Source: Candidatus Pacearchaeota archaeon
GTDB taxonomy: Archaea > Nanobdellota > Nanobdellia > Pacearchaeales > GW2011-AR1
DNA: 64,000 nt
Direction of reading: 5' to 3'
Assembly: GCA_964202455.1 (NCBI GenBank)
Contig: CAXNIJ010000001.1
Coordinates: 46,080 to 110,079 of the forward strand
Shown: one piece after another, positions 1-64,000 of the stretch
How the letters are laid out: each line of letters begins with the position of its first letter
Position numbering within the stretch: the stretch's first letter is position 1
Program-made: the position numbers and the translations under genes
The notes under the pieces: generated by a model
What the model saw: the letters and a program-made list of their open reading frames with translations, nothing else
Databases searched by the model: none
Told to the model about the DNA's origin: nothing

Positions 1-258
1 AAGAATATTGCTTAAAATTGTGTGTGCCTCATGAGCAAAAGAAAAGCATAGGCGTTCCATAAAAACCTCTAAAAATTCGATACTATCACTCATATAAAAT
101 GTTAAGAAATATCTCTTAAAAACATTACCGGATCTCAACAGGACTAATCCACACCACAAGTCATAAAGAGAAGTTTGAAAATGCCTAAATTTCCTTAAAA
201 ATTTCTCATCGAAAAGTTTATAAACTATAACCATTATAAGAATTATAAGAGATATAAA

Positions 259-465
259 ATGGAATCGACAACAATCGCAATAACAAAAGAACTCAAAGAA
301 AAAATGAGCGAATTTGGAAACAAGGGAGAGACCTACTCTCAAATACTCTCAAAACTACTTGAAAGTGCAAGACTGCGTCAACTCCATGACCTCTTAATGA
401 ATGAAGAAGACTCTATCTCGATAGACGAGGCCATAATAAACGCTAAAAAGAAATGGCAAAAGTAA
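259..465 (+). CDS. Putative antitoxin (VapB-type/PF02697-like small antitoxin); paralogous to 26159..26392 and 28400..28618
   Basis: 68 aa. N-terminal TIAITKELKEKM...ETYSQILSKLLE motif is shared with two other small ORFs that each precede a toxin. Overlaps the downstream toxin ORF by 13 nt. Confidence 0.55.
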   Translation: MESTTIAITKELKEKMSEFGNKGETYSQILSKLLESARLRQLHDLLMNEEDSISIDEAIINAKKKWQK

Positions 466-791
466 TTGTTACAAAAAAGTTAGAAGAAGAAATACAAAAA
501 ATCTTCAAAAAAGAGTCAATAAAAATACTTGAACGCATGAAAGAACTAGAAAACAATCCCCATATAGGAAAACCAGTTGGACAGGTAAGTGGGATGCTAA
601 TCAAAGAAATAAAATATGAAAATTATCGATTTTATGGTATTACAGATGGTTTCAAATTGAAAATACTGGGACAAAACGAGCTACAAGACTTGTTAATTAA
701 GTTTATCAGAATGTCTGACAAAAAAAGTCAACAAAAAGTAATTGATAAAATAAAAGAGATATTGAGAAAGTTCGGAGAAGAAATATTCTAG
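453..791 (+). CDS. RelE/ParE-family toxin-like protein
   Basis: 112 aa; ...NPHIGKPVGQVSGMLIKEIKYENYRFYGI... resembles the RelE/ParE core. Translationally coupled to the upstream antitoxin-like ORF. Confidence 0.55.
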   Translation: MAKVIVTKKLEEEIQKIFKKESIKILERMKELENNPHIGKPVGQVSGMLIKEIKYENYRFYGITDGFKLKILGQNELQDLLIKFIRMSDKKSQQKVIDKIKEILRKFGEEIF

Positions 792-990
792 AATTTATAT
801 CTAGTTCTTTGACTTAAATCTTTATGCAATTTCCAATATATCGTACAACCGATATATTTAAGTACTCAAATATTATTAATTTTCTATGGAACAAGAAAAT
901 ATTCGTAAAGCCATGGAATGGAGATACGCAACAAAGAAATTCGATTAATCAAAAAAGATTTCAGAAAAAGATTTTAACTTCTTATTAGAC

Positions 991-1524
991 ATGGTTCGCC
1001 TTTCAGCTTCTTCTTACGGTTTACAACCTTTCAAGATAATTGTAGTTAAAGACGTAGCAATTAGAGAAAAGTTAAAAGATTCTGCTTGGAATCAACCTCA
1101 AGTTACTGACGCATCTCATCTAGTGGTGTTCGCAGCAAAAAAAACCATGGAAGAAAAAGACGTTCAAGAATATATTACATTAATTGCAAAAGAAAGAAAT
1201 ATTCCAGTAGACACATTAAATGGTTATAGGGACATGATGCTTGGATTTGTCAAGGGAAACAAACCTGAATTCTTAGCAGAATGGACAAAAAAACAAGCTT
1301 ACATCGCGCTAGGAACTCTATTAGAAACTGCAGCACTGTTAAACATTGACGCTTGTCCAATGGAAGGTTTCGACGCATCAAGATTTGACTTAATTCTAGA
1401 ATTAGATAAAATTGGTCTTTCAAGTGCAATGATCTGTGCTCTTGGATATCGCGCTTCTGACGACGAATCTGCAAAATACAAGAAAGTTCGTTTTCCAACA
1501 AGTTCTTTAGTAATTACAAAGTAA
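991..1524 (+). CDS. Nitroreductase-family protein. The N-terminus is interrupted: the same frame continues upstream to ATG 913 through an in-frame TAA at 946-948.
   Basis: SASSYGLQPFKIIVVKD...NQPQVTDASHLVVFAAKK is the typical nitroreductase core. The upstream in-frame peptide MEWRYATKKFD*SKKISEKDFNFLLD matches the canonical nitroreductase N-terminus. Confidence 0.8.
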   Translation: MVRLSASSYGLQPFKIIVVKDVAIREKLKDSAWNQPQVTDASHLVVFAAKKTMEEKDVQEYITLIAKERNIPVDTLNGYRDMMLGFVKGNKPEFLAEWTKKQAYIALGTLLETAALLNIDACPMEGFDASRFDLILELDKIGLSSAMICALGYRASDDESAKYKKVRFPTSSLVITK

Positions 1525-1529
1525 TTTTT

Positions 1530-2726
1530 CTATTTGGGCACAATCGTAGCACTAGAATAATTCTTCACTAATTCTCGAGAAAGTTTCTTTACTTCTGCCA
1601 AACTAACTGCTCGAATCCTCTTCTCTCTTGTATAATAATCTTCGGCTTTCACAGCAAGTTCATAAAATAATAGTTCTTGCATGACTCGAGTACTCTCTTC
1701 CTGAGAAATTTCTTGTAATCCAACTAACCTCTCCTTAGCTTCAACTAAATCTTTTTCATTCATCTTTTCAATATCTCTAAATCCCTGTAAAATCATTTTC
1801 TTCACTTCTAAAACTGCCTTCTTAGTCGTTCCTGCATAAATAGTATAATAAGAATAACTTTTTTCGGTACTTACTGAACTATGTATAGTATATGCTAAGC
1901 CTTTCTCCTCGCGAATCTTCAAAAACAACTGCGAAGACATTCCGCTTGCTAAATAAGCATCCATTACTTCAAGCACCGAATATTTTTTCTCATTCATTAA
2001 AGGCGCATGCATTCCAATGAGTAAATGTGCTTGATCAATTCCTTCGCGTTCTTCCACGCTTTCAGCATTTTTCTTCTTAATAGTCATTTTTTCTTCCTTC
2101 CTCTTTCCAGATATAAACTTCTTCTCTAGCCAAGCGCAAACTTTGTCAACATCAACATCTCCAACTATTGTAACGATATATTTTTCAGGAGTATAGTGTT
2201 TTTTATAAAAATCAACAACAAAATCCCTATTTAATTCTGAAACAGTTTTAGCACTTCCAATTATACCTTCTCCAAATGGTTTCTCATATAAGTTTTTAAC
2301 AATCATATCGTGAACTGCTCTACTTGGATCGTCATGATACATTTTAATTTCTTCAAGAATTACTCTCTTCTCTTTCTCAAATTTCTTCTCTTCAAATATG
2401 GGATTAAGTAAAATATCTCCTAGAATTTCAAGTCCAGCAAATAAATGTCTACTCGGTAATTTAAACCAAAATGAAGTGATTTCATTAGTGGTAAATGCAT
2501 TCACAACGCCGCCCTTCTTTTCAATTTCACGAGAAATATCTTCATGGGTGCGAGTTTTAGTCCCCGTAAAAACCATATGTTCAATTACGTGTGCAATTCC
2601 TTTTATCTTGCTGTCCTCTAGGCCAGCACCGAACCTATTGGATATACTAAAAGCAACAACGGGCAAATCTCGCTTTTCAACAATCACCCTCATCCCATTT
2701 TTTAATGTTCTACGAACAAAACTCAT
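1530..2726 (-). CDS. M16-family (insulinase/pitrilysin-like) zinc peptidase
   Basis: 398 aa with the inverted zincin motif HxxEH (IAHVIEHMVF) near the N-terminus. Confidence 0.85.
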   Translation of the reverse strand: MSFVRRTLKNGMRVIVEKRDLPVVAFSISNRFGAGLEDSKIKGIAHVIEHMVFTGTKTRTHEDISREIEKKGGVVNAFTTNEITSFWFKLPSRHLFAGLEILGDILLNPIFEEKKFEKEKRVILEEIKMYHDDPSRAVHDMIVKNLYEKPFGEGIIGSAKTVSELNRDFVVDFYKKHYTPEKYIVTIVGDVDVDKVCAWLEKKFISGKRKEEKMTIKKKNAESVEEREGIDQAHLLIGMHAPLMNEKKYSVLEVMDAYLASGMSSQLFLKIREEKGLAYTIHSSVSTEKSYSYYTIYAGTTKKAVLEVKKMILQGFRDIEKMNEKDLVEAKERLVGLQEISQEESTRVMQELLFYELAVKAEDYYTREKRIRAVSLAEVKKLSRELVKNYSSATIVPK

Positions 2727-2775
2727 ACATCTTAAAAAAGAAAATCCTTAATAAACCCTTCTTCCATATAATTTC

Positions 2776-3684
2776 ATGCCAGTCAATCCAGGATACGAAT
2801 ACGTCAATGCAGAAAAAAAATATCTTCAAGCATTAACTCTTGAAGAAAGAATAGTTGCGACTGAAGAAATGATAAAAACTGCTCCAAAACATAAATCTTC
2901 TGAAAATCTCCTCGCACTCTTAAGAACACGTCTAAAAAAATTCCTCGTAAAAAAAGAAAAGAACAAAAAAGTAGGAAAAACTACTCAAAAGAGCATAAGA
3001 AAAGAGGGTTATCAGATAGTCTTATTGGGATTTCCAAACTCAGGTAAATCTTCTCTCCTCAAAGCTCTCACAAATGCCAAGCCTCTAATCAGCCCAATCG
3101 CTTTCACAACAAGAATGCCTGAATTGGGCACCTTAGTTTATCAAGGAGTAAAAGCTCAAATAGTGGACCTTCCAGCAATAGGCGCTGAAACATTTGACAT
3201 AGGGATAGTAAATACTGCAGATTGTATTGTCATTGTAATCGAGTCTCTTCCAGAATATGAAAAAATTCTTTCTCTTCTGCCTAAGTCATACGGTACAAAA
3301 CAAATTGTATTTACAAAAGTTGACCTTCTATCTGAACAGGAAGAGAGAAAACTCCACGCGACTCTAAAGAGCAAAAAAATCCACGCGATTGTCGTTTCGA
3401 CAGAAACTAGGCAAGGAATTCCAGAACTAAAAGAACAAATTTTCCAAAATATGAATGTTATTCGAGTTTACACAAAAGAACCTGGCAAACCTATCGCAAC
3501 AATGCCTCTCGTCTTAGAAAAAAATTCAAGCGTTAAAGATGCAGCAGAAAAAATAGTAAAAGGATTTTCATCAACAGTTAAAGAAACTCGTATTTCTGGT
3601 CCCAGTAGTAAGTTCGCAAATCAGCGCGTCGGCCTTACTCATATCCTAAAAGACAAAGATATTATAGAATTCCACACTTTCTAA
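2776..3684 (+). CDS. OBG/DRG-family GTPase with C-terminal TGS domain
   Basis: G1 motif GFPNSGKSSLLKALT, DLPA(I) G3-like region, and a C-terminal TGS-like segment ending ...DKDIIEFH. Confidence 0.8.
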   Translation: MPVNPGYEYVNAEKKYLQALTLEERIVATEEMIKTAPKHKSSENLLALLRTRLKKFLVKKEKNKKVGKTTQKSIRKEGYQIVLLGFPNSGKSSLLKALTNAKPLISPIAFTTRMPELGTLVYQGVKAQIVDLPAIGAETFDIGIVNTADCIVIVIESLPEYEKILSLLPKSYGTKQIVFTKVDLLSEQEERKLHATLKSKKIHAIVVSTETRQGIPELKEQIFQNMNVIRVYTKEPGKPIATMPLVLEKNSSVKDAAEKIVKGFSSTVKETRISGPSSKFANQRVGLTHILKDKDIIEFHTF

Positions 3685-3806
3685 TATCAAGTTCTCCATA
3701 ACCAAACATATATGACTCCGTGAAAGAAATCGAAGCAGATAATTATTATCTCGCGCAAAACCAATCCCTAGCAAATCCTTATAAATCCTAAAAACTTCTC
3801 CAAGAT

Positions 3807-4307
3807 ATGCAAACTTGGCGAGAACTCTACCCTCTAGAAAGCACAAAGCCTCTAAAGAAAACTCTGGGCAGCATATTGGGATTTTTAATATTTATCTTTG
3901 TGGGAATACTATTTTTTACATTTGCAGAATCAAATCAAAATAAAGGAGATTTATCTTTTTTATCTTCATATTGGGTTTGGATATTTACGGCATTTATAAT
4001 TTGGTTCATCTTGAAATACATTTACGAAGTATTCTATATGAAATATTACTTTTATGATGCAACTCCTCAAACTCTCTCAATAAAAAAGGGAGTATTTTCA
4101 AGAAACGAAATAATTCTACCATTTAAGCGTCTTCAAGACGTCTATGTTGATCAAGATATTCTAGATAGAATATTCGGACTATATGACGTTCACGTAAGTA
4201 GTGCAACGGCAACCTCGGCAACACTCTCACATATTGACGGCCTAAACAAAGAAAATGCAGAAAAAGTAAAAACAATACTTCTAAGTAAAATTCACGATGG
4301 CAATTAA
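3807..4307 (+). CDS. Membrane protein with bacterial-PH (bPH_2/YdbS-like) domain
   Basis: Two TM helices, then YFYDATPQTLSIKKGVFSRNEIILPFKRLQDVYVDQDILDRIFGLYDVHV, a typical bPH_2 domain. Confidence 0.6.
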   Translation: MQTWRELYPLESTKPLKKTLGSILGFLIFIFVGILFFTFAESNQNKGDLSFLSSYWVWIFTAFIIWFILKYIYEVFYMKYYFYDATPQTLSIKKGVFSRNEIILPFKRLQDVYVDQDILDRIFGLYDVHVSSATATSATLSHIDGLNKENAEKVKTILLSKIHDGN

Positions 4308-4826
4308 ATGACTCAACCCTATCGCATTAATCTAGGAAAACAATTTTTCTGCACATTAGTTGAATCTTCCATAGGAGTTATTTTCATAGCTTTAATTTTC
4401 TTAATAATCTCAGCTTCTATAAATATTGAAAGCAATTCAATACTAATCGTGGCTAGTGGATGGTTGGGATTAATGCTTGGAATTATTATCTTGGGTGGCC
4501 TCTTCCAAGCAATTACTCTTTATTTCATTTCATATGAACTAACTCCACAAACATTAATCATGCGCGGAGGAATTATCGCTAGATACGAAAGAAACGTTCC
4601 TTTCTCAAAAATTCAACACCTTGTACTTTCACAAACACTAATGCAAAGAATTTTTCACTTATCGACCTTCTCAGTACAAAATGCAGATCAAGGAAACATA
4701 GTTCAAACTCATAACATACTTCTAGCAAATATCTCTCTTCCAGGTCTATCTAAATCAGATGCAGAAGCACTAAGAAAAGAAATAATAGGTAAAGTAATCA
4801 AAACTAAAGGTTCTGGAATTAATTAA
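4308..4826 (+). CDS. Membrane protein with bPH_2 (YdbS/YdbT-like) domain; tandem paralogue of 3807..4307
   Basis: YELTPQTLIMRGGIIARYERNVPFSKIQHLVLSQTLMQRIFHLSTFSV has the same architecture; it starts 1 nt after the preceding stop. Confidence 0.6.
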   Translation: MTQPYRINLGKQFFCTLVESSIGVIFIALIFLIISASINIESNSILIVASGWLGLMLGIIILGGLFQAITLYFISYELTPQTLIMRGGIIARYERNVPFSKIQHLVLSQTLMQRIFHLSTFSVQNADQGNIVQTHNILLANISLPGLSKSDAEALRKEIIGKVIKTKGSGIN

Positions 4827-4913
4827 AACAACTATTATCCGGAAACCATTCACAACTTAAAACATCAGGAATAAAATTCTTGACTGGCAGGGTTTGCGTC
4901 AAGTTCCGTGACA

Positions 4914-5546
4914 TCAATCTTCATCGCTCTTAAGTCCAGGCTTATCTAGTCTAATATAAGTCATAAAAATAAGTAAGGTGCTAACGACAAAATAAAGAAT
5001 CACTCTCATAACTTGAAACATCTCTGGGGATAGTCCGCTATTCTCGCCAGTAATGCGCATTAGATTTGAACCAAATGAAGTAAGTGCCGAGAACAATGAA
5101 ATATATCCTGAAAATAATATTACAAACACCCCTCCAGATAATAGGCCTGAACCAATACTCCTATATCCTAGCATCAAGAAACCTACTAAAATAAGTAATA
5201 TTCCCGCTAAACCATAAAGCACAAAAGAAATTACTTGATAATTTTGAAGTTGACTGCCCAAATTTTTCATACAAGATGATTCTGTCTTCTGTGCATCACG
5301 ATTACAAGAGTCATATTCTTCTGAAGAATAGACTTTAGACTGGCAACTTGAATATTCCGAACTGAAATCGTAGCCCTTTGGAGATTTTCCGCACTGCTTT
5401 TCAATAATTGAGGCACATAATGTCCCGCCATTGCAAGAGCCATATGACACATCTGGGGACTTATAGGCTAAAGAAAGAACTTCTACTATAAAAAAAGAAA
5501 CAAACAATGCAATACTTAACGCAGCAACAAGTTTCGCTAGTTCCAT
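4914..5546 (-). CDS. Cys-rich membrane protein, hypothetical
   Basis: N-terminal TM/signal, an extracytoplasmic segment with 9 Cys, then 2-3 C-terminal TM helices. Confidence 0.4.
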   Translation of the reverse strand: MELAKLVAALSIALFVSFFIVEVLSLAYKSPDVSYGSCNGGTLCASIIEKQCGKSPKGYDFSSEYSSCQSKVYSSEEYDSCNRDAQKTESSCMKNLGSQLQNYQVISFVLYGLAGILLILVGFLMLGYRSIGSGLLSGGVFVILFSGYISLFSALTSFGSNLMRITGENSGLSPEMFQVMRVILYFVVSTLLIFMTYIRLDKPGLKSDED

Positions 5547-5596
5547 TTTATCCCAAGAACAACCTTCCTTTTAAATCTTGTCTCATTAATAGAGTC

Positions 5597-5926
5597 ATGC
5601 AATTAATTCATAAACTCCTGATTTTCTCAATTCTGGGAATTTCCATTCTTCTCTTCAGCACTTCTCTTCCTCCAAAAGAAATTTATTCTGACAAAGGCCT
5701 CCTAATTTTGCTAGAAAATCAAAACATAATAACTAAAAGCAAAATCTCATCTATATCGACCACACAGACATTTACTTTCATTACCTTAGAAAATGAGGTT
5801 ATTGTAAAAGCAAACAAGAATCTTGATTTCATCAAAGGAAAGACAATTTTAGTGCAAGGCACAAAAGAGTCGTATGATAAAAATATTTATATAAAAGCAA
5901 AAAAAATAACATTCTTACAATCATAA
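5597..5926 (+). CDS. Small secreted hypothetical protein (start moved to the internal Met to avoid head-to-head overlap)
   Basis: MQLIHKLLIFSILGISILLFS is a signal peptide. The longer ORF 5507.. would overlap the 5' end of the divergent gene. Confidence 0.35.
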   Translation: MQLIHKLLIFSILGISILLFSTSLPPKEIYSDKGLLILLENQNIITKSKISSISTTQTFTFITLENEVIVKANKNLDFIKGKTILVQGTKESYDKNIYIKAKKITFLQS

Positions 5927-6025
5927 AAAAGATACACTACCTCAACTTAAAACATCGAGAATGAAATTCCGGACATAGAAGAATTCACAACATAATTTTA
6001 TATACTTCAAAATACTCAAATAAAA

Positions 6026-6622
6026 ATGAATCTCCTAAAAATTTCAAGCGTTGTTGCAATTCTTTTAGCCTTAATCTTCTTCTCTCATTCTATTCTAAAC
6101 TTACTTGGTTTTGCAGTATCAAATAAAGCAATTACTTTAGATGTAATCCCAGAAAATCTAAAGTCTTTCGTAACTTACATTCTAACAAATTTTCTAACAA
6201 TTATCCGTTCATTCACAATAATGGAATCTCTCTTTGGCGCCCTAATATTTTTTACTTTTGAAAGAATTGCCAAACTAAAAAATCTCCAAGCACTAAGAAT
6301 AACTTCAATTCTAGCATTAATTGCAGTTCTTCTCCCAGGAATTAGTACTTTATTTTCAATGGGTAGTTTCTCATTTATATTTGCAGACAACACAATCTCC
6401 CTAATCCTAGGTTCGACATTTATTTTATTCGGAGTCTCTCTAATAAGAATAAAAACTTCTTCTTGGGAAATGCTCACATCATCTTTAGGAATTCTACAAA
6501 TTCTTGAAGGTCTTGTACTAATTTCCACTTTCTGGATTCCATTGAGACTAGTAGAGTTTTCAATTGCTATTTATATCCTGCAAGCAGTTTTCTTCTGGAA
6601 ATTTAGTAAGTTCAAGAAATAA
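6026..6622 (+). CDS. Polytopic membrane protein, hypothetical
   Basis: 198 aa with about 6 hydrophobic helices. Confidence 0.4.
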   Translation: MNLLKISSVVAILLALIFFSHSILNLLGFAVSNKAITLDVIPENLKSFVTYILTNFLTIIRSFTIMESLFGALIFFTFERIAKLKNLQALRITSILALIAVLLPGISTLFSMGSFSFIFADNTISLILGSTFILFGVSLIRIKTSSWEMLTSSLGILQILEGLVLISTFWIPLRLVEFSIAIYILQAVFFWKFSKFKK

Positions 6623-7769
6623 TCTCATAGTTCATAAAAATCTTCCTAGAGCAATTCATAATTTCAAATTCTAACTCTTTTATCTTAATCATATTTTTTT
6701 CTTTTTTCTTTAATTCTTCCGCAGCTTCATTCTTTAGACTTAAAATCTCTTTCTCTTTCTTATTCAAATCCTCCTCAAATAAAAAAACTTCCTTTTCTCC
6801 ACCATGTAATTCAGGCACAACTTTAAGTTTTCCCACTAATTTATCAATATCCCCCAACTCCAAACTCTGTGCAGATTTCACCATTTCCAGAATTTCTAAA
6901 TGTTCATCTTCAAGAAGAGCGAATCTGAAATTACTTTGATATTTTTTCAGTAAGTTATTTTTCTTTTCATCGTGATGAAAACATTTTCCAAGCAGTTTAA
7001 AATTAATTCTATTTTTCAGAGAATTTAATTCATTTTCAATTACTTTTACATTCAATTCTTTCATTTTAATATCTTTCAAATATTCTTCGCCACTTCTAAT
7101 TTTCTTAATTTGCATTATATTAATTTCAACTTCTTTCTTACATTCACTAATATCTTTGTCTAATCGCGCCTTATCATTTTCTATTTCCTTAGTATGTTTC
7201 TTTTTATCTTCTAATTCATTAAATAACTCTAGAATATATTGAATTTTTTTAGCTTCTTCATTAATCTCTAAATTAATTTTATCACATTTTCTAAAATCTC
7301 TAATAAATGCCCCGATAACTTCTCTTGTGACTCTCATTTCTTCTCCAACTAGAAAAGTGGATTTCTCAAATGGTAAATGTGCAGAAGAATCGAAATCTTT
7401 TAAAATTGAATTGATTTTAATAAAATAATCGTTAGAATCATCTACAAAAGTTCCTCTAAGTTGAGTTATCAACTTTCTTAATAAAGAAATATAAAGAAAA
7501 AGATTTTCTTTTACAATAAATTTTATCTTTTCATGTTCTTTCTTCTTATCAATATCTACTTTTTCTAGTAACTTAATAGGTTCTTGGAGGCTTTCCTCAA
7601 GAATCAAAATATTTTCTTTGACTTCTTTCCTCAATTCCCCATATTTTCTCAAATGCTCTTTCTCTCTTTCCTCAATAATCTGGGGCAATCTTTCAAAATT
7701 GATCTTTTCTTTTTGAATTTCTCCCATGACTTCATTCCTCTGTTTCTTAAAAAGTCCAAACCATGACAT
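6612..7769 (-). CDS. Coiled-coil protein, hypothetical
   Basis: 385 aa, K/E-rich with heptad character throughout; no recognisable catalytic motif. Confidence 0.4.
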   Translation of the reverse strand: MSWFGLFKKQRNEVMGEIQKEKINFERLPQIIEEREKEHLRKYGELRKEVKENILILEESLQEPIKLLEKVDIDKKKEHEKIKFIVKENLFLYISLLRKLITQLRGTFVDDSNDYFIKINSILKDFDSSAHLPFEKSTFLVGEEMRVTREVIGAFIRDFRKCDKINLEINEEAKKIQYILELFNELEDKKKHTKEIENDKARLDKDISECKKEVEINIMQIKKIRSGEEYLKDIKMKELNVKVIENELNSLKNRINFKLLGKCFHHDEKKNNLLKKYQSNFRFALLEDEHLEILEMVKSAQSLELGDIDKLVGKLKVVPELHGGEKEVFLFEEDLNKKEKEILSLKNEAAEELKKKEKNMIKIKELEFEIMNCSRKIFMNYEIIS

Positions 7770-7845
7770 CTTTATTCTAATTAGTTAGACTATAAAAATA
7801 AGATGAAAGACTAAAATTATAAATTCCAAAAATCCTAATCACTAC

Positions 7846-9075
7846 ATGCTAATCGAACTCTCTCTAGCTCTCTTGCTTGGCGTCTTAGCTGGCACTTTCA
7901 CCGGCTTAGCTCCGGGAATCCACATAAATCTCATTGCATCACTCCTTCTTTTATCTAGACCAAATCCCTCAAAAGATCTTCTTCTCCCATTTTCTATCTT
8001 TATCATAGCAATGTCAATTACTCATACATTCATAGATTTCATTCCTTCAATTTTCCTAGGGGCGCCAGAAGAAGACACTTTCCTCTCAATTCTTCCAGGA
8101 CATGAACTCCTTAGAGATGGTCGCGGACAAGAAGCAGTTACTCTTACTCTTTACGGCGCGCTCTCCGCTATGCCTCTTATAATAATTATCTCTCCCCTCT
8201 ATTTATTCGCCCTTCCTTCATTTTATCTAGAGTTAAAATCCTTTCTCCCTTTCATCCTCATATTTATTTCAATATATATTATACTTAGAGAAAAAGACAT
8301 TCTTCTCTCAAGCATAACTTTCCTTCTTTCTGGATTTCTCGGATATGCTTCCTTTAACATTCCAATCAAAGAACCACTTTTTCCTTTATTAACTGGTCTT
8401 TTCGGCTTATCTTCTCTTTTCATCTCTCTAAATGAAAAAAACAGCCCAGTTAAACAAGAAATTCTTCCTCTTAAAAAAATCTCATTAACTTCTCAAGAAA
8501 AAAGAAACGGATTTTTAGCGGCGCTGATTTCAACACCATTATGTTCTTTTCTTCCAGGAATTGGGTCTAGTCACGCAGCAACTCTAGGCTCAGAAATAAT
8601 TACTCAATCTAAAAAAAGCTTCTTATTCCTTACAGGAATTGTCGGCACAACCGTAATGGCTCTCTCATTCATTACTTTAATTGCAATAAATAAATCTAGA
8701 TCTGGAACTGCCTCGGCAATACAAGACCTTATTCCAAATCTCTCTCCTCATTTACCTTTAATTTTTTTAACAATTATTATTTCAGCAATCTTTGCATTTA
8801 TTATTGGCACTTATTTGGCAAAATTATTCGCAAAATTTATTAATAATATAAATTATCGTTCATTGACGCTAGTAATTATCTACTTATTGATCGCCTTAAA
8901 TGTAAATTTTGCAATATTTTCCTATTTTGACAATTTAATCTCATTTTTTCTCCATATGTTAGTATTGACTTCGGCAACAACTCTTGGTCTCTTCTGCATC
9001 TTATCTGGTGCAAAAAGAATCCAGCTCATGGGTGCCCTAATACTCCCAACAATTATCTTCTATCTTTTCAATTGA
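7846..9075 (+). CDS. Polytopic membrane protein, DUF112/TctA-like
   Basis: 409 aa, 10+ TM segments, duplicated G-x-x-PG-I(G) motifs (GLAPGIHINL; FLPGIGSSHAATLG) as in the TctA/DUF112 family. Confidence 0.45.
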   Translation: MLIELSLALLLGVLAGTFTGLAPGIHINLIASLLLLSRPNPSKDLLLPFSIFIIAMSITHTFIDFIPSIFLGAPEEDTFLSILPGHELLRDGRGQEAVTLTLYGALSAMPLIIIISPLYLFALPSFYLELKSFLPFILIFISIYIILREKDILLSSITFLLSGFLGYASFNIPIKEPLFPLLTGLFGLSSLFISLNEKNSPVKQEILPLKKISLTSQEKRNGFLAALISTPLCSFLPGIGSSHAATLGSEIITQSKKSFLFLTGIVGTTVMALSFITLIAINKSRSGTASAIQDLIPNLSPHLPLIFLTIIISAIFAFIIGTYLAKLFAKFINNINYRSLTLVIIYLLIALNVNFAIFSYFDNLISFFLHMLVLTSATTLGLFCILSGAKRIQLMGALILPTIIFYLFN

Positions 9076-9115
9076 ACACCATAATACTTATAAAATCAAA
9101 AATCAAGTAAATTTT

Positions 9116-9526
9116 ATGCCTTACTCGCAAATGGACAGCCCAACATTAGAATTATTGACCAATACTAAAAGAGACTCATTAATTCTTCTACTCCATAATA
9201 AAGACAATTCTGGATATCTAGCAAGATTTAATGAGGTAATCAATGGGGGAACTCCGGAAAGCACTTATGCAGATACTTCAAAGCTTTTTGAAATATCTCC
9301 GGTAAACCTTCTCGAAGACTTATCTATTCCTCAAATAAGGCCCCTAGATATAAGAGGAGTTCCAAATTTAAATGAGTATTCTGCATATATTGGAAAACTA
9401 GAAATAAGAAATGCATTTTCAACAACTCCCTGGCTGGCTCCTTACGATGCACTTATGCAATATTGTGAACGACCTGAAGAAAGACCTCCAATTGATTTCA
9501 ATCAAATTATTTTTTCTTTAGATTAA
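9116..9526 (+). CDS. Hypothetical protein
   Basis: 136-aa ORF with no recognisable motifs. Confidence 0.3.
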   Translation: MPYSQMDSPTLELLTNTKRDSLILLLHNKDNSGYLARFNEVINGGTPESTYADTSKLFEISPVNLLEDLSIPQIRPLDIRGVPNLNEYSAYIGKLEIRNAFSTTPWLAPYDALMQYCERPEERPPIDFNQIIFSLD

Positions 9527-9543
9527 ATTTCTTTTAAATTTTC

Positions 9544-9576
9544 AAACCACTTAGCAATACTTTCTTGTTTTTCTTT
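9544..9576. repeat. 33-bp perfect direct repeat of the 3' end of the DP2 gene (second copy 9632-9664)
   Basis: aaaccacttagcaatactttcttgtttttcttt occurs twice, 88 bp apart; the copy at 9632-9664 encodes the last 11 codons of DP2. Confidence 0.85.
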
Positions 9577-9628
9577 ACCTCAAAAATAATTTAAATTCTT
9601 TATTTTTGCAGAGATAGAAAAAAATGAA

Positions 9629-12600
9629 CTAAAACCACTTAGCAATACTTTCTTGTTTTTCTTTCTCTCTTCCAAAAATACTCTCAATATACATTTGATT
9701 AAGCTCCAAACTCTCTCTTAAATATTCACTTACTTGATAATCTCTAGCCAAATCCATTGCAGGTTGCATATATTTCAAAATACTTCCTTCTGAAATAGTG
9801 AATATTAATTTCCCCCCACATTTCAAACATTTACCTACTAAGGGTGGCCTTCTATAGCTTTCATTACATCCCACGCATCTAAATGCTTGCATAGAAAACT
9901 TCCTCAAATTACCACGAGTATCTCGAATAAAATGTCTTTCAATAATAAGTCTGGCCACATCTTTAACATCAACTGCCCTAATTTTTTTACATAATTCCAT
10001 CATAGATTTAACTTTATCTTTCATAGTTGGTAAAGATTTGTAAGAAGAATTCAAAACTCCAAGATTAATATTTGAACAATTATGGGTGAACATTGTTCCC
10101 GTGAATGGGTCTCTTCCGCTTTTTAGTCTAGATTTTACATTATCCATTTTAATTTCTGAAGAATGTTTTCCTTGTTCGGCCAATTGATAGAGTTCTAGTG
10201 GATATGTAGAAAGTTCAAAGTCTAGTATCTGGTCGTCTACGTCTCCCGCGCGAATACGTACATTTAGAACAAGTGGAGCATCTTGCGTCCCTCCTCGGTG
10301 GGCTGGTAAAAACTTACGAGAAAAATTTAGTAGCAAATCCATTAATAGCATCACCGCTGCTTCATCACCATCGCAGTCGCGCCTCATTGCTGCATGCATA
10401 AATGGGCTTGCAAGCATAGTCTGTGTTTTAGAAAATCCTATCAACCTTCCAACTGTCGCGGTACAAATATGTGGGGCAATACAAACAATCAATTTTCCGA
10501 GTAAGTCTTCACGAGTTTTAGCATTAAAATGTCTTGGCAAACCATAAAGTTTTTCAAGCTCATCATCAACAAATTGAGTAATTCTCAAAAAAACATCATC
10601 TGCTCTTTCATCTGGAGAAACAGGGCATGAAGGAAGAATAACATCATGTGCAAACATCTCAAGTATCTGTGATTCGTTCGTCAAAGGCGCGCCAAATATA
10701 TCCTTTTCATAACCTAATGTTTTTAATTTTTCAACACTAGCTCCAATCTCTTCAGGTTTAAAATGGGTAATCGTCATTTCAGTCATGTCATATCTTATAG
10801 TTCCATCTTTGTTGACGTTAAGTTGATACTTGGATCGGAGTAGTCCCTTAGCAAGATGTTCACAACTGTGGTCTTTGCTTGAAGTCCCTCTAATACCTTT
10901 AACTAATGGAACATCTTCGTTACGTAAATGTAGTTGTTTACGTGCAAAATCAAAATGTTGCTTAATATCTATCGATCTTTTTTTGTATTCTACAGTTCTC
11001 TCCCCCTCAATTTCTCCTTCAAGTACAATTCTGTCTGATTTGGGAGCATATCTTAATTTTATACATGAGCCGTTACATTTTTCACATCTGGGATAAATAG
11101 ATTCAATATCGCAAACTTTACAATGATAAAGAGAGAATTCTGCAAAAACACTTCCAACTTCAACCGCTTCTTGAACGCTCCTTAGTCTTCCTCCCTCTTC
11201 ACCTACTGGAAAAAGAACGTGCGGGCTTCCAATCAATTTACGTAGTTTCGATTTCTCCGGCCTACCCATTCTCGCGCCAATATATGTTCCAGATTTATCT
11301 TTTATATTGAAAAATGAAAATTTCCCAATCATTTCTAAAGAAGAGATTTCAGTAAATGTACTCATAATTGCAAGTCGCGATAGAACTTTCTCAGATAATG
11401 ATCCTTCTGAATATTCAATCCCTAAATTAGCAAACAATGCTTCTGCATTTTCGCAAGAAACAATTACATTGTCCAAAAAAACTTGATGTTCGAATCCAAT
11501 CAATTCCATCGCTCTTTTTGCAGAAGCTAGAAGTTCTCTTTCGCTAGAAGCATAAGGTAGAATTAATTTTCCTTCTTTTATTTCTCCTCGCCCAATCCAT
11601 TGGAGAAAATGAAAAAGTTGTTGTATTGTTATTTCTCTCCAAAAAAATATCCATCTGGGATGTAGTGCAACACCATATTGTTTAGAATATTCTTTTGCCT
11701 GTTTAACTGAAACATTGAATGCGTCAAAATCTGCAATGTCTGGCGCGGCCTTCTTTAGTTCTAAACTCCACCATTCTTCAACATATCCTGGTTTAAGAAG
11801 TTCATAATTTCTATTTGCAACATCCCCAAATGAGACAAGTAAATCTCCAAGATATAAAATTTCAACCGTATCTGGATAAATTTTCTGCGATTCTTCATAT
11901 GTCCATAATCTCTTTACGCTTCCATCTTTTAATCTTACAATTGGTCCGTCTATGCTATCGCACAATGAAATGGCGCAGCCTTTTGTTGGTTTCTCTATTT
12001 TTAACTGTGTTCCAAAAGAAAGAAAATCATCAGATATACCCATTGTTGCTGGATGTACACTTGTTGCAGAAAATCCTCCCGTTCGACTCCGACCATATCT
12101 AAATCTAAATCCTCCTGATCGAGATGGATGACTAAATACTGGTCTTCCTGCAACAAGATCTTTAATATATGTGGGGGAAGAATCTACGCTTCCTTTTTCT
12201 CTTTTCTTATGAAGTTCAATATATGCATCCAAAAATTCCCATCCTGTTGCCTTAAATCCCTTTGCTTGTGCTCCCCTAAGTAAACGTAGGCCTTTCTGTG
12301 CCTTCTGTGCAAGACCTTCTGAAAAAATAAGACACATTCCTCCCCTTATGAAATTCGTCTCAACTCGAGGTAAATCCTTATAATTAGAAACTTCTCTATC
12401 TTCACTAGGTTCTCCATGAATCTGAATTGGAATATTTTGTGCTAGAAAATAGATCTCTTCTTCAGTAGGAAGATATTGTAAGTTATTTACTCTTTCGTGA
12501 TAATCGTAATTCTCTGTAACGTATCTCTTTACTTCTTGTTCATCTGGATCAAATTTTGCAAATCCAAAAGTCTCTCGTAAATAATCAATTAACATTAATA

Positions 12601-13081
12601 CTACACAAGAAGCCGTAGTTCCCGCGCTTCTAATTGGGCCAGAAAAATATGCTTGCAAATATTCTTCTCCATTTTTAGTTTTAGCAACTTTAATTTCTGT
12701 AAAACCTTCAATCGGTGAAGATACAACTCCAAGAGTGATGTATGAAAAACCCACCCTTATTCCTGCATCCATGGCTTGAAGAAGACTTTCAAATTTACAA
12801 TATCGCTCTCGAGAAATTTCTTCGGCTATTTGAAATGCCACAGAAATATCAAGTTGCCCATATTGTTTTTCAAGATCAATAATTCGATCAATAATTTTTT
12901 TATCTTGTAACTGGGGATAGATTGTTGAAATAAGTCCTATTGACTTTTCAGCTAAAGTCATTGCAATGGGAATTTCTACATCGCTTACCGGATCTAGTCC
13001 CTGTATTCTAGCTTGTCTAGCAAGAGCAAAACTTTTCTGCACTTCGCTTTCAATATTTTCAAAATGTTGTTCGCTATTCAT
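9629..13081 (-). CDS. polC: DNA polymerase II (PolD) large subunit DP2
   Basis: 1150 aa; catalytic DPBB motif ...MRRDCDGDEAAVMLLMDLL..., C-terminal Cys4 Zn module (CVGCN...CLKCGG); no intein. Its start overlaps the DP1 stop by 8 nt. Confidence 0.95.
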   Translation of the reverse strand: MNSEQHFENIESEVQKSFALARQARIQGLDPVSDVEIPIAMTLAEKSIGLISTIYPQLQDKKIIDRIIDLEKQYGQLDISVAFQIAEEISRERYCKFESLLQAMDAGIRVGFSYITLGVVSSPIEGFTEIKVAKTKNGEEYLQAYFSGPIRSAGTTASCVVLMLIDYLRETFGFAKFDPDEQEVKRYVTENYDYHERVNNLQYLPTEEEIYFLAQNIPIQIHGEPSEDREVSNYKDLPRVETNFIRGGMCLIFSEGLAQKAQKGLRLLRGAQAKGFKATGWEFLDAYIELHKKREKGSVDSSPTYIKDLVAGRPVFSHPSRSGGFRFRYGRSRTGGFSATSVHPATMGISDDFLSFGTQLKIEKPTKGCAISLCDSIDGPIVRLKDGSVKRLWTYEESQKIYPDTVEILYLGDLLVSFGDVANRNYELLKPGYVEEWWSLELKKAAPDIADFDAFNVSVKQAKEYSKQYGVALHPRWIFFWREITIQQLFHFLQWIGRGEIKEGKLILPYASSERELLASAKRAMELIGFEHQVFLDNVIVSCENAEALFANLGIEYSEGSLSEKVLSRLAIMSTFTEISSLEMIGKFSFFNIKDKSGTYIGARMGRPEKSKLRKLIGSPHVLFPVGEEGGRLRSVQEAVEVGSVFAEFSLYHCKVCDIESIYPRCEKCNGSCIKLRYAPKSDRIVLEGEIEGERTVEYKKRSIDIKQHFDFARKQLHLRNEDVPLVKGIRGTSSKDHSCEHLAKGLLRSKYQLNVNKDGTIRYDMTEMTITHFKPEEIGASVEKLKTLGYEKDIFGAPLTNESQILEMFAHDVILPSCPVSPDERADDVFLRITQFVDDELEKLYGLPRHFNAKTREDLLGKLIVCIAPHICTATVGRLIGFSKTQTMLASPFMHAAMRRDCDGDEAAVMLLMDLLLNFSRKFLPAHRGGTQDAPLVLNVRIRAGDVDDQILDFELSTYPLELYQLAEQGKHSSEIKMDNVKSRLKSGRDPFTGTMFTHNCSNINLGVLNSSYKSLPTMKDKVKSMMELCKKIRAVDVKDVARLIIERHFIRDTRGNLRKFSMQAFRCVGCNESYRRPPLVGKCLKCGGKLIFTISEGSILKYMQPAMDLARDYQVSEYLRESLELNQMYIESIFGREKEKQESIAKWF

Positions 13082-14642
13082 TTTTTTCTCTCCGAATCAT
13101 TTCATCTTCATCTCCAAAATCAAGAATTTTTAGTTCACGAGTCTTTAAATTCAGAACTGGAACTTTTGCGGGATCTGGAATATTTCCTACTTTCTCTTCA
13201 AAGGGAGTCTGTCCCTGCCAACAACTTCCAGTAATAATCAAAACACCATTATAATTCTCTATATCTAGTCTGTGTACTTCTCCAGTACATAATACGTCAG
13301 GAACTTCCCCGATAACTAACGGATCTCTATCCACATTTGGAATATATACAACTGAGGAATGTGTGGGGGCAAGATGTCTTCTCTTTAACATGTGTCTCAC
13401 TGCTTTCGCAGGCGTACGATGTGCCTTCATAAGTCTTAATTCGGGAATCTCACTAATAAATGTGTGAATACTTGCGCCATGATACATTAAGACCTTAAAC
13501 TCTTTCTGCCCCTCTATCAATTTAACAAGTGTGGGATTTGTAACTAAAATTAAATTCTCGAGTTCATACATCTCTGCTGCATAACTCTTTGATAAAACGG
13601 GTTGTGGTTCGGCAACTCTCACGGCATCGTGTTGTCCGGGACACATAAACATGGTGATCTGCTTAGGAATTTGTTTTAAATATGAAGCAAGTAATGCATA
13701 TTGTTCTTTCATACTCTTCAATTTCAAAACGTTTTCTTGTCCTGGAAAAATGCCCACCCCATCTACATTATCTCCTACAAAAAAAATATATTTTATTTTA
13801 TGCGCTAGAGGATCGTCTCCTTTTATCCAGTTAAGAAAATTTTGTAAGCTTTTCCCTAAATGTCTATCGCTTCCGCAATGCATGTCCGATAGAAAAGCAA
13901 TACATGTCTCTTCTTCAAATCTAGCTTTATCGGGTATAAATGCGTCTGGATAATAAACATCTTGCACAAAAACCATATCTCTATTACCTGAGCCCTTTAT
14001 AGCGATTACGTCATCAAGTTGAATCTCTCCTGCAATAATTGCAAGCTCTTTTTTATCTACTCGTAGCATTACTGAAATTTCTCCAGTTAAGTCTTCTAAA
14101 ACTAAAATCATATTTTTATTCTTAGTTATTCTTTTTTCTCTTACCATCCCTATGATACTTAGTTGTTGTCTATTGCTTGAAATTTTGCTTATGGACATTA
14201 AACTTGTAAGATCAGGTCTTTGCATTAATATTCTTTGTAATTGTTGATATCTTGCGCGAAAATTCCCCGTAAAATCAGAAACTGTGAGTTTTTTATCAGT
14301 CTTAGTGTCTGCAGTAAATATCTGATATTTGTGTTGAAATTGTTCATCTGGAATTTTAACGACTTCTTCTTTTCGTATTTCTAAACTTATCCCCAAAGTA
14401 ACTATAACATTTTCAAGTGTCGCCTTGTCTTTACCTGCAAGTTTGGCAATTGTTTGTTGTAAATATGAACTATTACTATGTAGAATGGATTTTGTTATCA
14501 TTTTTTGTCCAGAATATCTTTCAAGCCCTTCTAAAAATGTTTTAGCATTCTCCAAATCTCCAAAACTATTTAATAAATCAAATACTTCTCTTTCAAGTAA
14601 GAGTCCACGTGATTTAATGTGGCGTAAAAGTTCTTCATGCAT
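13074..14642 (-). CDS. polB: DNA polymerase II (PolD) small subunit DP1 (calcineurin-like exonuclease subunit)
   Basis: 522 aa; N-terminal OB-fold region, then metallophosphatase motifs (FLSDMHCGS, FFVGDNVDG, GQHDA); operonic with DP2. Confidence 0.93.
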   Translation of the reverse strand: MHEELLRHIKSRGLLLEREVFDLLNSFGDLENAKTFLEGLERYSGQKMITKSILHSNSSYLQQTIAKLAGKDKATLENVIVTLGISLEIRKEEVVKIPDEQFQHKYQIFTADTKTDKKLTVSDFTGNFRARYQQLQRILMQRPDLTSLMSISKISSNRQQLSIIGMVREKRITKNKNMILVLEDLTGEISVMLRVDKKELAIIAGEIQLDDVIAIKGSGNRDMVFVQDVYYPDAFIPDKARFEEETCIAFLSDMHCGSDRHLGKSLQNFLNWIKGDDPLAHKIKYIFFVGDNVDGVGIFPGQENVLKLKSMKEQYALLASYLKQIPKQITMFMCPGQHDAVRVAEPQPVLSKSYAAEMYELENLILVTNPTLVKLIEGQKEFKVLMYHGASIHTFISEIPELRLMKAHRTPAKAVRHMLKRRHLAPTHSSVVYIPNVDRDPLVIGEVPDVLCTGEVHRLDIENYNGVLIITGSCWQGQTPFEEKVGNIPDPAKVPVLNLKTRELKILDFGDEDEMIRREKNE

Positions 14643-14674
14643 GTTTAGTTACTCCTAATAAAATGTAAAACATA

Positions 14675-15907
14675 TTATAGATACAAGGATTTATGAAGCA
14701 TCTCCTCCGCTTTTTCTAGCACTACAGGGGGAAGCATTAATTTAATCTCTCTGGTTCTTCCCTGCCTCCCTTTACTGATTACTCTAGTATTGATGAGGCC
14801 TAGCATATCAAACTCTCCAAGAATATCTGATACTCTTCTCTGTGTAAGAACCTCATTACGCGTCTTCTCACATAAATCTTGATATGCATTATAAACATCT
14901 CCCGTAAATATTTCTTCAACTTCTTTATTTTTATGGAGTGCTACTGTCGCGGCCAAAACTAATTGAAATTGTTTAGGAACTTTCTCAACGATATCTAGCA
15001 TTTTATCTTTTTCTATCTTCTGATTAGCAGTGTCTATATGTTCAACTCTAATTTTTTTCTCATTTTCTCTCTCAGTTAACTCTCCTGCAACTCTCAATAA
15101 ATCAAGTGCTCTTCGAGCATCCCCGTGCTCTCGAGCTGCATAAGCGGCGCATTTTTCTATAACTCCCTCCGCCAAAACTCCCTCTTTAAATGCCTGCAAA
15201 GATCTGATTCTGAGAATATCTTGTAATTGCAAGGCATTATATGATGGAAATACTAATTCTTCTTCACTCAGAGAACTTCTAACTCTTGGATCTATGTTAT
15301 CCATAAATGTCAGACTATTACTAATTCCAATTATACTTATTTGTGCATTCTTAAGTTCCGAATTTAATCTGGTAAGTGTATAAATAAATCTATCTGAAAT
15401 TTTTTTCACAGCTTCATCAATTTCATCAAGAATAATAATCACTACTTGTTTTTTAACATCTATAAGCTCGATAAATTTAAGATATACTTGATCTGTGGGT
15501 AGTCCTGTGGCGGGAATCGTTCCTTTTAGTTCATGAATCATCTCTGCAACGATTCTATACTCTGTGTCCGCCACCTTTTTTAATTTACAATTTACATAAA
15601 TAAATTGCAAATAATTTTCCCCCATCTCTTTTAGTTTTTCAAGGATTTTATCTCGAACATATTGTACACTTAACGTTTTTCCGCTCCCCGTATTCCCATA
15701 TACAAACAAATTACTAACTCTCTCTCCCCTTAAAGCCGGAGCAAGAATCGACGCCACTGCTTCAACTTGCGCCTCCCTATGGGTGATTTGTTCAGGAGTA
15801 TAGTTGGATTGAAGAACGGATTTATTCTTAAATAAATTATTAGATATAAAAGAACTAAAAATTTTATCCAGTTTATTCATCTCTTTTTCACCTTTGAAAA
15901 TAAACAC
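14675..15907 (-). CDS. cdc6: Orc1/Cdc6 replication initiator
   Basis: Walker A VYGNTGSGKTLS, Walker B IIILDEID, sensor regions and a C-terminal winged helix; the presumed origin lies immediately upstream. Confidence 0.95.
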   Translation of the reverse strand: MFIFKGEKEMNKLDKIFSSFISNNLFKNKSVLQSNYTPEQITHREAQVEAVASILAPALRGERVSNLFVYGNTGSGKTLSVQYVRDKILEKLKEMGENYLQFIYVNCKLKKVADTEYRIVAEMIHELKGTIPATGLPTDQVYLKFIELIDVKKQVVIIILDEIDEAVKKISDRFIYTLTRLNSELKNAQISIIGISNSLTFMDNIDPRVRSSLSEEELVFPSYNALQLQDILRIRSLQAFKEGVLAEGVIEKCAAYAAREHGDARRALDLLRVAGELTERENEKKIRVEHIDTANQKIEKDKMLDIVEKVPKQFQLVLAATVALHKNKEVEEIFTGDVYNAYQDLCEKTRNEVLTQRRVSDILGEFDMLGLINTRVISKGRQGRTREIKLMLPPVVLEKAEEMLHKSLYL

Positions 15908-16329
15908 CTTTTCTCATTATAAACATATCGCTTTTCTAAGCTTCATTTCCACTGAAGAAGAAGAAAATATAAAAGAAAAAAGACTAATTCAAACAAATTA
16001 TCTTAAAATAACAGACACCCTCATTTCCACTCGAGAATAATCTTTTTTTAATCTTCAAATCTTCAAATTAACACGAATAAATATAGATACTATATACTAT
16101 ATACTATATACTATATACTATACTATACAAAACTTTATAAAGGAAAAGAAGAGAAAGAAAAATCCCTCTATCCTTTTTAAACATTTTCTTTTTCTCCATA
16201 CGCAACCATGGGGTCACACCCCCCACAACTTCAAGACTCGTCTTCTCACCTCATAATCTTCCAGTCACACGTTCCCAAGAGTAAAAAAAACAGGCAAAGA
16301 TTTATATACAAAAGCTTTCTCCAGTACAT
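15908..16329. promoter_or_regulatory. Candidate replication origin (oriC): two ORB-like boxes plus an AT-rich tandem-repeat DUE
   Basis: TTCATTTCCACTGAAG (15942-15957) and TCATTTCCACTCGAG (16021-16035), same orientation, resemble the archaeal ORB core (reverse strand CAGTGGAAATGAA). A (TATATAC)n tandem repeat at 16086-16128 lies between cdc6 and the next gene. Confidence 0.65.
16086..16128. repeat. Heptamer tandem repeat (TATATAC)x5-6 inside the candidate origin
   Basis: actatatactatatactatatactatatactatactatac read directly. Confidence 0.8.
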
Positions 16330-16590
16330 ATGGGATTAGAAAAGAGGCCGTTAAAAGATATAATTGGAAAATTAGTAGTTACAAAAGAAGGTAGAAGACT
16401 TGGGTTTGTTAAAGATCTCAGTTTCGAAACTCGCACTGGCGAACTTATTCAATTAATTTTAAAAGACCCAACACCATACACTAGAAATCTCAACCTAGAA
16501 CTCTCTCCAAATAAAGAAGCGCTCATTCCTTACAACACAATAATCGCAATAGGAGATTTTGTCGTTATATCCGAAGAAGATTTAATCTAG
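16330..16590 (+). CDS. PRC-barrel domain protein
   Basis: 86 aa; IGKLVVTKEGRRLGFVKDLSFETRTGELIQLIL is a typical PRC-barrel signature. Confidence 0.5.
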   Translation: MGLEKRPLKDIIGKLVVTKEGRRLGFVKDLSFETRTGELIQLILKDPTPYTRNLNLELSPNKEALIPYNTIIAIGDFVVISEEDLI

Positions 16591-16637
16591 TTCTTAAATA
16601 AACAAATCTTTAAAAACTCTCATTTATACATTTCACC

Positions 16638-17075
16638 ATGAACATCATAGGATTTAATTATACTCAAGTTAGCGCATATAAGTCACAAACATTCAAAACA
16701 CCATTTACAATAAATACGAATATTGAATTTTTGTCTATTGACAAAGAAAAATTAGACATTCTTAAAGACACCGAAGCAATTCCAGCAAAATTCAAATTCA
16801 CTTTAGAATATCACGAAACAGATGAAAAAATAGCAGATAAAAAAGGACAAAAGCAGGGAGAAATATCTTTCGAAGGAACGCTCGTCCTTTCAGCAACAAA
16901 AGAAGAAGCAAAAGAACTTCTCAAATCCTGGAAAAAGAAAGAAATTCCTCAAAACCTTCGTCAACCACTCTTCAACACCATTTTACGTAAATGCACTTTT
17001 CGAGCTCTCGCTCTCCAAGAAGAACTTAATCTTCCAACTCACATAAATATTCCTCTAATTGAATTCAAGAAATAA
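16638..17075 (+). CDS. Hypothetical protein
   Basis: 145-aa ORF with no motif recognised. Confidence 0.3.
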   Translation: MNIIGFNYTQVSAYKSQTFKTPFTINTNIEFLSIDKEKLDILKDTEAIPAKFKFTLEYHETDEKIADKKGQKQGEISFEGTLVLSATKEEAKELLKSWKKKEIPQNLRQPLFNTILRKCTFRALALQEELNLPTHINIPLIEFKK

Positions 17076-17437
17076 TATAGATTCTCTAGACTGTCAAGGG
17101 GCGATAAGAAATTTAGATTTAATGTTAGGCAATATCCAATCTACACCAAGTCCCTTGCACGATAGATCTTACCACCCCATCCATCAACTACCTCCTTCCT
17201 TCTTTTTTCATTCGGAGAAGCAGTCTTACACAATAGAACTAGACGGAACAATGTCCATACAAATCAATCAAAAAAATTCTCTCAATCTAAACCATAATTA
17301 CGATTTTAGCATTTAATTTATTACTCGATCTTACCAATTGGAGAGTCAAAAGGGAATAGCTATTTTCACTCAAGATATTTTGACACTCTGTGTAAAGCAC
17401 TTCTGAGTTTGCTAGGTGACAAACTCAAGTTATTAAC

Positions 17438-18160
17438 TCATAATCTCCCCATTTCTCCAAAATCCATAACTTCAAGCTTCTCCCCCACAACCCAAATTCT
17501 AAATTTCTTTAAATCTAATTTCCATGCAAGACCCAAATCACTATTTCGAACATCACTTCCCACACTATGCTCACTAAAACTAGGCACAACAATTATTTTC
17601 CTTCCTTCAAATTTTCCTTCTAGAAAACATTTATATTTCTCACTCTTTACTCCATCTTCCAAAACAATCGCCGGATGCGCATGCCCCATAACCCACATTT
17701 CGACTTCCTTAGAATAAATCTCTCCAAAATCTCGATCTCCATGTAAAAAGCAAACTCCATCAGTACAATAAAAATTTCTTACTTCACTATTCTCTCTAAC
17801 TAAAAATCTCTTAAGTGCATCGTGATTTCCTTGCACAATTACTATTTTCTTACATTTCTCTCCAAAAAATTCCAACAACTTTTGAAAATCCTCTCGTTCT
17901 TGTCCTAGAACTGTTCCAAAAACGTGCTTCACATCTCCAAGCAAAACAACTTCATCAACATTCCCTGTTCTAGAAAATATCTCTTCAAAATCTTCCATCA
18001 TCTCTCCAAATAACTTTCTTCCCACACCAACACCAGAAATATTTAGAGCTTCTTCATACCCCAAATGTAAATCCCCAACAACAAGTATTCTTTTTCCATC
18101 AACTTCAACAAGCAGACATTTTCCAATATATGAAATTTCAACCATTTTTCTTCCCTTCAA
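17438..18160 (-). CDS. mpe: Calcineurin-like metallophosphoesterase (MPE) co-transcribed with Lhr
   Basis: GDLHLG, GDVKH, GNHD and GHAH motifs; overlaps the 3' end of lhr by 23 nt on the same strand. Confidence 0.8.
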   Translation of the reverse strand: MKGRKMVEISYIGKCLLVEVDGKRILVVGDLHLGYEEALNISGVGVGRKLFGEMMEDFEEIFSRTGNVDEVVLLGDVKHVFGTVLGQEREDFQKLLEFFGEKCKKIVIVQGNHDALKRFLVRENSEVRNFYCTDGVCFLHGDRDFGEIYSKEVEMWVMGHAHPAIVLEDGVKSEKYKCFLEGKFEGRKIIVVPSFSEHSVGSDVRNSDLGLAWKLDLKKFRIWVVGEKLEVMDFGEMGRL

Positions 18161-20726
18161 TCGCCTTCAGGTGCAATTCATGCATCCTCTTTAAAAATGA
18201 GGCCTTGTCTTCCATCTTTATCAAGTCGCTTCTTCCCTGCATAACTAAGCTCACTCCAAAAGGAGAAACTATCGGTGTCCTAATATGTTTAACTTTCAAT
18301 TTCCCACTTTCGATCCATTTCAAAACTTCTCGAGCACGTGCAACATCCATTAAATCTTCAAACACCTCGCGCCGAGCTTCACGCAAGATCGGAAATTCAT
18401 TACTTAGTTGCTTCACAGCACGAAATAAAAATTCAGAATGTACTTGTTGCCTTCCAACACTTTTCTCTCTTCCCTTATACTGTCGCAGAATCATTAAACT
18501 CCTCCCAGCACAATGTCTAAATCTTCTCTTAAGTATATCTGTCCTCTCAATCGCTTCCTTCAATATCATCTCTAGATTTTTACTAGTCACAAATTTCAAT
18601 ATTGCTTCTTCATCTAAACTCTCTCCTGCAATAAAAAATCCATTATCTGTAATTCCTATTTCTATATCTCTGTGCTTTAGGCGCGCAGCAGCATATGCGT
18701 ACGCACGAGACAGCGAGTCATTCACTCGCCTACCAAATAAACTATGAAAAACCAAATATTCTTTATTTTCTTTAAATTTTTCTACCACCATAGTTTTGTC
18801 ATCTGGTATCTCTGCAAAATCTTCTTGTTCTTTACAGTAAGAATATATCTCTTGCGCAATTCTCTCATTACAATAAATATGGCCTCTAATAAACTGAATA
18901 CAACTTTTCTTTTCTCCTAGTCTTTCTTTCACAAGTCTTCTAAATCTCTGTATTTCCAGAGCAACGTCAAAAGAGAGGGGCAGCATCTCACTAAACCATG
19001 AAGGAATAGTGGGATTTCTAGACACATTCGCCCTCACAAAAGCTTTCATCCCTCTTGAAAAAAGAAATTGATATTTCTTTCCACCTAGAACAAATATATC
19101 TCCCCTCTTCATTCGCTCTAGAAATCCCTCATCTATCTTTCCGATCGTTTCCCCTCTCCCCTCCCCTGCCCCAACCATAACAGAAATAAATCCTTCTGCA
19201 GGAATCGTCCCAATATTCGTCATATAAAGTACTCTCGCCAGTTTTCCTTTCTTTCCTACTTGCCTAGTAACTGAATCATACCAAATCTTAGCATACACAT
19301 GTCTATGTTCAAGAGCATAATCTCCAGCTAAATAACTTACTACATCAAAAAAATCTTCTTCTGACAGTCTAGAATAACAATAACTTCTCCTAATCACTCG
19401 TAACATCTCATCTACATTCCAAATTTTACTTATTGCCATCCCAAATATCTGCTGGGCAAGAACATCAAGACAATTCATGGGAATACTTGCCCGGTCAATA
19501 TGTTTCTCAATCATCTCTTTCATTAGTATTCCACATTCAACAAGATCGTCCCTATCAAGAACCAAAAATCTTCCCTTAGGTTGACTATGTAGCTGGTGTC
19601 CTGCTCTTCCAATTCTTTGTAGTGCACGACTAACACTCTTAGGACTCTTCAATAGCACAACTAAATCAATACTTCCAATATCAATTCCAAGCTCAAGAGA
19701 TGTAGAACTGACAACAACTTTCAGCATTGATTTTCTAAGCTTATCTTCAATAATAAATCTCTCTTCTTTACTCATACTACTATGATGTGCCCCAATTTCT
19801 CCAACATATTTTCCAGGAAAATGCATATCAAGATAATGAATAATTCTCTCAGTCGCAGCACGAGTATTAGTAAATATCAAAGTAGTTTTATGCTCTTGAA
19901 TTAATTCATCAAGAAGATGATATAGTTTCTTTTGCCCCTCCACGTTTTCTGCTTCAAGAATTGTTTCTCCAGGATAATCCATTCCAATATCAATTCCTTT
20001 CAATAATTTTACTTCTGCAATATGGCATTCTCTTCCTACCCCAACAAGAAACTTTGCAATCTCTTCAAGCGGAGAGATTGTAGCACTTAATCCGATTCTT
20101 ACGGGATCAAATACACTCATACTACACAAATTCTCTAGAGCCAAGCTCAAAAACACCCCTCGTTTATTAGTCATTGCATGTATCTCATCAACAATAATAA
20201 ATTCTAGTCCTTTCACTTTTTCAACGAACTTTGGTGTAACTAAAACTATTCCCAGCGATTCAGGAGTAGTCACATAAATATGCGGCGCCTTCTTTGCATG
20301 TTTCGCGCGTTCAGCAGGAGTTGTATCTCCGGTTCTTAGACCCACACGAATCTCTTGCAATTTTATTCCCTTTCCTTCAGCAATTTTCCTTATTTCTTCA
20401 AGTGGAGCAATCAAATTTACAAAAATATCATTAGAAAGTGCCTTAAGGGGGCTTATGTAAACAGCATAAATTTTCTCCTCAAGTTCATTCTTTTCAGCAA
20501 GAGTGACAAGATAATTAAGAATTCCCAAAAATGCAGTAAGAGTCTTCGTTCCACCCGTAGGCGCACTTACTAAAATGTTTTTTCTATCCCAAATAGTCTT
20601 TACTCCATAAAGCTGCGTCAAACTAAAATCTTTAAATCTTCCAAAAAACCATTCGCTAACGAGTGGATGCAAGATACCTCGCACAGCACTAGAATCATGC
20701 GGTTCCATAAATGTTATTTCGCTCAT
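18138..20726 (-). CDS. lhr: Lhr-type SF2 DNA helicase (Lhr-core)
   Basis: 862 aa; motif I APTGGTKT, DExH box IIVDEIHAM, Lhr-like N-terminus (PLVSEWF...LTQLY), and a C-terminal WH/domain-4 extension. Confidence 0.9.
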   Translation of the reverse strand: MSEITFMEPHDSSAVRGILHPLVSEWFFGRFKDFSLTQLYGVKTIWDRKNILVSAPTGGTKTLTAFLGILNYLVTLAEKNELEEKIYAVYISPLKALSNDIFVNLIAPLEEIRKIAEGKGIKLQEIRVGLRTGDTTPAERAKHAKKAPHIYVTTPESLGIVLVTPKFVEKVKGLEFIIVDEIHAMTNKRGVFLSLALENLCSMSVFDPVRIGLSATISPLEEIAKFLVGVGRECHIAEVKLLKGIDIGMDYPGETILEAENVEGQKKLYHLLDELIQEHKTTLIFTNTRAATERIIHYLDMHFPGKYVGEIGAHHSSMSKEERFIIEDKLRKSMLKVVVSSTSLELGIDIGSIDLVVLLKSPKSVSRALQRIGRAGHQLHSQPKGRFLVLDRDDLVECGILMKEMIEKHIDRASIPMNCLDVLAQQIFGMAISKIWNVDEMLRVIRRSYCYSRLSEEDFFDVVSYLAGDYALEHRHVYAKIWYDSVTRQVGKKGKLARVLYMTNIGTIPAEGFISVMVGAGEGRGETIGKIDEGFLERMKRGDIFVLGGKKYQFLFSRGMKAFVRANVSRNPTIPSWFSEMLPLSFDVALEIQRFRRLVKERLGEKKSCIQFIRGHIYCNERIAQEIYSYCKEQEDFAEIPDDKTMVVEKFKENKEYLVFHSLFGRRVNDSLSRAYAYAAARLKHRDIEIGITDNGFFIAGESLDEEAILKFVTSKNLEMILKEAIERTDILKRRFRHCAGRSLMILRQYKGREKSVGRQQVHSEFLFRAVKQLSNEFPILREARREVFEDLMDVARAREVLKWIESGKLKVKHIRTPIVSPFGVSLVMQGRSDLIKMEDKASFLKRMHELHLKAIEGKKNG

Positions 20727-20775
20727 TTCCCCTCGCCTCCAAAGAACTATTTAACACTTCGCCTTCACGACAAAG

Positions 20776-21153
20776 TTACTTCTTCTCTTTAATCTTCCCC
20801 ACAATCCATCCAACCATTCCCCCCACAAGAACTCCTAACGGGATAAGCACCCATCCAAAGACTGAAACTAACGAGGTCACCAAACCACAGAGACTTCCTT
20901 CACGTGCGAGTATAAAACATTGAGCATCTTTCCAAGAGGCAAAGGCAATGAACAAGAGATAAATCACCCCTCCGCTAATTGCTCCCGCTTGCCGAGAGCG
21001 ATTACAAACAACCAAAAGAATCGCGGCTCCTGCAACAGCAAAGAAGAGATTAATTAGAAAAGAAATTTCCACAAAGACAGCTAAAAACCAAATTACAAGA
21101 AAGAGTAACGCGATAGAGCTCTGCATCCAGACCGGTCTTTCTTTCCATCCCAT
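20776..21153 (-). CDS. Small membrane protein, hypothetical
   Basis: 125 aa with 4 TM helices. Confidence 0.4.
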   Translation of the reverse strand: MGWKERPVWMQSSIALLFLVIWFLAVFVEISFLINLFFAVAGAAILLVVCNRSRQAGAISGGVIYLLFIAFASWKDAQCFILAREGSLCGLVTSLVSVFGWVLIPLGVLVGGMVGWIVGKIKEKK

Positions 21154-21203
21154 TCTCCATCAACACCCCCTACCTTTAAATATTCTTTGCTCTCTAATTC
21201 TCT

Positions 21204-21536
21204 ATGCCTCAAATTTCCCAACAAAAAAAAGACAGGATTACCGAGCAGATTCTCCACCACCTCTTCACAGTATCTCCCTCATCTATTTTCACAGTCCAGA
21301 TAAGTAAGGAGATTGCCAGAGACGAAGAATTCACTCTCGCCCTTCTCAAAGACCTTCAGAAAAAGAAATTAATCATAGAGATTGCAAAGAACAAAGACGG
21401 CACAGACTATAAAAAGCGTAGACGCTGGCGCCTTTCAAACGAAGTTTATGATATCTACAAAAAGCAACAAGTCAATCTCAAATCCTTTCCCTCAACAGAT
21501 TCAACTATCAAAGACAATTATCAAGACAAAGAGTAA
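21204..21536 (+). CDS. Putative wHTH DNA-binding protein
   Basis: 110 aa; a helix-turn-helix-like segment ISKEIARDEEFTLALLKDLQKKKLI followed by a basic wing. Confidence 0.3.
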   Translation: MPQISQQKKDRITEQILHHLFTVSPSSIFTVQISKEIARDEEFTLALLKDLQKKKLIIEIAKNKDGTDYKKRRRWRLSNEVYDIYKKQQVNLKSFPSTDSTIKDNYQDKE

Positions 21537-21590
21537 AACCTCTCTTTCATATACCTAAATCCTTATATTCTCTTTAGTCATTTAGTTTTA

Positions 21591-22361
21591 ATGGATCCCA
21601 TTAAAGAAGCTTTCACGAGGGCAAAACAAGACATTCAAGAACTAAAAGATCAGTTAACCCTATTATCTCAAGAGACTCAGTTTCTTAGGCAAACTCTCGA
21701 TGATATCCTCTTTCATCGGCAGCTCCAGCAAGCTTTTCCATCAGACAGACAGACAGACCAACACTCCAGCACACTTCAAACTCCAAAGTCTACCTCGATT
21801 CCAGCACAAACCTCTCAAAACCCATCAATCAAGCAGGAAACTCCAGCACTCCAGCACATAGATTCCAGCACTCCAGCACAAAATAACCCTTTAAAACCTC
21901 TAAAAGACCAGTTTTCAGTATTCTCCACTGGAAATGAGGGGGTTCCAGCAGACAGACAGACAGACAGACAGACAGACCAGCAGACACAAAATAGCGAGAA
22001 AATCGACTTAGAAACCCTTCATGAGCATACCTTTCAGCACATAACTGACGCTATAGATACCCTAGATCAAGCAAAAAAAGAAGTTCGTTTAAAATTTAAA
22101 CGCTTTACTAAACAAGAAATGGAAGTTTTTGGAGCAATATATTCCTACGAAGAGCGGGGACTTATCGTCGATTACGCTCTTCTTGCGCAAAAACTTGGCC
22201 TGACCGAGAGTTCTATCCGCGATTATGTTCAAAAACTCATCAAAAAAGGCGCACCGATTGTAAAAACTAAGGAAAACAATAAGAGGATCCTTCTTAAAAT
22301 CGATCCTAACCTCAAAAAAATCGCATCTTTACAAACAATTCATCAATTAAGAGAACTCTAA
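21591..22361 (+). CDS. Coiled-coil / low-complexity protein with C-terminal wHTH; contains two (CAGA)n microsatellites
   Basis: 256 aa; DRQTDRQTDQQT encoded by (CAGA)7 at 21949-21976 and (CAGA)4 at about 21742-21758; the C-terminal 90 aa are HTH-like and paralogous to the C-terminus of 22735..23376. Confidence 0.45.
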   Translation: MDPIKEAFTRAKQDIQELKDQLTLLSQETQFLRQTLDDILFHRQLQQAFPSDRQTDQHSSTLQTPKSTSIPAQTSQNPSIKQETPALQHIDSSTPAQNNPLKPLKDQFSVFSTGNEGVPADRQTDRQTDQQTQNSEKIDLETLHEHTFQHITDAIDTLDQAKKEVRLKFKRFTKQEMEVFGAIYSYEERGLIVDYALLAQKLGLTESSIRDYVQKLIKKGAPIVKTKENNKRILLKIDPNLKKIASLQTIHQLREL

Positions 22362-22504
22362 TTCGTTTAACCGAACAACTTCTATAAAAGCTCTAGCTGA
22401 CACTCACTTTCAAAATTTTTTTCTTTTACCATCGCTGTTTTTTTCATAACTCTTACTCTCAAGTCATTCATTTTTGGTCAAAATCCCCCTTTTTGCACTT
22501 TTTC

Positions 22505-22805
22505 TCCTCTCACTTTTTGACCGCATCAGGAAGATCGTTCATTTGCTCCCATCTTCCCTCACTTTTGGATACTTTCCTTCACTTCTGGAAGGTTTTTTAT
22601 ACGTCGAGAATCAAATATTCTCGATCGTACTCAAAATCTCCTCACTTTTGGAAGGTTTTTGATACCGAAAAAGGCATAAACCGGTAAAAAATGAGAACCA
22701 CAACTCTCACTTTTCACTATTTTTGCTCATTTTATCATGAAACTTCGTTTAATCTATCATTAACACGAACTCGCTTACTTTTCCCAACCCTCACTTTTGC
22801 GTATT
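22505..22805. repeat. Iteron-like array of at least 6 copies of CTCACTTTTGG, including a 24-bp imperfect direct repeat
   Basis: Copies near 22510, 22557, 22578, 22640, 22709, 22790; cacttctggaaggttttttatac / cacttttggaaggtttttgatac are 63 bp apart; lies between convergent wHTH genes. Confidence 0.6.
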
Positions 22806-23376
22806 TTGCGAGTTTTTCCCTTATTTCTTCAGGTACAAAGACCCTCTTTTTCCCTGTTTTCTCACTTATTTCCTCTAGTAGTCCTTCACTCTTCTGTTTT
22901 ATAGCATTTATCTGTCCTCTTATAGTAGATTTCTCTTTACCCAAAAGCAAGGCTAAATCTTCATAACTTAACTTCAAATCGCTATTCATCAGAGTCATTA
23001 TCAACAGTCTTTCATTTGCGGTTAAACCTTTCAAAATATCATAAATATTGCCTGTTTGAACAGGCATCTGAACAGCTTTTTCAACACCATAATCAGCTGT
23101 CTGTTTGCCTAAAACAGGCAATTTTTCAAACAACTGTTGATGTTTTTCATCATTTTTCAAAGATTCAACTTCTTCATGCAAAGCACCAAGATCAGTTTTA
23201 ATCGTCGCTATTTCAGATTTTAATGAAGAAAGTAAAGAAAACACCTGTTTGTCTTGTCCATCAAGGTGTTTGATCCACTTTCCAACCACATCAATATCAT
23301 TTTTAACTGCAGAGAAGCCTTGGCGAATTTCATCACTAGAATTATTTTCCTTCTTTTTGAATAACCAGTTGAACAT
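22735..23376 (-). CDS. Coiled-coil + C-terminal wHTH putative regulator
   Basis: 213 aa; C-terminus LTANERLLIMTLMNSDLKLSYEDLALLLGKEKSTIRGQINAIKQK has the same architecture as 21591..22361. Confidence 0.45.
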   Translation of the reverse strand: MFNWLFKKKENNSSDEIRQGFSAVKNDIDVVGKWIKHLDGQDKQVFSLLSSLKSEIATIKTDLGALHEEVESLKNDEKHQQLFEKLPVLGKQTADYGVEKAVQMPVQTGNIYDILKGLTANERLLIMTLMNSDLKLSYEDLALLLGKEKSTIRGQINAIKQKSEGLLEEISEKTGKKRVFVPEEIREKLAKYAKVRVGKSKRVRVNDRLNEVS

Positions 23377-24358
23377 ATCTATATTACTCGTTCGAGTATT
23401 TATAAACCTTTCGGTATCTCCTCACTTTATCGTCGATAAATAGACGTCAAAAATCAACAAAAAGTCTGACTAAAAATAGAGAAAAACACTCTAAAACACC
23501 AAACAACATCATTCAAACACCTTAGATGCTTAGTCAAACACTCAACATCTTACTTTAAACACCCGTTCAAACATCCCCAAACACCTTCAACCTAGATCAA
23601 ATTTTACCAATCATCGTCGACAAATTTTGGCAAAACCCCTAAACTAATCTATGGGGCAAAAAGTCTACACTTTACTATTGTTCAAATATCTGCCTTTTTT
23701 CTCTCAAAGAATAAAGAGTTTCATAGCCCGCTTTTTAATAAACTCCTTGCTTCCAAAGCAGAATTTCAAAAAAATTCATCCAGATATAAGTTTTTAAGTT
23801 TTCACAAGACCTCAACTCTATGAATCTTCCTTAACGTTGACCTTTAGACTCAGAATATCAGATATATCTTCAAATTTTTAGGGGAACAAGTACCAAAGAT
23901 CTACAAAAAGCACTAGATTATCACCAAAGCAGCCGTTCTTTCATAACAACACTTCCCCTTAGCGTTGACCTAGTCTCCAAAACACTACATGTTCGTGTTT
24001 AGAAGAGGTTCTTTCACAAAGAAACGCTCTTTCAAACATTCCGACCATCTCAAAACACTCATCCAAACATCAATTTTAATCTAGATAAACCCAAAGAGTT
24101 AAATACTTCCACAGGTTTAATCAATTATGCCTAAAAAAGAAGCAGACCTCACAGCGATTTTATCCATTATAGCAGGTTTTATCATCCTAATCTGGCCCAA
24201 CATACTAGGCATAGCAGTAGGTCTTTTCCTTCTAATCACTGGAATACTAGATTTAGCAAGAAAAACCAAGTGATTTCTCCAGTTTAATTCTTTTCCTTTC
24301 GCTAGTAATTTTCAGCATAAAAGAAACCGCAAGATTTATATACTTCTTACGTATATCC

Positions 24359-24700
24359 ATGTGTATGAAAATAAGTAAGGAAGATATTATCAGGATAGGA
24401 AAAGGTTTTGGAGGAGAACTGCGAAACGATGCAAGTATAGAGTTTGCTTTGGAAAAGCAGGAAAATGTCAAACTCGGAGAGTATAAGAAGCTAGCTTATT
24501 TGATTAGAGCAATAGTAATTGATCATCCATTCACAGATGGAAACAAAAAAACGGCTGCATACATCGTTTTTGTTTTCGCCGAACAATTCAATAAACAAGT
24601 AGATCTTGAGCTTATTAAAGAGCAAATGATTTCAATTGCAAGTAAAAACATCAATAGTATTCGAGCAATCGAGGAGAGACTAAAAAATGTCCTTAACTGA
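24359..24700 (+). CDS. doc: Doc/Fic-family toxin
   Basis: HPFTDGNKKTA matches the Doc motif HxFx(D/N)GNKR; 113 aa. Confidence 0.8.
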   Translation: MCMKISKEDIIRIGKGFGGELRNDASIEFALEKQENVKLGEYKKLAYLIRAIVIDHPFTDGNKKTAAYIVFVFAEQFNKQVDLELIKEQMISIASKNINSIRAIEERLKNVLN

Positions 24701-24905
24701 ACAAGAAATACAGAGAATATTCAAAAAATACAAAGAAGTATTTGAAGAAATGGAGCACTATGACCAAACCCGCGAAAAGCTTTGGGAAAAGAAACGTATC
24801 GACATCACACTTACTCATCGTCTCATTAAGAAGTTAAAGGCCCTAAGCAAACAAACAGGCAAACCCATTTCTCATATTATAGAGGAAGCAGTTACTAAGT
24901 TATAG
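24687..24905 (+). CDS. Ribbon-helix-helix (CopG-like) putative antitoxin partner of Doc, encoded downstream of the toxin
   Basis: 72 aa; RIDITLTHRLIKKLKALSKQTGKPISHIIEEAV is RHH-like; 14-nt overlap with doc. Confidence 0.45.
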   Translation: MSLTEQEIQRIFKKYKEVFEEMEHYDQTREKLWEKKRIDITLTHRLIKKLKALSKQTGKPISHIIEEAVTKL

Positions 24906-25067
24906 TCCCAGCCAACACTTCCAAACACCTGTTTGCCCCGTTTATCGTCTATACATTTTCTAATCCCAACACCTACCAATACCTCTGTTTTCTCCTCCTT
25001 TCCCACCCATTCCCCCTCCATTTTAAACACCTATTTGCCCGTTTGTCCTAAACCATAACTTCAAACC

Positions 25068-25096
25068 AAGTGAGGCGCGAAGCGCCGAACGCGCCC
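25068..25096. repeat. GC-rich twin-hairpin element gtgaggcgcgaagcgccgaacgcgcccga (family B core), copy 1
   Basis: Identical 29-mer at 26899-26927; both are preceded by aacttcaaa and followed by a TATA-like box and a gene start. Confidence 0.7.
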
Positions 25097-25137
25097 GACC
25101 ACCTAAATATATAAAAATCGTTCTAAGAATAAGAGTT

Positions 25138-25467
25138 ATGGACGAAAAATCTCCCATCGAATTAATTCTCTTAGAATACCGGTGCAGAGATTTCGACGAT
25201 CGTACAATTATCTTAAGAATTAAGAATGCTCCCTTTGGGGCGAGCAGAATTCAGCAAGTTGCATGGGGCGTGAGTCCAAGTTTTCCTGCAGGAAATCCTC
25301 CTGTTTTCCCAATATACTATGAAGTGACAGGGTTCAGTCAAGAAGGAAATAGTCGTGTGATGAGATTGCCCCATAGCGGAGAACTAGTAGATTACAAGCC
25401 CTCATTTGAAGAAGCATTCAAGAGAGCATATGCGTTAGCAAAGGAACGGGCTTTGGAATATACCTGA
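25138..25467 (+). CDS. Hypothetical cassette protein
   Basis: 109-aa ORF preceded by the family-B repeat and a TATA-like box. Confidence 0.4.
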   Translation: MDEKSPIELILLEYRCRDFDDRTIILRIKNAPFGASRIQQVAWGVSPSFPAGNPPVFPIYYEVTGFSQEGNSRVMRLPHSGELVDYKPSFEEAFKRAYALAKERALEYT

Positions 25468-25717
25468 CCATTTTCACATGCTCCAGAATATGATCCTTCA
25501 AGAGCACACATATTTGATAGAACCTCTTTCGGAAATCTTTCCCCCTCAGATTCAGACGATCCTTGTCATAAGCTCTGGTATACACCTATTTGGTATCCTG
25601 AAATATAATTTAGATGTTCGCACAAGCTACATTAACCGAAGTATTGGCACATTTTAAGGGATTTCAGAGTGTTTTTTGAGGCGAAAGAGTTAAATAGACT
25701 CAGAAAATGAATAAATC

Positions 25718-26080
25718 ATGACTTGGACTACCCTCACTATCTCAAATAATAAAGAGTATGCCTTATTAGCAGAACAATATTTTAAGGAAGATCGTCGTAG
25801 GGAACCTGGAGAATATACGTCTTCAGGTTGGTTAAGAAGGCAAGCGAGATTAGGGATCTATAGTCTATTAATGAATTGCTTATCCGATCCGACTCATTTT
25901 ATGAAAGTAACTCAATTTATCAATTCAAATTCGATTGGAGAAGTAGTTAGATTGGTCGAAACGTTTAGAAATGGTCATCAAGAGAATTTAGCGACATATT
26001 TCGGTTGGAGTGATTTAAGTACAATTCAAAGAAAGATAGACTTAAGGAATGAGTTACTTGCTAAACTGTTTCAAGCGTAA
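25718..26080 (+). CDS. Hypothetical cassette protein
   Basis: 120-aa ORF followed directly by the intercassette repeat. Confidence 0.4.
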   Translation: MTWTTLTISNNKEYALLAEQYFKEDRRREPGEYTSSGWLRRQARLGIYSLLMNCLSDPTHFMKVTQFINSNSIGEVVRLVETFRNGHQENLATYFGWSDLSTIQRKIDLRNELLAKLFQA

Positions 26081-26158
26081 TCTTCCTCCCTTTTCTTAAA
26101 ACTTTCAGCATAAAGGAAAAACCGAAATATTTATATATCAGTTATACATCGAGTATAC

Positions 26159-26392
26159 ATGGCAGAAGAATCAACTATCCTCTTAGACAAGAAAGTAATT
26201 GAGCAACTTAAAGAAGCGAAAGAATATCCTCGCCAGACATACAATGAACTTCTTAATAAAATGACTCATCTTTTCATAACTCTCAAAAAACAAAAAGAGA
26301 GACAATACGACCGTTTTCTCTTTGAAATACAAAAGAAAAAGATGAGAGAACTCTGGGATAATGAATATGATGAAGTTTGGGAGAAAGTATAA
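26159..26392 (+). CDS. Putative antitoxin (same family as 259..465 and 28400..28618)
   Basis: TILLDKKVIEQLKEAKEYPRQTYNELLNKM; overlaps the MazF ORF by 32 nt. Confidence 0.6.
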   Translation: MAEESTILLDKKVIEQLKEAKEYPRQTYNELLNKMTHLFITLKKQKERQYDRFLFEIQKKKMRELWDNEYDEVWEKV

Positions 26393-26687
26393 GTTTGGCG
26401 ACGTTATTTTAGCGTCGGTCCAGTATACAGATACATCGGAGATTAAAACTCGTCCTGCACTGGTGCTCTTTGAAGAGCATGAAAATATTGTAATTGCAGG
26501 GATAACGAGTAATCCTCATATGCAAGGTATTTCTCTTACTAAACAAGAAGGAATGGTCGCAGAGAGTATTGTTAAACTGAATTATATTATGACTCTCACA
26601 GAATTAATGGTCAAGAAGTATCTCTTCACGATTTCAGAAGAGAAAAAACAACAAATTAAGGATGAATTTTGCAAGAAGCTACAATAA
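26361..26687 (+). CDS. mazF: MazF/PemK-family toxin (endoribonuclease)
   Basis: GDVILASV...TRPALVL...IVIAGITSN matches the PemK/MazF fold signature; 108 aa. Confidence 0.85.
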   Translation: MNMMKFGRKYKFGDVILASVQYTDTSEIKTRPALVLFEEHENIVIAGITSNPHMQGISLTKQEGMVAESIVKLNYIMTLTELMVKKYLFTISEEKKQQIKDEFCKKLQ

Positions 26688-26964
26688 AATTTGAATCCAA
26701 ACCCTTACGAAAAGATCATGAACGGGGATTCATTGTTCCAGACAAGCTTACATCTAGCTTGGATCTTAAAGGAGGTGAAAAATTGCTTTCGCCCTCTTGA
26801 AATATTAGGGATTTTTAGAGGTTGTTTTAAACAGCTGTTTGTTCGTTTAATCATTCAAAAACCTGTCCCCTTTCCTAGAACAATAACTTCAAATCTCTGT
26901 GAGGCGCGAAGCGCCGAACGCGCCCGATCGAAAGAATTAAATATATCGGAGCATACAAATAGAT

Positions 26965-27183
26965 ATGACTTATCAGGTAGTTGTGGGAATTCTATTATCT
27001 GTTCTTGGTCTTCTTGTTTGTATTTTCCCAAAGTCATTTTCGGGGTTCCTTAGTACTAGTAAAAATATTTTGGGAAGAAATTTTAAAGAAAAGTTGGGTG
27101 AAAGCAAAGGAAAAATAATTACGATTGTCTGGAGTATAATTATCTCAATATTGAGTCCAATTGCCATCTTTACATCGAAATAG
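26965..27183 (+). CDS. Small membrane protein, hypothetical
   Basis: 72 aa with 2 TM helices; preceded by family-B repeat copy 2 plus an AAATATAT box. Confidence 0.3.
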   Translation: MTYQVVVGILLSVLGLLVCIFPKSFSGFLSTSKNILGRNFKEKLGESKGKIITIVWSIIISILSPIAIFTSK

Positions 27184-27370
27184 AATCAATTTAGAAGATA
27201 ATTTGTAAAAGGGCGCATAATCTACCTTAGACGAACCTTTAGAGCTCTTTTTCGCCCCAAAAGTTCGCTTTTTTATTTGTTGACATTAACTTTGTTGTAT
27301 TGCCCTATAAACAACGATCTTTTTGAGTTTTGAGGGAAAGATTTAATAATATTCATCAAGCCAGAGAGAT

Positions 27371-27736
27371 ATGGACAGTGCACCATTTATACATCCTCAA
27401 CCAGACTTAGGAAAATATCTTGCAAGTTTTGTAGGCGGTACCAGCAGATATCGAGAAGCACGTTCTTCCGATAACAACGTTGTTGTGGGAGAATTTATGA
27501 TTGAACATTTGAAAAGAAAATTGCCTCTAGAACAGCTTGAGGCAATAGTACGAGAATATTTGCTAAGAAGGGGATTCCTAGATGTCACAGAAGGATCAGA
27601 AGAGACGACATCAGATATCAATTCAAGCTCTCGAAAGTATTTTCATCCCACCTATTCTCAGACTCATAATTGGAAGGTATTAGTCAACGTTCCTGGTTCT
27701 CGTAAAGACATTTCGGTAAGTTGGTCCATTTACTAG
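27371..27736 (+). CDS. Hypothetical cassette protein
   Basis: 121-aa ORF; intercassette repeat immediately downstream (27770-27808). Confidence 0.4.
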   Translation: MDSAPFIHPQPDLGKYLASFVGGTSRYREARSSDNNVVVGEFMIEHLKRKLPLEQLEAIVREYLLRRGFLDVTEGSEETTSDINSSSRKYFHPTYSQTHNWKVLVNVPGSRKDISVSWSIY

Positions 27737-27769
27737 AAAAGCAATATTAGTGCCTGAATATTATTAACT

Positions 27770-27808
27770 TCTCTTAAAACTTTCAGCATGCTCAAAGAGT
27801 TCGTTTAA
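27770..27808. repeat. Intercassette repeat family A (TCTCTTAAAWC-tttcagca-N-caaagagttcGTTTAA); this is the reference copy
   Basis: Related copies at 24296-24328, 26093-26124, 28277-28316, 28339-28368, 28886-28924, 29432-29465 and partially at 113-124. Confidence 0.65.
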
Positions 27809-27870
27809 TTATATAAAAAACTATTCTTCCCAACACAAATATTTATATATCTCTAGAATACCTCAATATA

Positions 27871-28266
27871 ATGGGAAAAACACAAAGACTTCGACATATT
27901 CAGCCAACTCATGGAGACAGGAATTATTTTATTTATGATGATGACAAAGGAAATGAGGTTTTTGCCTTTCCAACACCCATAGGTTCTCCAACAATATTTT
28001 CTGCCAGAGACGAGAATGGAGAGTCATTTAATGAGGCTGCAGTTAGAAGCGAATTAATTTCCCGTGCCAGGTTTATAGAAAGAACAGAAGGATTACATCT
28101 TAGAACCATCAACTCATATACTGCTATTCGCGTACATTTTGGAAATTTTCCCACTATAAAGACTAGTGATAGGCCCTCTTTAGAGGTAGATTTAGAAATA
28201 TATGGTGTACAATTTTACCAATCCACATTTTTAGATCGCAAATCTACTAAAAAAAGACCAGCGTAA
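27871..28266 (+). CDS. Hypothetical cassette protein
   Basis: 131-aa ORF; TATA-like box about 30 nt upstream; repeat downstream. Confidence 0.4.
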   Translation: MGKTQRLRHIQPTHGDRNYFIYDDDKGNEVFAFPTPIGSPTIFSARDENGESFNEAAVRSELISRARFIERTEGLHLRTINSYTAIRVHFGNFPTIKTSDRPSLEVDLEIYGVQFYQSTFLDRKSTKKRPA

Positions 28267-28399
28267 TCTTTCTGCTCTCTCTTAAATCTTTCAGCACATT
28301 CAAAGAGTTCGTTTAATATAAACTTAATCTTCTTCCTTTCTCTTAAATCTTTCAGCACAAAGGAAAAGTTTATAAACTATAACAAATTATATAATTGAT

Positions 28400-28618
28400 A
28401 TGGAACAAACAACTATTCAAATAAGTAAAACTCTCTTGGAACAGCTAAAGTTACGAAAGATGACTAAAAAAGAGAGCTATGAAGGAATTATTTGGGATTT
28501 GCTTGAAGATACAATGGAGTTATCCGATGAAACAAAACGCGCGATCGAAGAAGGAAGAAAGCAGATACTTGAAGAAAAAGTTGTTTCTTTTGAAGATTTG
28601 AAACGAGAGTTCCAGTAA
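28400..28618 (+). CDS. Putative antitoxin (third paralogue)
   Basis: TIQISKTLLEQLKLRKMTKKESYEGIIWDLLED; the stop lies 1 nt before the RelE start. Confidence 0.6.
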   Translation: MEQTTIQISKTLLEQLKLRKMTKKESYEGIIWDLLEDTMELSDETKRAIEEGRKQILEEKVVSFEDLKREFQ

Positions 28619-28619
28619 T

Positions 28620-28874
28620 ATGCACTACCAGATCTCTTTTTCTGAACAAGCAGCCAACTTTATTAGAAAATTAGACAAATCTCAAAGAGAACGAATTTTC
28701 GCCGTTCTCGAAAGAATCAAAATTCGTCCAGAAGATTTCGTTGAAAAACTAGTTGGAGAACAGGGGTACAAGCTCCGCATAGGAGATTATCGATTATTTT
28801 TAGATATTCAACAGAATACTATTATTATCTTCGTCGTAGAAGTCAGGCATCGAAAAAATGCGTACAAAAAATAA
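28620..28874 (+). CDS. relE: RelE/StbE-family toxin
   Basis: 84 aa; ...KLRIGDYRLFLDIQQNTIIIFVVEVRHRKNAY is a RelE-like C-terminus. Confidence 0.8.
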   Translation: MHYQISFSEQAANFIRKLDKSQRERIFAVLERIKIRPEDFVEKLVGEQGYKLRIGDYRLFLDIQQNTIIIFVVEVRHRKNAYKK

Positions 28875-28920
28875 TACTCTCCCTTTCTCTTAAATCGTTC
28901 AGCATCTCCAAAGAGTTCGT

Positions 28921-29199
28921 TTAAACTGCCCAATAGTCTGGAATATCAAATCCATCATCATTCAGTGATTTTTTTAATTCAGGATCATTCCATTCACAAA
29001 CAATAAGCTGAAACTGAGAAATGGAAGGTGAATAAAGACAACGAACATCAGCAAGAACAGCATTTCTACCTCTACTTTCTAAAAAAAGCAAAAAATCTAG
29101 ATTTGTTTCATATATTTTACCTTTAGTATTTTTAACAAAAGCCAAAGAAAAAGGAACGTCTCCACTAGAATCAGCAAGATACGGATTTTCATCCCCCAA
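28921..29199 (-). CDS. Hypothetical protein. The frame continues upstream to ATG 29406 through an in-frame TAA (29296-29298), so this is a possibly disrupted gene of about 160 aa.
   Basis: Translation of the minus strand gives MKEVHEDYLLLPGMSLFKKCNVLVYNCKNIRDFVDN*DRIETTSAPFFSRAKEYNGLAIINF...; an overlapping ORF 29097..29309 in another frame is probably spurious. Confidence 0.3.
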   Translation of the reverse strand: MGDENPYLADSSGDVPFSLAFVKNTKGKIYETNLDFLLFLESRGRNAVLADVRCLYSPSISQFQLIVCEWNDPELKKSLNDDGFDIPDYWAV

Positions 29200-29731
29200 T
29201 ATTGCACGAAGATTATTTGCAAAGTTGATAATTGCGAGCCCATTATATTCTTTGGCGCGACTAAAGAAGGGCGCAGAAGTTGTTTCAATTCTATCTTAAT
29301 TATCAACAAAGTCTCGAATGTTTTTACAATTATACACTAGAACATTACATTTTTTAAATAGAGACATTCCAGGCAATAAAAGATAATCTTCGTGTACTTC
29401 TTTCATAATAACTTTACACAAATAGATGTTTTTAAAACTAACCAATATTCAAAGGGTTCGTTTAACTCCAATTTCCTCCTTCTCTGCCTCTGAATTTCAC
29501 TCAAGATTCATCTTCCATAACCCTTAAATACCAAGGTAATTTAGGTATATTAACACCTCTTTTCCCCAGAAGAGGACGTTTCATCACCTTTTTGATCGAT
29601 GGAGCCTCCTCTTATGGGTTTAATATTCTACGATTATACCTGCAAACAGCTGTTTACGAAACGTTTTTAAACAAACATTTTCTTAAACAGCTGTTCAGAA
29701 GGAAAAATATTCTTTCTCGCAAAAAATTACA

Positions 29732-31285
29732 ATGGAACTCGCTATATCGAAAGTAAGTTTAAAGCAACACGAAGGGAAAACTATTTCCCTAGCTGGAATT
29801 ATAGATAGCGTCGCGCAAACAACAGGTCCAACACTCTTTTCTCTTATAGACGGATCGGGAACACTCATGTTAAAAGGATTTGACGGCGCAGGAGTGAGAG
29901 CATTTCCACAAATAAAAGAAGGAGACACTGTAAAAACTATGGTTCAAGTCAAGGAATTTCAAGGTTCTTTAGAAGGGGAGATAATACGAATAACAAAGCT
30001 TGAGGGCCCGACGTCAGAACAACTTAGAAAAGACATAGAAGCAGAAGAAAGAAAACGAGCAACAGTTGTACCAATACCTTTCTTAGTAAAAAGCCAAATA
30101 CTCGATAAATTAAAAGAGAGATATATCCAGGCAGCTACAGAAATTCGTCTTGCAGTTGTGAAAAACAGACCAATTATAGTTCGTCATCACAATGATTGCG
30201 ATGGATACAGTTCAGGATATTCATTAGAAAGAGCAATTATTCCTCTAATTATTAAACAACACGGTGGAGGGAAAGCTCCTTGGGAATATTTTACACGTTC
30301 TCCCTCGATGGCGCCATTCTATGAGATTGAAGATTCAATAAAAGATACTGCAAATTCTCTTCGTGATGTCGCAAAATTCTCAAATAAAATGCCTTTAGTA
30401 GTTATTGTAGACACAGGTTCAGGTTCAGAAAGTCTTTTAGGCATTAGACAAGGAAAAATTCACGGGGCAGATTTTATAGTAGTGGATCATCACTTTTTCG
30501 AGGAAGACGTAACTTCTCCAGAAGTTTTAGTCCATGTAAATCCATTTGTAGTCGGAGAAGATGGGGCGAAGTTTTCAGCAGGAATGCTTTGCACAGAACT
30601 TGCTCGTTTTATTAATCCAGAAGTAATGGTTGATCATCTTCCAGCTTTATCTGGAATGGCAGATAGAATCGATAATCCAACGGTAATTACAGAATATCTT
30701 AAAATTGCAGAAAAGAAAGGATATAATAAAGAGTTATTAGAAGACATTGCATCACTTATAGATTATGTAAGCACAAAGCTAAGATTTATGGAAGCACGAG
30801 AATATATCGAAGTGGTTTTCGGCGACCCAATTGACAAACAAAAAGCGCTTGTTTCTCTTATGAATCCATTTATCAGGACTATGCAAAAACGCGGACTTGA
30901 AATTGCAAAGTCTACAGTCAAGAGAGAGAAAATAGGTCAATGTACCTTACAGTTACTTTTTGTAGAAGAAACATTTTCAAGAAATGCCTATCCCAAGCCA
31001 GGACAAGTTGTGGGAATGCTTCATGATTTCTTTCAAGAAAAAGAAAAGAACAAAAATGTAGTATCTATCGGAGTATTAAGCGATCTTGTAACTATTCGGG
31101 CAACAGAAGAGTCAAAATTCATAGTACACGATTTTCTTTCAGTTCTTCAGAAAAATGTTCCAGAGGCATTTCCAGAGGGTGGAGGACATAAAAGTGCAGG
31201 CGCACTTAGATTTGTTCCAGCTCAAAGAGAGAAGGTATTAGTCGCGTTAAGAACATACCTAACAAAGGTCCAATCAGGAAAGTAA
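29732..31285 (+). CDS. DHH-family phosphoesterase with N-terminal OB-fold (RecJ/Cdc45/GAN-like nuclease)
   Basis: 517 aa; DHH motifs (VRHHNDCDGYSSG; VDHHF) and a DHHA1-like C-terminus (GGGHKSAGA). Confidence 0.65.
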   Translation: MELAISKVSLKQHEGKTISLAGIIDSVAQTTGPTLFSLIDGSGTLMLKGFDGAGVRAFPQIKEGDTVKTMVQVKEFQGSLEGEIIRITKLEGPTSEQLRKDIEAEERKRATVVPIPFLVKSQILDKLKERYIQAATEIRLAVVKNRPIIVRHHNDCDGYSSGYSLERAIIPLIIKQHGGGKAPWEYFTRSPSMAPFYEIEDSIKDTANSLRDVAKFSNKMPLVVIVDTGSGSESLLGIRQGKIHGADFIVVDHHFFEEDVTSPEVLVHVNPFVVGEDGAKFSAGMLCTELARFINPEVMVDHLPALSGMADRIDNPTVITEYLKIAEKKGYNKELLEDIASLIDYVSTKLRFMEAREYIEVVFGDPIDKQKALVSLMNPFIRTMQKRGLEIAKSTVKREKIGQCTLQLLFVEETFSRNAYPKPGQVVGMLHDFFQEKEKNKNVVSIGVLSDLVTIRATEESKFIVHDFLSVLQKNVPEAFPEGGGHKSAGALRFVPAQREKVLVALRTYLTKVQSGK

Positions 31286-31723
31286 TTAATTCTTGATCTC
31301 TAAAATTTTTATCTTAAAAAACAATTTTCTTCCAGCAAGAGGATGATTAAAATCTAAAACAATTATTTCACCTTTAACTTCAGCGATTGAAACTGGAATC
31401 TGTTTTCCATCTGGTGCATTTATTGCAAAAGTCATTCCAGGCGTAGGCTCGGGAGAAGCTGGCAAAGTGTTTCTAGGAACTTCTCGAAGTAGATCCTCAT
31501 CAGGCAAACCATACGCATCTATCGCTTCAACTTCAAATTTTTTCTCTTCTCCAACTTTCATTCCAATAGCTGCTTTTTCAAACCCTTCAATAACTTCTTT
31601 GCCCCCAATAGTAAATGTTAAAGGATGCGAATGATCTCCATGACTAGAAGAATCAAATATCTCTCCATTTTCAAAAGTCCCCTCATAATCTACACTAACG
31701 ATAGAACCATTTTTAGCAATCAT
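31286..31723 (-). CDS. FKBP-type peptidyl-prolyl cis-trans isomerase (SlyD-like)
   Basis: VDYEGTFENGEIFDSS...LTFTIGGKEVIEGFEKAAIGMKVGE is a classic FKBP signature. Confidence 0.85.
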   Translation of the reverse strand: MIAKNGSIVSVDYEGTFENGEIFDSSSHGDHSHPLTFTIGGKEVIEGFEKAAIGMKVGEEKKFEVEAIDAYGLPDEDLLREVPRNTLPASPEPTPGMTFAINAPDGKQIPVSIAEVKGEIIVLDFNHPLAGRKLFFKIKILEIKN

Positions 31724-31747
31724 TAAGTCAATGAATAAATGGTCTTT

Positions 31748-33481
31748 TTAATTCTTTTGACTATCACGATTTAACAAATATTTATGAAGATGTGAGAAAT
31801 AATCTTGTTTTTGAGAATAGGCGAGTCTTTCAATAATTAATTCTGGAGTAGAGTGTGCAAGTTTTCCGAGTACTGGGTTGTGATCCACAATAAGTTCAAA
31901 TGTTTCACTTAATCCCTTCGCTTCAATACCGTCTATTCTAGCACCCGGAGGGAGTCTATGTGCAACTTCTTGTCCAAGATGAGTTGCAAGAATGAGAAAG
32001 CATCCTTTTTCTATAAAGTATTGAGCAGTTGCACAAATAATTAATCCCGCAACTCCCGGCTCAGTCACTGATTCAATTTCATCAGCAAGAATTAAAGTGG
32101 ATTCTCCAGGTTTAACGCTAGATAATTGAGTCAACAAAGTTTCAAACGCGCCTTTACTCATAGAACCTTTATTTTTAGCGAAATAATAAATTTCTTCAAA
32201 TAATGGAAGACGTACCTCTCCATGAGTTGGTAGACCCATTTGAGAGAGAGAAACAAGTTGCAATACGTGCTCAAGAAGTGTAGTTTTACCTCCGCTATTA
32301 GCACCAGTCAATATAGAGCATCTTTTTTCAGGAGTAAGATGAAATGAAATTGGTTGCGCCTTTTCTATCAAAATATTAGTTGAAGAAGATAAAGAAAGGC
32401 CTTCTTCAAAAACAGGATAAGACTCAGCAGTTTTAAGATATTCATTAATTCCCCCTACAAAGTCTGCAATCAATAAAAGTTCAGCTAGATTAGAAAGTTT
32501 TTCAGGAACCTTCATAAGTAAAGTAGAATGTTTTCTTATTTCTTCTGCTAAAGAAGTGTGTGCAGATGCATTCTGTTTTTTCAAATATCTAGAAAATTCT
32601 TCTTCATTCAATGTAACTGGAAAGTTTTCTATAAACAGTTGTTCAGGTAAGCCAGTCTCTAAAATGGCTTGTCTTAGAGAAGTTTTAAGTCCGGCGGGCA
32701 AAGCAGATTTATGAAGAAGTGCAAGTAGTGCCTCTCCAGAAAGAGTTAAATTTTTAATTTGAATAGAAATTTTATCATTAACTTCAGAAATTTTATCTTG
32801 AATTTCATCATAAGATATTGTTTTTGTCAAATTAGATCGTATCAATGAAAGCAAAGGCGATAGTTCTCTCGCACATTGTGAAATATCCGAACTTTCTTCT
32901 TCCGAAGCTAATTTTTCTATTATATGTTTCCATCCAGAGAGTAGTCTAACATGTCTTTCAAGATAAACTTCTTCAATACTATCTAAAAAAATCGTCTGCG
33001 GGAGTTGCTCAAGCATTCTAGAATATTCTTCACAATCTATAACTTGAACTAGGTCATACCCTTCTAGAGCAGCCACATCTTGTTCATGAATTATAAATTT
33101 AACGGGACAATCTAGTTCTTTAAGTTGAATAAACGTTTTCTCATTTTCAGTTACAACAATAACTCCATAAAGAGGATTCCAAAAGGATTTAGGCGAAGAG
33201 AATGATTCAAAAAGAGAATTGTTTGCTTTTTTAGATATGCTCTTAAAAAAATTCTGTCTTCTAATTGATTCTTCAAAAGAGATTCCCAAAGAAAAACATT
33301 GCCAAAGTTGAGCAGTATCTTTAAACACGAACGATGAAGAAATTTCACTAATAACTCTATAATGTACAGACTTAGCATCGGCCGTTTTATATATCGAAGC
33401 AGAATGGCGTGAACTTTTCTTTTCAATTGAAAACGGAGACAACTCTTCACCTCTAATAAATGCAATTAATTCCTCCTTCAT
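31748..33481 (-). CDS. MutS2-like ATPase (MutS domain V protein)
   Basis: 577 aa; Walker A LTGANSGGKTTLLEHV; Walker B TLILADEIESVTEPG. Confidence 0.75.
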   Translation of the reverse strand: MKEELIAFIRGEELSPFSIEKKSSRHSASIYKTADAKSVHYRVISEISSSFVFKDTAQLWQCFSLGISFEESIRRQNFFKSISKKANNSLFESFSSPKSFWNPLYGVIVVTENEKTFIQLKELDCPVKFIIHEQDVAALEGYDLVQVIDCEEYSRMLEQLPQTIFLDSIEEVYLERHVRLLSGWKHIIEKLASEEESSDISQCARELSPLLSLIRSNLTKTISYDEIQDKISEVNDKISIQIKNLTLSGEALLALLHKSALPAGLKTSLRQAILETGLPEQLFIENFPVTLNEEEFSRYLKKQNASAHTSLAEEIRKHSTLLMKVPEKLSNLAELLLIADFVGGINEYLKTAESYPVFEEGLSLSSSTNILIEKAQPISFHLTPEKRCSILTGANSGGKTTLLEHVLQLVSLSQMGLPTHGEVRLPLFEEIYYFAKNKGSMSKGAFETLLTQLSSVKPGESTLILADEIESVTEPGVAGLIICATAQYFIEKGCFLILATHLGQEVAHRLPPGARIDGIEAKGLSETFELIVDHNPVLGKLAHSTPELIIERLAYSQKQDYFSHLHKYLLNRDSQKN

Positions 33482-33504
33482 ATTTTCAGACAGAGCTTTA
33501 GCTT

Positions 33505-33810
33505 TAAAGAATTTTAGGTGATGTCAAGGAACTTGACGCAAACCACACCTTAAAATGCGTGGATTGTTCCTCGAGCATCCAAACATCGAGAACTCTGTTC
33601 TCGAGGCGTTCAGAAACAATAGGTTTCTGACGAAACGAGCACATATTCAAACCTTGGCTCATCAAGAATCGTCAAGAATCTTTGATTCTTGAGTGCCGTC
33701 AAAGATAAATGTCTTTGAGGCTAAGAAACTCTTCGAGTTTCGAGGCGCTCAGAAACTTTCAGTTTCTGACGTTTAAGTTAGGGTAGCGCATCGTGCTTTT
33801 GATTATTAAC
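33505..33810. repeat. About 300-bp structured non-coding element, copy 1 (second copy 54215-54400)
   Basis: Conserved 43-nt 3' module agtttctgacgtttaagttRRggtagcgcatcgtgYttttgat (33761-33803 vs 54352-54394, 41/43 identical), plus shared internal inverted repeats (cagaaac...gtttctg; caagaat...attcttg). Confidence 0.6.
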
Positions 33811-33856
33811 TTCAAATTTCTTTGTTTTTCCTACTTCCAGAGTCGCATTTTGAAAA

Positions 33857-34078
33857 TTATGCAATTTGAAGATAAAACCAATATCCGGTCATTATTGCTC
33901 CTAAGAATATAATAAAACCATTTATCCAGATTAATATCTGAAAAAGAGAAAATAAGCTCCCTAAGACAATTCCCAAGGACAAAATAAAGAAAATACGGAG
34001 GACTGGAGAACCCCTATCCAAAATTTTCCAAGGGTTAATATGACTCCAATCTATAAATGTCTCTCTTTTTTGTTTCAT
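33857..34078 (-). CDS. Small membrane protein, hypothetical
   Basis: 73 aa with 2 TM helices. Confidence 0.3.
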   Translation of the reverse strand: MKQKRETFIDWSHINPWKILDRGSPVLRIFFILSLGIVLGSLFSLFQILIWINGFIIFLGAIMTGYWFYLQIA

Positions 34079-34172
34079 GGAAACATAATATTTAAAATAG
34101 CTATTTAAGGATTATGGATTAAATTTACAAGAGTTGAAAGATTTATAATCCTTCAGATATTGCCTCTTTCAC

Positions 34173-34260
34173 GCCTCTATAGCTCAGCGGTAGAGCACCA
34201 GTTTCGTACCGATATATGCGAAGAAACTGGGGGTCGGGGGTTCAATCCCCCCTAGAGGCT
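34173..34260 (+). tRNA. tRNA-Thr (anticodon CGU) with a 16-nt intron at the canonical 37/38 position
   Basis: Acceptor GCCTCTA/TAGAGGC; D arm GCTCAGCGGTAGAGC; anticodon stem CCAGT/ACTGG; loop TTCGTA|intron 34209-34224|A; T arm GGGGG TTCAATC CCCCC; no encoded CCA. Confidence 0.8.
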
Positions 34261-34344
34261 TTCAATTTTTTCTTGAAGAAAAAAGCAAATACCGTAATAT
34301 TTATAAAACTCCGCTTTCTTCTCTGAAAATAAAAAAGGAACAAC

Positions 34345-34644
34345 ATGGGTAGCAATATAGACTTAAGAAAATTTGAAGATGTAGATAATATTCAAGATGC
34401 ATTCTCTAAAATAGTTTCAGGTGGAAAAGTGGGTTACAAGTCAGTAATTGAAAGAAAAAAGATTCCTCCAAAATGTGCAAAATGCGGTCGCGGAGGGGAT
34501 GAAGACCAAAAATTCTGCGCACAATGTGGGGGCAAAATGATCGTTCCTTTAACCAAATGTCCGGGATGTAAAAAGTCCATAGATGAAATAGAAAAATTCT
34601 GCACAGAATGCGGCCATGACATCGCTTCAGCTAGATTAAGGTAA
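34345..34644 (+). CDS. Double zinc-ribbon protein
   Basis: 99 aa with four CxxC pairs (CAKCG...CAQCG...CPGC...CTECG). Confidence 0.5.
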   Translation: MGSNIDLRKFEDVDNIQDAFSKIVSGGKVGYKSVIERKKIPPKCAKCGRGGDEDQKFCAQCGGKMIVPLTKCPGCKKSIDEIEKFCTECGHDIASARLR

Positions 34645-34674
34645 ATTTATTAACAAACTTTTTCTTATATACCT

Positions 34675-36363
34675 ATGAAAGAAACAATTATCGCCCTCCT
34701 TGCAAAAACTCTCAAAAAAGAAGAGCAATTTGTAGCTGCGCTAGTAGAAGTTCCCCAAGATTCAACCAATGGAGACTATTCATTTCCTTGCTTTTCTCTA
34801 ACTAAAGAATTAAAAAAAAGTCCAATGGAAATAGCTCAAAATCTCTCATCAAATATCAAACTTCCTAAAGAACTAGAAAAAATAGAGGCCAAAGGCTCAT
34901 ATCTTAATTTCTTTATTAATAGAAACCTTTTAGCAGTGCAATCTCTAAAAGAAATATTAAAACAAAAAGATAAATACGGTTCACAGAAAAATAAGTGTAA
35001 AGTGGTCATAGAATTCCCAAGCCCGAATACAAACAAACCTCTCCATTTAGGTCATGCAAGAAACATAATTTTAGGTCAAGCAGTAACAAACATCTTACAG
35101 TTTATGGGGGATAATTTGCAAGTTACAAATCTCTATAATGACCGTGGCGTACATATTTGCAAATCTATGGTGGCATATGAAAAATTCGGAAAAGGAGACT
35201 CTCCAGAAAAATCAAAGAGAAAGTCAGACCATTTTGTCGGAGACTATTATGTCAAATTTGCACAAGAAGCAAAAGAAAATAAGCAGTTTGAAGAAGAAGC
35301 GCAAAAAGCTCTTAAAAAATGGGAAGAGGGTGACAAAAAAACACTCGCTCTCTGGAAAAAAATGAATTCCTGGGCATTTAAAGGTTTTGAAGAGACTTAT
35401 CAACTTTTTAATCTAAAAATAAAGCACAATTATTATGAATCAGATATCTACAATAAGGGGAAGGAAATTGTTTTTGAAGGATTAAAAAAAGGAATATTAA
35501 AGAAAAAAGAAGATGGTGCTTTCTTTATCGACTTAACTCCCCACGATATGGGTGAAAAAATTCTACTACGTGCAGATGGAACATCGATATACACCACACA
35601 AGACATTTATCTTGCACTTTTAAAATACAAAGAATTCAAGTTTGATAAATCCATATATGTAAGTGCATCAGAACAAAATTATCATTTCAAAGCACTTTTC
35701 AAAATACTCGAGTTGTTAGGTTATCCTTGGGCAAAAAATCTCATTCATTTAAGTTACGGTATGGTAAATTTAGAGTCTGGAAGAATGAAATCAAGAGAAG
35801 GAAACGTAGTCGATTCGGATAATTTAATTGCAGATATGAAATTAATGGCAAATGAAGAAATAGAGAAGCGCCATCAAGATATTTCAGAAAAAGAAAAAAA
35901 CCACCGTTCTCAAGCAATAGTCATGGCCGCGCTTCGTTATTATTTTCTCAAAGTAGATAAAACGAGAGATGTAACTTTTAAGCCAGAAGAATCTCTTAAA
36001 TTCGAAGGCGATACTGGCCCATATCTTTTATACACTTATGCTCGTGCACAAAGCATTCTAGAAAAAGCCAAGAAGGGGAAAAAATCACTTAAAATTCCAG
36101 CGCTAACCGATAAAGAAAAACAACTTTTTATACATCTAACTAAGTTTCCAGAGGTAGTTGCCTATGCACACTCTTCTCTAGCACCCAACTTTATTGCAAA
36201 CTATTCATTCCAATTAGCACAGTTATTTAACGAGTTCTATCATTCTCACCAAGTAATCGGCTCCCCAGAAGAAGCATTTCGTGTAGAACTCGTAAAGGCA
36301 TTTTCTCAAGTTCTCAAAAATGCACTATCTCTTCTAGAAATATCAACTCTAGATAAGATGTAA
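34675..36363 (+). CDS. argS: Arginyl-tRNA synthetase
   Basis: 562 aa; HIGH motif PNTNKPLHLGHARN; class I Rossmann core and a DALR-like anticodon-binding C-terminus. Confidence 0.95.
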   Translation: MKETIIALLAKTLKKEEQFVAALVEVPQDSTNGDYSFPCFSLTKELKKSPMEIAQNLSSNIKLPKELEKIEAKGSYLNFFINRNLLAVQSLKEILKQKDKYGSQKNKCKVVIEFPSPNTNKPLHLGHARNIILGQAVTNILQFMGDNLQVTNLYNDRGVHICKSMVAYEKFGKGDSPEKSKRKSDHFVGDYYVKFAQEAKENKQFEEEAQKALKKWEEGDKKTLALWKKMNSWAFKGFEETYQLFNLKIKHNYYESDIYNKGKEIVFEGLKKGILKKKEDGAFFIDLTPHDMGEKILLRADGTSIYTTQDIYLALLKYKEFKFDKSIYVSASEQNYHFKALFKILELLGYPWAKNLIHLSYGMVNLESGRMKSREGNVVDSDNLIADMKLMANEEIEKRHQDISEKEKNHRSQAIVMAALRYYFLKVDKTRDVTFKPEESLKFEGDTGPYLLYTYARAQSILEKAKKGKKSLKIPALTDKEKQLFIHLTKFPEVVAYAHSSLAPNFIANYSFQLAQLFNEFYHSHQVIGSPEEAFRVELVKAFSQVLKNALSLLEISTLDKM

Positions 36364-36390
36364 ACTTGATTAGTCAAAGAACAATAGAAA

Positions 36391-36475
36391 AGTTTGAATA
36401 ATTCTGAGTTTATGAGGAATTTTCAAACTGATTCTTAGAGAAGTTTAGGCTTTTGCAAACTTCTCTATAGAATAA
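36391..36475. repeat. About 85-bp conserved hairpin element, copy 1 (copy 2 at 63523-63605)
   Basis: agtttgaataattcYgagtttaWgaggRattttcaaacNgaNtctt...ggcttttgYaaaSttctct, with a 10-bp perfect stem agagaagttt/aaacttctct in copy 1. Confidence 0.55.
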
Positions 36476-36552
36476 TTCACTCAAAACATTCTGAAAATCA
36501 AGTGTAAATCAAGCACAAAAAACATTAAATACCCTTCAAGATGAATTAATCC

Positions 36553-36771
36553 ATGGAAATTGGATTAGTTTTACTCGGGTTGTCAGTATCATTATTTTTT
36601 ATCTTAGTCGTTTTAATGTTTGTTCTAGCTTTTCAAAATCCTCAAGATTCAAAAAAACTAACTAGATCAGTCAGAACCGACTTACAAAAAATTAAAGATC
36701 AAATTGTTTCAAAACCAAAAAGAAACAACTCAAAGTCTAAAGTTTACAACTCTTCAATAGAAGATCTTTAA
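36553..36771 (+). CDS. Small single-TM protein, hypothetical
   Basis: 72-aa ORF with an N-terminal hydrophobic helix. Confidence 0.3.
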   Translation: MEIGLVLLGLSVSLFFILVVLMFVLAFQNPQDSKKLTRSVRTDLQKIKDQIVSKPKRNNSKSKVYNSSIEDL

Positions 36772-36814
36772 AATTCTCCAAAGAATATCCTTATAAACCC
36801 TTTAACATTTGAAA

Positions 36815-37085
36815 TAATGTAGACCAGCCTGCGCGTTCGCCCCGCGCAATCACACAAACGGGCGTCATGGTGGGCTGAAAGGAGCGAGTGAGGCAAAAGC
36901 AATTCAGTCTTTTTTCGGACGTTGACGTTTTGTCCTGTTCGATCTTGCTCCTGTGAAACGGGTCAGGCCTTGATCGGAGCAGCCCTAAGCAGATGGCGAG
37001 GTGCTTACAGGGTTGCAAAGCCGAGAAAGAAAAAAGGGCACTGTGTTGTGGATGCCAAGCAAACTCCCCGTCTACATTTTCCTAA
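36815..37085 (+). ncRNA. Signal recognition particle RNA (7S/SRP RNA); boundaries approximate
   Basis: A GC-rich island in AT-rich DNA. GGTCAGGCCTTGATCGGAGCAGCCCTAAGCAGATGGCGAGGTGC aligns closely with SRP RNA domain IV/helix 8 (E. coli 4.5S: GGUCAGGUCCGGAAGGAAGCAGCCAAGGCAGAUGACGCGUGUGC). Confidence 0.65.
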
Positions 37086-37127
37086 AAAAAAAGAAAGATT
37101 TAAATAGTATACAGATTCAAATAGAAT

Positions 37128-37760
37128 ATGAAAGAGGGTAGGATGAAAATTATTGGTATTTCAGCGGCGATAGTTATTCTAGTTGTTGTCGCAATTTATT
37201 TTTTGAGTAGTCCATCTTCAGTTACAGGCAATATCGTTAGATCATTTCCTTCAGCCTGCGCATATGTTGGCGACGCCAATGGTGACGGACGGCTATCCAC
37301 TGAAGACGTAACATTAATAAGATCATTTGTTCTGGGGACCGCAGTTCCAACATGGTATCAGACTTCTATTTCAGATTTAAGCAGTAATGGAACCTATCCA
37401 ATTTCAGTCACCACATTAGACTCCTCTCTTCTTAATTATTATTTAAACAATAGATCTAACACATTTTCTCTTTGCAGTAATCCTAACTTGTGTATAGATA
37501 CAGACTATAACTCTCAAAATTTGGACGGTGTGAATCCAAATATGATTGGATCCACCTATTATCAAAAAAATGTATCAGCTAGTTTTGTAGATCAATGTGT
37601 TTTATATAGCGTTGTTAACGGATATGGGACATACTCTCCAGCACCAGGCAATGTTTGCACTGGGGAGAATTGTAATGTGGATGAACAATTCTGTACATTT
37701 CATGGGAGAGCAACGGTAGCTAGATCATGTTCAAATTGCAACGCCGGAAGATGCATTTAG
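37128..37760 (+). CDS. Secreted/anchored protein with a dockerin-like Ca-binding motif
   Basis: N-terminal TM anchor; GDANGDGRLSTEDVTLIRSFVLG resembles a dockerin type I repeat; Cys-rich C-terminus. Confidence 0.4.
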   Translation: MKEGRMKIIGISAAIVILVVVAIYFLSSPSSVTGNIVRSFPSACAYVGDANGDGRLSTEDVTLIRSFVLGTAVPTWYQTSISDLSSNGTYPISVTTLDSSLLNYYLNNRSNTFSLCSNPNLCIDTDYNSQNLDGVNPNMIGSTYYQKNVSASFVDQCVLYSVVNGYGTYSPAPGNVCTGENCNVDEQFCTFHGRATVARSCSNCNAGRCI

Positions 37761-37968
37761 TACTTCTTTCAATTTAATAATTATTCTCCACACTTTCCAT
37801 GACTTTATGAGAATAACAATTGTAGAAAAGTTTAGATTTTTACAAAATTCTCTCAAAAATAAATCTCCAGAAAAATTATCAAGTAAAGAGACCAGGGATT
37901 AATATCCGGAGACTACCTTTCCAGGACAATTCAGCAACATATAAAAACAACTATTATTTACTTTATCT

Positions 37969-38445
37969 ATGAATCAAAGGGGTCAATTTTATCTCATAGC
38001 TGCTCTTCTTGCAGTCGCGGTGCTTCTAAGTATGGGCACGATATTTGCACGTGCGCGCGTTCCTCAGCAAGACTTCTCAGTACAGGCACTTGCTGATGAA
38101 ATAAGAGACGAGACATTCGAACTAATAAATCACGATGCCTTTCAAAATAATAATTCAGAAGAAACAAGAAGCAGGATAGAAGGGTTAGTGCAAAACTACT
38201 CTATTCTAAATCCTATTCACGAAATGGTAATCATATATGGAAATTCAACAAAACTCGCCACAACCTCCTACTCAAAAGGCCTAGCTAGGTCCATAAATTC
38301 AGGGGATGTTGTTTCAGATGCTAAAACTATAACTTTAACTTTTGGTTCATTAAAGTATAATTTTCAAAGAACAATAGTTGGGACAGAGTTCCATATATTA
38401 ATTAAAAAAGAGGGAGAAAATGGAAAAACTATTGTTACAAGATAA
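37969..38445 (+). CDS. Archaeal type IV pilin-like protein (class III signal peptide)
   Basis: MNQRG|QFYLIAALLAVAVLL has a basic residue, Gly, then Q+1 and a hydrophobic helix. Confidence 0.5.
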   Translation: MNQRGQFYLIAALLAVAVLLSMGTIFARARVPQQDFSVQALADEIRDETFELINHDAFQNNNSEETRSRIEGLVQNYSILNPIHEMVIIYGNSTKLATTSYSKGLARSINSGDVVSDAKTITLTFGSLKYNFQRTIVGTEFHILIKKEGENGKTIVTR

Positions 38446-38974
38446 AAAAGGAGTAAGTGAAATGATTGGATACGTTCTTCTTGTATTAATTGCAGTAATT
38501 ATAAGCATAGGAGTATATTCCTATTTTAAACTTCAAATTCCAAAAGGAGAAATTAAATGTGAAAAAGATGCAACATTAATTATCCAAGATCAATCCTGTA
38601 GAATTCTTGGCACAGCCAAAGAAGTGACTCTAACTTTATCCAATAAAGGGCTTTATCATGTAGATGCAGCATATATTCGTCTAGGGGGAATAGGAAAAAA
38701 AGCAAAGACTTGGATAAACGATCCTGAAAAAGTTTCCGAAGGCAATTTTTACCTAACAGATCCTATAAAAAATACAAAAGGGCTACAACCAGGAAAGAAA
38801 TTAACTCTTAGACTTCCTCCTGCTGAAGGAATTCCTACGGCAATCGGATCCGGTTCAGGCTCAGGTTCAGGTGGCACAATTTACGAATTAGAAGTCCAAC
38901 CGGCAGTCATGAATTCAAAAGGGCTACTCGGGGCATGCGAAGCCATAGTATCACAAGAGATAATCTGTAATTAA
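38420..38974 (+). CDS. Archaeal pilin N-domain (PF07790-like) protein; paralogue of the N-terminus of the giant adhesin
   Basis: KKG|VSEMIGYVLLVLIAVIISIGVYSY; about 45% identical over 150 aa to residues 1-160 of 39276..46115; GSGSGSGSGG linker near the C-terminus. Confidence 0.6.
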   Translation: MEKLLLQDKKGVSEMIGYVLLVLIAVIISIGVYSYFKLQIPKGEIKCEKDATLIIQDQSCRILGTAKEVTLTLSNKGLYHVDAAYIRLGGIGKKAKTWINDPEKVSEGNFYLTDPIKNTKGLQPGKKLTLRLPPAEGIPTAIGSGSGSGSGGTIYELEVQPAVMNSKGLLGACEAIVSQEIICN

Positions 38975-39275
38975 AAAAATCTAAATTAGTTCGATACTTT
39001 ACAATATTTTGACCAAAATATCTAAAATTTAGATAATTTTTTATTAATAATTGAGATTTTAAAGTAAAATCTAACAAAAATCATATTCAATAAAATCTAA
39101 ATTAGTTTGACATGTCAAAATGCATTGAGTGAAAATCCCATTTTCAATCTAATTTACTTCGTCGAAAATAGTCACTTTTAATTGACTCTTCAAATGGCTA
39201 GGTCAAGTACAAATATAGCAACATATAAAAACAATCTGGAGCTTTTCAACTGCGAGGACAACTTAATAAAAAGAG

Positions 39276-42200
39276 ATGAAAAAAATGTTCTGGAATAATC
39301 GAAAAGGTATGAGTGAGACTATAGGATATGTTCTCTTAATTATAATCGGAATTGGACTTTCGGTAGGAGTCTATTCCTATCTTAAACTTCAAGTCTATAA
39401 AGATCAACCCCAATGTCAACAAAATACTGCAATATATATCGAAAATCCAGTTTGTATTCTTTCTGGATCAAATCAACAAGTGACATTAACATTATATAAT
39501 TCCGGACTTCACAAAATTGACGCAGCGTACATCCGTCTGGGGGCAGTAGGAAAAAAAGCAAGGAGTTGGATAAATGATCCAACAAAAGTTTCCGAAGGCA
39601 ATTTTTATCTTACAAATCCAAATACTAATAAAAAGAGTTTGCAACCTGGAGAAAGATTAACTTTAATTTTGCCCAAGGCAACAATTCCACTGTCAACAGA
39701 CGGACGGTATGAATTAGAAGTTCAACCAGCAATAACTTCTCCAAAGGGTCTTCTTTCTTCTTGTAATCCCATCAGAACTCAAAAAATAAATTGTAATTCT
39801 GGGGTATCTGGTGTCAGTAATTCAGACATTTCATTCGGATCAAATACTAAATCTGGAGCATCATCCGGTTCAAGAACTAGACGCATTGCAGGACAGCCAT
39901 TTGTGACTTTGACTTCTCCAACTTCAAGCCAGAGTTTCAAATCTCCTGCAACAGTATCTCTTTCAGCATATGCAGACGATGAAGACGGAACAATCTCAAA
40001 AGTAGAATTCTTCAAAGGAGATTCAACAATTGTTTCTAATAAAATAGGCGAAGATACTTCTTCTCCTTTTGAGTTTTCTTGGACAGGAGTTCAAAAGGGT
40101 TCCTACGTTTTATCTGCAAAAGCAACTGATAATCAAGCAAGTTCAGCATCATCTGACGCAGTATTAATTTCAGTTAATGATCCGGATAAAATATCTCCAA
40201 GATTCATTTCATTCATCTCTAATCCTCCAGCAGGTTCCACAGTTAATGCTCCAGCATCAATCACATTCATGGTAGATGTAACTGATGATGACGGTTCAAT
40301 TTCCAAAGTAGAATTCTTTGATAGTTCAAGTGCTAATCCAAGTCAACCATTATCTACAGTTCTTACTGCCCCATACACTTCAACAATAACCTTGTCGACT
40401 CTAGGAGATCATTCAATCACTGCAAGAGCAACAGACAACGATGGAGCTTCAACATTTTCAACAGTAAATATATTGACCATTAATGAAGCTCCAGTAGTTG
40501 TTCAGCCAATACCATTTACAATCACAGTAACTAATGCAGATAATAGTCCAACAGATATGGGTAGCGTTTCAGTACAATCAGGAGCAACGAATATCATTTC
40601 AGATTGTACTGTGACAAAAACAGGCACATCTTCTTGCACTACTTCAATTACTGCGGGCTCAGTTGTAACCATCACCACAACTGCAATTTCAGGAGGGTAT
40701 TGGCTTCCAGAAACATCTATCGAATGCTCTAATAAAGGAGGAACATTTTCATCTAGTCAAAACGGACTCATAGAGGAATGCACTTTAACAGTTTCTACAG
40801 CCACAATTTTCAACACTAAGTTTTCAACTTGCACGGCTTTAGGCACAATTTGTCCAAACACAGCACCAACAGTTACAATAGTTTCTTCTAATGGAAATAC
40901 TTTTAATTCTCCAGCAAACATTCAATTAAGTGCTCAAGCATCAGATTCTGATGGCTCAATAGCTAAAGTAGAATTCTTCAATGGAGATTCTTCAGTATCG
41001 ACTAATAAAGTTGGAACAGACGCCGATCCTCTAGATGGATGGACTTTCGCGTGGACTAATGTCCCCACAGGATCTTACTCTCTAACTGCAAAAGCAACCG
41101 ATAATGGTGGAGCATCAACTATTTCATCTCCAATCCCAATAGTCGTAAATACTCCAGGCAATACTGCTCCAACTGTTAACTTATTAAATCCCGTAAATAA
41201 TCAAATATTTACTATTCCAGTTACAATTGCATTCTCTGCGCAAGCATCCGATACAGACGGAATCTCAAAAGTAGAATTCTACCAAGGAACAACTAAACTC
41301 GGCGAAGATACTTCCTCCCCCTATGAATATTCCTGGGTCAACCCGCAAGCAGGATCTTACTCTCTAACTGCAAAAGCAATTGATATCCCTGGATCCACCG
41401 CCATGTCAGCATCAAATTCAATTGAAGTAATGCTTCCAACAAATTCTCTGCCTACTGTCACTTTAAATTCTCCCTTAACCGGTTCTCAATTTACCACTGG
41501 AAACACGATAGCTCTAATTGCAACGGCTTCAGACATAGATGGTACAGTTACTAACGTATTTTTTTACGAAGGAGAAAATAGTATTGGTCAAGGAACAAAA
41601 AATCCTAGCACAGGTAAATGGGAATTAGCTTGGACTAATGTTCTTGCAGGGTCTTACACACTTACTGCACGGGCAGTAGATGATCGTAGCGGATCTTCAG
41701 GATTATCTTCATCAATATCAATAACGGTTAAATCAACACTTACAATTTCAGCAAATAATAACGGCGGATCATCGACTATCGATTCAGGCACAATCACAAC
41801 AAATGTAGGGGGAATTTCTTGTTCAACTCCAAATTCTCCTTGTTCAACACAAATTCCGGCAGGTTCAACACTAACTATCACTTCTACCGCAAAATCTGGA
41901 GGTTATTGGTTTATAGATACTTCAAGTTGTGATTGTTCAACATGCCAGCGCAATTTAATTTCAGAAACCAGTCAAGAATGTAAAATAACTAATCTAAACA
42001 ATAATTTAGTATTTTCTACTACATTCGTCCATTGCAGTATTTGGAATTCATGTCCAAACATAGCTCCAACCGTTTCAATAACTTCTCCTTCTCAAGGCGC
42101 CTCTTTCACATCACCAGCATCAATAACCTTAACAACAACAGCATCAGATTCAGATGGTTCAATCTCAAAAGTAGAATTCTACCAAGGAACAACTAAACTC

Positions 42201-45200
42201 GGCGAAGATACTTCCTCCCCTTATGAATATTCATGGGTTAACCCGCAAGTGGGGTCTTACTCTCTAATTGCAAAAGCAATTGATAACGGCGGATCATTAA
42301 CAGAATCAGCTTTAATTTCTATTACAATTAACGCACCAGGAAATAATCCTCCAACTATCTCCCTCACATCAAATCCAAAAGATAGTGAAATAATATCTTC
42401 ACCAGCATCAATAACCTTAACAGCAGCTGCGTCAGATTCAGACGGTTCAATCTCAAAGGTAGAATTTTTTGACAGCATAAGTGCAGATCCTAGCTCTCCA
42501 ATTGCAACTATCACTTCTTCACCATACATCCATACCTTCACAACTTTAACAAGTGGAACACATATATTTACGGCAAAAGCTACAGATAATGCAAATACTC
42601 CTGCAAGTACAATTTCGAATCAAAAATCAGTTATTGTAAATTCTCCTCCAACAGTTTCATTTACTTCTCCACAAATAGGAGATATCTATATTGCTCCAGC
42701 ATTTATTACTGTCTCAGCAGATCCAAGAGATACAGATGGCTCAATTTCGAGTTTACAATTTTCTTATCAAGGTGGTGCGCTATCTGGACAGATTAATCCT
42801 TCTTTTTCTTTCCCACCATACAGCACAACTTGGTCAGGTATTGCCGCTTCTCCCGATTCAGGAATATATACTCTCACTGCAACAGCTTCAGATAATATCG
42901 GAGCCAGTGTAACTTCAACAAGAACAACTATAGTAACAAATGCCCCATCTATTTCGATGAAATATCCTGCACAGGGTTCAAGCTACACTACAGAAGATTC
43001 TGTAACTATTAGAGCAGAGGCGAACGATATCGGCGGGTCAATTAACAAAGTAGAATTTTTCGATGAAGGAACAAAAATCGGCGAAGACACATCAGACATC
43101 TATCAAATTTCTAAAATATTTACATCAACGGGAATTCATACAATTACAGCTACAGCAACAGACAATCATAATCAACAAGCAACTTCTGGATCAGTATCAA
43201 TTAATGTAGCATTGCCAACAGTAAGATTAATTCTTAAAGCAGTTAATACTGATGGATCTATAACTTCAAATTCAGGATCAACTTCTTCTTCTCTTTCAGG
43301 GACCACGACTCTTTATTGTACCGCTGCACAAACTTCATGTTACCAAGATTATTCAAAAGGTTCTCAAGTAACTATTTCAGCAACCTCTTCTTCAAATTGG
43401 AGAGGAGACACATCAATAGATTGTTCAAATTTGGGAGGGTTAATGTCTGGAGATAGTTGCCTAATTACACTCAATTCAGACAAAACTTTCACAACAAAAT
43501 TCATTAATCAACTTCCCACAGTTTCACTCACATCGCCCGCTGATGGAGCAGTATTTACAATTCCAGTAGGAAGCTCTACAACTTCCATCTCCCTATCTGC
43601 TACTGCAAGCGTTTGGGAAGGAGCAGTTACAAAGGTAGAATTCTATAGTCAACCACAAGGAGGAGCAGTCGCTCCCACACTTATAGGTACAGACACCACT
43701 TCACCATTTTCATTATCTTGGTCTAACGCGCAGGCAGGATCTTACACTCTAACGGCAGTAGCAACAAAAGATAATAATCCTTCACAATCAACAACTTCAA
43801 GTCCAGTTTACATAACTGTAAATTCTCCGGCAAATCAAGCTCCAACGGTCGGATCTGTTTCCGCGCCTTCATTAATTATTAATGGAGAATCAAATAGCAT
43901 TTCAACAACAGCAGCAGATGACGGAACAATTTCATCAGTCAATTTCTATTATCAACAAGGTAGTGGGAGCAAGTCTTTTATTTGTTCCGGAGCACTGTCT
44001 TCTGGATCATTATCTTCAGGAACTTGGAGCTGTCCTTGGTCTTCATCTCTAATTTCAGGCGCTTATACAATTTCGGCAACAGCTACAGATAACCTCGGAT
44101 CTTCCACAATTTCATCAGGAACTTCTACGACTATAAATTCTCGTCCAACAATTACAATTGCAACTCCAAGTGTAGTGACTTCAGGATCTTCAGTAACATT
44201 GACTGCTTCAGCGTCAGATCCAGATGGTAACCCTATAACAGTAGCTTTCTCAGATTCAAGTACCTCTTCACTTTCGTCAGTATCATCTTCAGGTTCACAA
44301 TTTAGTACAACTTTCTCTTCTTCAAGTTCAGGTCAACACACAATTACTGCAACAGTCACAGATAGTTATGGAACTTCTGCACAAGTCTCTAAAAATCTTA
44401 AAGTTAATTCTCCACCTAGTGTTTCACTCTCAACATCAGGTTCAACAACAACTGCTCCAGCTACAATAATTTTAACAGCATCAGCATCAGATAGCGATGG
44501 ATCAAGCGACATTACAGAAGTAGAATTCTACCAAGGATCGACCAAAATAGGATCAGACGCTTCATCTCCTTATACGCTTACCCTTAACAATGTTGTAGCA
44601 GGAGCATATAACTTTAAAGCTCAAGTATATGATCATGATTCTTCAGCAGAATCATCAGTTGTCTCAGTTATAGTAACCTCTCCAAATCAAGCACCAACTG
44701 TTTCACTCTCAACTGCAGGTTCAACAACGACTGCTCCAGCATCAATAAAACTTACAGCGACAGCATCTGATCCAGATGGAAATAACCAAATTACAAGAGT
44801 AGAATTCTTTAAAGACGGATCTCTCATTAATACTGACTCCACATCTCCGTATACTTATACATTATCTAATGTTATAGCCGGAACATACAAGTTTACTGCA
44901 AAGGTATTTGATAGTTCTCTTTCAGGAACCTCTTCAGAAGAGACAATCACAGTAACTCCAAACACGCCTCCAACAGTTTCAATAACTTCTCCAACAAGTG
45001 GAGCAACATTTACTGCTCCAGCATCAATAACAATTAATACTAATGCGCAAGATGTTAACGGCATTGACCAAATAGATATTTATCAAGGAACAACAATTAT
45101 CGGATCTGGAAGTTCTTTCACTTGGACAGGAGTCCCTGCAGGATCTTATTCGCTTACAGCAAAAGCAACAGATAATTTGGGAGCATCAACCGAATCTTCT

Positions 45201-46115
45201 CCAGTTGCAATAACTATAACTGCACCCCAAAATCCCACGTCACTTTCTCTTACGTCAGACAAAACAACTTATGTTTCCGGAGAAAATGCAAAATACACTG
45301 CAACTTTAACTGATCCAAGCAATATAGGGGTTCCATCTGCCCCAACACTATCGGCTGGAGGAACTTTCATAAGGGATCCAGAAGATCCAAATAACGCCAA
45401 TAAGTGGATATCAACTTCAATACCATTAACTCCGGGAGTATTTAATGGAATTAATGCACAGATTACAGATAACTTAGGAAATCTAAGGACTTCAAATTCA
45501 TTAAATATTGTCGTTAATCCAAAGCTAACAGTAACTTCGTCTCAATCAGGTTCAACAACGCCTTCAGGAACAATTAGCGTTACAGGTTTAACCGAAAGTT
45601 GTACAATAGGATCCACATGTAATAAAGATTATGCACCAGGAACACCAGTAACCGTTACAGTCACTCAAAATGAGAATTGGGTTGCAAGCATCGAGGGTTG
45701 TCCAGTACCATTATCTATGGGCGAAACTTCTTATACTTGTACATTTACCATGAATGCAAATACAAATCTGGGAGTAACGTATAGTTTCATTCCGCCCGCA
45801 CCAACTTCTTACTCATTATCTGTGAGCATATATCCAGGTCCAGGAGTAACTGGATATGGCGGAATCACAGGTTCTAGTTGGAACGGGGGCCCTGGACAGA
45901 TAAATTGTTATATTCCTCAAGTAAATCTAGATTATCCAAAATGCTCAGAATCAGTTAGTGCAGGAGAAGTAGTAACTCTCGCCCTTGGAAATTTTGATAC
46001 GGGAAATGGTGGAAGAATAGAATGTAATGGAGAAGGTTTAGCCAATGATGGAGATTATTTATGTTACGTCACCATGGATAAAATGCGCACTATTACAGTA
46101 TCAATATTTAAATAA
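39276..46115 (+). CDS. Giant (2279-aa) pilin-headed surface adhesin with about 20 Ig-like repeats
   Basis: N-terminal class III signal RKG|MSETIGYVLLIIIGIGLSVGVYSY followed by a pilin domain. Then many approximately 95-aa repeats with the signature SISKVEF(Y/F)xGxxxxGxDTSSPYxxSWxxxxxGSYxLTAKAxDNxG, and Cys-containing beta-sandwich modules. Confidence 0.7.
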   Translation: MKKMFWNNRKGMSETIGYVLLIIIGIGLSVGVYSYLKLQVYKDQPQCQQNTAIYIENPVCILSGSNQQVTLTLYNSGLHKIDAAYIRLGAVGKKARSWINDPTKVSEGNFYLTNPNTNKKSLQPGERLTLILPKATIPLSTDGRYELEVQPAITSPKGLLSSCNPIRTQKINCNSGVSGVSNSDISFGSNTKSGASSGSRTRRIAGQPFVTLTSPTSSQSFKSPATVSLSAYADDEDGTISKVEFFKGDSTIVSNKIGEDTSSPFEFSWTGVQKGSYVLSAKATDNQASSASSDAVLISVNDPDKISPRFISFISNPPAGSTVNAPASITFMVDVTDDDGSISKVEFFDSSSANPSQPLSTVLTAPYTSTITLSTLGDHSITARATDNDGASTFSTVNILTINEAPVVVQPIPFTITVTNADNSPTDMGSVSVQSGATNIISDCTVTKTGTSSCTTSITAGSVVTITTTAISGGYWLPETSIECSNKGGTFSSSQNGLIEECTLTVSTATIFNTKFSTCTALGTICPNTAPTVTIVSSNGNTFNSPANIQLSAQASDSDGSIAKVEFFNGDSSVSTNKVGTDADPLDGWTFAWTNVPTGSYSLTAKATDNGGASTISSPIPIVVNTPGNTAPTVNLLNPVNNQIFTIPVTIAFSAQASDTDGISKVEFYQGTTKLGEDTSSPYEYSWVNPQAGSYSLTAKAIDIPGSTAMSASNSIEVMLPTNSLPTVTLNSPLTGSQFTTGNTIALIATASDIDGTVTNVFFYEGENSIGQGTKNPSTGKWELAWTNVLAGSYTLTARAVDDRSGSSGLSSSISITVKSTLTISANNNGGSSTIDSGTITTNVGGISCSTPNSPCSTQIPAGSTLTITSTAKSGGYWFIDTSSCDCSTCQRNLISETSQECKITNLNNNLVFSTTFVHCSIWNSCPNIAPTVSITSPSQGASFTSPASITLTTTASDSDGSISKVEFYQGTTKLGEDTSSPYEYSWVNPQVGSYSLIAKAIDNGGSLTESALISITINAPGNNPPTISLTSNPKDSEIISSPASITLTAAASDSDGSISKVEFFDSISADPSSPIATITSSPYIHTFTTLTSGTHIFTAKATDNANTPASTISNQKSVIVNSPPTVSFTSPQIGDIYIAPAFITVSADPRDTDGSISSLQFSYQGGALSGQINPSFSFPPYSTTWSGIAASPDSGIYTLTATASDNIGASVTSTRTTIVTNAPSISMKYPAQGSSYTTEDSVTIRAEANDIGGSINKVEFFDEGTKIGEDTSDIYQISKIFTSTGIHTITATATDNHNQQATSGSVSINVALPTVRLILKAVNTDGSITSNSGSTSSSLSGTTTLYCTAAQTSCYQDYSKGSQVTISATSSSNWRGDTSIDCSNLGGLMSGDSCLITLNSDKTFTTKFINQLPTVSLTSPADGAVFTIPVGSSTTSISLSATASVWEGAVTKVEFYSQPQGGAVAPTLIGTDTTSPFSLSWSNAQAGSYTLTAVATKDNNPSQSTTSSPVYITVNSPANQAPTVGSVSAPSLIINGESNSISTTAADDGTISSVNFYYQQGSGSKSFICSGALSSGSLSSGTWSCPWSSSLISGAYTISATATDNLGSSTISSGTSTTINSRPTITIATPSVVTSGSSVTLTASASDPDGNPITVAFSDSSTSSLSSVSSSGSQFSTTFSSSSSGQHTITATVTDSYGTSAQVSKNLKVNSPPSVSLSTSGSTTTAPATIILTASASDSDGSSDITEVEFYQGSTKIGSDASSPYTLTLNNVVAGAYNFKAQVYDHDSSAESSVVSVIVTSPNQAPTVSLSTAGSTTTAPASIKLTATASDPDGNNQITRVEFFKDGSLINTDSTSPYTYTLSNVIAGTYKFTAKVFDSSLSGTSSEETITVTPNTPPTVSITSPTSGATFTAPASITINTNAQDVNGIDQIDIYQGTTIIGSGSSFTWTGVPAGSYSLTAKATDNLGASTESSPVAITITAPQNPTSLSLTSDKTTYVSGENAKYTATLTDPSNIGVPSAPTLSAGGTFIRDPEDPNNANKWISTSIPLTPGVFNGINAQITDNLGNLRTSNSLNIVVNPKLTVTSSQSGSTTPSGTISVTGLTESCTIGSTCNKDYAPGTPVTVTVTQNENWVASIEGCPVPLSMGETSYTCTFTMNANTNLGVTYSFIPPAPTSYSLSVSIYPGPGVTGYGGITGSSWNGGPGQINCYIPQVNLDYPKCSESVSAGEVVTLALGNFDTGNGGRIECNGEGLANDGDYLCYVTMDKMRTITVSIFK

Positions 46116-46206
46116 ATTAAAAATAAAAATAGTTTAGATTTTCATATATTTAGAAAGAGCAATTGAAAACATAAATGTTTAAATATAGATTAAGATAGAT
46201 ATAGAA

Positions 46207-47502
46207 ATGAATTTAAGGAAGGAATTTAAATCATTATTAACTATTTTCGGACTTACCACTTTCTCAAATTTTCAATCATTGGCAGATTCACATTATCTAG
46301 GCGAAGTTAAACCAATTTTAACTTCCGAGGCAATTACTAACCTTCGGGCATCAGAAAATCTTATCACTTGGCAAGATTCCATTTTTCAAAAAAACGCCTT
46401 AAAGGCATTTAATATAAAGGATAAAACTACAAATTATCTTGCAACTTCTCAGTCAAAGTTCATAGATATATATCCTGGGAGAGAAGACGTCTTGTGGTAT
46501 GATAATAGACAGCCAAATAGGTATTTTATTTGGAATCCTTCAGAAGGGACAAAACAAATAGATGTATCATGTAGTCAATTAACTAGAGTTATTCGTACAC
46601 AATCTTCATTAATTTCTGCTTGCGGTTACGATTCTAGTCCAGAAAAAAAGATAACTATTGAATTTTTCAATGGTCAAGTCAAACATATTACAGAATCATA
46701 TCTTCTGGGTGCAAATGAATCTTCAATATTTATCCAAAACATTTCTTCAGATGGAATTATGTCCTTAGCAAAAATAGATTTAGAGAACGATAAAAAAGAA
46801 ATAATTTATACTTCAACATCAACAGGCACTATTTTGACTTCAAAACAAAATTTTGAAAAATTGTTCGTTCATTCAGGTCTTAATTCCTCATGGATAATCG
46901 GAGAAAAAGTTTTAGGTCAAAGTCAATTAGAAACGTCTTTAATGTATCACAATAGTAAATCAACATTTCTTTTAAAAAGAAATCCCACGTCTGTAAAGGA
47001 TCTAGAGGTTTCTAATAAAGGAGTTTTCTGGAACGAATTAAACAATACAAAGAAGAAATTCGATTTATATTTCTGGAGTGAAACCAAAGGTAAAAATTTA
47101 ATTACCCAGGGAGAAGATTCAATAAGTGTAGATGAATTCTCAGTTGTAGATGGAAATATTTATATGACTGATGGCAAAAAATTATACGTAGCAACTCTAG
47201 AAGAATATCCCTCTCAAGCGCCAAATATCACCTACAAATATGGGACAAATCCAAGAAGAATAAATTTCACAGTAACAAATCCAGTTCAAGGAAAAGAATA
47301 CACTCTCCAAAGAAGTATAGGCAATATAATGGGGTCTTGGAGAGATATAGAGAGTAGACTAACAAACTTCACAATAGATAACAAAAATCCTCCAAAAGAC
47401 GCAGTAACTTACACATACACTATTCCTTCAGACCCTTCAACAGGCAGAGAAACAATCTTCCCCAATGAATTCTTTAGAGTTGAAGCAAAAACGCCCCAAT
47501 AA
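46207..47502 (+). CDS. Secreted hypothetical protein
   Basis: 431 aa with an N-terminal signal-like segment; no motif recognised. Confidence 0.4.
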   Translation: MNLRKEFKSLLTIFGLTTFSNFQSLADSHYLGEVKPILTSEAITNLRASENLITWQDSIFQKNALKAFNIKDKTTNYLATSQSKFIDIYPGREDVLWYDNRQPNRYFIWNPSEGTKQIDVSCSQLTRVIRTQSSLISACGYDSSPEKKITIEFFNGQVKHITESYLLGANESSIFIQNISSDGIMSLAKIDLENDKKEIIYTSTSTGTILTSKQNFEKLFVHSGLNSSWIIGEKVLGQSQLETSLMYHNSKSTFLLKRNPTSVKDLEVSNKGVFWNELNNTKKKFDLYFWSETKGKNLITQGEDSISVDEFSVVDGNIYMTDGKKLYVATLEEYPSQAPNITYKYGTNPRRINFTVTNPVQGKEYTLQRSIGNIMGSWRDIESRLTNFTIDNKNPPKDAVTYTYTIPSDPSTGRETIFPNEFFRVEAKTPQ

Positions 47503-47562
47503 AGTTTAGAGATTATATTTCAGTTTTACTAGATAGCTAACTTACTAAAAAAACTTTCAAAA

Positions 47563-48177
47563 TCAAACAGAAGGCGCGGAAGTATTTTTCTTTCTTAATA
47601 TAAACCACCCGACCACAATAATCAATAGAACTATAAGTCCAATTCCTCCGATGAAAATCCACGCGCTCAATTTAACTGTATTTTCTGTTGAACTAGTTAC
47701 TTCAGAACTCTCCTTAGAGACAACTTTTGTCTGTTCAGTTAATGAATTCATTCTAAATTCAGCTTTATTAGCTTCAAGTTTAACTAAAGTAATAGATCCA
47801 TCGGGCTGTTTATCTTCTGTAACATCAAGGTTCAATGGTTTATCTGGAGCTAATGTAAATCTAAACATCTTTCCAGATACATTAAGAAAAACTAGTGCAC
47901 GTTCAGCTTGAATTCCTTGAAAAGTCAAAGAGTAGGTGTCTACTCCATTTTTCCAATCTAGCGGTTGCTTTAAGGCAACTGAAAAAGATGCATTATTCAA
48001 TGCTTGCTTTGGGATAGCAAAAAAAGTGGGAGTAGCAGACACAATAGAACAAATTAAAATTATAAAAAATACACTTAAAGAAAAAACTACAACCCCCTTA
48101 CTCATATCCTCTTTCAACATCCACAAAAGAGGTAGTTTCAATTTATAAACCTTCCCGATAAACAGCAAAGTTACCAC
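47563..48177 (-). CDS. Membrane-anchored extracellular protein, hypothetical
   Basis: N-terminal signal/TM, an extracellular domain, and a C-terminal TM anchor with a basic tail (IVVGWFILRKK). Confidence 0.4.
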   Translation of the reverse strand: MVTLLFIGKVYKLKLPLLWMLKEDMSKGVVVFSLSVFFIILICSIVSATPTFFAIPKQALNNASFSVALKQPLDWKNGVDTYSLTFQGIQAERALVFLNVSGKMFRFTLAPDKPLNLDVTEDKQPDGSITLVKLEANKAEFRMNSLTEQTKVVSKESSEVTSSTENTVKLSAWIFIGGIGLIVLLIIVVGWFILRKKNTSAPSV

Positions 48178-48214
48178 AACAATCTATAAATAACGCTCCA
48201 GAGCTTTCTCAAGC

Positions 48215-49369
48215 ATGGCCTTAAAGTTCGCACACATGGGAGATTGTCATTTAGGGGGTTGGAAACAACTCTCTTTAAGACTCTTGAACTCTCAAAGTTT
48301 TCAAAAAGCAATAGACAAATGTATTGCTGAAAAAGTAGATTTCGTAATTATTACAGGGGATCTTTTCGATGCAGCATATCCTCCAATAGAAACGCTTAAA
48401 GAAGCATTTCACGAATTCAAAAGACTTGCTCAAGAGAAAATTCCAGTTTTCTTAATAGCAGGTAGTCACGATTATTCTGCATCAGGTAGGACTTTTCTAG
48501 ATGTTTTAGAAAAAGCAGGATTCTGTAAGAATGTAGGTATTAGTGAAGAAAGAAACGGAAGCATCATGTTGCCCCCAACACTATACAAAAATGTGGCATT
48601 ATATGGCTATCCTGGGAAAAAGACAGGTCTAGAAGTAGAAGATATCGCCAGGATAAAACTTCATGATTCTCCCGGAATGTTCAAAATTCTTTTATTGCAT
48701 ACTGCAATAAGGGATGCAGTCGGAACACTTCCAATTAAAGCAGTGGATCATGAAAAACTTCCACAAGTAGACTATCTTGCCTTATCACATCTTCACGTTC
48801 TTTATCATCGTCAAAACAGAGTTTACTCTGGACCAACATTTCCAAATTCAGTCTCAGAATTAGAAGAATTAAAGTCAGGATATTTTTGTATATTTGACAA
48901 CGGCAGAGTCAGAAGAGAGGAAATAAAAACAAAAGAAGTGCTCTCTCTTAGCTTTATAATCGAAGATGCAAGAGAGGCAGCTCAAAACATAATTACTAAA
49001 TTAGAAAAAGAATTTCTTAAGGATAAAATAGTTATTCTAAAAATATCCGGAATATTGCAAAAAGGAAAAGTCTCAGATATAGATTTTAAATCAATAGAAG
49101 AATACCTCAAAAATAAAGGAGTTTACACTTTTCTTAAGAGCACAAGTAAATTACATCTTCCAGATTCTGAGATAAAAATAGATTTTCAAGATACGGGGAA
49201 CTTAGAAGAACAAATAATGAAAAAGTTCCAAGAAAATAATCCAAGTAAATTTAACTTACAAATACCTTCATTAATGAGTGCATTACAAACGGAAAAACTA
49301 GACGAAGAAAGAGCAACAGTTTTCGAAGATAGGATCTTAACCGAAGTAAGGAGGATTTTTGCTTTATGA
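48215..49369 (+). CDS. mre11: Mre11 DNA double-strand-break repair nuclease
   Basis: Phosphoesterase motifs FAHMGDCHLG, ITGDLFD, GSHD; stop overlaps the rad50 start by 4 nt. Confidence 0.85.
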   Translation: MALKFAHMGDCHLGGWKQLSLRLLNSQSFQKAIDKCIAEKVDFVIITGDLFDAAYPPIETLKEAFHEFKRLAQEKIPVFLIAGSHDYSASGRTFLDVLEKAGFCKNVGISEERNGSIMLPPTLYKNVALYGYPGKKTGLEVEDIARIKLHDSPGMFKILLLHTAIRDAVGTLPIKAVDHEKLPQVDYLALSHLHVLYHRQNRVYSGPTFPNSVSELEELKSGYFCIFDNGRVRREEIKTKEVLSLSFIIEDAREAAQNIITKLEKEFLKDKIVILKISGILQKGKVSDIDFKSIEEYLKNKGVYTFLKSTSKLHLPDSEIKIDFQDTGNLEEQIMKKFQENNPSKFNLQIPSLMSALQTEKLDEERATVFEDRILTEVRRIFAL

Positions 49370-51408
49370 TTTTTAAGAAAATAAGGCTTCAAAATATTCG
49401 AAGCTATGAAAATCAGGAAATAGAATTTCCCCTAGGGTCTTTATTGCTTTCCGGCGATGTAGGTTCAGGAAAAACTTCTTTGCTTATTGCAATAGAATAT
49501 GCGTTATTCGGCTTTCAACCTGGGCAGAATAGCGCAGCACTATTAAGAAACAAATCTCAAACGGGGGGAGTCGAGCTCAATTTCGAAATTGATGGAAAAG
49601 AAATCTGCATTGAAAGAAAACTTCGTAGAGGTTCAAAATCAATAACTAATGAATATGCAGCTATAACAATTAATGATAAAAAATTAGAATGTTCAGTTAC
49701 AGAATTAAAGACTCAAGTTTTAAAACTATTAGGTTATCCCGCAGAGTTTATTAAAAAAAACAATCTCTTATATCGCTACACAATCTATACTCCACAAGAA
49801 CAAATGAAGCAAATTATTGTAGAAGATCCGGAAGCACGTTTAAGCATTCTTCGTCATATTTTCGGAATAGACAAATACAAACTCATTAGAGAAAATACTC
49901 AAAAGGCCATGATTTATCTTAGAGAAGAAACTAAAGAATATCAAGCACTAATAAAAAATTTTGAGCAAGACTTAGAAAGAATAAGAGAAATAGAAGAAAA
50001 CTTAAAAAATTTAGAAAATCAAATAGCGACAAAAGAAGAATCTCTAAAAAAATCTATAGGGGAAAGAAAAGATAAAGAGAATGAAGTCCTGTCTCTAAGA
50101 GAAAAGTCAAAAGAGAAAGAAAAACTAGAAGGGGAGATTGAGAAAGTTAAGGTTCTTGCAAGCTCTAAGGGAGAAGCACTTATTTCTTTAGAAAAAGAAT
50201 ATCAAACTATTAAAAAAACTTTAGCGGAGGCAGCCCCATTTGACGAAGTTTTCTTTCTAGATATTATCAAAAATCTAAATGCAAAAAAAGAAATTCTAAA
50301 AAATCTACAAGAAAGATATATTCAAGTTAAGAGCCAAAATAGGGCGCTCGAACAACAGCAAAACGAAGCAAAAGCAAAAAAAGACAAGATTTTCACCATA
50401 GATATGTGTCCTACCTGCCTTCAAGACGTATCAGAAATACATAAACATAATGTTCTAAATGCAGCAGAACAAACTCTGACAGTAATTCAAAGACAGAAAT
50501 CCACTTTACAAGAAGAAGAAAAGCAAATAATCTATCTTTTAGAACAAGAGCAGAAAGAAATTCAAAATCTTGAACAAAAAAAAGTTGAAAATGAGATTAT
50601 TCGCGTTAATGTGCAATATCTAGATATAGCAAGAAAGAAATCCGCAGAGATATCAAAAATTAAAGATAGCCTCACTGCAGACATCAAATTACTTGAAAGC
50701 CATAGAGAATTAGTTCGTGAAGATCTTTCTCAATTCTCACGTTTTCTTAATCTCTTAAGATCAAAAGAAGATGAACTTCGCCATTCATTTTCAGAAGAAA
50801 AAGGATATGAGATTGGACTCGCAGAGACAAGAAAAGAACAACAGCTTCTCAGACGGGAGTTAGAAAGATTGCAAGAAATATTAAAAGAGAAAGAGAAAAT
50901 TAAGAAAAAACTAACTTACACTTTAGAAGTTATAGAATGGCTAAATGATCATTTCCTTTCACTTATGAATATTACCGAAAGCAGTGTTCTAATAAAATTA
51001 CGTTCAGAATTCTCAAAGCTATTCAGTAAATGGTTTCATATGTTAGCCGGAGATCAATTCGAAGTGCAAATAGATGAGACGTTCACACCAATAATCTTGC
51101 AGGGTGAACACGAAATGGAATATGCATTTCTTTCAGGAGGAGAAAGAACAGCCGTAGCACTAGCATATCGTCTAGCACTCAATCAAACCATTAATTCTCT
51201 TCTTAGTCAAATTAAAACAAAAGATATAATTATTCTAGACGAACCCACAGAAGGTTTTTCTGAGTCACAACTTGAAAGAATGCGTGAAGTCTTAGCAGAA
51301 TTGCAAGTCAAACAACTTATCATAGTCAGTCACGAACAAAAGATAGAGGGTTTTGTAGAACAAGTAATTAAGATAAGAAAAGAAGAAGGCATTTCAATAA
51401 AAGAATAG
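49366..51408 (+). CDS. rad50: Rad50 ATPase (short form, 680 aa)
   Basis: Walker A GDVGSGKTS; coiled coil with zinc hook CPTC (DMCPTCLQD); signature LSGGERT; Walker B IIILDEP. Confidence 0.85.
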   Translation: MIFKKIRLQNIRSYENQEIEFPLGSLLLSGDVGSGKTSLLIAIEYALFGFQPGQNSAALLRNKSQTGGVELNFEIDGKEICIERKLRRGSKSITNEYAAITINDKKLECSVTELKTQVLKLLGYPAEFIKKNNLLYRYTIYTPQEQMKQIIVEDPEARLSILRHIFGIDKYKLIRENTQKAMIYLREETKEYQALIKNFEQDLERIREIEENLKNLENQIATKEESLKKSIGERKDKENEVLSLREKSKEKEKLEGEIEKVKVLASSKGEALISLEKEYQTIKKTLAEAAPFDEVFFLDIIKNLNAKKEILKNLQERYIQVKSQNRALEQQQNEAKAKKDKIFTIDMCPTCLQDVSEIHKHNVLNAAEQTLTVIQRQKSTLQEEEKQIIYLLEQEQKEIQNLEQKKVENEIIRVNVQYLDIARKKSAEISKIKDSLTADIKLLESHRELVREDLSQFSRFLNLLRSKEDELRHSFSEEKGYEIGLAETRKEQQLLRRELERLQEILKEKEKIKKKLTYTLEVIEWLNDHFLSLMNITESSVLIKLRSEFSKLFSKWFHMLAGDQFEVQIDETFTPIILQGEHEMEYAFLSGGERTAVALAYRLALNQTINSLLSQIKTKDIIILDEPTEGFSESQLERMREVLAELQVKQLIIVSHEQKIEGFVEQVIKIRKEEGISIKE

Positions 51409-51490
51409 TCTAAACTCTTCTCACAACTTGCCCAACCAAAAAACTTAAATACTCCTAATAAGTCCAGTTCATAGAGGTTCTACAAAATTT

Positions 51491-52156
51491 ATGAATACGC
51501 TCTCTAGCGATGTTGAAAAAAACATCATGAAATCTGGAACAAGCATTGTCGGCATTGTCTGTAAAGACGGAGTTGTCTTGGCAGGAGACAAACGAACAAC
51601 CGCCGGCGGACAAATCGTCATGTCAAAAAATTCCGACAAAGTAATCAAAATCAACGATTTCATAGCCGTTGCAGGAACCGGAGTTTCTTCCGATATAGAT
51701 CTTTCACAAAGAGTATTTGCAGCAGAGCTTCGTCTTAAAGAACTTAAAACCAAATCTCGTACAACTGTCAAAGAGGCGGCAAATCTTTTCGGCATGATGT
51801 CTTATAGAAATATTCGTACACCTAGCATGATTGCAAGTGTCGTAGGAACTTTAATGGCTGGAGTGAATGAAGACGGCACAAGTGAACTTTACACTATAGA
51901 GCCAGCCGGAGGAGTTTACAAAGTAGATGATTACGATGCAAATTTTGGTTCAGGAATGCCTTACATTTTAGGATTATTAGAAAGACAATTCAAAAAAGAT
52001 ATGTCTGTAAAAGAAGCAGTTGAGCTTGCAAAAGAATGTATTAAATCCGCAATAGAAAGAGATCCCGGTTCAGGAAATGGAATTGATGTTTTTACGATAA
52101 CTAAGGATGGCGTAAAACAAGTGGTCGCAGAGAAAATTACCGTAGAATACAAATAA
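51491..52156 (+). CDS. psmB: 20S proteasome beta subunit
   Basis: Propeptide then catalytic Thr: SG|TSIVGIVCKDGVVLAGDKRTTAG; GSG motif present. Confidence 0.92.
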   Translation: MNTLSSDVEKNIMKSGTSIVGIVCKDGVVLAGDKRTTAGGQIVMSKNSDKVIKINDFIAVAGTGVSSDIDLSQRVFAAELRLKELKTKSRTTVKEAANLFGMMSYRNIRTPSMIASVVGTLMAGVNEDGTSELYTIEPAGGVYKVDDYDANFGSGMPYILGLLERQFKKDMSVKEAVELAKECIKSAIERDPGSGNGIDVFTITKDGVKQVVAEKITVEYK

Positions 52157-52173
52157 GAGTCTAGAACAATCTA

Positions 52174-54054
52174 ATGGCAGATATTTTAAAAAGTATTAAA
52201 GAAGATTTACCAAAAGTAATCACAGATGCAGCATTTGAAGGAGCAAACATAGTTCTTTACACAACAGATAAAGAATTTTTCAAAGAAGGAGAAAGAAAAA
52301 TCAAGGAAGTTGTAGATAAAGTTAAAAAACGTATAGAATTGCGAGCAGAACAATCTATTCTAGCTTCAGAAGAAGATACAGATAAGACTATTCGCGCACT
52401 TGTTCCAGAAGATGCAGAGATAACTCAAGTTATTTTTGATGTACAACGTAGTAGTGTAGTTATTGAGGCAAAGCGCCCCGGATTAGTAATTGGTAAACAA
52501 GGCTCAATCCTCAATGATATAAGGCGAGCTACATTCTGGACGGCTTCTGTAAGAAGAAGTCCTTCAATTCCTAGTAAAATAACTGAAAAAATTCGTTCAG
52601 TTCTTTATGCAAACAATGCATATCGAAAAAAGTTTCTTAATGAAATAGGGAAAAAGATTTACAATGAATGGAGTTCAGAGAAAATGGATATGTGGGTGCG
52701 CCTTACATATTTGGGAAGCGGAAGGCAAGTCGGACGTTCATGTCTTCTTCTTCAAACGCCAAATTCAAAAGTTCTTCTAGATTGCGGAATAAATCCTGCA
52801 ATTTCAGACGGTCCAGATCGTTTTCCATATCTTAATGTTCCAGAAATAGGGGATCTTAATACAATTAATGCAATTATTCTAAGTCACGCCCATACAGACC
52901 ACGCAGGAGTCATTCCTTATCTCTATAAGATGGGATATCGCGGACCAGTATATCTTACAGAGCCAACTCGCGACATTGCAGCACTTCTCGCCTTAGATTT
53001 CATAGGAGTAGCATATAAACAAGCAGCAGCTCCATTATACAAAGCTGAAGATATTAAAGAAATGGTAAGACATTCTATTTCATTAGACTATGGGGAAGTC
53101 ACAGACATTACTCCAGATATTCGTATTACTTTTTACAATGCTGGTCACGTTTTAGGTTCAGCTCAGGTACATATTAACATAGGGAACGGTCTTCATAATT
53201 TAGTTTACGGCGCAGACACAAAATATGGAAAAACTAGACTACTAGATCCAGCAGTAAATAATTTTCCCCGTGTCGAAACTCTAACGATAGAGTCTACTTA
53301 CGGATCCAAAGATGATGTCTTGCCCACTCGTCAGGAAGTGGAAAAAACATTTATAGAAATGGCAAAGAAAACTATAGAACGTAACGGAAAAATTTTAATT
53401 CCAGAGTTAGGTCTAGGACACTCTCAAGAAACCGTTCTCAGAGTAGAAGAGGCAATACGAACAGGAGAATTACCTAAAATTCCAATATATATAGATGGAA
53501 TGATTTGGGATATTACTGCAATTCATACTGCGTATCCAGATTTTCTTTCTGCATCAGTTAGAAATCAAATATACCAAGACAATAATCCCTTTGCATCAGA
53601 TCTTCTCAAAAGAGTTGGTAGTCCCGCAGAACGTAAAGAAGTCATCGAAGGCGGACCATGTATAATCATTGCAACTTCTGGAATGCTTAATGGAGGCGCA
53701 TCTGTAGAATACTTCAAAAATTTGGCAGAGAATCCAAATAATCTTATCGTATTCGGATGTTATCAGGCAATAGGTTCTTTGGGAAGACAACTTCAAGAAG
53801 GAACAAAAGAAGTCTATGTAGATCAATCTAAAATTACTGTTAAAATGCAGGTCGAAGTTCTCAAGGGTTTCTCAGCGCATTCAGGCCGTAATGAACTTTT
53901 GCAATATGTTAGTCGAATGAATCCAAAACCAAAGAAAATCATAATCAATCACGGAGAAGTTTCTAAATCTTTAGATCTTGCTTCAACTCTTTACAAATTA
54001 TGTCATACAGAAACAGTTGTGCCTAGAAATCTCGAGACGATTAGGTTGAAGTAA
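52174..54054 (+). CDS. fttA: aCPSF1/FttA: KH-domain beta-CASP metallo-beta-lactamase ribonuclease (archaeal transcription termination factor)
   Basis: 626 aa; two N-terminal KH domains; MBL motif HAHTDHAG; beta-CASP region; typical archaeal CPSF1 length. Confidence 0.92.
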   Translation: MADILKSIKEDLPKVITDAAFEGANIVLYTTDKEFFKEGERKIKEVVDKVKKRIELRAEQSILASEEDTDKTIRALVPEDAEITQVIFDVQRSSVVIEAKRPGLVIGKQGSILNDIRRATFWTASVRRSPSIPSKITEKIRSVLYANNAYRKKFLNEIGKKIYNEWSSEKMDMWVRLTYLGSGRQVGRSCLLLQTPNSKVLLDCGINPAISDGPDRFPYLNVPEIGDLNTINAIILSHAHTDHAGVIPYLYKMGYRGPVYLTEPTRDIAALLALDFIGVAYKQAAAPLYKAEDIKEMVRHSISLDYGEVTDITPDIRITFYNAGHVLGSAQVHINIGNGLHNLVYGADTKYGKTRLLDPAVNNFPRVETLTIESTYGSKDDVLPTRQEVEKTFIEMAKKTIERNGKILIPELGLGHSQETVLRVEEAIRTGELPKIPIYIDGMIWDITAIHTAYPDFLSASVRNQIYQDNNPFASDLLKRVGSPAERKEVIEGGPCIIIATSGMLNGGASVEYFKNLAENPNNLIVFGCYQAIGSLGRQLQEGTKEVYVDQSKITVKMQVEVLKGFSAHSGRNELLQYVSRMNPKPKKIIINHGEVSKSLDLASTLYKLCHTETVVPRNLETIRLK

Positions 54055-54214
54055 ATATTATAAACTAGATCGTTCTAAAATTCATATGTCTTCAAAAAAA
54101 TTTAGAATATTTGCAGTTCCTACTCAAAGCGGACAAATCTGATCTAGAAAAACTCATAGGCTCGGATGGGCCGATTGCCGCAGTCCATCCACTCATCGAT
54201 TCAGATATGCAAAA

Positions 54215-54400
54215 ATTTGCATGTCGAGGAACTTGAAATAAACTCCAGCCGTCAAGAATTCTTTAATTCTTGAGCGCGCTCAGAACATCAAGAATGCTCT
54301 ACGTTCGCATTCTTGAGTGCGATCAAAAGTCTCTAACTTTTGACGACTAAAAGTTTCTGACGTTTAAGTTGAGGTAGCGCATCGTGTTTTTGATATACTA
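54215..54400. repeat. About 300-bp structured non-coding element, copy 2
   Basis: See copy 1; located between fttA and the presenilin-homologue gene. Confidence 0.6.
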
Positions 54401-54528
54401 CTAAATGCGGACCATATCTAGCCTACCACAATGGGAATGAAATTCCTTATTTTAAAGCACGAGAAGATCTTAATAATTAGTTAAAGTTCAGAACAAACCC
54501 TTAAAAACCTGAATATCTAAAGAGATAT

Positions 54529-55449
54529 GTGAAACACTCTATTAAAATAACTTTTATTCTACTAAGTATGTTTTTAGTAGCCCAATTTATCGGTCTAGGA
54601 GTTAATTATATTTATACGCCACAAGTAGAAACACTGGTAACTCCAGCTGGAACATCTTTTAACGTTACGACTTATAATCTACCTTATGGCGTCGAGCCTC
54701 CAGAAGATAATGAGCCAAAAATGAATTTCTTGTCAATGATAATCGCTTTCATTATGGCAATCGGACTTATGCTTTTATTAATGAAATTCCGTGCAGAGCT
54801 TCTTCTTAGAGGTTGGTTTTTCATAGTCATAACATTTGGTCTTGCAGTTGCATTAAACGCTTTTCTGCTTTCATTTCAATATGCAGCAATAATTGCATTT
54901 TTCATAGCTTTAGTTTTAGCATATCTAAAAGTCTTCAAGAGAAACATCATAGTTCATAATCTTACAGAACTTTTAATTTATCCGGGAGTTAGTGCAATTT
55001 TTGTACCTCTTCTAAATATCTGGACAGTAGTTTTCCTTTTAGTAATAATTTCATTCTATGATATGTATGTAGTCTGGCATTCAGGTTTCATGCAAAAAAT
55101 GGCAAAATTCCAAATGAATAAAGTCAGAGTCTTTTCAGGATTTTTCATTCCATACATAAGAAAAGAAGATAAAGCATTAATCGAAAAAATAAAGAAAGGA
55201 AAGGAAAAGAGTCAGAAAATAAAAGTCAATATTGCTCTTCTTGGCGGAGGCGACGTGGTATTTCCAATGATTCTTGCAGGAGTAGTTTTGCAAGCTTGGG
55301 GACTTATTCCAGCACTAATTATAATACTGGGCGCAACACTCTCTCTAGCACATCTATTTTATATTTCAGAGAAAGGCAAATTCTATCCTGCAATGCCATT
55401 TATTAGCACAGGATGTTTAATTGCATTGGCAATTGCTTCGCTGATTTAG
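54529..55449 (+). CDS. Presenilin/signal-peptide-peptidase homologue (A22 intramembrane aspartyl protease)
   Basis: 9 TM segments; YD motif (SFYDMYVVW), GxGD motif (LGGGDVVFP), PAL motif (IPALIIILG). Confidence 0.7.
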   Translation: MKHSIKITFILLSMFLVAQFIGLGVNYIYTPQVETLVTPAGTSFNVTTYNLPYGVEPPEDNEPKMNFLSMIIAFIMAIGLMLLLMKFRAELLLRGWFFIVITFGLAVALNAFLLSFQYAAIIAFFIALVLAYLKVFKRNIIVHNLTELLIYPGVSAIFVPLLNIWTVVFLLVIISFYDMYVVWHSGFMQKMAKFQMNKVRVFSGFFIPYIRKEDKALIEKIKKGKEKSQKIKVNIALLGGGDVVFPMILAGVVLQAWGLIPALIIILGATLSLAHLFYISEKGKFYPAMPFISTGCLIALAIASLI

Positions 55450-56168
55450 CCAGGTTCCCGATCTCTAGAGAAAGGCAGACGAGTCATAGAATTTTCAATA
55501 ATTTCTTTCAAAGTCTGTTGTTCACATCTCTGAATATCTTTTTTTATCTTATCACCATATTCAATTATATCATATGGAGTAATAACTGTTACATCCCATC
55601 CCCCAGTATAGATATCCTGAGAAGCAGACTTTAAAGCACCATAAGCGAGATCTAGAGCTGTCCCAAGATCAATTTGTCTAGGGGGAAGATATCCTTTGCT
55701 TTGAATGTATGCTGAGGCATGTTTTTCTCCGCTTCCCAGTACCGTCCAGGATCTTTCTTCAACACGTCCCAACGGATAACAAGTCCATAACCGAGGGCTA
55801 TTTTCATATCTTGAAGCAACTAATAATAAGTTTTGTTTTTCATAATCATATTTTTTCCCACCCATTTTTTTAAGATTAAGATCACTTAAAGCAGGGAAAT
55901 TCTCAGATTTCATAGCCTCTTTAAAATCTATTTTTCCTTCTTGAACATTTAGAAGAAACTCAATATACCAAGGGTCATAACTTCCAGCCATACACAATGC
56001 TAAATTTCGTTCATTATCTATGTGAATTTTTTTTACTTCTGTTTTAGTCTGTTGTCTAACCGTAACGTCCCCTCTATTTTCCCATTCAGTCAATGTAGCT
56101 GTAAGGTCTGAAGCAAGAACAACTGCCGGCGTGTTTTTCATAGCCAAAATTCCAACTAATGTAGTCAT
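55446..56168 (-). CDS. Proteasome-like Ntn-hydrolase (divergent beta-subunit/Anbu-like paralogue)
   Basis: MTTLVGI...VVLASD N-terminus with Thr2 and no propeptide; GSG motif (VLGSGEKHASAY); 240 aa. Confidence 0.45.
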   Translation of the reverse strand: MTTLVGILAMKNTPAVVLASDLTATLTEWENRGDVTVRQQTKTEVKKIHIDNERNLALCMAGSYDPWYIEFLLNVQEGKIDFKEAMKSENFPALSDLNLKKMGGKKYDYEKQNLLLVASRYENSPRLWTCYPLGRVEERSWTVLGSGEKHASAYIQSKGYLPPRQIDLGTALDLAYGALKSASQDIYTGGWDVTVITPYDIIEYGDKIKKDIQRCEQQTLKEIIENSMTRLPFSRDREPG

Positions 56169-56272
56169 ACATTACAGGACATAGGCTTTCTTTATAAATC
56201 TTTTCATCTTTTTACCCTTATTAAGTTACAACAAGAGAAAGATTTAAATACCCAATTTGTCGCTATTCAGTC

Positions 56273-57061
56273 ATGATACTTAAACAGGAACTTGTGAAAA
56301 GAATTAAGGAGTATTTTAACCTTAATATCTACGAGACGAAAGTTTGGCTTGCACTTTTAACTAAAGGAATTGCTTCAGCACGTGAAGTTGCAGATTTATC
56401 TGGAGTACCAAGAAGCAGAACTTACGATGTTCTAGAATCTTTAGAAAAGTCAGGGTTCGCAATTACTAAAATTGGAAAACCAGTTAAATATATTGCAGTA
56501 AAACCTACTGAAGTTCTTGAAAAAATGAAATCCAATACTTTTAATGAAGCTCAAGAAAAAATAAAATCTCTTTCAACATTAAAGGAAACTCAAGAATATA
56601 CGGAACTAGAACAACTCCACAAATCTAGTCTCACAATGATAAAATCTGCAGACATAACTGGTTCTCTAAAAGGAAGATCGAATATTTTAGGAAGACTACG
56701 AGAATTGCTTGAAACAGCACAAAATGAAGTAGTTATATGTACTACTATTGCAGATTTCGAAGATAAAAGTAGAGTTTTAGTTCCAGCTCTCCAGAGATTT
56801 TCTAAAAGTAATATCAAAGTAAAATTAGCATTATCTGGAGAAAACGAACAAGTGAAAAAGCTCGGAGCAAAATTAAACATTAAAATTAAAAACGCAGAAA
56901 CCAACGCAAGATTTTTCATTGCAGATAAAAGAGAAGTTCTTTTCATGGTAACACCAGAACAAGCAGAAGAAGAAATGGGTGTTTGGCTTAACTCCGAATT
57001 CTTCACATCTTCACTTGCAAGTATAATTGATTTTTCTCTGAGAAGTTCACCAGCCAATTAA
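56273..57061 (+). CDS. TrmB-family transcriptional regulator
   Basis: N-terminal wHTH YETKVWLALLTKGIASAREVADLSGVPRSRTYDVLESLEKSGF plus a C-terminal TrmB-like domain. Confidence 0.75.
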   Translation: MILKQELVKRIKEYFNLNIYETKVWLALLTKGIASAREVADLSGVPRSRTYDVLESLEKSGFAITKIGKPVKYIAVKPTEVLEKMKSNTFNEAQEKIKSLSTLKETQEYTELEQLHKSSLTMIKSADITGSLKGRSNILGRLRELLETAQNEVVICTTIADFEDKSRVLVPALQRFSKSNIKVKLALSGENEQVKKLGAKLNIKIKNAETNARFFIADKREVLFMVTPEQAEEEMGVWLNSEFFTSSLASIIDFSLRSSPAN

Positions 57062-57070
57062 GCTATTTTT

Positions 57071-58411
57071 TTAAATTTCTTCAATTCCAATTATATGCAT
57101 ATCTTCCATTTTTTTGCTAGAATTTTTTCTAAAGTGCTCTAAAAATGCCCTGGCGCTTGGAGCAGTCTTCACATAAGTATGCAAAAATCCATTTTTTTCA
57201 AAAACTTGTTTATGACATTTGCGAAATGCTTTAGCATGTTTTGCAAGGTTCACTGGAGGCCCAATCTCAACAATCTCTTTTTTTGCCTTTACAATGTAAA
57301 ATACTTCGGCATTTTCTTTTTCGTTATATTGAAAAATATGACTAAAAACATCGAATTCTTTAGTCAGTTCATTACCAAAAAAAGTAAAGAATTTTTTTAA
57401 TTTAGTACCTGCAATATCTCCTGCTTGTTTATCTGTTTTAAAGTTCAGATGGAGAATTTCAGCTTTCTTTTTATGTGCAATATTATCAAAAGATTTTCGG
57501 CTCACCGGATGAAATACAAAATCCGACTTTCGAGGGTGAGCAAGAAATTCTCTCGCAGCTTTCTGAAACACTTCAAAACTTTCTTTACTTAGTGCTGCAA
57601 GGGCATTACGTTCTCTCCAAGTAGGGTCTATAAGAACTATTGGACTCATAAGTTTACTTTCATTCATTAAAATCAAAGGACTCTCTTTTTTACTATATTG
57701 TTTCTCCAAATCAATAATCATACGATCTTTAACTTTCACAAGTGATCTAAGCATTTTCAAAAAAGAGCCATAATGGGCAATTAAACATTCAAGGGCATAT
57801 CCAGAAAATCCTTGAATATAACTTTCTGCTCCGTAAACTCCATGCGCCCTACAAAATGTTTTTGCCAACGCAACTTCCCCGTTAAATTGCTTTTGCTTCT
57901 TTGCAAATTTTTTAAAATATTTAACATGAAAATAACTTAAATCAGTAACATTTCTAGATTCACGAGGGTGTTTAATAGATAAAACAGGTATAATTTCAAA
58001 AGTTAATGAATCTGAAAAAATAACCTTAAAATAATCCCTACTTCCATGAATCTTTTCAACAACTTGATTTTTTCTCTTTCCAAAAGAAGAATTAACTATC
58101 TTTTCAAGAATTGAAGAAAGATCCCCATATCGCCAGTCAAATCTAACATAAATATCAATATCATGAATATCTTTCTTTACCATAGTTCTTTTTGCAAAAC
58201 TCCCTCCCAAAAAGACTTCCGCCCCAATTTTCTTTTTTTTAATTACCGATTCAAGTTTATCAACTATCTCTCTTCCTTTTTCTTCAAGAGTAGAATAATC
58301 TTCTTCACTAGGGGCATAGTCAAGACTTTTCAAAAAACTAGCCACATTTCCTGTATGGACTTCATTGTCCAGTATTCCTTCAAACAAGCCCAGCACTCTT
58401 TTAAACTGCAT
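57071..58411 (-). CDS. cca: Archaeal class I CCA-adding enzyme (tRNA nucleotidyltransferase)
   Basis: GGSFAKRTMVKKDIHDIDIYVRF nucleotidyltransferase motif; HGVYGAESYIQGFSGYALE; 446 aa. Confidence 0.9.
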   Translation of the reverse strand: MQFKRVLGLFEGILDNEVHTGNVASFLKSLDYAPSEEDYSTLEEKGREIVDKLESVIKKKKIGAEVFLGGSFAKRTMVKKDIHDIDIYVRFDWRYGDLSSILEKIVNSSFGKRKNQVVEKIHGSRDYFKVIFSDSLTFEIIPVLSIKHPRESRNVTDLSYFHVKYFKKFAKKQKQFNGEVALAKTFCRAHGVYGAESYIQGFSGYALECLIAHYGSFLKMLRSLVKVKDRMIIDLEKQYSKKESPLILMNESKLMSPIVLIDPTWRERNALAALSKESFEVFQKAAREFLAHPRKSDFVFHPVSRKSFDNIAHKKKAEILHLNFKTDKQAGDIAGTKLKKFFTFFGNELTKEFDVFSHIFQYNEKENAEVFYIVKAKKEIVEIGPPVNLAKHAKAFRKCHKQVFEKNGFLHTYVKTAPSARAFLEHFRKNSSKKMEDMHIIGIEEI

Positions 58412-58435
58412 AATTAAAAAAAGCCAACTAGATAT

Positions 58436-58849
58436 TTAAACTCTAGCCTCTCCACTTTTTCGGTTTCCAAAATATGAACTTAAATCAACAATGTACTTCC
58501 CATCTTCAAGTTGATAAACTCTAGGTTTTTCTTTAGAAAGTAACTTTTGCAAGTCAAGAAGATATTTTCCGGGTTTAAGAACACGCACACTTTCAAAATC
58601 AAGGAAAACTGGAGTTTCTTCATCAACAACTCCAGTAATATCTCTAATGTCTTCTTCAATCTGTTTCTTTTCAGTCAGGCTTAGATCTAGCAAACTATTC
58701 TCTTCAGCAGATTTTTCTTCATTCATCTGTTTAAGCTTTTCTTCTTTAATGTAAAAAAAGAATTTGCTTTTACATTTAGCGCATCCTTCTAAGACTTCTT
58801 GTGCAGCATCAACGTATGTTGCAGAGCAGTGAACACATTTATAGGGCAT
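58436..58849 (-). CDS. Zn-ribbon protein (DUF2072-like)
   Basis: CVHCS...CAKCKS N-terminal zinc ribbon. The Zn-ribbon / DUF2073-like / small GTPase arrangement (58436-60611) resembles a conserved archaeal gene set. Confidence 0.4.
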   Translation of the reverse strand: MPYKCVHCSATYVDAAQEVLEGCAKCKSKFFFYIKEEKLKQMNEEKSAEENSLLDLSLTEKKQIEEDIRDITGVVDEETPVFLDFESVRVLKPGKYLLDLQKLLSKEKPRVYQLEDGKYIVDLSSYFGNRKSGEARV

Positions 58850-58908
58850 AATAAAAAAAACTCTATCAAGTTAATAAAGTTTTATATACTCTCAAAATAT
58901 CATTTATT

Positions 58909-59526
58909 ATGAGCGAAGAGGAATTAGATAATTCTCCAAAAGTTGAATCATTTCCAGAACCTTCTTCAAAACCAATAAATGCAACTTCTTCTAAAAATAA
59001 TTTTCTGATTATTGGAATTATAGCACTTTTTTTAATTTTACTAATAATTTTACTAATTTATCTATTTTCAAGCAATTCTAATACCGATTCATCATCAAGC
59101 ACTTCACAAAGAACTACGGGCCTCTTTGGGAAACAATCAGCATATTTAAACCCGCAGCAAGTATTCTTAGAATATCGTTCAGAAATGCAAAAAACAAAAA
59201 CTCTAGAGGATTTATATCAGGTAAGCCTCAAATATGGAGATAAAGAGAGTGTAAAGAAATATCAAGCAGATAAAGAAAAAATGGATACTTCTTCAATTAT
59301 AACAAAACAAGCAGTTTATGAAATGATTATTAATTTAATACCTAAAATAAGTGAAATAGACATGGCCAATATTAAAGAAGAGAAAAATTCTACTTCATCA
59401 ACATTAACACTCAATACTAAAGATGGTAAAAGCTCTGGAACAGTAAGTATGATAAAAGAGGACAATGCCTGGAAAATCTCTAAAGAATCTTGGAAATATT
59501 CAGGGAATTTTGCAAACAAGAATTAA
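58909..59526 (+). CDS. Membrane-anchored hypothetical protein
   Basis: One TM helix (IIGIIALFLILLIILLIYLF) then a soluble domain. Confidence 0.35.
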   Translation: MSEEELDNSPKVESFPEPSSKPINATSSKNNFLIIGIIALFLILLIILLIYLFSSNSNTDSSSSTSQRTTGLFGKQSAYLNPQQVFLEYRSEMQKTKTLEDLYQVSLKYGDKESVKKYQADKEKMDTSSIITKQAVYEMIINLIPKISEIDMANIKEEKNSTSSTLTLNTKDGKSSGTVSMIKEDNAWKISKESWKYSGNFANKN

Positions 59527-59589
59527 ATATTCTGGATAGCAGTAAAACTTAATTTTTGATGAGCCAAAATTTATCTTCAAGAAAATAAT

Positions 59590-59973
59590 TTACTTAAACA
59601 GTAATTCAACTTTCTTAGGGTCTCTCTTAATTTCTTTAACAACAGTAGACGGACCAATGACTGTGAGGGCACTGCTATCTCCCACAAGACGTCTAGCAAT
59701 GTTATATCTCAACTTCACAAAAATAGGCTTTCCACGTAAATCAGGTTCAATAACTGCTAGTTCAATACCTTTAAAGTCTTTAATATGTCCGACAAGAGCC
59801 ATAGTATCTTCAATTAGTCTAGCCTCTTCTTCAGCACGAAGTCTACCATGAACAATAACTATCTTATTACTTAATATCAAACTTAATATCTTTTTCACTC
59901 TTTCAGAAATACTTAGTTCTTCTATCTCAGAATAAGGGATTACTTGCATACTAAGTTCACTTATTTTTTTCAT
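59590..59973 (-). CDS. DUF2073-like archaeal protein
   Basis: 127 aa; 4-nt overlap with the upstream GTPase gene. Confidence 0.4.
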   Translation of the reverse strand: MKKISELSMQVIPYSEIEELSISERVKKILSLILSNKIVIVHGRLRAEEEARLIEDTMALVGHIKDFKGIELAVIEPDLRGKPIFVKLRYNIARRLVGDSSALTVIGPSTVVKEIKRDPKKVELLFK

Positions 59974-60611
59974 ACGCTTTTACTAAGTCTAAAAATAGCT
60001 TCGTAAAATTCCTCCATATTTAGACCATCCTTTGCAGATATTCCGACAACTTCATATTCAGGGAAAGCAGTAGAAACTTTTTCAATATCTGCTTTCTTTA
60101 AATCAATCTTATTGGCAACAAGAAGAACAGGTATTTTTCGTGCAACAAGATTTCCTATAATCGTAATATTTACTTGAGAATAAGGGTTTTCGGAGGCATC
60201 TAGTACTACAATAACGGCATCCATATCATCTAGCCACTGAATAGATTCTATAATGCCTTGTGTGGCTTCCTTCGCCCTTCTTTTAGCGTCACCTCTCTTC
60301 ACTCCAAACTTCAAAAACTCTTCATAATCTATCTTTGTAGCAATTCCCGGAGTATCAATAAGTTTGAAAACCAAGGTCTTTCCCTTATGTTTAATTTCAA
60401 CTTTCTCTTTAAATTGCACTTCACGAGTTTCATGAGGTATTTTACTTACTACTCCAATTTCTTCTCCAGTCCAGTCTTTACAGATACGATTTGCGAGGCT
60501 AGTTTTTCCCGCATTCGGCGGACCATAAAATCCAATTTTAATATGCTCTTTTCTTCTAAATATTCCGCGCAATAACCTCTTCGAGAAATTTTTTAAAATT
60601 CGTAACATCAT
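59970..60611 (-). CDS. Small Ras-like GTPase
   Basis: G1 GPPNAGKTSL, G3 DTPG, G4 NKID; 213 aa. Confidence 0.8.
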   Translation of the reverse strand: MMLRILKNFSKRLLRGIFRRKEHIKIGFYGPPNAGKTSLANRICKDWTGEEIGVVSKIPHETREVQFKEKVEIKHKGKTLVFKLIDTPGIATKIDYEEFLKFGVKRGDAKRRAKEATQGIIESIQWLDDMDAVIVVLDASENPYSQVNITIIGNLVARKIPVLLVANKIDLKKADIEKVSTAFPEYEVVGISAKDGLNMEEFYEAIFRLSKSV

Positions 60612-60613
60612 AG

Positions 60614-63310
60614 TTAGAGATTTGGTCTTTTAATAAATCTTGCGTCTACCGTTTCCTGCCGTCTTTTTTCAATTTCTTTGCGAACTTTTCTATTTTCAAA
60701 GAATTTAAATATTGGAATTTCAAGCATTCCAGTACGTTTTCCATCTATCTTTTTGAATGCATAAGTCACTTGTTCATTATTCCATCCACTAAAAGTCAGT
60801 TTCTTTCTAGCATCTCCATCTGTTAATTTCTGAGAACGCGCATTATATATGAAATGCACAACGTTGTACAAATCATCACTATTAGCAAACAAATGAGATT
60901 CATAATGATGCTTATACCATTCTTGCAAAATAATGTATAAAACAAAAAAACCCAAAACTACAAATAAAATACCATATTTTGCAATTCCCCATCTATCATA
61001 TAAATTAGGCGGATCAACTTTTGTTTGAACTAAACCCAAGTATTTGAGTTCAGGAGTTAAATACGCACCTAGTGAAGAAAGTTCAGCACTTTCAGGCAAC
61101 GTAAAAGAGAAAGTAGTGTCGCTAGAAATTGGAATAATTGTTCCCTTACTAGAACCAACACTTATTTCTCTAGCACCTACAGGATTTTCAAACGATATCT
61201 GATCTAATGGAGCATCAAGAACAAAATAAGCATTGCTTGCATTTTCAGCAATTTTAGTAATAGCTATAGTATAAAATGTAACTAGTTCAGTTTCTTCTCC
61301 GCGAGATACAGAAGAATAAATCTCTCTTTTTGCTTGGGCATTATAAGAGTTACCTGTCCAATCTGTCAAGGCTCTTTTAATATTCTCTCCATCTCCTAGC
61401 GATTCTTCAGAAACGCCAGACAAATTTGCAAGATATTTTAAATTGGCATTTATAATTCCAATAAGCAGAGTATCTTCATTAGTCGTAGTTGGAATTACCG
61501 AACTTGGAATATTTAATTTCATAATTCCCTCCACCACAGAAGTATAATTTTCATCACTTATTGCAGAGTCATATAGTTTCTGTAAATTATTTATATTAGA
61601 TTTTAATCCAGTAATATTTATTTTCTTTTCAATTTGTCCCCCTTTCCAGGAAGGCAATTTAGAAACTAAAATGCTCAAATTGTTAATTCTTTGTTGAGTG
61701 TGGGGCAATAATATTTTTGCAGAACTGTTTGCGTTCCCAACTTCAACTATAAAGCTTTTTGTACCAGTTAAACCATCGCTACGAGTAGCAGTTACTTCAA
61801 GAGTAAAATTACCTGCTTTTTTATAAGTATAATACAGGGCTTTCCCTTTAATAGTTTGAATATTTCCATCACCAAATTTCCAAACAGATTGACTCATATT
61901 ATAGTCTCCACCAATATTAAATAAAGTGGATAATCCAATACTTACACTAGAAGGATAAACATCAAAATTAAATCCTGCCTTAATTGAAAGAGGCACCGGT
62001 GCAAATATCTTGTTTGTCCCAGAATATAATACAAAAGAAGTTTCTTTTGTCCCCAGAGGAATTGTAAAATTAGCCGAGTCCAAAGTCAAATTAATTTTCC
62101 CAGAACTTATAGTTGGTTGGACATTCTCCAAACTAAGAAGATTATTATTTGTCAGTGAAGCACCTTTAGAGGTATATTTTAGTTCAGAGATACTAAAACT
62201 AACTTGTTGATTCAAAGCGCTTTTAATAATAAATGGCAAGGCGCAACCATTAGTGCAATTATTTCCATACACTTTGTTCAAATAAGTGTTCACCAAATTA
62301 ATAAGACTCTTTCCAGTCATTAAATTAACAGAACTTTCATTTATCTCAAAACTAGGTTGTGCAAATGTCAATGGCTGTGCAGAAAGAGGATAGTCTCGAG
62401 AAAAAGTTAATGAATTTCTCTGTGAAGTCCCACACACAGGACTGCTTGTTTCAGTAGAGATAGTATAGTTGCTCAGCGTGCCAGGTTTAGAGCCTAAACA
62501 GAGCATATAGCTCTGCTTTGTAGCTCTAGAAGCGTTAACTACACAACTTAGTTCTTCAGTATGTTGCGTATGCTTTGGTAGTATACACGAATCAACTGAG
62601 CCCCAATTTGAATCATATAATGTAAGGGTTAATTCAGAATATGCAATAGTACTATTGGTTACTAAAGCGGAGAGTCGGTAAGCTGGTCCAGCAGGCAAAG
62701 TAATGTTTTCACAATATGGGTTCTGCGCATTACTTGTTATCTCCGCTACTTCAACAGGTACACCAGAAGAAAAACAACCAATTTGTTTAACATCACAAAG
62801 AGTATTAACATATTTAGTATTTATCATAGAAACATTTCCATCGAGTAAGTCAGTACTTAATTGTCCATTACAAGATTGTCCAGCATTACTGCTAACGCCA
62901 AGGCGCAGAGATTGTATTACAATGTCTTCTCCAGACAAATTAAATCCTATAGCTTTAACTTCATTATCTAGCGCAATCGCAGAAGAAAGTGCACTACGGG
63001 CAACCATAGCAGAACTACAATTTTTAGTAGTACAAGAATAATCATTTCCTTCAGTTAATCCATTTCTTTTAAGCCATTCAATTAAAGTCAAAGATCCTCC
63101 AAAATTACTGCTAATATTTAATGCGGGCAGTTCATTAGTAATTTTAATTTGCACATTTCCCTTTATCATGTCTCCTCCACTTATTGAATTATTTTTAACG
63201 AGGATATTTATTCCATCAATACTAGCCAAAACACTTGGAATCATAATTAAAATACTTATTATCAAAACTAGCATTACCCAAATCTCTTTTTCCCTTTCTC
63301 TCTTTTTCAT
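60614..63310 (-). CDS. Large surface (glyco)protein with C-terminal TM anchor
   Basis: 898 aa; N-terminal signal; a PKD-like module (GDGNIQ...YTYKKAGNFTLEVTATRSDG); more than 30 N-x-S/T sequons; C-terminal TM plus a basic tail. Confidence 0.55.
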   Translation of the reverse strand: MKKREREKEIWVMLVLIISILIMIPSVLASIDGINILVKNNSISGGDMIKGNVQIKITNELPALNISSNFGGSLTLIEWLKRNGLTEGNDYSCTTKNCSSAMVARSALSSAIALDNEVKAIGFNLSGEDIVIQSLRLGVSSNAGQSCNGQLSTDLLDGNVSMINTKYVNTLCDVKQIGCFSSGVPVEVAEITSNAQNPYCENITLPAGPAYRLSALVTNSTIAYSELTLTLYDSNWGSVDSCILPKHTQHTEELSCVVNASRATKQSYMLCLGSKPGTLSNYTISTETSSPVCGTSQRNSLTFSRDYPLSAQPLTFAQPSFEINESSVNLMTGKSLINLVNTYLNKVYGNNCTNGCALPFIIKSALNQQVSFSISELKYTSKGASLTNNNLLSLENVQPTISSGKINLTLDSANFTIPLGTKETSFVLYSGTNKIFAPVPLSIKAGFNFDVYPSSVSIGLSTLFNIGGDYNMSQSVWKFGDGNIQTIKGKALYYTYKKAGNFTLEVTATRSDGLTGTKSFIVEVGNANSSAKILLPHTQQRINNLSILVSKLPSWKGGQIEKKINITGLKSNINNLQKLYDSAISDENYTSVVEGIMKLNIPSSVIPTTTNEDTLLIGIINANLKYLANLSGVSEESLGDGENIKRALTDWTGNSYNAQAKREIYSSVSRGEETELVTFYTIAITKIAENASNAYFVLDAPLDQISFENPVGAREISVGSSKGTIIPISSDTTFSFTLPESAELSSLGAYLTPELKYLGLVQTKVDPPNLYDRWGIAKYGILFVVLGFFVLYIILQEWYKHHYESHLFANSDDLYNVVHFIYNARSQKLTDGDARKKLTFSGWNNEQVTYAFKKIDGKRTGMLEIPIFKFFENRKVRKEIEKRRQETVDARFIKRPNL

Positions 63311-63754
63311 TCTCTATGGTGCCTTAGTTTCTTTAAAAATATGCCGTCTTAAGAGTTATCCCTACAAAAATGAATGTTTCTAAACTCGTAAGGATAACTC
63401 GAAAAGAAAAGTGTAAATAGTATCTTCTTTCAATTTTAACTGCCATACTAAAAGAGTAACTTTCTCAGAGGCTATTTTTTCATGGAGAAGTTCGCCGAGT
63501 ACAGGCATTATTCATGAAGAGAAGTTTGAATAATTCCGAGTTTAAGAGGGATTTTCAAACGGAGTCTTCAGAAAACTTTTGGCTTTTGTAAAGTTCTCTG
63601 AAGACTCAAGGTAAGCCGAAAGAATAATAAAGTGTTACAAATTCTCCAACCATAAACTATATATTCTCCATTCACCATATAAAATTGGGCAAATAGCCCA
63701 CATAGGCATAGTAAGATTTATATACTAGTATCACCCTATAGTGACATCAATAAC

Positions 63755-64000
63755 ATGAGAAAAACACCTATGCACAAAGGTCTTGCAACTATGCCTATCT
63801 TAGATTATTCTGAACCTTACAGCCCCTCTATCACTATTGCCTCTAATCTAGACACAGACCGAGTACATCTTCTTCCCTATATATCTCAACTTAACTCTAG
63901 ACCGGTGCAACTTCAACCCTTTTCAGATTTAAGAAATTGGGCAGCCACCCCCTCTAGAAGTCATCTAGATCTTCCTCCTTTCGATTTCTTAGACTTTGAT
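63755..64000 (+). CDS. Possible 5' partial ORF running off the window end
   Basis: ATG at 63755 with no stop through position 64000 (82 codons); GC-richer than the flanks; no motif recognised. Confidence 0.2.
   Translation, partial: MRKTPMHKGLATMPILDYSEPYSPSITIASNLDTDRVHLLPYISQLNSRPVQLQPFSDLRNWAATPSRSHLDLPPFDFLDFD

Follow-up and report, generated by a model that had tools for sequence, protein, structure and literature searches.

The described origins closest to the locus analysed here are oriC1 of Sulfolobus/Saccharolobus, with A. pernix ori1 as a relative, and oriC of Pyrococcus abyssi and Pyrococcus furiosus. Sulfolobus oriC1 contains three origin recognition boxes (ORBs), and the inverted ORB2 and ORB3 flank an unwinding element (DUE) that holds an essential non-ORB motif (PMC12141716). 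Where ORBs of opposite polarity flank a DUE, Orc1 is oriented such that its lid and wH domains point toward one another, with MCM loading taking place in between (PMC6742236). The Pyrococcus origin, which has the order oriC-cdc6-dp1-dp2, has inverted long ORBs around AT-rich DNA (two 34-bp ORBs, together with many 13-bp mini-ORBs), a Cdc6-bound ORB cluster inside dp1 and a clear skew switch at oriC. The ORB1, ORB2, ORB3 and mini-ORB oligonucleotides of P. furiosus bind Cdc6 in gel shifts (PMC1904270). Among DPANN genomes, the origin of Candidatus Forterrea (Diapherotrites) was placed beside cdc6 from cumulative GC skew and the Z-curve, with no ORB anatomy described (PMC5905446). The literature that we searched covers DPANN replication only by gene inventories and one skew-based prediction, and no paper tying origin recognition boxes to DPANN archaea was found in it.

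The window (the whole stretch of 64,000 nucleotides that was analysed; G+C content of 34%) belongs to a DPANN chromosome, not to a plasmid or virus. The sequence is also contained in a metagenomic contig of 339,087 bp (ena:ERZ27280223:k141_458911), where the module is at about 277.4-277.7 kb. Within the window, positions 15935-16216 probably form a chromosomal oriC1-type origin of an uncultured, Pacearchaeota-like DPANN archaeon, combined with the control region of the initiator gene. As in Sulfolobus oriC1, three ORBs in a 2+1 arrangement lie next to an orc1-1 gene, the ORBs are built as a dyad plus a G-string, and an inverted pair surrounds an AT-rich DUE with a conserved non-ORB motif inside it. 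The locus shares the inverted long ORBs around AT-rich DNA with Pyrococcus, and the position beside cdc6 in a DPANN genome with Forterrea; in contrast to the latter, its ORB anatomy is clear and its local skew is not inverted. By its anatomy, the locus is a canonical Orc1/ORB origin; the searched literature describes no other from this lineage. The original prediction of a canonical archaeal oriC is supported in an amended form: a third ORB is added, a proposed hairpin becomes a G-string, and the local skew is of no help.

Gene order, cdc6 start and initiator

The order cdc6, DP1, DP2 on the minus strand, which had been proposed originally, was borne out by Pfam. The genes and predicted promoter elements around the intergenic region are the following.

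9629-13081, minus strand: polD large subunit DP2 (Pfam PolC_DP2_N, PolC_DP2_central and PolC_DP2_cat, E-values 7e-75 to 1.5e-105)
13074-14642, minus strand: polD small subunit DP1 (Pfam DNA_pol_E_B, 3e-18; Metallophos; OB-fold)
14675-15880, minus strand: orc1/cdc6 initiator gene, Orc1-1 type (Pfam Cdc6_C and Cdc6_lid; NCBIfam TIGR02928, 406 bits)
15917-15924, minus strand: predicted TATA box of cdc6 (GTTTATAA), within the conserved block CGATATGTTTATAA (invariant TTTATA columns in alignment A1)
16301-16308, plus strand: TTTATATA, predicted as the TATA box of the divergent PRC-barrel gene, whose ATG it precedes by 22 nt; read from the sequence
16330-16590, plus strand: PRC-barrel gene, divergent from cdc6 (Pfam PRC, 3e-9), syntenic with the origin in most relatives

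The longest cdc6 ORF spans 14675-15907, and gene callers extend the start to a GTG at 15907. The relatives begin at MDKLD, which is residue 10 of this ORF, and the true start is therefore probably the ATG at 15880. The intergenic region would consequently measure 449 bp instead of 422 bp, which replaces the earlier value of ~420 bp. Orc1 would have 401 aa. The Cdc6 product on the database record is the GTG-start form; the ATG-start form gave no match.

In alignment A1, the cdc6 TATA box is always ~21 nt downstream of ORB-B, and GTTTATAA would serve as the cdc6 promoter element. The TTTATATA sequence is likewise the putative TATA box of the PRC-barrel gene, and a TATATAAA block is conserved in the relatives. 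No Rfam family that explains the intergenic region was found; the sole Rfam match (mir-5, E = 0.75) is meaningless, and a non-coding RNA in this region was rejected.

The best PDB sequence matches of the initiator are S. solfataricus Orc1-1 (2qby_A, 2.7e-100) and A. pernix ORC1 (2v1u_A, 3.4e-90), both of which are Orc1 initiators crystallised on ORB DNA and the closest solved homologues, a further likeness to Sulfolobus oriC1. The wH recognition helix and wing (TQRRVSD...GRxGRT) are almost identical to those of 2qby_A. Sequence similarity places the adjacent initiator in the Orc1-1 clade, not in Orc1-2.

Three origin recognition boxes

Two boxes in the same orientation had been noticed upstream of cdc6, and both are present within 1 nt of the coordinates first given: box 1 (TCATTTCCACTGAAG) occupies 15943-15957 (earlier given from 15942) and box 2 (TCATTTCCACTCGAG) occupies 16021-16035, 78 nt apart. 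These boxes are the sole exact matches to TCATTTCCACTSRAG in the 64 kb on both strands (128 kb). A third, inverted ORB at 16193-16216 had been missed. The three ORBs are listed below with their weight-matrix scores.

15935-15958, minus strand: ORB-B (TCTTCAGTGGAAATGAAGCTTAGA), promoter-proximal, without a G-string, holding box 1; 20.2 bits
16013-16036, minus strand: ORB-A (TCTCGAGTGGAAATGAGGGTGTCT), a full ORB with a GGGTGT G-string, holding box 2; 26.3 bits, the top match in the window
16193-16216, plus strand: ORB-C (TCTCCATACGCAACCATGGGGTCA), an inverted ORB with a GGGGT G-string; 21.5 bits

ORB-B and ORB-A on the minus strand are followed by a 156-bp AT-rich spacer and then by ORB-C on the plus strand. 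ORB-A and ORB-C are of opposite polarity, with their dyad ends directed toward the DUE and their G-strings directed away from it; the distance from ORB-A to ORB-C is 204 bp, compared with 130 bp for ORB3-DUE-ORB2 in S. islandicus. The central dyad of ORB-C (TCCATACGCAA) deviates from the canonical core (TCCAGTGGAAA), which speaks against the origin reading, as does the presence of only three ORBs with no mini-ORB swarm of the Pyrococcus kind. The ORBs of opposite polarity that flank the unwinding element make the locus canonical; two same-orientation boxes alone would not. In the crystal structures of 2007, the dyad is reportedly recognised by the wH domain, and the G-string by the AAA+ ISM.

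The G/C hairpin proposed at about 16209-16223 exists as a sequence, the palindrome ggggtcacacccccc at 16210-16224, which is not conserved as a hairpin in the relatives. Because its 5-bp stem is weak (-4.1 kcal/mol, z = -1.9) and conservation is lacking, it was rejected as a separate element; judged by position and sequence, it is the G-string of ORB-C together with some adjoining C residues. Where the PRC-barrel gene starts, ctccagtacat (16320-16330) resembles a degenerate inverted box; it agrees at 11 of 15 positions by eye and scores <12 bits with the matrix. It overlaps the predicted leaderless start site and was therefore treated as chance.

The ORB matrix (24 nt, consensus TTTCCATAGGAAATGAAGGGGTGG) was refined on the upstream regions of relatives only, with the window left out. 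Over the window, it detects four sites above 20 bits (26.3, 22.4, 21.5 and 20.2), three of them within 282 bp at this locus, compared with 0.017 such sites expected per window from 60 first-order Markov simulations. Beyond these four, no match in the window exceeds 13 bits, and only one more exceeds 12 bits (12.8 bits at 7326). The same matrix scores the EMSA-validated ORB1, ORB2, ORB3 and mini-ORB of P. furiosus at 21.3, 20.8, 18.3 and 15.6 bits, and the P. furiosus binding-defective mutant oligonucleotide and control at -3.8 and -10.5 bits, respectively. Across 417 kb of related loci, 72 of the 89 matches above 19 bits lie within 620 nt upstream of cdc6, a count that is partly circular since the matrix was trained there, although the scarcity of matches elsewhere is not.

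The ORB core is identical to that of the Pyrococcus origin over 13 nt, a contiguous stretch (TTCATTTCCACTG) that box 1 shares with P. furiosus ORB1 and ORB2. The G-string is ~4 nt from GAAA here, in contrast to about 9-10 nt in P. furiosus ORB1 and ORB2. The locus also contains three ORBs and no mini-ORB cluster, and the matrix revealed no ORB cluster above 12 bits within dp1 or cdc6 of the kind seen in Pyrococcus. The oriC-cdc6-dp1-dp2 gene order, originally likened to that of Pyrococcus-type origins, is found here; the mini-ORB cluster and the dp1 cluster of Pyrococcus are not.

The unwinding element and its conservation

The spacer between the inverted ORBs contains the following elements.

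16037-16192, unstranded: DUE, 156 bp, 80% A+T (nearest-neighbour stability)
16067-16078, minus strand: conserved non-ORB motif ATTCGTGTTAAT, family consensus GTTCGTnTTAAT (alignment A1, columns 171-183)
16087-16128, unstranded: heptamer tandem array, ATACTAT x5.1 on the plus strand and TATAGTA on the cdc6-sense strand (TRF score 72)
16134-16141, unstranded: conserved TTTATAAA block adjoining the heptamer array (invariant A1 columns)
16173-16182, minus strand: TATA-like block GTTTAAAAAG, family consensus TTTAAA(A/T)A, 2-20 nt from ORB-C (A1; invariant columns T47, T48, A49, A51 and A53)

By nearest-neighbour calculation, the DUE spacer is the third least stable 150-bp stretch in the window (z = 3.45), and no 40- or 60-bp duplex in the 64 kb is less stable than that of the heptamer array region (16077-16140; z = 3.9), in agreement with the AT-rich candidate unwinding stretch of the original prediction. 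The tandem repeat described there proved to be a perfect 7-bp array: TRF reports (ATACTAT)x5.1 with 100% matches at 16087-16122, and a period-5 variant continues to 16128. It is the sole perfect array with at least five copies that TRF finds in the window. At least 11 relatives have period-7 TA-rich arrays (TATATTA or TATAGTA) in the corresponding place, which indicates that the repeat is a local, unusually clean form of a conserved feature. The period-7 tandem array on which the DUE is built is a difference from Sulfolobus oriC1. As a genome-wide site, GTTCGTnTTAAT was rejected, showing no enrichment in the window (4 matches, 3.8 expected). An exact copy of this motif is also present at 22759-22770.

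Thirty-one related loci were retrieved with the Cdc6 protein (52-90% identity to Cdc6 of the window), nearly all from MAGs labelled Pacearchaeota, Woesearchaeota, Nanoarchaeota or Aenigmatarchaeota. The order of the module is kept in about 25 of the 31 DPANN loci, with near-constant spacing. In the cdc6 sense, the shared order is the PRC-barrel gene with its TATA box, ORB-C, TTTAAA(A/T)A, a T-rich tract, TTTATAAA, the period-7 array, GTTCGTnTTAAT, ORB-A (GGGTGT), ORB-B, the cdc6 TATA box and the ATG. About 20 relatives have a homologue of ORB-B between -71 and -86 relative to the ATG; homologues of ORB-A are located at -151 to -165, ~79 nt from ORB-B, and those of ORB-C at -317 to -390, with spacing measured in the Pacearchaeota-like clade. 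In one relative (L013), the ORB-C position is occupied by a perfect canonical box (TCTCCAGTGGAAATAAGGGTGTGT, 29.8 bits). The plainest textbook layout is seen in the distant DPANN loci L023-L029, in which an AT-rich tract separates ACCCCTTCATTTCCATTGGAAA from TTCCACATGAAATAAGGGGGT and the two point toward each other.

The sequence-level features by which an Orc1/Cdc6-dependent archaeal origin is recognised in silico are all observed: a gene of the Orc1-1 clade, at least two ORBs with the TTCCA-N3-GAAA dyad, inverted ORBs flanking a DUE, and conservation, the last of which strengthens the original case. A polarity switch, which supports but does not define oriC1-type membership, was not found. 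We infer from this anatomy that Orc1 binds the locus and that replication initiates there. An Orc1-1-type protein from the adjoining gene would bind the three ORBs as monomers; the molecules on ORB-A and ORB-C would face each other across the spacer and load MCM onto it, and melting would begin in the heptamer array (16087-16128), which is rich in TA steps and has the lowest duplex stability of the window. From ORB-B, which precedes the cdc6 TATA box by ~21 nt, Orc1 probably controls the promoter of its own gene. The spacer blocks GTTCGTnTTAAT, TTTATAAA and TTTAAAWA are candidate accessory-factor sites, which would be analogous to, not homologous with, the ucm/UBP pair of Sulfolobus. Only Sulfolobales and Desulfurococcales are reported to carry the UBP gene (PMC12141716). 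The spacer motifs GTTCGTGTTAAT and TTTAAAAAG, together with the heptamer array, are candidate sites for a ucm/UBP-like factor.

These data provide a family-wide origin model, consisting of a three-ORB consensus (TTTCCAnnGGAAATGAAGGGGTG), fixed ORB spacing, a heptamer-repeat unwinding element and three spacer motifs. With this model, DPANN assemblies can be oriented and checked, and assays of Orc1 binding can be designed. The spacer motifs bear on the existence of an accessory origin factor outside Sulfolobales, a question raised in PMC12141716.

An intragenic ORB, strand composition and competing readings

The fourth site above 20 bits is an outlying ORB at some distance from the intergenic region.

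21922-21945, plus strand: outlying ORB (TCTCCACTGGAAATGAGGGGGTTC), 5.8 kb away, in the linker of a coiled-coil/wHTH gene (21591-22361); 22.4 bits

A (CAGA)9.5 repeat at 21949-21986 directly follows this ORB. The linker that holds it is variable, and the ORB itself encodes S-T-G-N-E-G-V-P; the intergenic ORBs, if translated, give the same peptide. In four orthologues (L009, L010, L013 and L019), the DNA at the same site scores 20-23 bits, and in the 417 kb of related loci, hardly any high-scoring sites are seen outside the region upstream of cdc6 and the wHTH gene. The codons TCC, GGA, AAT, GGG, GTT and CCA are invariant at the site. Among residues with at least four synonymous codons, three orthologues show identity at 5 of 6 positions in the motif, compared with 3 of 22 elsewhere (Fisher p = 0.003). 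The possibility that the 21922 site is a mere by-product of a conserved peptide (STGNEGV) was rejected, because the invariance of synonymous codons is limited to this site. From this codon pattern, the peptide motif seems to be a side effect of a DNA site that is itself conserved, with the constraint acting at the DNA level. An intragenic ORB cluster has a precedent in Pyrococcus, where it is located in dp1; here the outlying ORB is located across the origin from dp1, in the wHTH gene.

At a long-used bidirectional origin, in a genome with replication-linked skew, the sign is expected to change at the origin, and Pyrococcus displays such a switch. The locus here does not: the local part of the skew check proposed originally turned out negative, with GC, MK and third-codon GC skew keeping one sign across the locus, and the cumulative GC and MK disparities run monotonically through 16.1 kb with no extremum there. 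Third-codon GC (GC3) skew, which strips out most coding bias, is negative on the plus strand for both gene orientations, both to the left (strand effect -0.29 +/- 0.05, 14 of 15 genes) and to the right (-0.45 +/- 0.07, 8 of 8 genes). On the cdc6-sense strand of 16 relatives, it is about +0.30 upstream and +0.34 downstream, again of one sign. The one-signed skew mostly persists, in weaker form, for 9-10 kb past each end of the window. The strand asymmetry in the genome is real and does not invert at the locus, over the ~84 kb examined on a contig that is at least 339 kb long. The sole deviating stretch in the window is 24.3-31.3 kb, which contains small plus-strand ORFs and a Fic match on 24359-24700 and is a probable island. 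A cumulative AT-skew minimum at 15948 was rejected as support for the origin, since it reflects the switch in gene orientation. The asymmetry recalls the one-signed GC disparity of some CPR bacteria.

This composition bears on the reading that the locus is a genuine, conserved Orc1-binding replicator at which the replication directions do not diverge, either because replication is unidirectional or strongly asymmetric, because ori and ter are close together, or because initiation takes place mostly elsewhere or in another mode, such as recombination-dependent replication. We consider this unlikely, although it would account for a GC3 and keto/amino disparity that is one-signed in the window, and a GC3 disparity that is one-signed in 16 relatives, whatever the gene orientation. 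It also has precedents: some small-genome CPR bacteria have a one-signed whole-chromosome GC disparity, for which adjacent ori/ter or unidirectional theta replication was proposed (PMC7143001), and the conserved oriC and Cdc6 are dispensable in some archaea, Thermococcus kodakarensis among them (PMC5663688). On the other hand, the skew was followed over only the ~84 kb given above, and skew is a weak witness in archaea because the classical pattern appears in just 18 of 224 genomes (PMC7111523). The genes to the right of 16.1 kb (26 plus, 14 minus) favour a rightward fork, at odds with the leftward fork that the G/T-rich minus strand would imply, and the inverted ORB pair has the geometry for symmetric MCM loading (PMC6742236).

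The fixed position of ORB-B, which in every relative precedes the cdc6 TATA box by ~21 nt, and the ORB inside a gene 5.8 kb off, as a result of which ORBs are not confined to the DUE, would suit boxes that act purely as transcriptional operators of the cdc6 and PRC-barrel promoters, bound by Orc1 or another winged-helix protein, with no replication start. Transcriptional regulation by Orc1 paralogues is also on record (Orc1-2; PMC9738581). However, the initiator here belongs to the Orc1-1 clade, origin and operator roles coexist at known origins, and operators would explain neither why ORB-A and ORB-C form an inverted pair, with 156 bp between them, about the least stable DNA, nor the conserved heptamer array and spacer motifs; a purely regulatory role is thus very improbable. 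Fortuitous repeats would be favoured by AT-rich intergenic DNA, and a loose box search (3 mismatches) indeed yields about the number of matches that shuffles do (11, with 8.2 expected). Such an artefact is refuted by the three sites above 20 bits in 282 bp where 0.017 are expected per window, by the conservation of positions across about 25 genomes and by the ability of the matrix to recognise validated Pyrococcus ORBs, and its probability is negligible. An oriC1-type origin combined with initiator gene control remains the preferred reading.

The anatomy of this origin is ordinary; the noteworthy parts are the missing skew inversion and the intragenic ORB conserved at synonymous sites. A skew without inversion would make GC-skew-based origin calling or assembly validation misleading for this clade and, if the absence is genome-wide, points to an unusual replication mode. 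It is conceivable, though doubtful, that Pacearchaeota chromosomes have a strong strand-wide G/C and keto/amino disparity without inversion at a conserved, canonical ORB-DUE-ORB origin, which would imply unidirectional or highly asymmetric replication from an Orc1 origin, or an ori and a ter side by side, as an archaeal counterpart of the one-signed skew in some CPR bacteria. Conserved outlying ORBs, such as the one in the wHTH gene, might take part in this replication asymmetry.

An ORB within a neighbouring wHTH gene

An outlying origin recognition box (ORB) was observed 5.8 kb from the origin upstream of orc1/cdc6, in the linker of a coiled-coil/wHTH open reading frame whose gene is syntenic, and a microsatellite is located on its 3´ side.

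21922-21945, + strand: near-perfect ORB with G-string, within ORF 21591-22361
21949-21986: (CAGA)9.5 microsatellite, encoding DRQTDRQT

Orthologous intragenic ORBs occur in four related DPANN loci (L009:47, L010:774, L013:496 and L019:168), and the encoded peptide is S(T/I)GNxGVP. In five orthologues the synonymous codons of this element are unchanged (Fisher p = 0.003), a pattern suggesting that the DNA site rather than the peptide is under selection.

Two convergent wHTH genes are separated by a 373-bp gap (region 22400-22810). This gap contains at least four copies of CTCACTTTTGG, compared with 1.6 expected across the whole window. The origin-spacer motif, GTTCGTGTTAAT, is matched exactly at 22759-22770, just within the 3´ end of the gene at 22735-23376.

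Origin neighbourhood in the window and its relatives

The origin spacer also carries a short repeat, and small PRC-barrel genes are found beside the origin and further along the contig.

16050-16068: perfect tandem repeat, (AATCTTCA)x2.4, flanked by ORB-A and the GTTCGTGTTAAT-like motif
16330-16590, + strand: small PRC-barrel gene, divergent neighbour of the origin
L036:5182-5490 (further stretch of the same contig): second PRC-barrel paralogue, ~20 kb from the first

The tandem repeat is not conserved among relatives. The divergent PRC-barrel gene adjoins the origin in most Pacearchaeota-like relatives. In two Nanoarchaeota MAGs (L016, 4906-7227, and L021), the Orc1/Cdc6 gene is split near the Walker A region by an intein of ~350 aa (Pfam Intein_splicing, 1e-23) that includes a homing endonuclease of the LAGLIDADG type (LAGLIDADG_3, 3e-17), and the ORBs are positioned at normal spacing from the true ATG of the gene. 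In an Aenigmatarchaeota relative, a second high-scoring ORB pair lies 5.3 kb downstream of the start of cdc6 (L025:8159-8240; 28.4 and 31.3 bits) and may represent a second ORB cluster or origin.

Strand composition and a deviating stretch

Across the window (1-64000), two further stretches of the contig (L036, 1-9010, and L034, 1-10000) and 16 related loci, G and T are enriched on the cdc6-sense (-) strand, and C and A on the + strand, regardless of gene orientation. This asymmetry peaks within ~8 kb of the origin and is not inverted there. Such asymmetry recalls the GC disparity, likewise of one sign, described for CPR Microgenomates (PMC7143001).

Unlike the remaining window, 24300-31300 comprises a series of small + strand ORFs in which GC3 skew is positive or close to zero, and probably represents an island or an integrated mobile element.

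24359-24700: Fic domain, within the small-ORF run
34173-34260: tRNA-Arg(tcg)

According to the contig annotation, an RHH_3 gene adjoins the Fic gene.

Follow-up and report, generated by a model that had tools for sequence, protein, structure and literature searches.

Introduction

Plasmid iterons are repeat units of 17–22 bp with a regular spacing of about 22 bp. On the replicon, whether autonomous or integrated, several of them follow one another in the same orientation and on one face of the helix, beside a Rep-family initiator gene and an AT-rich element for unwinding. In plasmids of the P1/F type, origin iterons are located upstream, and control ("inc") iterons downstream, of the gene for a Rep protein with two winged helices. 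Partition centromeres, represented by P1 parS, F sopC and the archaeal SegAB sites, are repeats located 3' of a DNA-binding protein gene near an origin, with a partner NTPase encoded in the operon.

Related arrangements have been described in archaeal chromosomes. In Pyrococcus/Thermococcales, a second ORB/mini-ORB cluster is located inside the dp1 gene next to oriC, and binding of Cdc6 was shown in Pyrococcus (PMC1904270). In Sulfolobus, the winged-helix initiator WhiP is associated with oriC3, an origin lacking ORBs, where its gene stands beside non-ORB repeats (PMC4010727).

The repeats analyzed here are located on a contig of a Candidatus Pacearchaeota archaeon. A first-pass annotation had described them as an evenly spaced, iteron-like array between two convergent regulator genes, and had suggested an origin or partition-type site, an integrated element, or a regulatory hub for the neighboring cassette island. 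The array is a conserved, putative control element of an undescribed kind, which at least 78 related DPANN archaea share at one and the same chromosomal position, within a few kilobases of the replication origin. Most likely, it is a DNA array bound by protein.

Results

The features of the locus are listed in Table 1. Positions refer to the window, which is the whole stretch of 64,000 nucleotides that was analyzed.

Table 1. Features of the array locus, with positions in the window.
Feature	Position	Strand	Basis or occurrence
w110, 110-aa small conserved ORF upstream of w256	21204..21536	+	present in 75/80 loci
w256, 256-aa paralog, convergent with w213	21591..22361	+	present in 79/80 loci
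Full Orc1/Cdc6 ORB (TTCTCCACTGGAAATGAGGGGGTTCCA) inside the w256 coding sequence	21921..21947	+	best ORB match of the window
Palindrome TTCGTTTAACCGAA immediately past the w256 stop	22362..22375	.	read from sequence
Array of AAAGTGAG boxes (CTCACTTT on +); box starts on +: 22403, 22509, 22558, 22578 (variant TTCACTTC), 22641, 22706, 22790	22403..22797	-	window counts, conservation in 80 loci, ~10-bp phasing
Two T7 runs, 55–83 nt past the w256 stop	22416..22444	+	read from sequence
Strand-specific hairpin: AAAGUGAG, 8–10 bp stem, loop, stem, CUGAUG	22518..22569	-	
Tandem duplication, 63-nt, with two boxes	22579..22665	-	repeat family, 92% identity
T5 and T6 runs, 44–67 nt past the w213 stop	22668..22691	-	read from sequence
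w213, 213-aa protein	22735..23376	-	>2000 homologs at 55–83% identity
Box within the last conserved codons of the w213 gene (K-V-R-V = AAA GTG AGG GTT)	22790..22797	-	
w213 promoter: BRE-like CCGAAAGG and TATA TTTATAAATA	23397..23414	-	conserved in every inspected locus
Second array, strand-specific, located 5' of the w213 promoter (GGTGTTT on -, AAACACC on +); copies at 23494, 23515, 23557, 23579	23494..23640	-	

The word CTCACTTT occurred seven times in the 64-kb window, on the + strand only and always within 22403–23428. CTCACTT was present in nine copies, eight of them on the + strand within 22403–23421; the window-wide count is ordinary (4.4 expected), and it is the clustering and strand uniformity that are unusual. 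The exact 11-mer CTCACTTTTGG was found only twice (22558 and 22641), with two further copies carrying one mismatch (22509 and 22790), and the core common to the copies is CTCACTT(T). Of the six or more motif copies previously reported within 300 bp, the clustered repeats are real, but the full 11-mer is exact in only two of them and the core is shorter.

A further copy, assigned earlier to 23413, is in fact located at 23421–23428, upstream of the w213 promoter, and was not conserved among the other genomes compared. The 24-bp direct repeat pair noted in the first pass was recovered at 22579–22602 and 22642–22665, with an offset of 63 nt and 92% identity. This duplication is lineage-specific, being absent from the closest relatives (L001 and L002).

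Conservation was evaluated in 80 related Pacearchaeota/Nanoarchaeota loci from species-level genomes. In the 500 nt 3' of the w213 gene, AAAGTGAG occurred 161 times, compared to 16 times in 1 Mb elsewhere. This corresponds to 4.1 per kb of sense strand downstream of w213 versus 0.02 per kb elsewhere, an approximately 200-fold enrichment with constant strand in the 80 genomes. A similar density elsewhere, which would have marked the motif as a compositional artefact, was not observed in the sequence sampled. No enrichment was found elsewhere in the ~1 Mb sampled, which fits a dedicated site.

The box consensus across the 80 loci is AAAAGTGAG[A/G]G, with a conserved core of 8–13 nt and inter-box spacings from 7 to more than 300 nt. 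The 8-mer was invariant across 78 genomes with flanks that could not be aligned; copy number ranged from 1 to 6, and both copy number and the order of box sub-types differed between genomes. At the 3' end of the w213 gene, the codons AAA GTG AGR GTT were found in 71/71 genomes, despite GTG being a minority Val codon (18% in the rest of the gene), which indicates nucleotide-level constraint on the box in the coding sequence. The array consists of genuine, selected direct repeats between the genes of the two paralogous winged-helix proteins.

Box-to-box distances formed a ladder of about 10 bp (34, 44, 54, 64, 74, 84, 94), with adjacent boxes falling into the ranges 33–35, 43–45, 53–55, 62–65, 72–74, 81–85 and 92–95 nt. 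The Rayleigh z reached 27 at a period of 10.0 for adjacent boxes and 51 at 10.25–10.5 for all pairs, values drawn from related genomes and therefore not fully independent; when a single spacing was drawn at random from each genome, z had a median of 11.6 compared to a null 95% of 7.1. The A-runs and T-runs of the spacer shared the period of the boxes, which showed the strongest normalized periodicity among all words tested. A-tract periodicity of 10–11 nt is common in archaeal genomes, which tempers the weight of this signal.

This ladder places the boxes on one face of duplex DNA, and since a period of about 10.5 nt has no reason in RNA, a reading at the level of duplex DNA is favored. Contrary to the even spacing initially assumed, the boxes are spaced unevenly and are helically phased instead. 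No 3-nt periodicity was detected in the box spacing. The spacer ORFs are not conserved, and a coding explanation of the array was rejected on these two grounds, as were MEK-type mini-ORFs, whose frame is not constant. The + strand ORFs predicted in 22474–22966 are spurious, as first proposed: two are not conserved and the third is an antisense shadow of the w213 gene.

The convergent orientation of the flanking genes was confirmed. The w213 protein comprises a conserved N-terminal MFxWLFKK motif, a long helix (12–77 in the full-length AlphaFold model, which is poor overall, pLDDT 57), a linker, a winged helix and a basic tail, while w256 begins with a coiled coil and ends in a winged helix, the two being joined by a long linker of low complexity. 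The domain model of w213 (pLDDT 85) had its best PDB matches among the Lrs14-family AbfR2, MarR and ArsR/SmtB regulators, and the Foldseek match to the Lrs14/AbfR type had an E of 1.8e-4 at 25% identity. Profile comparison gave an E of 0.011 against PDB 6cmv and an E of 0.48, far below the cut-off, against the NCBIfam Lrs14 model; the additional N-terminal coiled coil of w213 is foreign to the Lrs14 family.

The winged-helix domains of w213 and w256, suspected from the outset to be paralogous, were homologous by hhalign profile comparison (89%, E 2e-6), although plain BLASTP yielded no significant match. Searches of Pfam and NCBIfam returned only weak generic HTH matches for both proteins, with no Cdt1/WhiP or Rep family signal, and no family match for w110, which the first pass had taken for a third small winged-helix ORF. 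The flanking genes are predicted, from profiles and structural models, to encode paralogous Lrs14/MarR-like winged-helix proteins.

The ORB inside the w256 coding sequence, 0.44 kb from the array, contains the complete TTCC...GAA dyad core, and its G-run is directed at the array. It was found at the same place in w256 in about 74/78 loci, and constraint was evident at the codon level (TCC in 73/73, GGG in 69/71), with a variable middle residue. The TTCC/GAA core was absent from the AAAGTGAG boxes.

Upstream of w213, GTGTTT was 19-fold enriched (66 loci), with 283 copies versus 6 on the opposite strand, and the spacings clustered at 10–12, 20–22 and 31–32 nt. This second array precedes the w213 TATA box, in a region that should not be transcribed in the sense direction, and its phasing at 10–11 nt indicates that the locus uses phased DNA arrays. 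The w213 promoter ends about 20 nt before the ATG, in the manner of leaderless genes.

Oligo-T ends archaeal transcription. The T7 runs are likely terminators of w256, and the T5/T6 runs, located upstream of the hairpin in the w213 sense, are likely terminators of w213; both are predictions from the nucleotide sequence. The central spacer between them is probably a transcriptionally quiet zone. In 30/78 loci, a TYCGK-N3-7-MCGR element was present no more than 60 nt from the w256 stop, and most loci had looser versions. The abundant genomic word GTTCGnnTTAA, a candidate promoter or terminator, showed only a 2:1 bias for positions after same-strand stops.

The hairpin has the box at 22558–22565 as its 5' flank. 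Its covariance model (R1) scored 56 bits in the window (E 3e-10) and matched once per locus in 53/81 sources, each time within this spacer and on the - strand. Double changes were found in 7/10 stem pairs, 94% of cells were paired, and G.U pairs were frequent. RNAalifold recovered the hairpin, whose MFE is -15 kcal/mol, and no consensus structure beyond it in the spacer; a second structured domain 3' of the hairpin, suggested by covariation seen by eye, was rejected on this basis. The covarying stem with its G.U pairs, joined to a box copy, argues for single-stranded (probably RNA) use of the w213-sense strand, which the first pass had not anticipated and a duplex model leaves unexplained.

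No Rfam match was obtained, either with permissive thresholds (22200–24200) or with gathering thresholds (window and 17 loci). Three further candidates were rejected. RNase P RNA, suggested by CR-I/CR-V-like strings, was matched by no model, and the high purine content of the RNA rules against extensive folding. The proposal that every box is a C box with its own D box failed, as partner searches remained at background level. Shine-Dalgarno mimicry was limited to 4 bp complementary to the canonical anti-SD in a hand alignment.

Compared to the ends of box C/D sRNAs (RUGAUGA, CUGA), the hairpin has RUGAG(G) and CUGA, with C box positions 5 and 7 differing. The interior also differs: in place of C'/D' boxes and two spacers of ~12 nt, about 27 self-paired nucleotides separate the two boxes, and only one box of the array is involved. 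Elements of the k-turn and box C/D type are bound by L7Ae (PMC5061560, PMC5539422); the likeness consists in 5'-RUGA and CUGA-3' closing the hairpin, able to form tandem sheared G.A pairs beside G.U. The GA/GA pairs and the NC-stem are conserved; the C-stem, and with it the full geometry, was found in two genomes only (L028 and L033). In the fold of the window sequence, the outer helix is another one.

The order w110-w256-array-w213 was kept in 75–80 of the 80 species-level genomes, within a syntenic block that continues through Lhr to Cdc6 and PolD. The annotated neighbors included no integrase, Rep or ParA. No ParA/SegA/ParM/TubZ-type NTPase was annotated within ±10 kb in two genomes or among the scanned window genes, many small ORFs in these regions being unannotated. 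A scan of viral contigs returned 50 triple-box matches, all in unrelated coding tandem repeats, and 0/50 had homologs of w213 or w256. As the block is syntenic, the locus is core chromosomal sequence in at least 78 genomes and not an integrated plasmid or virus, contrary to the initial suggestion. A variable island of toxin-antitoxin cassettes starts just upstream of w213; nothing connected the array to its regulation, and the notion of a regulatory hub for this island received no support.

Discussion

When compared to P1/F-type iterons, the locus shares a winged-helix gene bracketed by two same-orientation, helically phased arrays, of which the downstream one starts at the 3' end of the gene. 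As in iterons, the boxes lie on one strand and, by the ~10-bp ladder, on one helical face. In contrast, the boxes measure 8–13 bp instead of 17–22 bp, the two arrays differ in sequence, and the spacing is phased but irregular. The neighboring w213 is Lrs14/MarR-like with a coiled coil, not a Rep with two winged helices, and the array (32–41% GC) is part of the core chromosome and has no adjacent unwinding element.

The position of the repeats 3' of the gene for a predicted DNA-binding protein near an origin would fit a partition centromere. However, the fold predicted for w213 is neither ParB nor ribbon-helix-helix, and no partner ATPase of the ParA/SegA type is annotated within 10 kb. The ORB of w256 is a direct analogue, predicted from its sequence, of the Pyrococcus dp1 ORBs (PMC1904270), with which it shares a place in or beside coding sequence, a distance of a few kb from a cdc6-adjacent origin and order-wide occurrence; the AAAGTGAG boxes differ from these ORBs in lacking their core. 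Sulfolobus oriC3-WhiP (PMC4010727) offers a winged-helix gene beside non-ORB repeats in a replication-related region, but Cdt1/WhiP homology was not detectable in the present locus, which is separated from the AT-rich candidate origin by 6.5 kb.

The earlier idea of an origin or partition-type site therefore survives in part: a conserved ORB and a cdc6-adjacent oriC are close by, while a Rep-type initiator and a ParA-type ATPase were not found nearby and the spacer is not AT-rich.

Protein binding at the level of DNA is at present the best explanation of the array, given the ~10-bp phasing and the Lrs14/MarR-like fold predicted for w213. We favor, with moderate confidence, a helically phased protein-binding DNA array belonging to an origin-proximal module. 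The CTCACTTT/AAAGTGAG repeats would be sequence-specific protein boxes on duplex DNA, arranged as direct repeats on one helix face, beginning in the last conserved codons of w213 and filling the spacer between the convergent genes. The most likely binders, judged by adjacency and modeled fold, would be the paralogous winged-helix proteins of the locus itself, w213 and/or w256. The usual targets of Lrs14, MarR and ArsR dimers are palindromes and not direct repeats of 8 bp, which counts against these two proteins on the boxes. The variation of copy number and sub-type order between genomes also speaks against this explanation.

The long N-terminal helix of w213, or the coiled-coil-like segment of w256, presumably dimerizes, and the linker is long and flexible; one dimer could then bridge two boxes at variable distance, provided that they share a face. 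Several dimers, together with phased A-tracts expected to curve the DNA, may build a compact nucleoprotein complex. With the second phased array upstream of w213 and the ORB in w256, this complex would form a module that controls or organizes the origin region (replication control, tethering or segregation) and would not itself be a replicon origin.

The main rival is that the spacer and the 3' end of the w213 mRNA are transcribed in the w213 sense and act as RNA, which we regard as unlikely. The AAAGUGAG boxes would be single-stranded binding sites, the hairpin with its RUGA...CUGA closure a k-turn or box C/D-like element of the L7Ae type, and the RNA would have w213 as its regulatory target or titrate a factor that reads the boxes. 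The covarying hairpin, found once per genome on a constant strand, argues for this, as do its 5' flank, an 8-mer identical to that of the other boxes down to the G/A alternative at position 4, and the textbook k-turns of L028 and L033 (CUGA/UCAG C-stem, 3-nt bulge). The order of box sub-types and of further blocks is conserved along the spacer, a short hairpin followed by a U5 block stands close to the 3' end, and L7Ae is universal in archaea (PMC5539422).

Against an RNA role stand the ~10-bp phasing of boxes and A-tracts, the background level of D-box/UGA partners for the remaining boxes, the restriction of consensus structure to the hairpin, the absence of an Rfam family match and the missing C-stem in most genomes. 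Moreover, the T5–T6 terminator-like runs lie between the w213 stop and the hairpin, and no clear internal promoter was found in the spacer.

A bolder version of the DNA-binding explanation, which we put forward tentatively and consider rather improbable as a whole, is that the w110-w256-w213 block, the two phased arrays and the ORB form a Pacearchaeota replication-control or segregation center of an undescribed kind. Coiled-coil Lrs14-like proteins on 8-bp boxes beside an Orc1/Cdc6 site would then take the place of ParB/SegB or of Orc1 alone; replication may start beside w213, at the skew step, and not in the cdc6 spacer, and the hairpin would be a single-strand signal.

It is doubtful that the boxes are components of a replication origin. 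They would then serve an initiator as accessory sites, as degenerate half-ORBs bound by Orc1/Cdc6 or as iterons bound by a WhiP-like winged-helix initiator (w213 or w256), with replication starting at or next to the locus and the hairpin as a single-stranded DNA signal exposed on unwinding. The perfectly conserved ORB, whose 3' half (GGAAATGAGGGGG) is similar to two variants of the box (AAAATGAGGG and AAAGTGAGGG), the AT-rich stretches and palindromes upstream of w213 in several loci and the oriC3-WhiP precedent (PMC4010727) are consistent with this.

A step of third-codon-position GC skew was also observed at the region upstream of w213, and not at the cdc6 spacer, in the window, L081 and L082. 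In the window, however, the skew changes in size and not clearly in sign, and skew was rejected as an origin locator, 20–64 kb being too short. The GC content of the array does not suit an unwinding element, the boxes have no ORB core, neither w213 nor w256 carries an initiator family signal, and the locus has a single ORB. In contrast, an AT-rich tract with inverted ORB-like sites adjoins cdc6 (15.9–16.3 kb in the window), and the equivalent cdc6 spacer of L081 contains an inverted ORB pair.

That the repeats have no sequence-specific function, having arisen through repeated slippage or duplication of the 3' end of w213, or as curved or histone-positioning DNA, is very improbable. Local duplications do occur (63-nt in the window, duplicated 3' coding ends in L012 and L073) and the spacer A-tracts are generally phased, but the invariance of the 8-mer between unalignable flanks, the codon-level constraint on the coding-sequence box and the periodicity of the boxes, the highest of the words tested, speak against it. 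That the array came from an integrated plasmid or virus, as its origin or partition site, has a negligible chance of being correct: direct repeats do adjoin DNA-binding protein genes and the cassette island begins next to w213, but the synteny, the core-gene-like conservation of w213, the annotated neighbors and the viral-contig scan all contradict it.

DPANN archaea are hard to culture and, to our knowledge, almost nothing is known of how their chromosome replication starts, is controlled or is followed by segregation. The locus provides a concrete handle on DPANN replication, conserved across the sampled Pacearchaeota/Nanoarchaeota genomes: two phased words (AAAGTGAG and GGTGTTT), three small conserved proteins, an ORB in coding sequence and a hairpin, all within 3 kb and adjoining the origin gene cluster. 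Given the small size of the proteins and the DNA, binding can be assayed directly in vitro, and the hairpin and box words can be used as markers of the origin region in fragmentary metagenome assemblies.

Distribution and Conservation of the Box Array

The spacer between two convergent genes, w213 (213-aa winged-helix protein) and its paralog w256, carries an array of 8-nt boxes that are constant in strand, order-wide in distribution, selected at the nucleotide level and helically phased. In the window, w213 occupies 22735-23376 on the minus strand and w256 occupies 21591-22361 on the plus strand. In the window, the core CTCACTTT was present in seven copies per 64 kb, every one on the plus strand between 22403 and 23428, and eight of the nine CTCACTT copies fell within the same interval. 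The exact 11-mer was rare, with two copies and two more carrying one mismatch.

The comparative set comprised 80 loci from species-level genomes encoding a w213 relative. On the w213-sense strand, 161 copies of AAAGTGAG were observed in the 500 nt past the stop codon (4.1 per kb), compared to 16 copies on both strands of the remaining 1.0 Mb (0.02 per kb). The repeat cluster reported in the first-pass annotation was thereby confirmed as genuine and specific relative to background. Its 24-bp direct repeat pair with 63 bp spacing was recovered and represents a lineage-specific 63-nt duplication lacking in the nearest relatives; the plus-strand ORFs predicted at 22474-22966 were, as presumed there, spurious. 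Loci usually contained two to six boxes, at most 300 nt from the w213 stop, with the consensus AAAAGTGAG[A/G]G.

The array begins inside the w213 gene. The invariant C-terminal K-V-R-V was encoded as AAA GTG AGR GTT in 71/71 genomes, although GTG contributed only 18% of the valine codons elsewhere in w213 genes, so that the first box is under nucleotide, not merely amino-acid, selection. The copy at 22861, encoding S-E-K, is probably incidental, and the one at 23421, which precedes the w213 promoter, showed no conservation in the other genomes compared.

Positions of features in the window
Feature	Position	Strand	Remarks
Orc1/Cdc6 gene	14675-15907	-	Then PolD DP1 and DP2
ORB-like TTTCCACTG sites	15943; 16021		cdc6 spacer; same orientation
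TATAC tandem repeat	16084-16125		cdc6 spacer
TCCAGT sites	16258; 16317		cdc6 spacer; weak, inverted
Lhr helicase gene	18138-20726
Putative ORB (dyad and G-run)	21921-21947	+	Best ORB match in window; inside w256 coding sequence
(ACAG)n run	21945-21993		Conserved, directly after the ORB; encodes DRQTDRQTD
GTTCGTTTAA	22083; 26841; 27799; 28307; 28915; 29456	+
TTAACCGAAC	22367		Reverse-complement form of GTTCGTTTAA
T7 runs	22416-22422; 22438-22444	+	Past w256 stop
Hairpin	22518-22569	-	56 bits
24-nt repeat pair	22579-22602; 22642-22665
T5 and T6 runs	22668-22672; 22686-22691	-	Past w213 stop
TTTATCGACGATAAA	23428-23442		Palindrome before second array
Second array	23494-23585 (region about 23494-23640)	- sense
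58-nt repeat CTCTCTTAAAnCTTTCAGCA...CAAAGAGTTCGTTTAA	26078; 27756; 28264; 28325; 28872		In variable island
tRNA-Arg (TCG)	34173-34260	+	88 nt, sufficient for an intron; adjoins arginyl-tRNA synthetase gene (34675-36363)
Mre11/Rad50-like genes and FttA	Farther along the window

Helical Phasing of the Boxes

Distances between adjacent boxes clustered at 33-35, 43-45, 53-55, 62-65, 72-74, 81-85 and 92-95 nt. Adjacent boxes gave their strongest periodicity at 10.0 nt (Rayleigh z 27), and the set of all box pairs at 10.25-10.5 nt (z 51); a 3-nt period gave no signal. These statistics refer to related genomes, with spacings measured at these loci; when one random spacing per genome was taken, the median z was 11.6, compared to 7.1 for the null (95th percentile of the maximum across all periods, random spacings). 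Modulo 10.5, all-pair distances lay mostly about ±3 nt from a whole turn, and five of the seven window spacings were within 2 nt of whole turns. A-runs and T-runs of the spacer followed the same period, the z values of the A-run control being inflated by word overlap, while GGA and non-box TGA were barely periodic.

A period of 10-10.5 nt reflects B-DNA geometry rather than RNA. The boxes therefore lie on one face of the helix, and the duplex is probably curved. It is this result that tips the balance toward a role in duplex DNA.

Flanking Winged-Helix Proteins

At its N-terminus, w213 has the conserved MFxWLFKK, which is followed by a long helix (residues 12-77 in a full-length model of low confidence), a linker and a C-terminal domain. 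The model of this domain alone, predicted from 90 sequences, reached pLDDT 85, and its top solved-structure match was the Lrs14-family regulator AbfR2 (E 1.8e-4, 25% identity), followed by MarR and ArsR/SmtB regulators; AbfR2 was also matched weakly by the w213 sequence profile (E 0.011). In w256, an N-terminal coiled coil is joined by a long low-complexity linker to a C-terminal winged helix. The earlier proposal that the two DNA-binding-type domains are paralogous held in profile-profile comparison (89%, E 2e-6), BLASTP alone giving no support.

Hairpin Sharing One Box

Most genomes have a hairpin directly after one box, formed by a stem, its loop and the complementary strand and continued by CUGA(U/G)G. 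A seed alignment of 25 sequences picked by hand yielded a 10-bp helix, with seven pairs changed on both sides and 94% of cells paired; G.U pairs were frequent, the basal one being invariant in the seed. The covariance model built from it gave exactly one strong match (E below 1e-3) in each of 53/81 sources, all within the w256-w213 spacer on the w213-sense strand, and none outside the spacer in 0.67 Mb. The shared box read AAAAUGAG rather than AAAAGUGAG in 8/53. RNAalifold, applied to 19 longer sequences, recovered the main helix alone.

The many G.U pairs imply that the stem functions in single-stranded form with w213-sense polarity, RNA being the simplest case. Its closure, 5'-RUGA ... CUGA-3' with an adjoining G.U pair, has the non-canonical-stem geometry of a k-turn or box C/D motif (PMC5061560), but guide space and C'/D' boxes have no counterpart. 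An additional 4-bp C-stem and 3-nt bulge were found in L028 and L033; most genomes lack the C-stem, and the window hairpin favours a different outer helix. No Rfam family matched the hairpin or spacer in the window and related loci. None of the other boxes had a partner of this kind; GA partners backed by a helix stayed near background frequency, and YUGAK words were not enriched past one per hairpin.

An RNA platform, in which boxes and hairpin act as RNA, would account for the hairpin and its shared 8-mer, but leaves the phasing unexplained. T-runs follow both stops and are likely terminators, so that the central 270 nt, with the hairpin and four boxes, lies between them; an RNA would require read-through or an internal promoter, and no clear promoter of this kind was found. 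We consider this explanation unlikely.

Embedded ORB, Second Array and Candidate Origin

A full Orc1/Cdc6-type origin recognition box (ORB), TTTCCAnnGGAAAT-GA-GGGGGTTCC, encodes the conserved central w256 peptide S-x-G-N-E-G-V-P-T and occupied the same position in about 74/78 loci. Its codons were fixed (TCC 73/73, GGG 69/71, GTT 72/73), with a variable mid-dyad residue (T, S, I or K).

The w213 promoter (BRE/TATA, leaderless type, about 20 nt before the ATG) was kept in all loci inspected. Upstream of it lies a second phased array, 100-250 nt from w213 in the 80 loci, with five to nine strand-specific GGTGTTT copies spaced in clusters of 10-12, 20-22 and 31-32 nt. GTGTTT was 19-fold enriched there (283 copies vs 6 on the opposite strand). 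The centre is a double palindrome, GGTGTTTAAACAGCTGTTT, preceded by the palindrome GTCGACGATA. Being upstream of the TATA box, this array is a DNA element. Very AT-rich DNA was seen directly beyond it in several loci.

The classical candidate and probable canonical oriC is the spacer upstream of cdc6 (15908-16330), which is AT-rich (22-25% GC; box array, 32-41%); the equivalent spacer of L081, a further genome compared, contains an inverted ORB pair. Third-codon-position GC skew on the plus strand stepped from -0.38 (2.7-23.4 kb) to -0.19 (24.3-64 kb), independently of gene orientation, and stepped in the same direction around position 10000 in L081 and L082. In these three genomes the step coincided with the boundary between the w213-upstream region and the island rather than with the cdc6 spacer. 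Skew step and ORB both favour the boxes as a replication-origin component, a role that nevertheless appears quite improbable.

Gene Neighbourhood and Recurring Words

The window belongs to a DPANN archaeal chromosome of low GC content (about 35%) and carries a set of core genes for replication and repair. More than 2000 w213 homologs (55-83% identity) were found in metagenome-assembled genomes of Pacearchaeota, Woesearchaeota and Nanoarchaeota. Convergent w256 lay downstream of w213 in 79/80 loci, at a stop-to-stop distance of 150-760 nt (median 290) in related loci; within 4-kb flanks, the 110-aa ORF w110 was present in 75/80 and Lhr in 62/80. Across 10-kb flanks, two distant genomes shared the order of the window: variable small-gene island, DUF3096, w213, w256, w110, Lhr, phosphoesterase, 145-aa ORF, PRC-barrel ORF, spacer, Cdc6, PolD DP1, DP2. 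Scanning of viral contigs for triple boxes gave 50 matches, all unrelated coding tandem repeats without w213 or w256 homologs. This synteny and the absence of such homologs from the viral matches essentially exclude the integrated element suggested in the first-pass annotation. Neither family searches of the proteins nor the annotated neighbours with 10-kb flanks gave a signal for Rep, Cdt1/WhiP, ParB or ParA.

The island (24127-29700) varies in content by genome at a constant position beside w213 and consists mainly of toxin-antitoxin cassettes: Fic/DOC with RHH, MazF/PemK and ParE. A small ORF, matching DUF7557 weakly and below threshold, precedes MazF/PemK, and another such ORF precedes ParE. 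No integrase was seen in it.

GTTCGnnTTAA (extended, AAAGTTCGTTTAA) occurred in 372 copies per 0.73 Mb across all loci, about 20-fold over-represented, preferentially up to 120 nt past same-strand stop codons; in w213 it forms the KVRVN tail codons and a local hairpin (22745-22779). A further recurring element, GCCTTTATAnGGCTTAAAAnGCC, spans about 25 nt and carries G/C clamps at intervals of about 10 nt. Most loci have it ahead of the w213 TATA box (it is not obvious in the promoter of the window), about 16 loci have it in the spacer's 3' part, and it also occurs in w256 coding sequence immediately 5' of the ORB. Its flanking short inverted repeats depend on the genome (TTGCC/GGCAA, ATTGC/GCAAT, GGCT/AGCC).

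Comparison with Known Systems and Proposed Role

In P1/F-type plasmids, iteron arrays flank the rep gene. These iterons, the Pyrococcus dp1 ORB cluster, bound within a gene adjoining oriC (PMC1904270), Sulfolobus oriC3 with WhiP (PMC4010727) and centromeres 3' of a binding-protein gene are the nearest analogies, but the locus departs from each of them in at least one defining feature: repeat length and regularity, a Rep/ParA partner, the ORB core, or autonomy as a replicon. Rfam 15 and the literature searched yielded no description of the locus. Judged from sequence, it is a putative phased protein-binding repeat array, a known kind, with an unexplained RNA-like component.

With about even confidence, we predict that the boxes are bound by protein as duplex DNA, w213 and/or w256 being the most likely binders. 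Through coiled coil and long linker, one dimer could bridge same-face boxes at variable distances, and the resulting complex would form part of an origin-proximal control or organising module.

Follow-up and report, generated by a model that had tools for sequence, protein, structure and literature searches.

The DNA examined was a 64-kb stretch (hereafter the window) of a contig from a Pacearchaeota (DPANN) archaeon, a tiny symbiotic archaeon. About 10 self-promoted units lie in it between two conserved genes, and the units are separated by a bipartite motif consisting of an L-arm (..TCTTAAAWCTTTCAGCA), a fixed 9-nt spacer and an R-core (AGTTCGYWTTAA). Numbered loci (L003, L013 and so on) are related loci used for comparison. 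The distal flank (22735–23376, minus strand) is divergent from the array and encodes a 213-aa coiled-coil plus wHTH protein, predicted by a structural model to consist of a long helix, a linker and a wHTH, with a weak Lrs14-like match (E = 0.028). It is present in 21 element-bearing loci and has 2096 homologues at 60–83% identity. The proximal flank (29732–31285, plus strand) is an archaeal RecJ-like (OB + DHH) gene, and arrays lie directly upstream of it in L003, L006, L007, L010, L011 and L056.

All units except the last are on the plus strand. Unit 1 (24127–24273) encodes a 48-aa DUF3096 small membrane protein (1.4e-6) that is also the first unit in L013, and homologues sit at other array positions in L003, L013 and L018. 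Unit 2 (24359–24905) consists of a Doc/Fic toxin (24359–24700; Fic, 4.3e-6) and an RHH protein (24687–24905; RHH_3, 2.1e-8), and the same pair occurs in other contexts in L010, L011, L056, L067 and L070. Units 3 (25138–25467; 109 aa) and 4 (25718–26080; 120 aa) encode proteins of unknown function without a Pfam hit, though a family homologous to the unit 3 product is present among array cargo elsewhere. Unit 5 (26159–26687) pairs a DUF7557-like antitoxin (26159–26392; 3.6e-4) with a MazF/PemK toxin (26361–26687; PemK, 1.5e-7), and is found in L011, L013, L038, L041 and L086 with different neighbours. Unit 6 (26965–27183) encodes a 72-aa predicted membrane protein and has a TATA box at −28, and unit 7 (27371–27736) a 121-aa protein of unknown function; neither gave a Pfam hit. 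Unit 8 (27871–28266) encodes a 131-aa protein of unknown function that shares 42% identity with the product of L003 8901–9263, which is at a different position. Unit 9 (28400–28874) includes a DUF7557-like antitoxin (28400–28618) and a ParE/RelE toxin (28620–28874; ParE_toxin, 2e-9); it is the first unit in L003 but the last plus-strand unit here. Unit 10 (28921–29403, minus strand) is a reverse-oriented gene in one frame with an in-frame TAA, hence a probable pseudogene, and had no Pfam hit.

A solitary toxin-antitoxin (TA) unit lies outside the island at 195–845 (plus strand). It includes a DUF7557-like antitoxin (259–453) and a ParE-like toxin (453–791) with only a weak ParE match (0.0025), and direct reading of the sequence showed an L-arm-like sequence upstream and a decayed element downstream. 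The 21-nt string GAAAAGTTTATAAACTATAAC is identical at about 214–234 and at 28361–28381, so that this unit shares its promoter with unit 9. The three antitoxins align over the N-terminal motif at 24–33% identity, and all match DUF7557 below the Pfam cut-off (E 4e-4 to 2e-3). Thus, the TA content described in the initial annotation, in which one antitoxin family is paired with ParE-like, MazF and ParE/RelE toxins and a Doc-RHH unit is also present, was confirmed.

Boundary motif, promoters and hairpin modules

A profile (nhmmer) search of the window with a model of the element returned six significant copies, all on the plus strand and between 24.3 and 28.9 kb, whereas ten shuffled sequences gave no hits. 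Full copies (L-arm, 9 nt, R-core) are found at 27758–27808 (3.4e-12), at 28265–28316 (2.6e-14), beginning in the stop codon of unit 8, and at 28873–28924 (1.4e-12), where the R-core overlaps the stop codon of the reverse gene. L-arm-only copies are found at 26079–26119 (2.5e-9), starting at the stop codon of unit 4 and fused to the promoter of the MazF TA unit, at 28326–28370 (1.6e-11), fused to the promoter of the ParE TA unit, and at 24287–24325, a weak copy (1.4e-4) fused to the Doc-RHH promoter. L013 has the full version in front of the same MazF TA unit, while the fusion at 28326–28370 travels with its TA unit and is seen in L056, L086, L038, L010, L041 and L062. The last boundary (29426–29465, plus strand) has an R-core (29446–29465) with a degenerate L-arm, and the conserved flank starts about 30 nt after it, as judged by alignment with L003 9712 and L006 604, where the same flank follows. 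Exact-pattern counts in the window were 5 for TCTTAAAWCKTTCAGCA (0.2 expected), 4 for TCAAAGRGTTCGTTTAA (0.09 expected) and 6, all on the plus strand, for GTTCGTTTAA (0.22 expected). These copies match the seven positions given in the initial annotation, and its observation of small genes separated by a repeat is real, and larger than was reported.

On the plus strand, an R-core (GTTCGTTTAA) is also directly joined to a palindrome, designated K (TTTAAACAGCTGTTT), at 26825–26850. A decayed K palindrome plus R-core (AAACACCTGTTTGCCCCGTTTATCG; D3 family), also on the plus strand, follows the Doc-RHH unit at 24919–24950, and was aligned by eye with the intact versions in L056 and L010 (TTTAAACAGCC..AGAGTTCGTTTAATC). 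TATA-like boxes sit at −28 to −31 from the ATG in 8 of 10 array genes, with a ninth seen by eye. A further module, P1, includes an A-rich box, a GGCGC-GAA-GCGCC hairpin and the BRE/TATA of the next gene. It was recognised from an exact 29-nt repeat and is present on the plus strand at 25047–25116 and, upstream of unit 6 and 34 nt after the R-core, at 26875–26945 (nhmmer 3e-18). Related loci include 72 copies of P1, all on the plus strand, and 58 of 60 unique copies keep a perfect GC stem.

The recJ-proximal end of the array is marked by a promoter and a candidate sRNA with a hairpin of about 75 nt (29515–29625, plus strand; fold z = −4.0). Comparison of 18 copies gave 18 pairs, 6 of them compensatory, and there was no Rfam hit. 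Pairwise alignment of the window with L013 revealed a decayed distal copy of this element at 23690–23760 (plus strand), which is intact in L003 (6517–6626) and L013.

The letters TTAAAWC...GTTTAA, read in the initial annotation as inverted ends, are present, but the inverted-repeat reading is no better than chance, as 78.0% of cells pair against 78.6% in shuffles. The element is asymmetric and bipartite, and its universal part is the R-core next to the stop codon and not a 40-bp palindrome. RNAalifold predicted no consensus structure, the proposed R''/R' pairing showed no covariation, and ssDNA folds were −1 to −4 kcal/mol with z from −0.8 to +1.0 on both strands. A dif-like dyad was likewise not found, 7.28 of 11 positions pairing against 7.08 in shuffles.

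Variation of the array among related loci

The motif bounds small genes at the same locus in about 60 related contigs. It recurs in 5 DPANN MAGs and about 50 metagenome contigs, with every copy on one strand within a locus, whereas viral contigs gave no hit. In 422 kb of related loci, 67 L+R copies are on the array strand and none on the other, and R-only copies number 90 against 17. The R-core is tied to the preceding stop codon (median 25 nt) and not to the next ATG (25–300 nt). However, about half of the forward ORFs lack a detectable R-core within 75 nt of the stop, and L-only and R-only junctions are common; hence boundaries are not as precise as in integrons. The polarity of the R-core follows the array and not the gene: of 34 reverse genes, 8 have an array-sense and 2 a gene-sense R-core, while 68 of 143 forward genes have one.

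Gene content and order differ between these loci. Among 157 non-identical junctions, 52 pairs share only the upstream gene family, 12 only the downstream and 1 both, and the 222 array ORFs fall into 132 families, of which 100 are singletons. Conservation of gene order in relatives had been set beforehand as the outcome that would count against a cassette array; it was found within the same species population, where five or six assemblies show an identical array, but not between species. There is therefore no evidence of ongoing shuffling. Recent mosaics break at the modules. In L040, a 354-bp gene is inserted between a stop codon and the L-arm start relative to L037, with 97% flanks, and a unit that is 93% identical in L082 and L088 loses homology exactly after its AGTTCGCACAA. 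At 75–85% identity, however, homology ends are noisy. One TA family occurs with a full element, an L-arm only, an R-core only or P1 on its flanks, which indicates recombination within the modules.

No recombinase, transposase or HUH enzyme was found in the window or among array cargo, and no integrase at any of about 60 related loci, consistent with the caveat in the initial annotation that no tyrosine recombinase was visible in the window. The neighbouring wHTH gene is a highly conserved core gene with no catalytic domain.

Comparison with known systems and interpretation

The interpretation in the initial annotation, that the layout is reminiscent of integron or mobile cassette arrays, is partly supported: the array is genuinely cassette-like, but the attC-like reading fails. 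Sedentary chromosomal integrons, such as the Vibrio superintegron with VCR repeats, similarly have a long head-to-tail array of small, mostly unknown ORFs with many TA units at one fixed chromosomal site, a repeat highly similar within and between related genomes after each ORF, content that differs between related species but is stable within a strain, and site polarity set at the level of the array. Here, however, there is no IntI and no attI, the 52-nt repeat is asymmetric and does not fold, its core is GTTCGYW and not GTTRRRY, the units carry their own promoters, and many junctions have only half of the element. Archaeal integrons and CALINs (Ghaly et al. 2022, PMC9668308) also occur in Nanoarchaeota/Pacearchaeales, with attC sites in a few Pacearchaeales MAGs, have cargo enriched in TA and defence genes, and mostly lack an adjacent integrase. 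Those arrays were detected through canonical attC sequence and structure and recombine with IntI1, whereas the sites here fail the structural criteria, and the motif strings did not occur in the supplementary tables of that study that were searched. The pdif modules of Acinetobacter plasmids and other Xer-dependent elements are likewise discrete small modules, often TA pairs or single genes, bounded by short conserved sites and re-assorted between replicons without an element-encoded recombinase. Sites of the dif type are 11-6-11 dyads (PMC2958812). They also alternate in orientation, whereas the sites here have no dyad and share one orientation. Islands built by tandem integration at tRNA genes, such as the Prochlorococcus tycheposon islands, resemble this one in being hypervariable at a fixed site, with an RNA gene duplicated at the borders and small accessory genes as cargo, but here the inter-unit repeat is not derived from the RNA gene, there are no integrases, and the units are an order of magnitude smaller. 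Pairing of one antitoxin family with ParE/RelE-fold and MazF-fold toxins is a well-known property of type II TA systems. Nothing unusual was found in the TA biology itself, and the novelty lies in the array and its boundary modules.

A serious, though less favoured, alternative is that the modules are regulatory parts and not exchange sites. In this view, the L-arm/R-core would be a 3'-end, insulator or repressor-binding signal and P1 an upstream promoter element, which together would keep potentially toxic accessory genes separately transcribed or co-silenced, perhaps through the adjacent wHTH proteins, and the island would vary only because it is an ordinary hotspot between core genes. The start of the element at or a few nt after stop codons, the BRE/TATA of the units, the position of P1 immediately upstream of promoters, the wHTH genes (two flank the island in 17–21 loci), the lack of a recombinase and the static array within a species are in keeping with this possibility. 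An R-core also follows the conserved 256-aa gene in at least 9 loci, which fits a gene-end signal as well as it fits a recombination site. However, the motif is absent from the other roughly 58 kb of the window and from the flanks of related loci, which argues against a general terminator, and its polarity follows the array for reverse-oriented genes. It has neither the T-run typical of archaeal terminators nor RNA structure, its distance to the next promoter varies from 25 to 300 nt, and nucleotide-level conservation next to unrelated genes persists across genomes whose RecJ is only about 70% identical.

The remaining explanations appear unlikely. Successive insertion of integrative elements, now decayed, into a small-RNA gene, with the hairpin sRNA as the attachment target, would account for the sRNA copies at both ends of the array in L003 and L013, the decayed distal copy in the window and the three copies inside the array of L062. 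However, the repeat between units is unrelated in sequence to the sRNA, no integrase or integrase remnant was seen in any array, units of 300–700 bp are far smaller than integrative elements, and the sRNA copies are complete genes with their own promoters and not partial att duplications. Similarly, MITE-like or hairpin-dependent (IS200/IS605-derived) miniature elements that landed between genes are suggested by the very stable GC hairpin of P1, with a GNA loop and a stem kept through flips, by one P1 copy split by an insert of roughly 230 bp with inverted termini, and by a TnpB-like gene in one locus. This is difficult to reconcile with copies that are all on one strand, confined to one locus and positioned at stop codons, with the lack of terminal inverted repeats or a hairpin in the L-arm/R-core, and with the absence of target-site duplications and of a Y1 or HUH transposase in the searches made. 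A true integron-type array of attC sites serviced by an IntI encoded elsewhere, as reported for some archaea, is the least likely. It is suggested by the same-orientation small ORFs separated by a repeat, the TA-rich and mostly unknown cargo and the content that varies between relatives, but is already largely refuted by the sequence and structure data above, the units' own promoters and the lack of an IntI in the window or among array cargo.

The reading preferred here, at a probability of about 0.5, is a lineage-specific cassette island of Pacearchaeota, a few kb from the probable replication origin, in which small self-promoted units (TA pairs, small membrane proteins, occasional nucleases and many proteins of unknown function) are stacked head to tail at one site between two core genes. 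Most units are closed on their 3' side by the R-core, a polar, unstructured duplex motif, preceded in about 40% of cases by the L-arm (..AATCTTCCTCCYTTCGCTTAAAWCTTTCAGCA) and often followed by P1 with its C-rich linker, GC hairpin and promoter. The analysis establishes this architecture, the conservation of the motifs across many genomes, their strand polarity and the re-assortment of units between species. By contrast, it is an inference that the shared boundary modules are the places where units are joined and exchanged, either by a sequence-specific protein that has not been identified or by short-homology recombination with incoming related DNA. Likewise by inference, the motif would work as a sequence read by a protein and not as a folded attC, and the TA units would help the stack persist.

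The repeat element and its chromosomal setting

The window is part of a 339-kb metagenome contig (ENA ERZ27280223 k141_458911), and homologues of its RecJ-like protein come from Pacearchaeota/Nanoarchaeota MAGs. The G+C content is about 35%. The surrounding genes encode core replication functions, namely PolD DP1 and DP2, Cdc6/Orc1 (14675-15907, minus strand), OapB and OapC, an Lhr helicase, FttA, and Rad50/Mre11. A region at about 15940-16125, located between cdc6 and the OapB/OapC genes with PolD next door, contains two ORB-like repeats (TCATTTCCACTGAAGAAGAA) and an AT-rich TATACTA tandem, and is probably the replication origin. The array therefore starts about 8 kb from this probable origin, and its genes point away from it. 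Further downstream, tRNA-Arg(TCG) at 34173-34260 spans 88 nt while the Rfam model is matched end to end, and hence this gene probably contains an intron.

The repeat described in the initial annotation is real, and its positions agree with those found here. Exact patterns for its two halves occur 5 and 4 times, as compared with 0.2 and 0.09 expected, and a profile built from the copies found six significant matches in 64 kb, all on the + strand and all between 24.3 and 28.9 kb, with none in shuffled sequence. The element is bipartite and 52 nt long as a whole, consisting of an L-arm, AATCTTCCTCCYTTCGCTTAAAWCTTTCAGCA, a 9-nt variable spacer, and an R-core, AGTTCGYWTTAA. Full copies are at 27758, 28265, and 28873. 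L-arm-only copies, fused directly to a TA promoter, are at 26079 and 28326, with a weak one at 24287, and R-cores without a recognisable L-arm are at 26841 and 29455.

Eight of ten array genes have a BRE/TATA-like box at -28 to -31 from the ATG, and a ninth was seen by eye. The toxin-antitoxin (TA) assignments of the initial annotation hold, as toxin domains with adjacent small antitoxin genes in one operon were identified (PemK, 1.5e-7; ParE_toxin, 2e-9; Fic/Doc, 4.3e-6; RHH_3, 2.1e-8), though toxicity is predicted from sequence alone. The three small antitoxins align with one another through a shared N-terminal motif, and all give sub-threshold DUF7557 hits. The promoter string common to about 214-234 and 28361-28381 is identical over 21 nt, and the solitary TA unit at 195-845 also carries L-arm-like and decayed element sequences. 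The reverse-oriented unit at 28921-29403 (minus strand) is a single reading frame interrupted by one in-frame TAA after codon 36, and is either a pseudogene or a case of stop-codon read-through.

The element starts in, or a few nucleotides after, the stop codon of the preceding ORF. The R-core lies a median of 25 nt from the stop, or 35-55 nt when an L-arm intervenes, and 25-300 nt from the next ATG. This wide variation ruled out the R-core as an upstream activating site or TATA box of the next gene. A coding explanation for the L-arm, either as a conserved C-terminal peptide or as an antisense ORF starting at ATG/GTG-CTGAAAG, was also rejected, as stops cluster at the element start, conservation is not three-periodic, and the downstream antisense sequence is unrelated.

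In at least 20 junctions, a second conserved module, P1, begins 25-37 nt after the R-core and consists of a C-rich linker, AATAGCCTCAATAA, a GGCGC-GAA-GCGCC hairpin with a GNA-type loop, and then the BRE/TATA of the next gene. P1 is found in the window at 25047-25116 and 26875-26945, and there are 72 copies in related loci, all on one strand. Of 60 unique copies, 58 keep a perfect 4-6-bp G+C stem with a GAA/GCA-type loop, the stem sequence being flipped (GCGCC/GGCGC, GGCC/GGCC) or shortened in several. One flip separates two units that are otherwise 93% identical. Covariation in stems A and C of P1 is weak or absent. In L007 (one of the related loci, designated L), a P1 copy at about 3992-4250 is split by an insert of about 230 bp whose ends are inverted repeats (GGCTACATC...GATGTAGCC), and which may be a small mobile element or an intron-like insert. 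A third recurrent module is the palindrome TTTAAACAGCTGTTT (K), which appears in front of some R-cores and twice in the recJ-like promoter. The perfect palindrome AAACAGCTGTTT, at 26828, 29645, and 29685 in the window and also in L003, L006, L056, and L086, looks like a binding site for a dimeric regulator. No Rfam family was found for the element or for P1.

About 30 nt after the last R-core, the sequence becomes conserved between genomes. It encodes a candidate hairpin small RNA of roughly 75 nt with its own archaeal promoter, TTTAAATA (29515-29625, + strand). Eighteen copies give a consensus fold of -23 kcal/mol with 18 pairs, of which 6 have compensatory changes, and there is no Rfam match. 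The RNA marks one or both ends of the arrays. Copies are at 6517-6626 and 9769-9879 in L003 and at 4224-4331 in L013 (oriented), and L062 has three. In L003 and L013 a second copy lies at the distal end of the array, and in the window that copy has decayed. No complementarity between the RNA and the L-arm or R-core was found by inspection. The 750-bp non-coding stretch between the wHTH gene and the first unit (23440-24100) is filled with short CAAACAC-type repeats, which are also present in L003 and L037.

Array content and order in related loci

The context of RecJ-like orthologues was retrieved, and in every case an array of small same-strand genes lies directly upstream of the recJ-like gene. 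The array includes 6-7 genes in L003 (83% RecJ identity), at least 24 genes over more than 10 kb in L007 (70%), and 4 genes next to a ribosomal-protein operon in L011 (66%). An array is also present in L010 (69%), while in L006 (85%) the contig is cut close to the gene. In L003, the flanks are syntenic with the window on both sides, but the content is different and re-ordered. The ParE TA unit is first instead of last, DUF3096 is third instead of first, the 131-aa family sits at another position, and the other genes are unrelated. The element itself is conserved at the nucleotide level next to unrelated genes in all of these loci.

A scan of one genome per species found exact matches to L-arm plus R-core in five DPANN MAGs, each with 2-5 copies on one strand, whereas bacterial hits were single chance matches. 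A metagenome scan returned 60 contigs, about 50 of them low-GC with genuine copies and mostly from groundwater, and viral contigs gave no match. In 422 kb of oriented, non-redundant loci, L-arm plus R-core copies occur 67 times on the array strand and never on the other, and R-cores alone occur 90 times on the array strand and 17 times on the other. The R-core is therefore the universal part and the L-arm is optional. The most frequent large neighbours are the 213-aa wHTH gene (21 loci, always divergent), the 256-aa wHTH gene (17), Lhr (8), and RecJ-like (6).

Among 157 non-identical junctions, 52 pairs share the upstream gene family but not the downstream one, 12 pairs share only the downstream family, and a single pair shares both. 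The 222 array ORFs, of which 166 are on the array strand, fall into 132 families, 100 of them singletons. About one sixth of family representatives have a Pfam hit, and these are mostly TA parts (ParE, PIN, Fic, PemK, MazE, RHH, HTH, DUF2283/DUF4258), with small membrane proteins and one LAGLIDADG endonuclease. A zinc-ribbon family with a weak HNH endonuclease match (Pfam E=0.001) recurs in eight loci (e.g. L029 794-1321 and L086 2051-2596). It and the LAGLIDADG unit are candidate drivers of break-induced exchange.

Identity in the L-arm region is higher when the upstream family is the same, and nothing downstream of the R-core correlates with the upstream gene. This places the unit boundary at or just after the R-core. 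Two recent mosaics are informative. Relative to L037, L040 has a 354-bp gene inserted between a stop codon and the first base of the L-arm, with 97% identity to the left and 88% to the right, and a unit shared by L082 and L088 loses homology exactly after its R-core variant AGTTCGCACAA. The same TA family is found with a full element, an L-arm only, an R-core only, P1, or nothing on either flank. The modules therefore recombine among themselves, and boundaries are less precise than in integrons. No strain-level polymorphism was seen, the array being identical in five or six assemblies of the same species, and so turnover is slow.

Comparison with known recombination sites

An attC site is an imperfect inverted repeat (R''-L''...L'-R') that folds as single-stranded DNA into a hairpin with extrahelical bases, has core sites RYYYAAC and GTTRRRY, and is about 57-141 nt long. 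RNAalifold predicted no pairs on 50 copies of the element. The TTAAAWC/GTTTAA pairing proposed in the initial annotation gave 78.0% paired cells against 78.6% in column shuffles, with covariation of 0.105 against 0.108. Window copies fold as ssDNA at only -1 to -4 kcal/mol, with z from -0.83 to +1.04 on both strands. The consensus is ..TTAAAWC.. and AGTTCGYWTTAA, in which the core reads GTTCGYW and not GTTRRRY. Thus, the attC or hairpin reading was rejected.

The IntI tyrosine recombinase is usually adjacent to, and divergent from, an integron array. No integrase, resolvase or transposase was found in the window or among 99 representatives of array cargo families. The divergent neighbour is instead a coiled-coil plus wHTH protein of 213 aa, belonging to a very conserved core family of these archaea with 2096 homologues at 60–83% identity. 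A structure model, at low confidence, showed only a coiled coil plus wHTH, and gave no support for a hidden enzyme. Isolated mobile-element-type genes, identified by reading the sequences, lie near some arrays, but among about 60 loci only one reverse-transcriptase-like ORF (L038, oriented, 2532-3209), one TnpB-like ORF (L059, 6422-7582) and one XerA-like tyrosine recombinase (L078, 3547-4377) were seen, none of them recurrent. The same-orientation small units with content that varies between relatives do agree with an integron array, though, unlike most integron cassettes, the units carry their own promoters. The archaeal integrons described by Ghaly et al. (PMC9668308) rest on canonical attC structure and IntI, and the motif strings reported here do not occur in the supplements of that study that were examined. 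No description of this array type was found in the literature that could be searched.

The dif site is 28 bp with two 11-bp inverted arms around a 6-bp spacer (PMC2958812). The best 11-nt arm complementarity in the element is 7.28 of 11, as compared with 7.08 +/- 0.81 in shuffles, and no fixed-register dyad exceeds 5.5 of 11. Sites flanking Xer/dif-type modules (pdif, IMEX) alternate in orientation, whereas the full copies here are on one strand (67 against 0). MITE and IS200-IS605-derived elements have terminal or subterminal hairpins or inverted repeats and are dispersed in both orientations. The L-arm/R-core has neither feature, and its copies are confined to one locus and one strand, although the P1 hairpin leaves a hairpin-dependent mechanism not fully excluded.

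Interpretation of the boundary modules

The initial annotation was correct in its observation, which extends beyond one window. Its interpretation was partly supported, since the cassette-like layout and the TA content hold but the attC-like reading does not. A clade of Pacearchaeota maintains a repeat-bounded stack of self-promoted small genes near the probable replication origin, and the units re-assort between species. In outline this works like a chromosomal integron, but the array fails every structural test for integrons, and also the tests for Xer/dif modules and for MITE/IS200-type elements. The architecture, its conservation, the polarity of the motif and the re-assortment of units were shown, whereas the mechanism, like the toxicity of the TA units, is inferred. 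Exchange at the shared boundary modules, by an unidentified protein or by short-homology recombination, is favoured (probability about 0.5).

The main rival is a purely regulatory or insulator role for the modules, which is less likely but remains possible. Of forward array ORFs of at least 60 aa, 68 of 143 have a same-sense R-core within 75 nt of the stop, whereas of 34 reverse ORFs only 2 do, and 8 have an array-sense R-core there. The window's reverse gene at 28921 is an example. A general archaeal terminator or 3'-end signal occurs after genes across the genome, in the orientation of the gene. Significant profile matches in the window are confined to the island, and the motif lacks both a T-run and any structure. 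Taken with the polarity, this argues against an ordinary terminator and for a polar DNA-level signal. Two findings point the other way, namely the identical arrays within a species and an R-core that follows the stop codon of the conserved 256-aa wHTH gene in at least 9 related loci. Within that gene (21591-22361 in the window), CTTTCAGCA and AGTTCGTTTAA both occur at 22028-22092, and the R-core string there encodes EVRLKF and is kept in 8 of 17 orthologues. An island formed by integration into an RNA gene has direct repeats of the target RNA gene at both ends, plus an integrase. The copies of the hairpin RNA at both array ends in L003 and L013, with a decayed copy in the window, could mean that the island grew inside or next to an RNA-gene target. 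However, the inter-unit repeat is unrelated to this RNA and no integrase was found.

A further hypothesis, not excluded but doubtful on present evidence, is that Pacearchaeota carry a previously undescribed cassette-capture system that is analogous to an integron but mechanistically unrelated. In this view, a polar, unstructured duplex site (the R-core with or without the L-arm) would be the joining point for self-promoted gene units at a landing pad near the replication origin, and an unrecognised protein would service it. Candidates are the locus-linked coiled-coil/wHTH proteins, or the HNH and LAGLIDADG nucleases that ride in some arrays and could drive exchange through break repair. The P1 GC hairpin and the flanking hairpin sRNA would be accessory parts of the system.

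DPANN archaea have tiny genomes and depend on hosts, and how they acquire and turn over accessory genes is poorly understood. This locus shows that a whole clade reserves one chromosomal slot for a changing set of small genes, and that the slot is built from a handful of conserved non-coding modules that no database recognises. If the boundary motif is an exchange site, this would be a second, independent solution to the problem that integrons solve, and would also offer a simple sequence handle (AGTTCGYWTTAA, CTTTCAGCA) for harvesting hundreds of unknown small proteins, TA pairs, and possible defence or host-interaction factors from metagenomes. If the motif is regulatory, it would define a new archaeal cis-element set and a candidate regulon for two conserved wHTH proteins. 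Either way, the hairpin sRNA candidate and the P1 hairpin are new conserved RNA or DNA structures.
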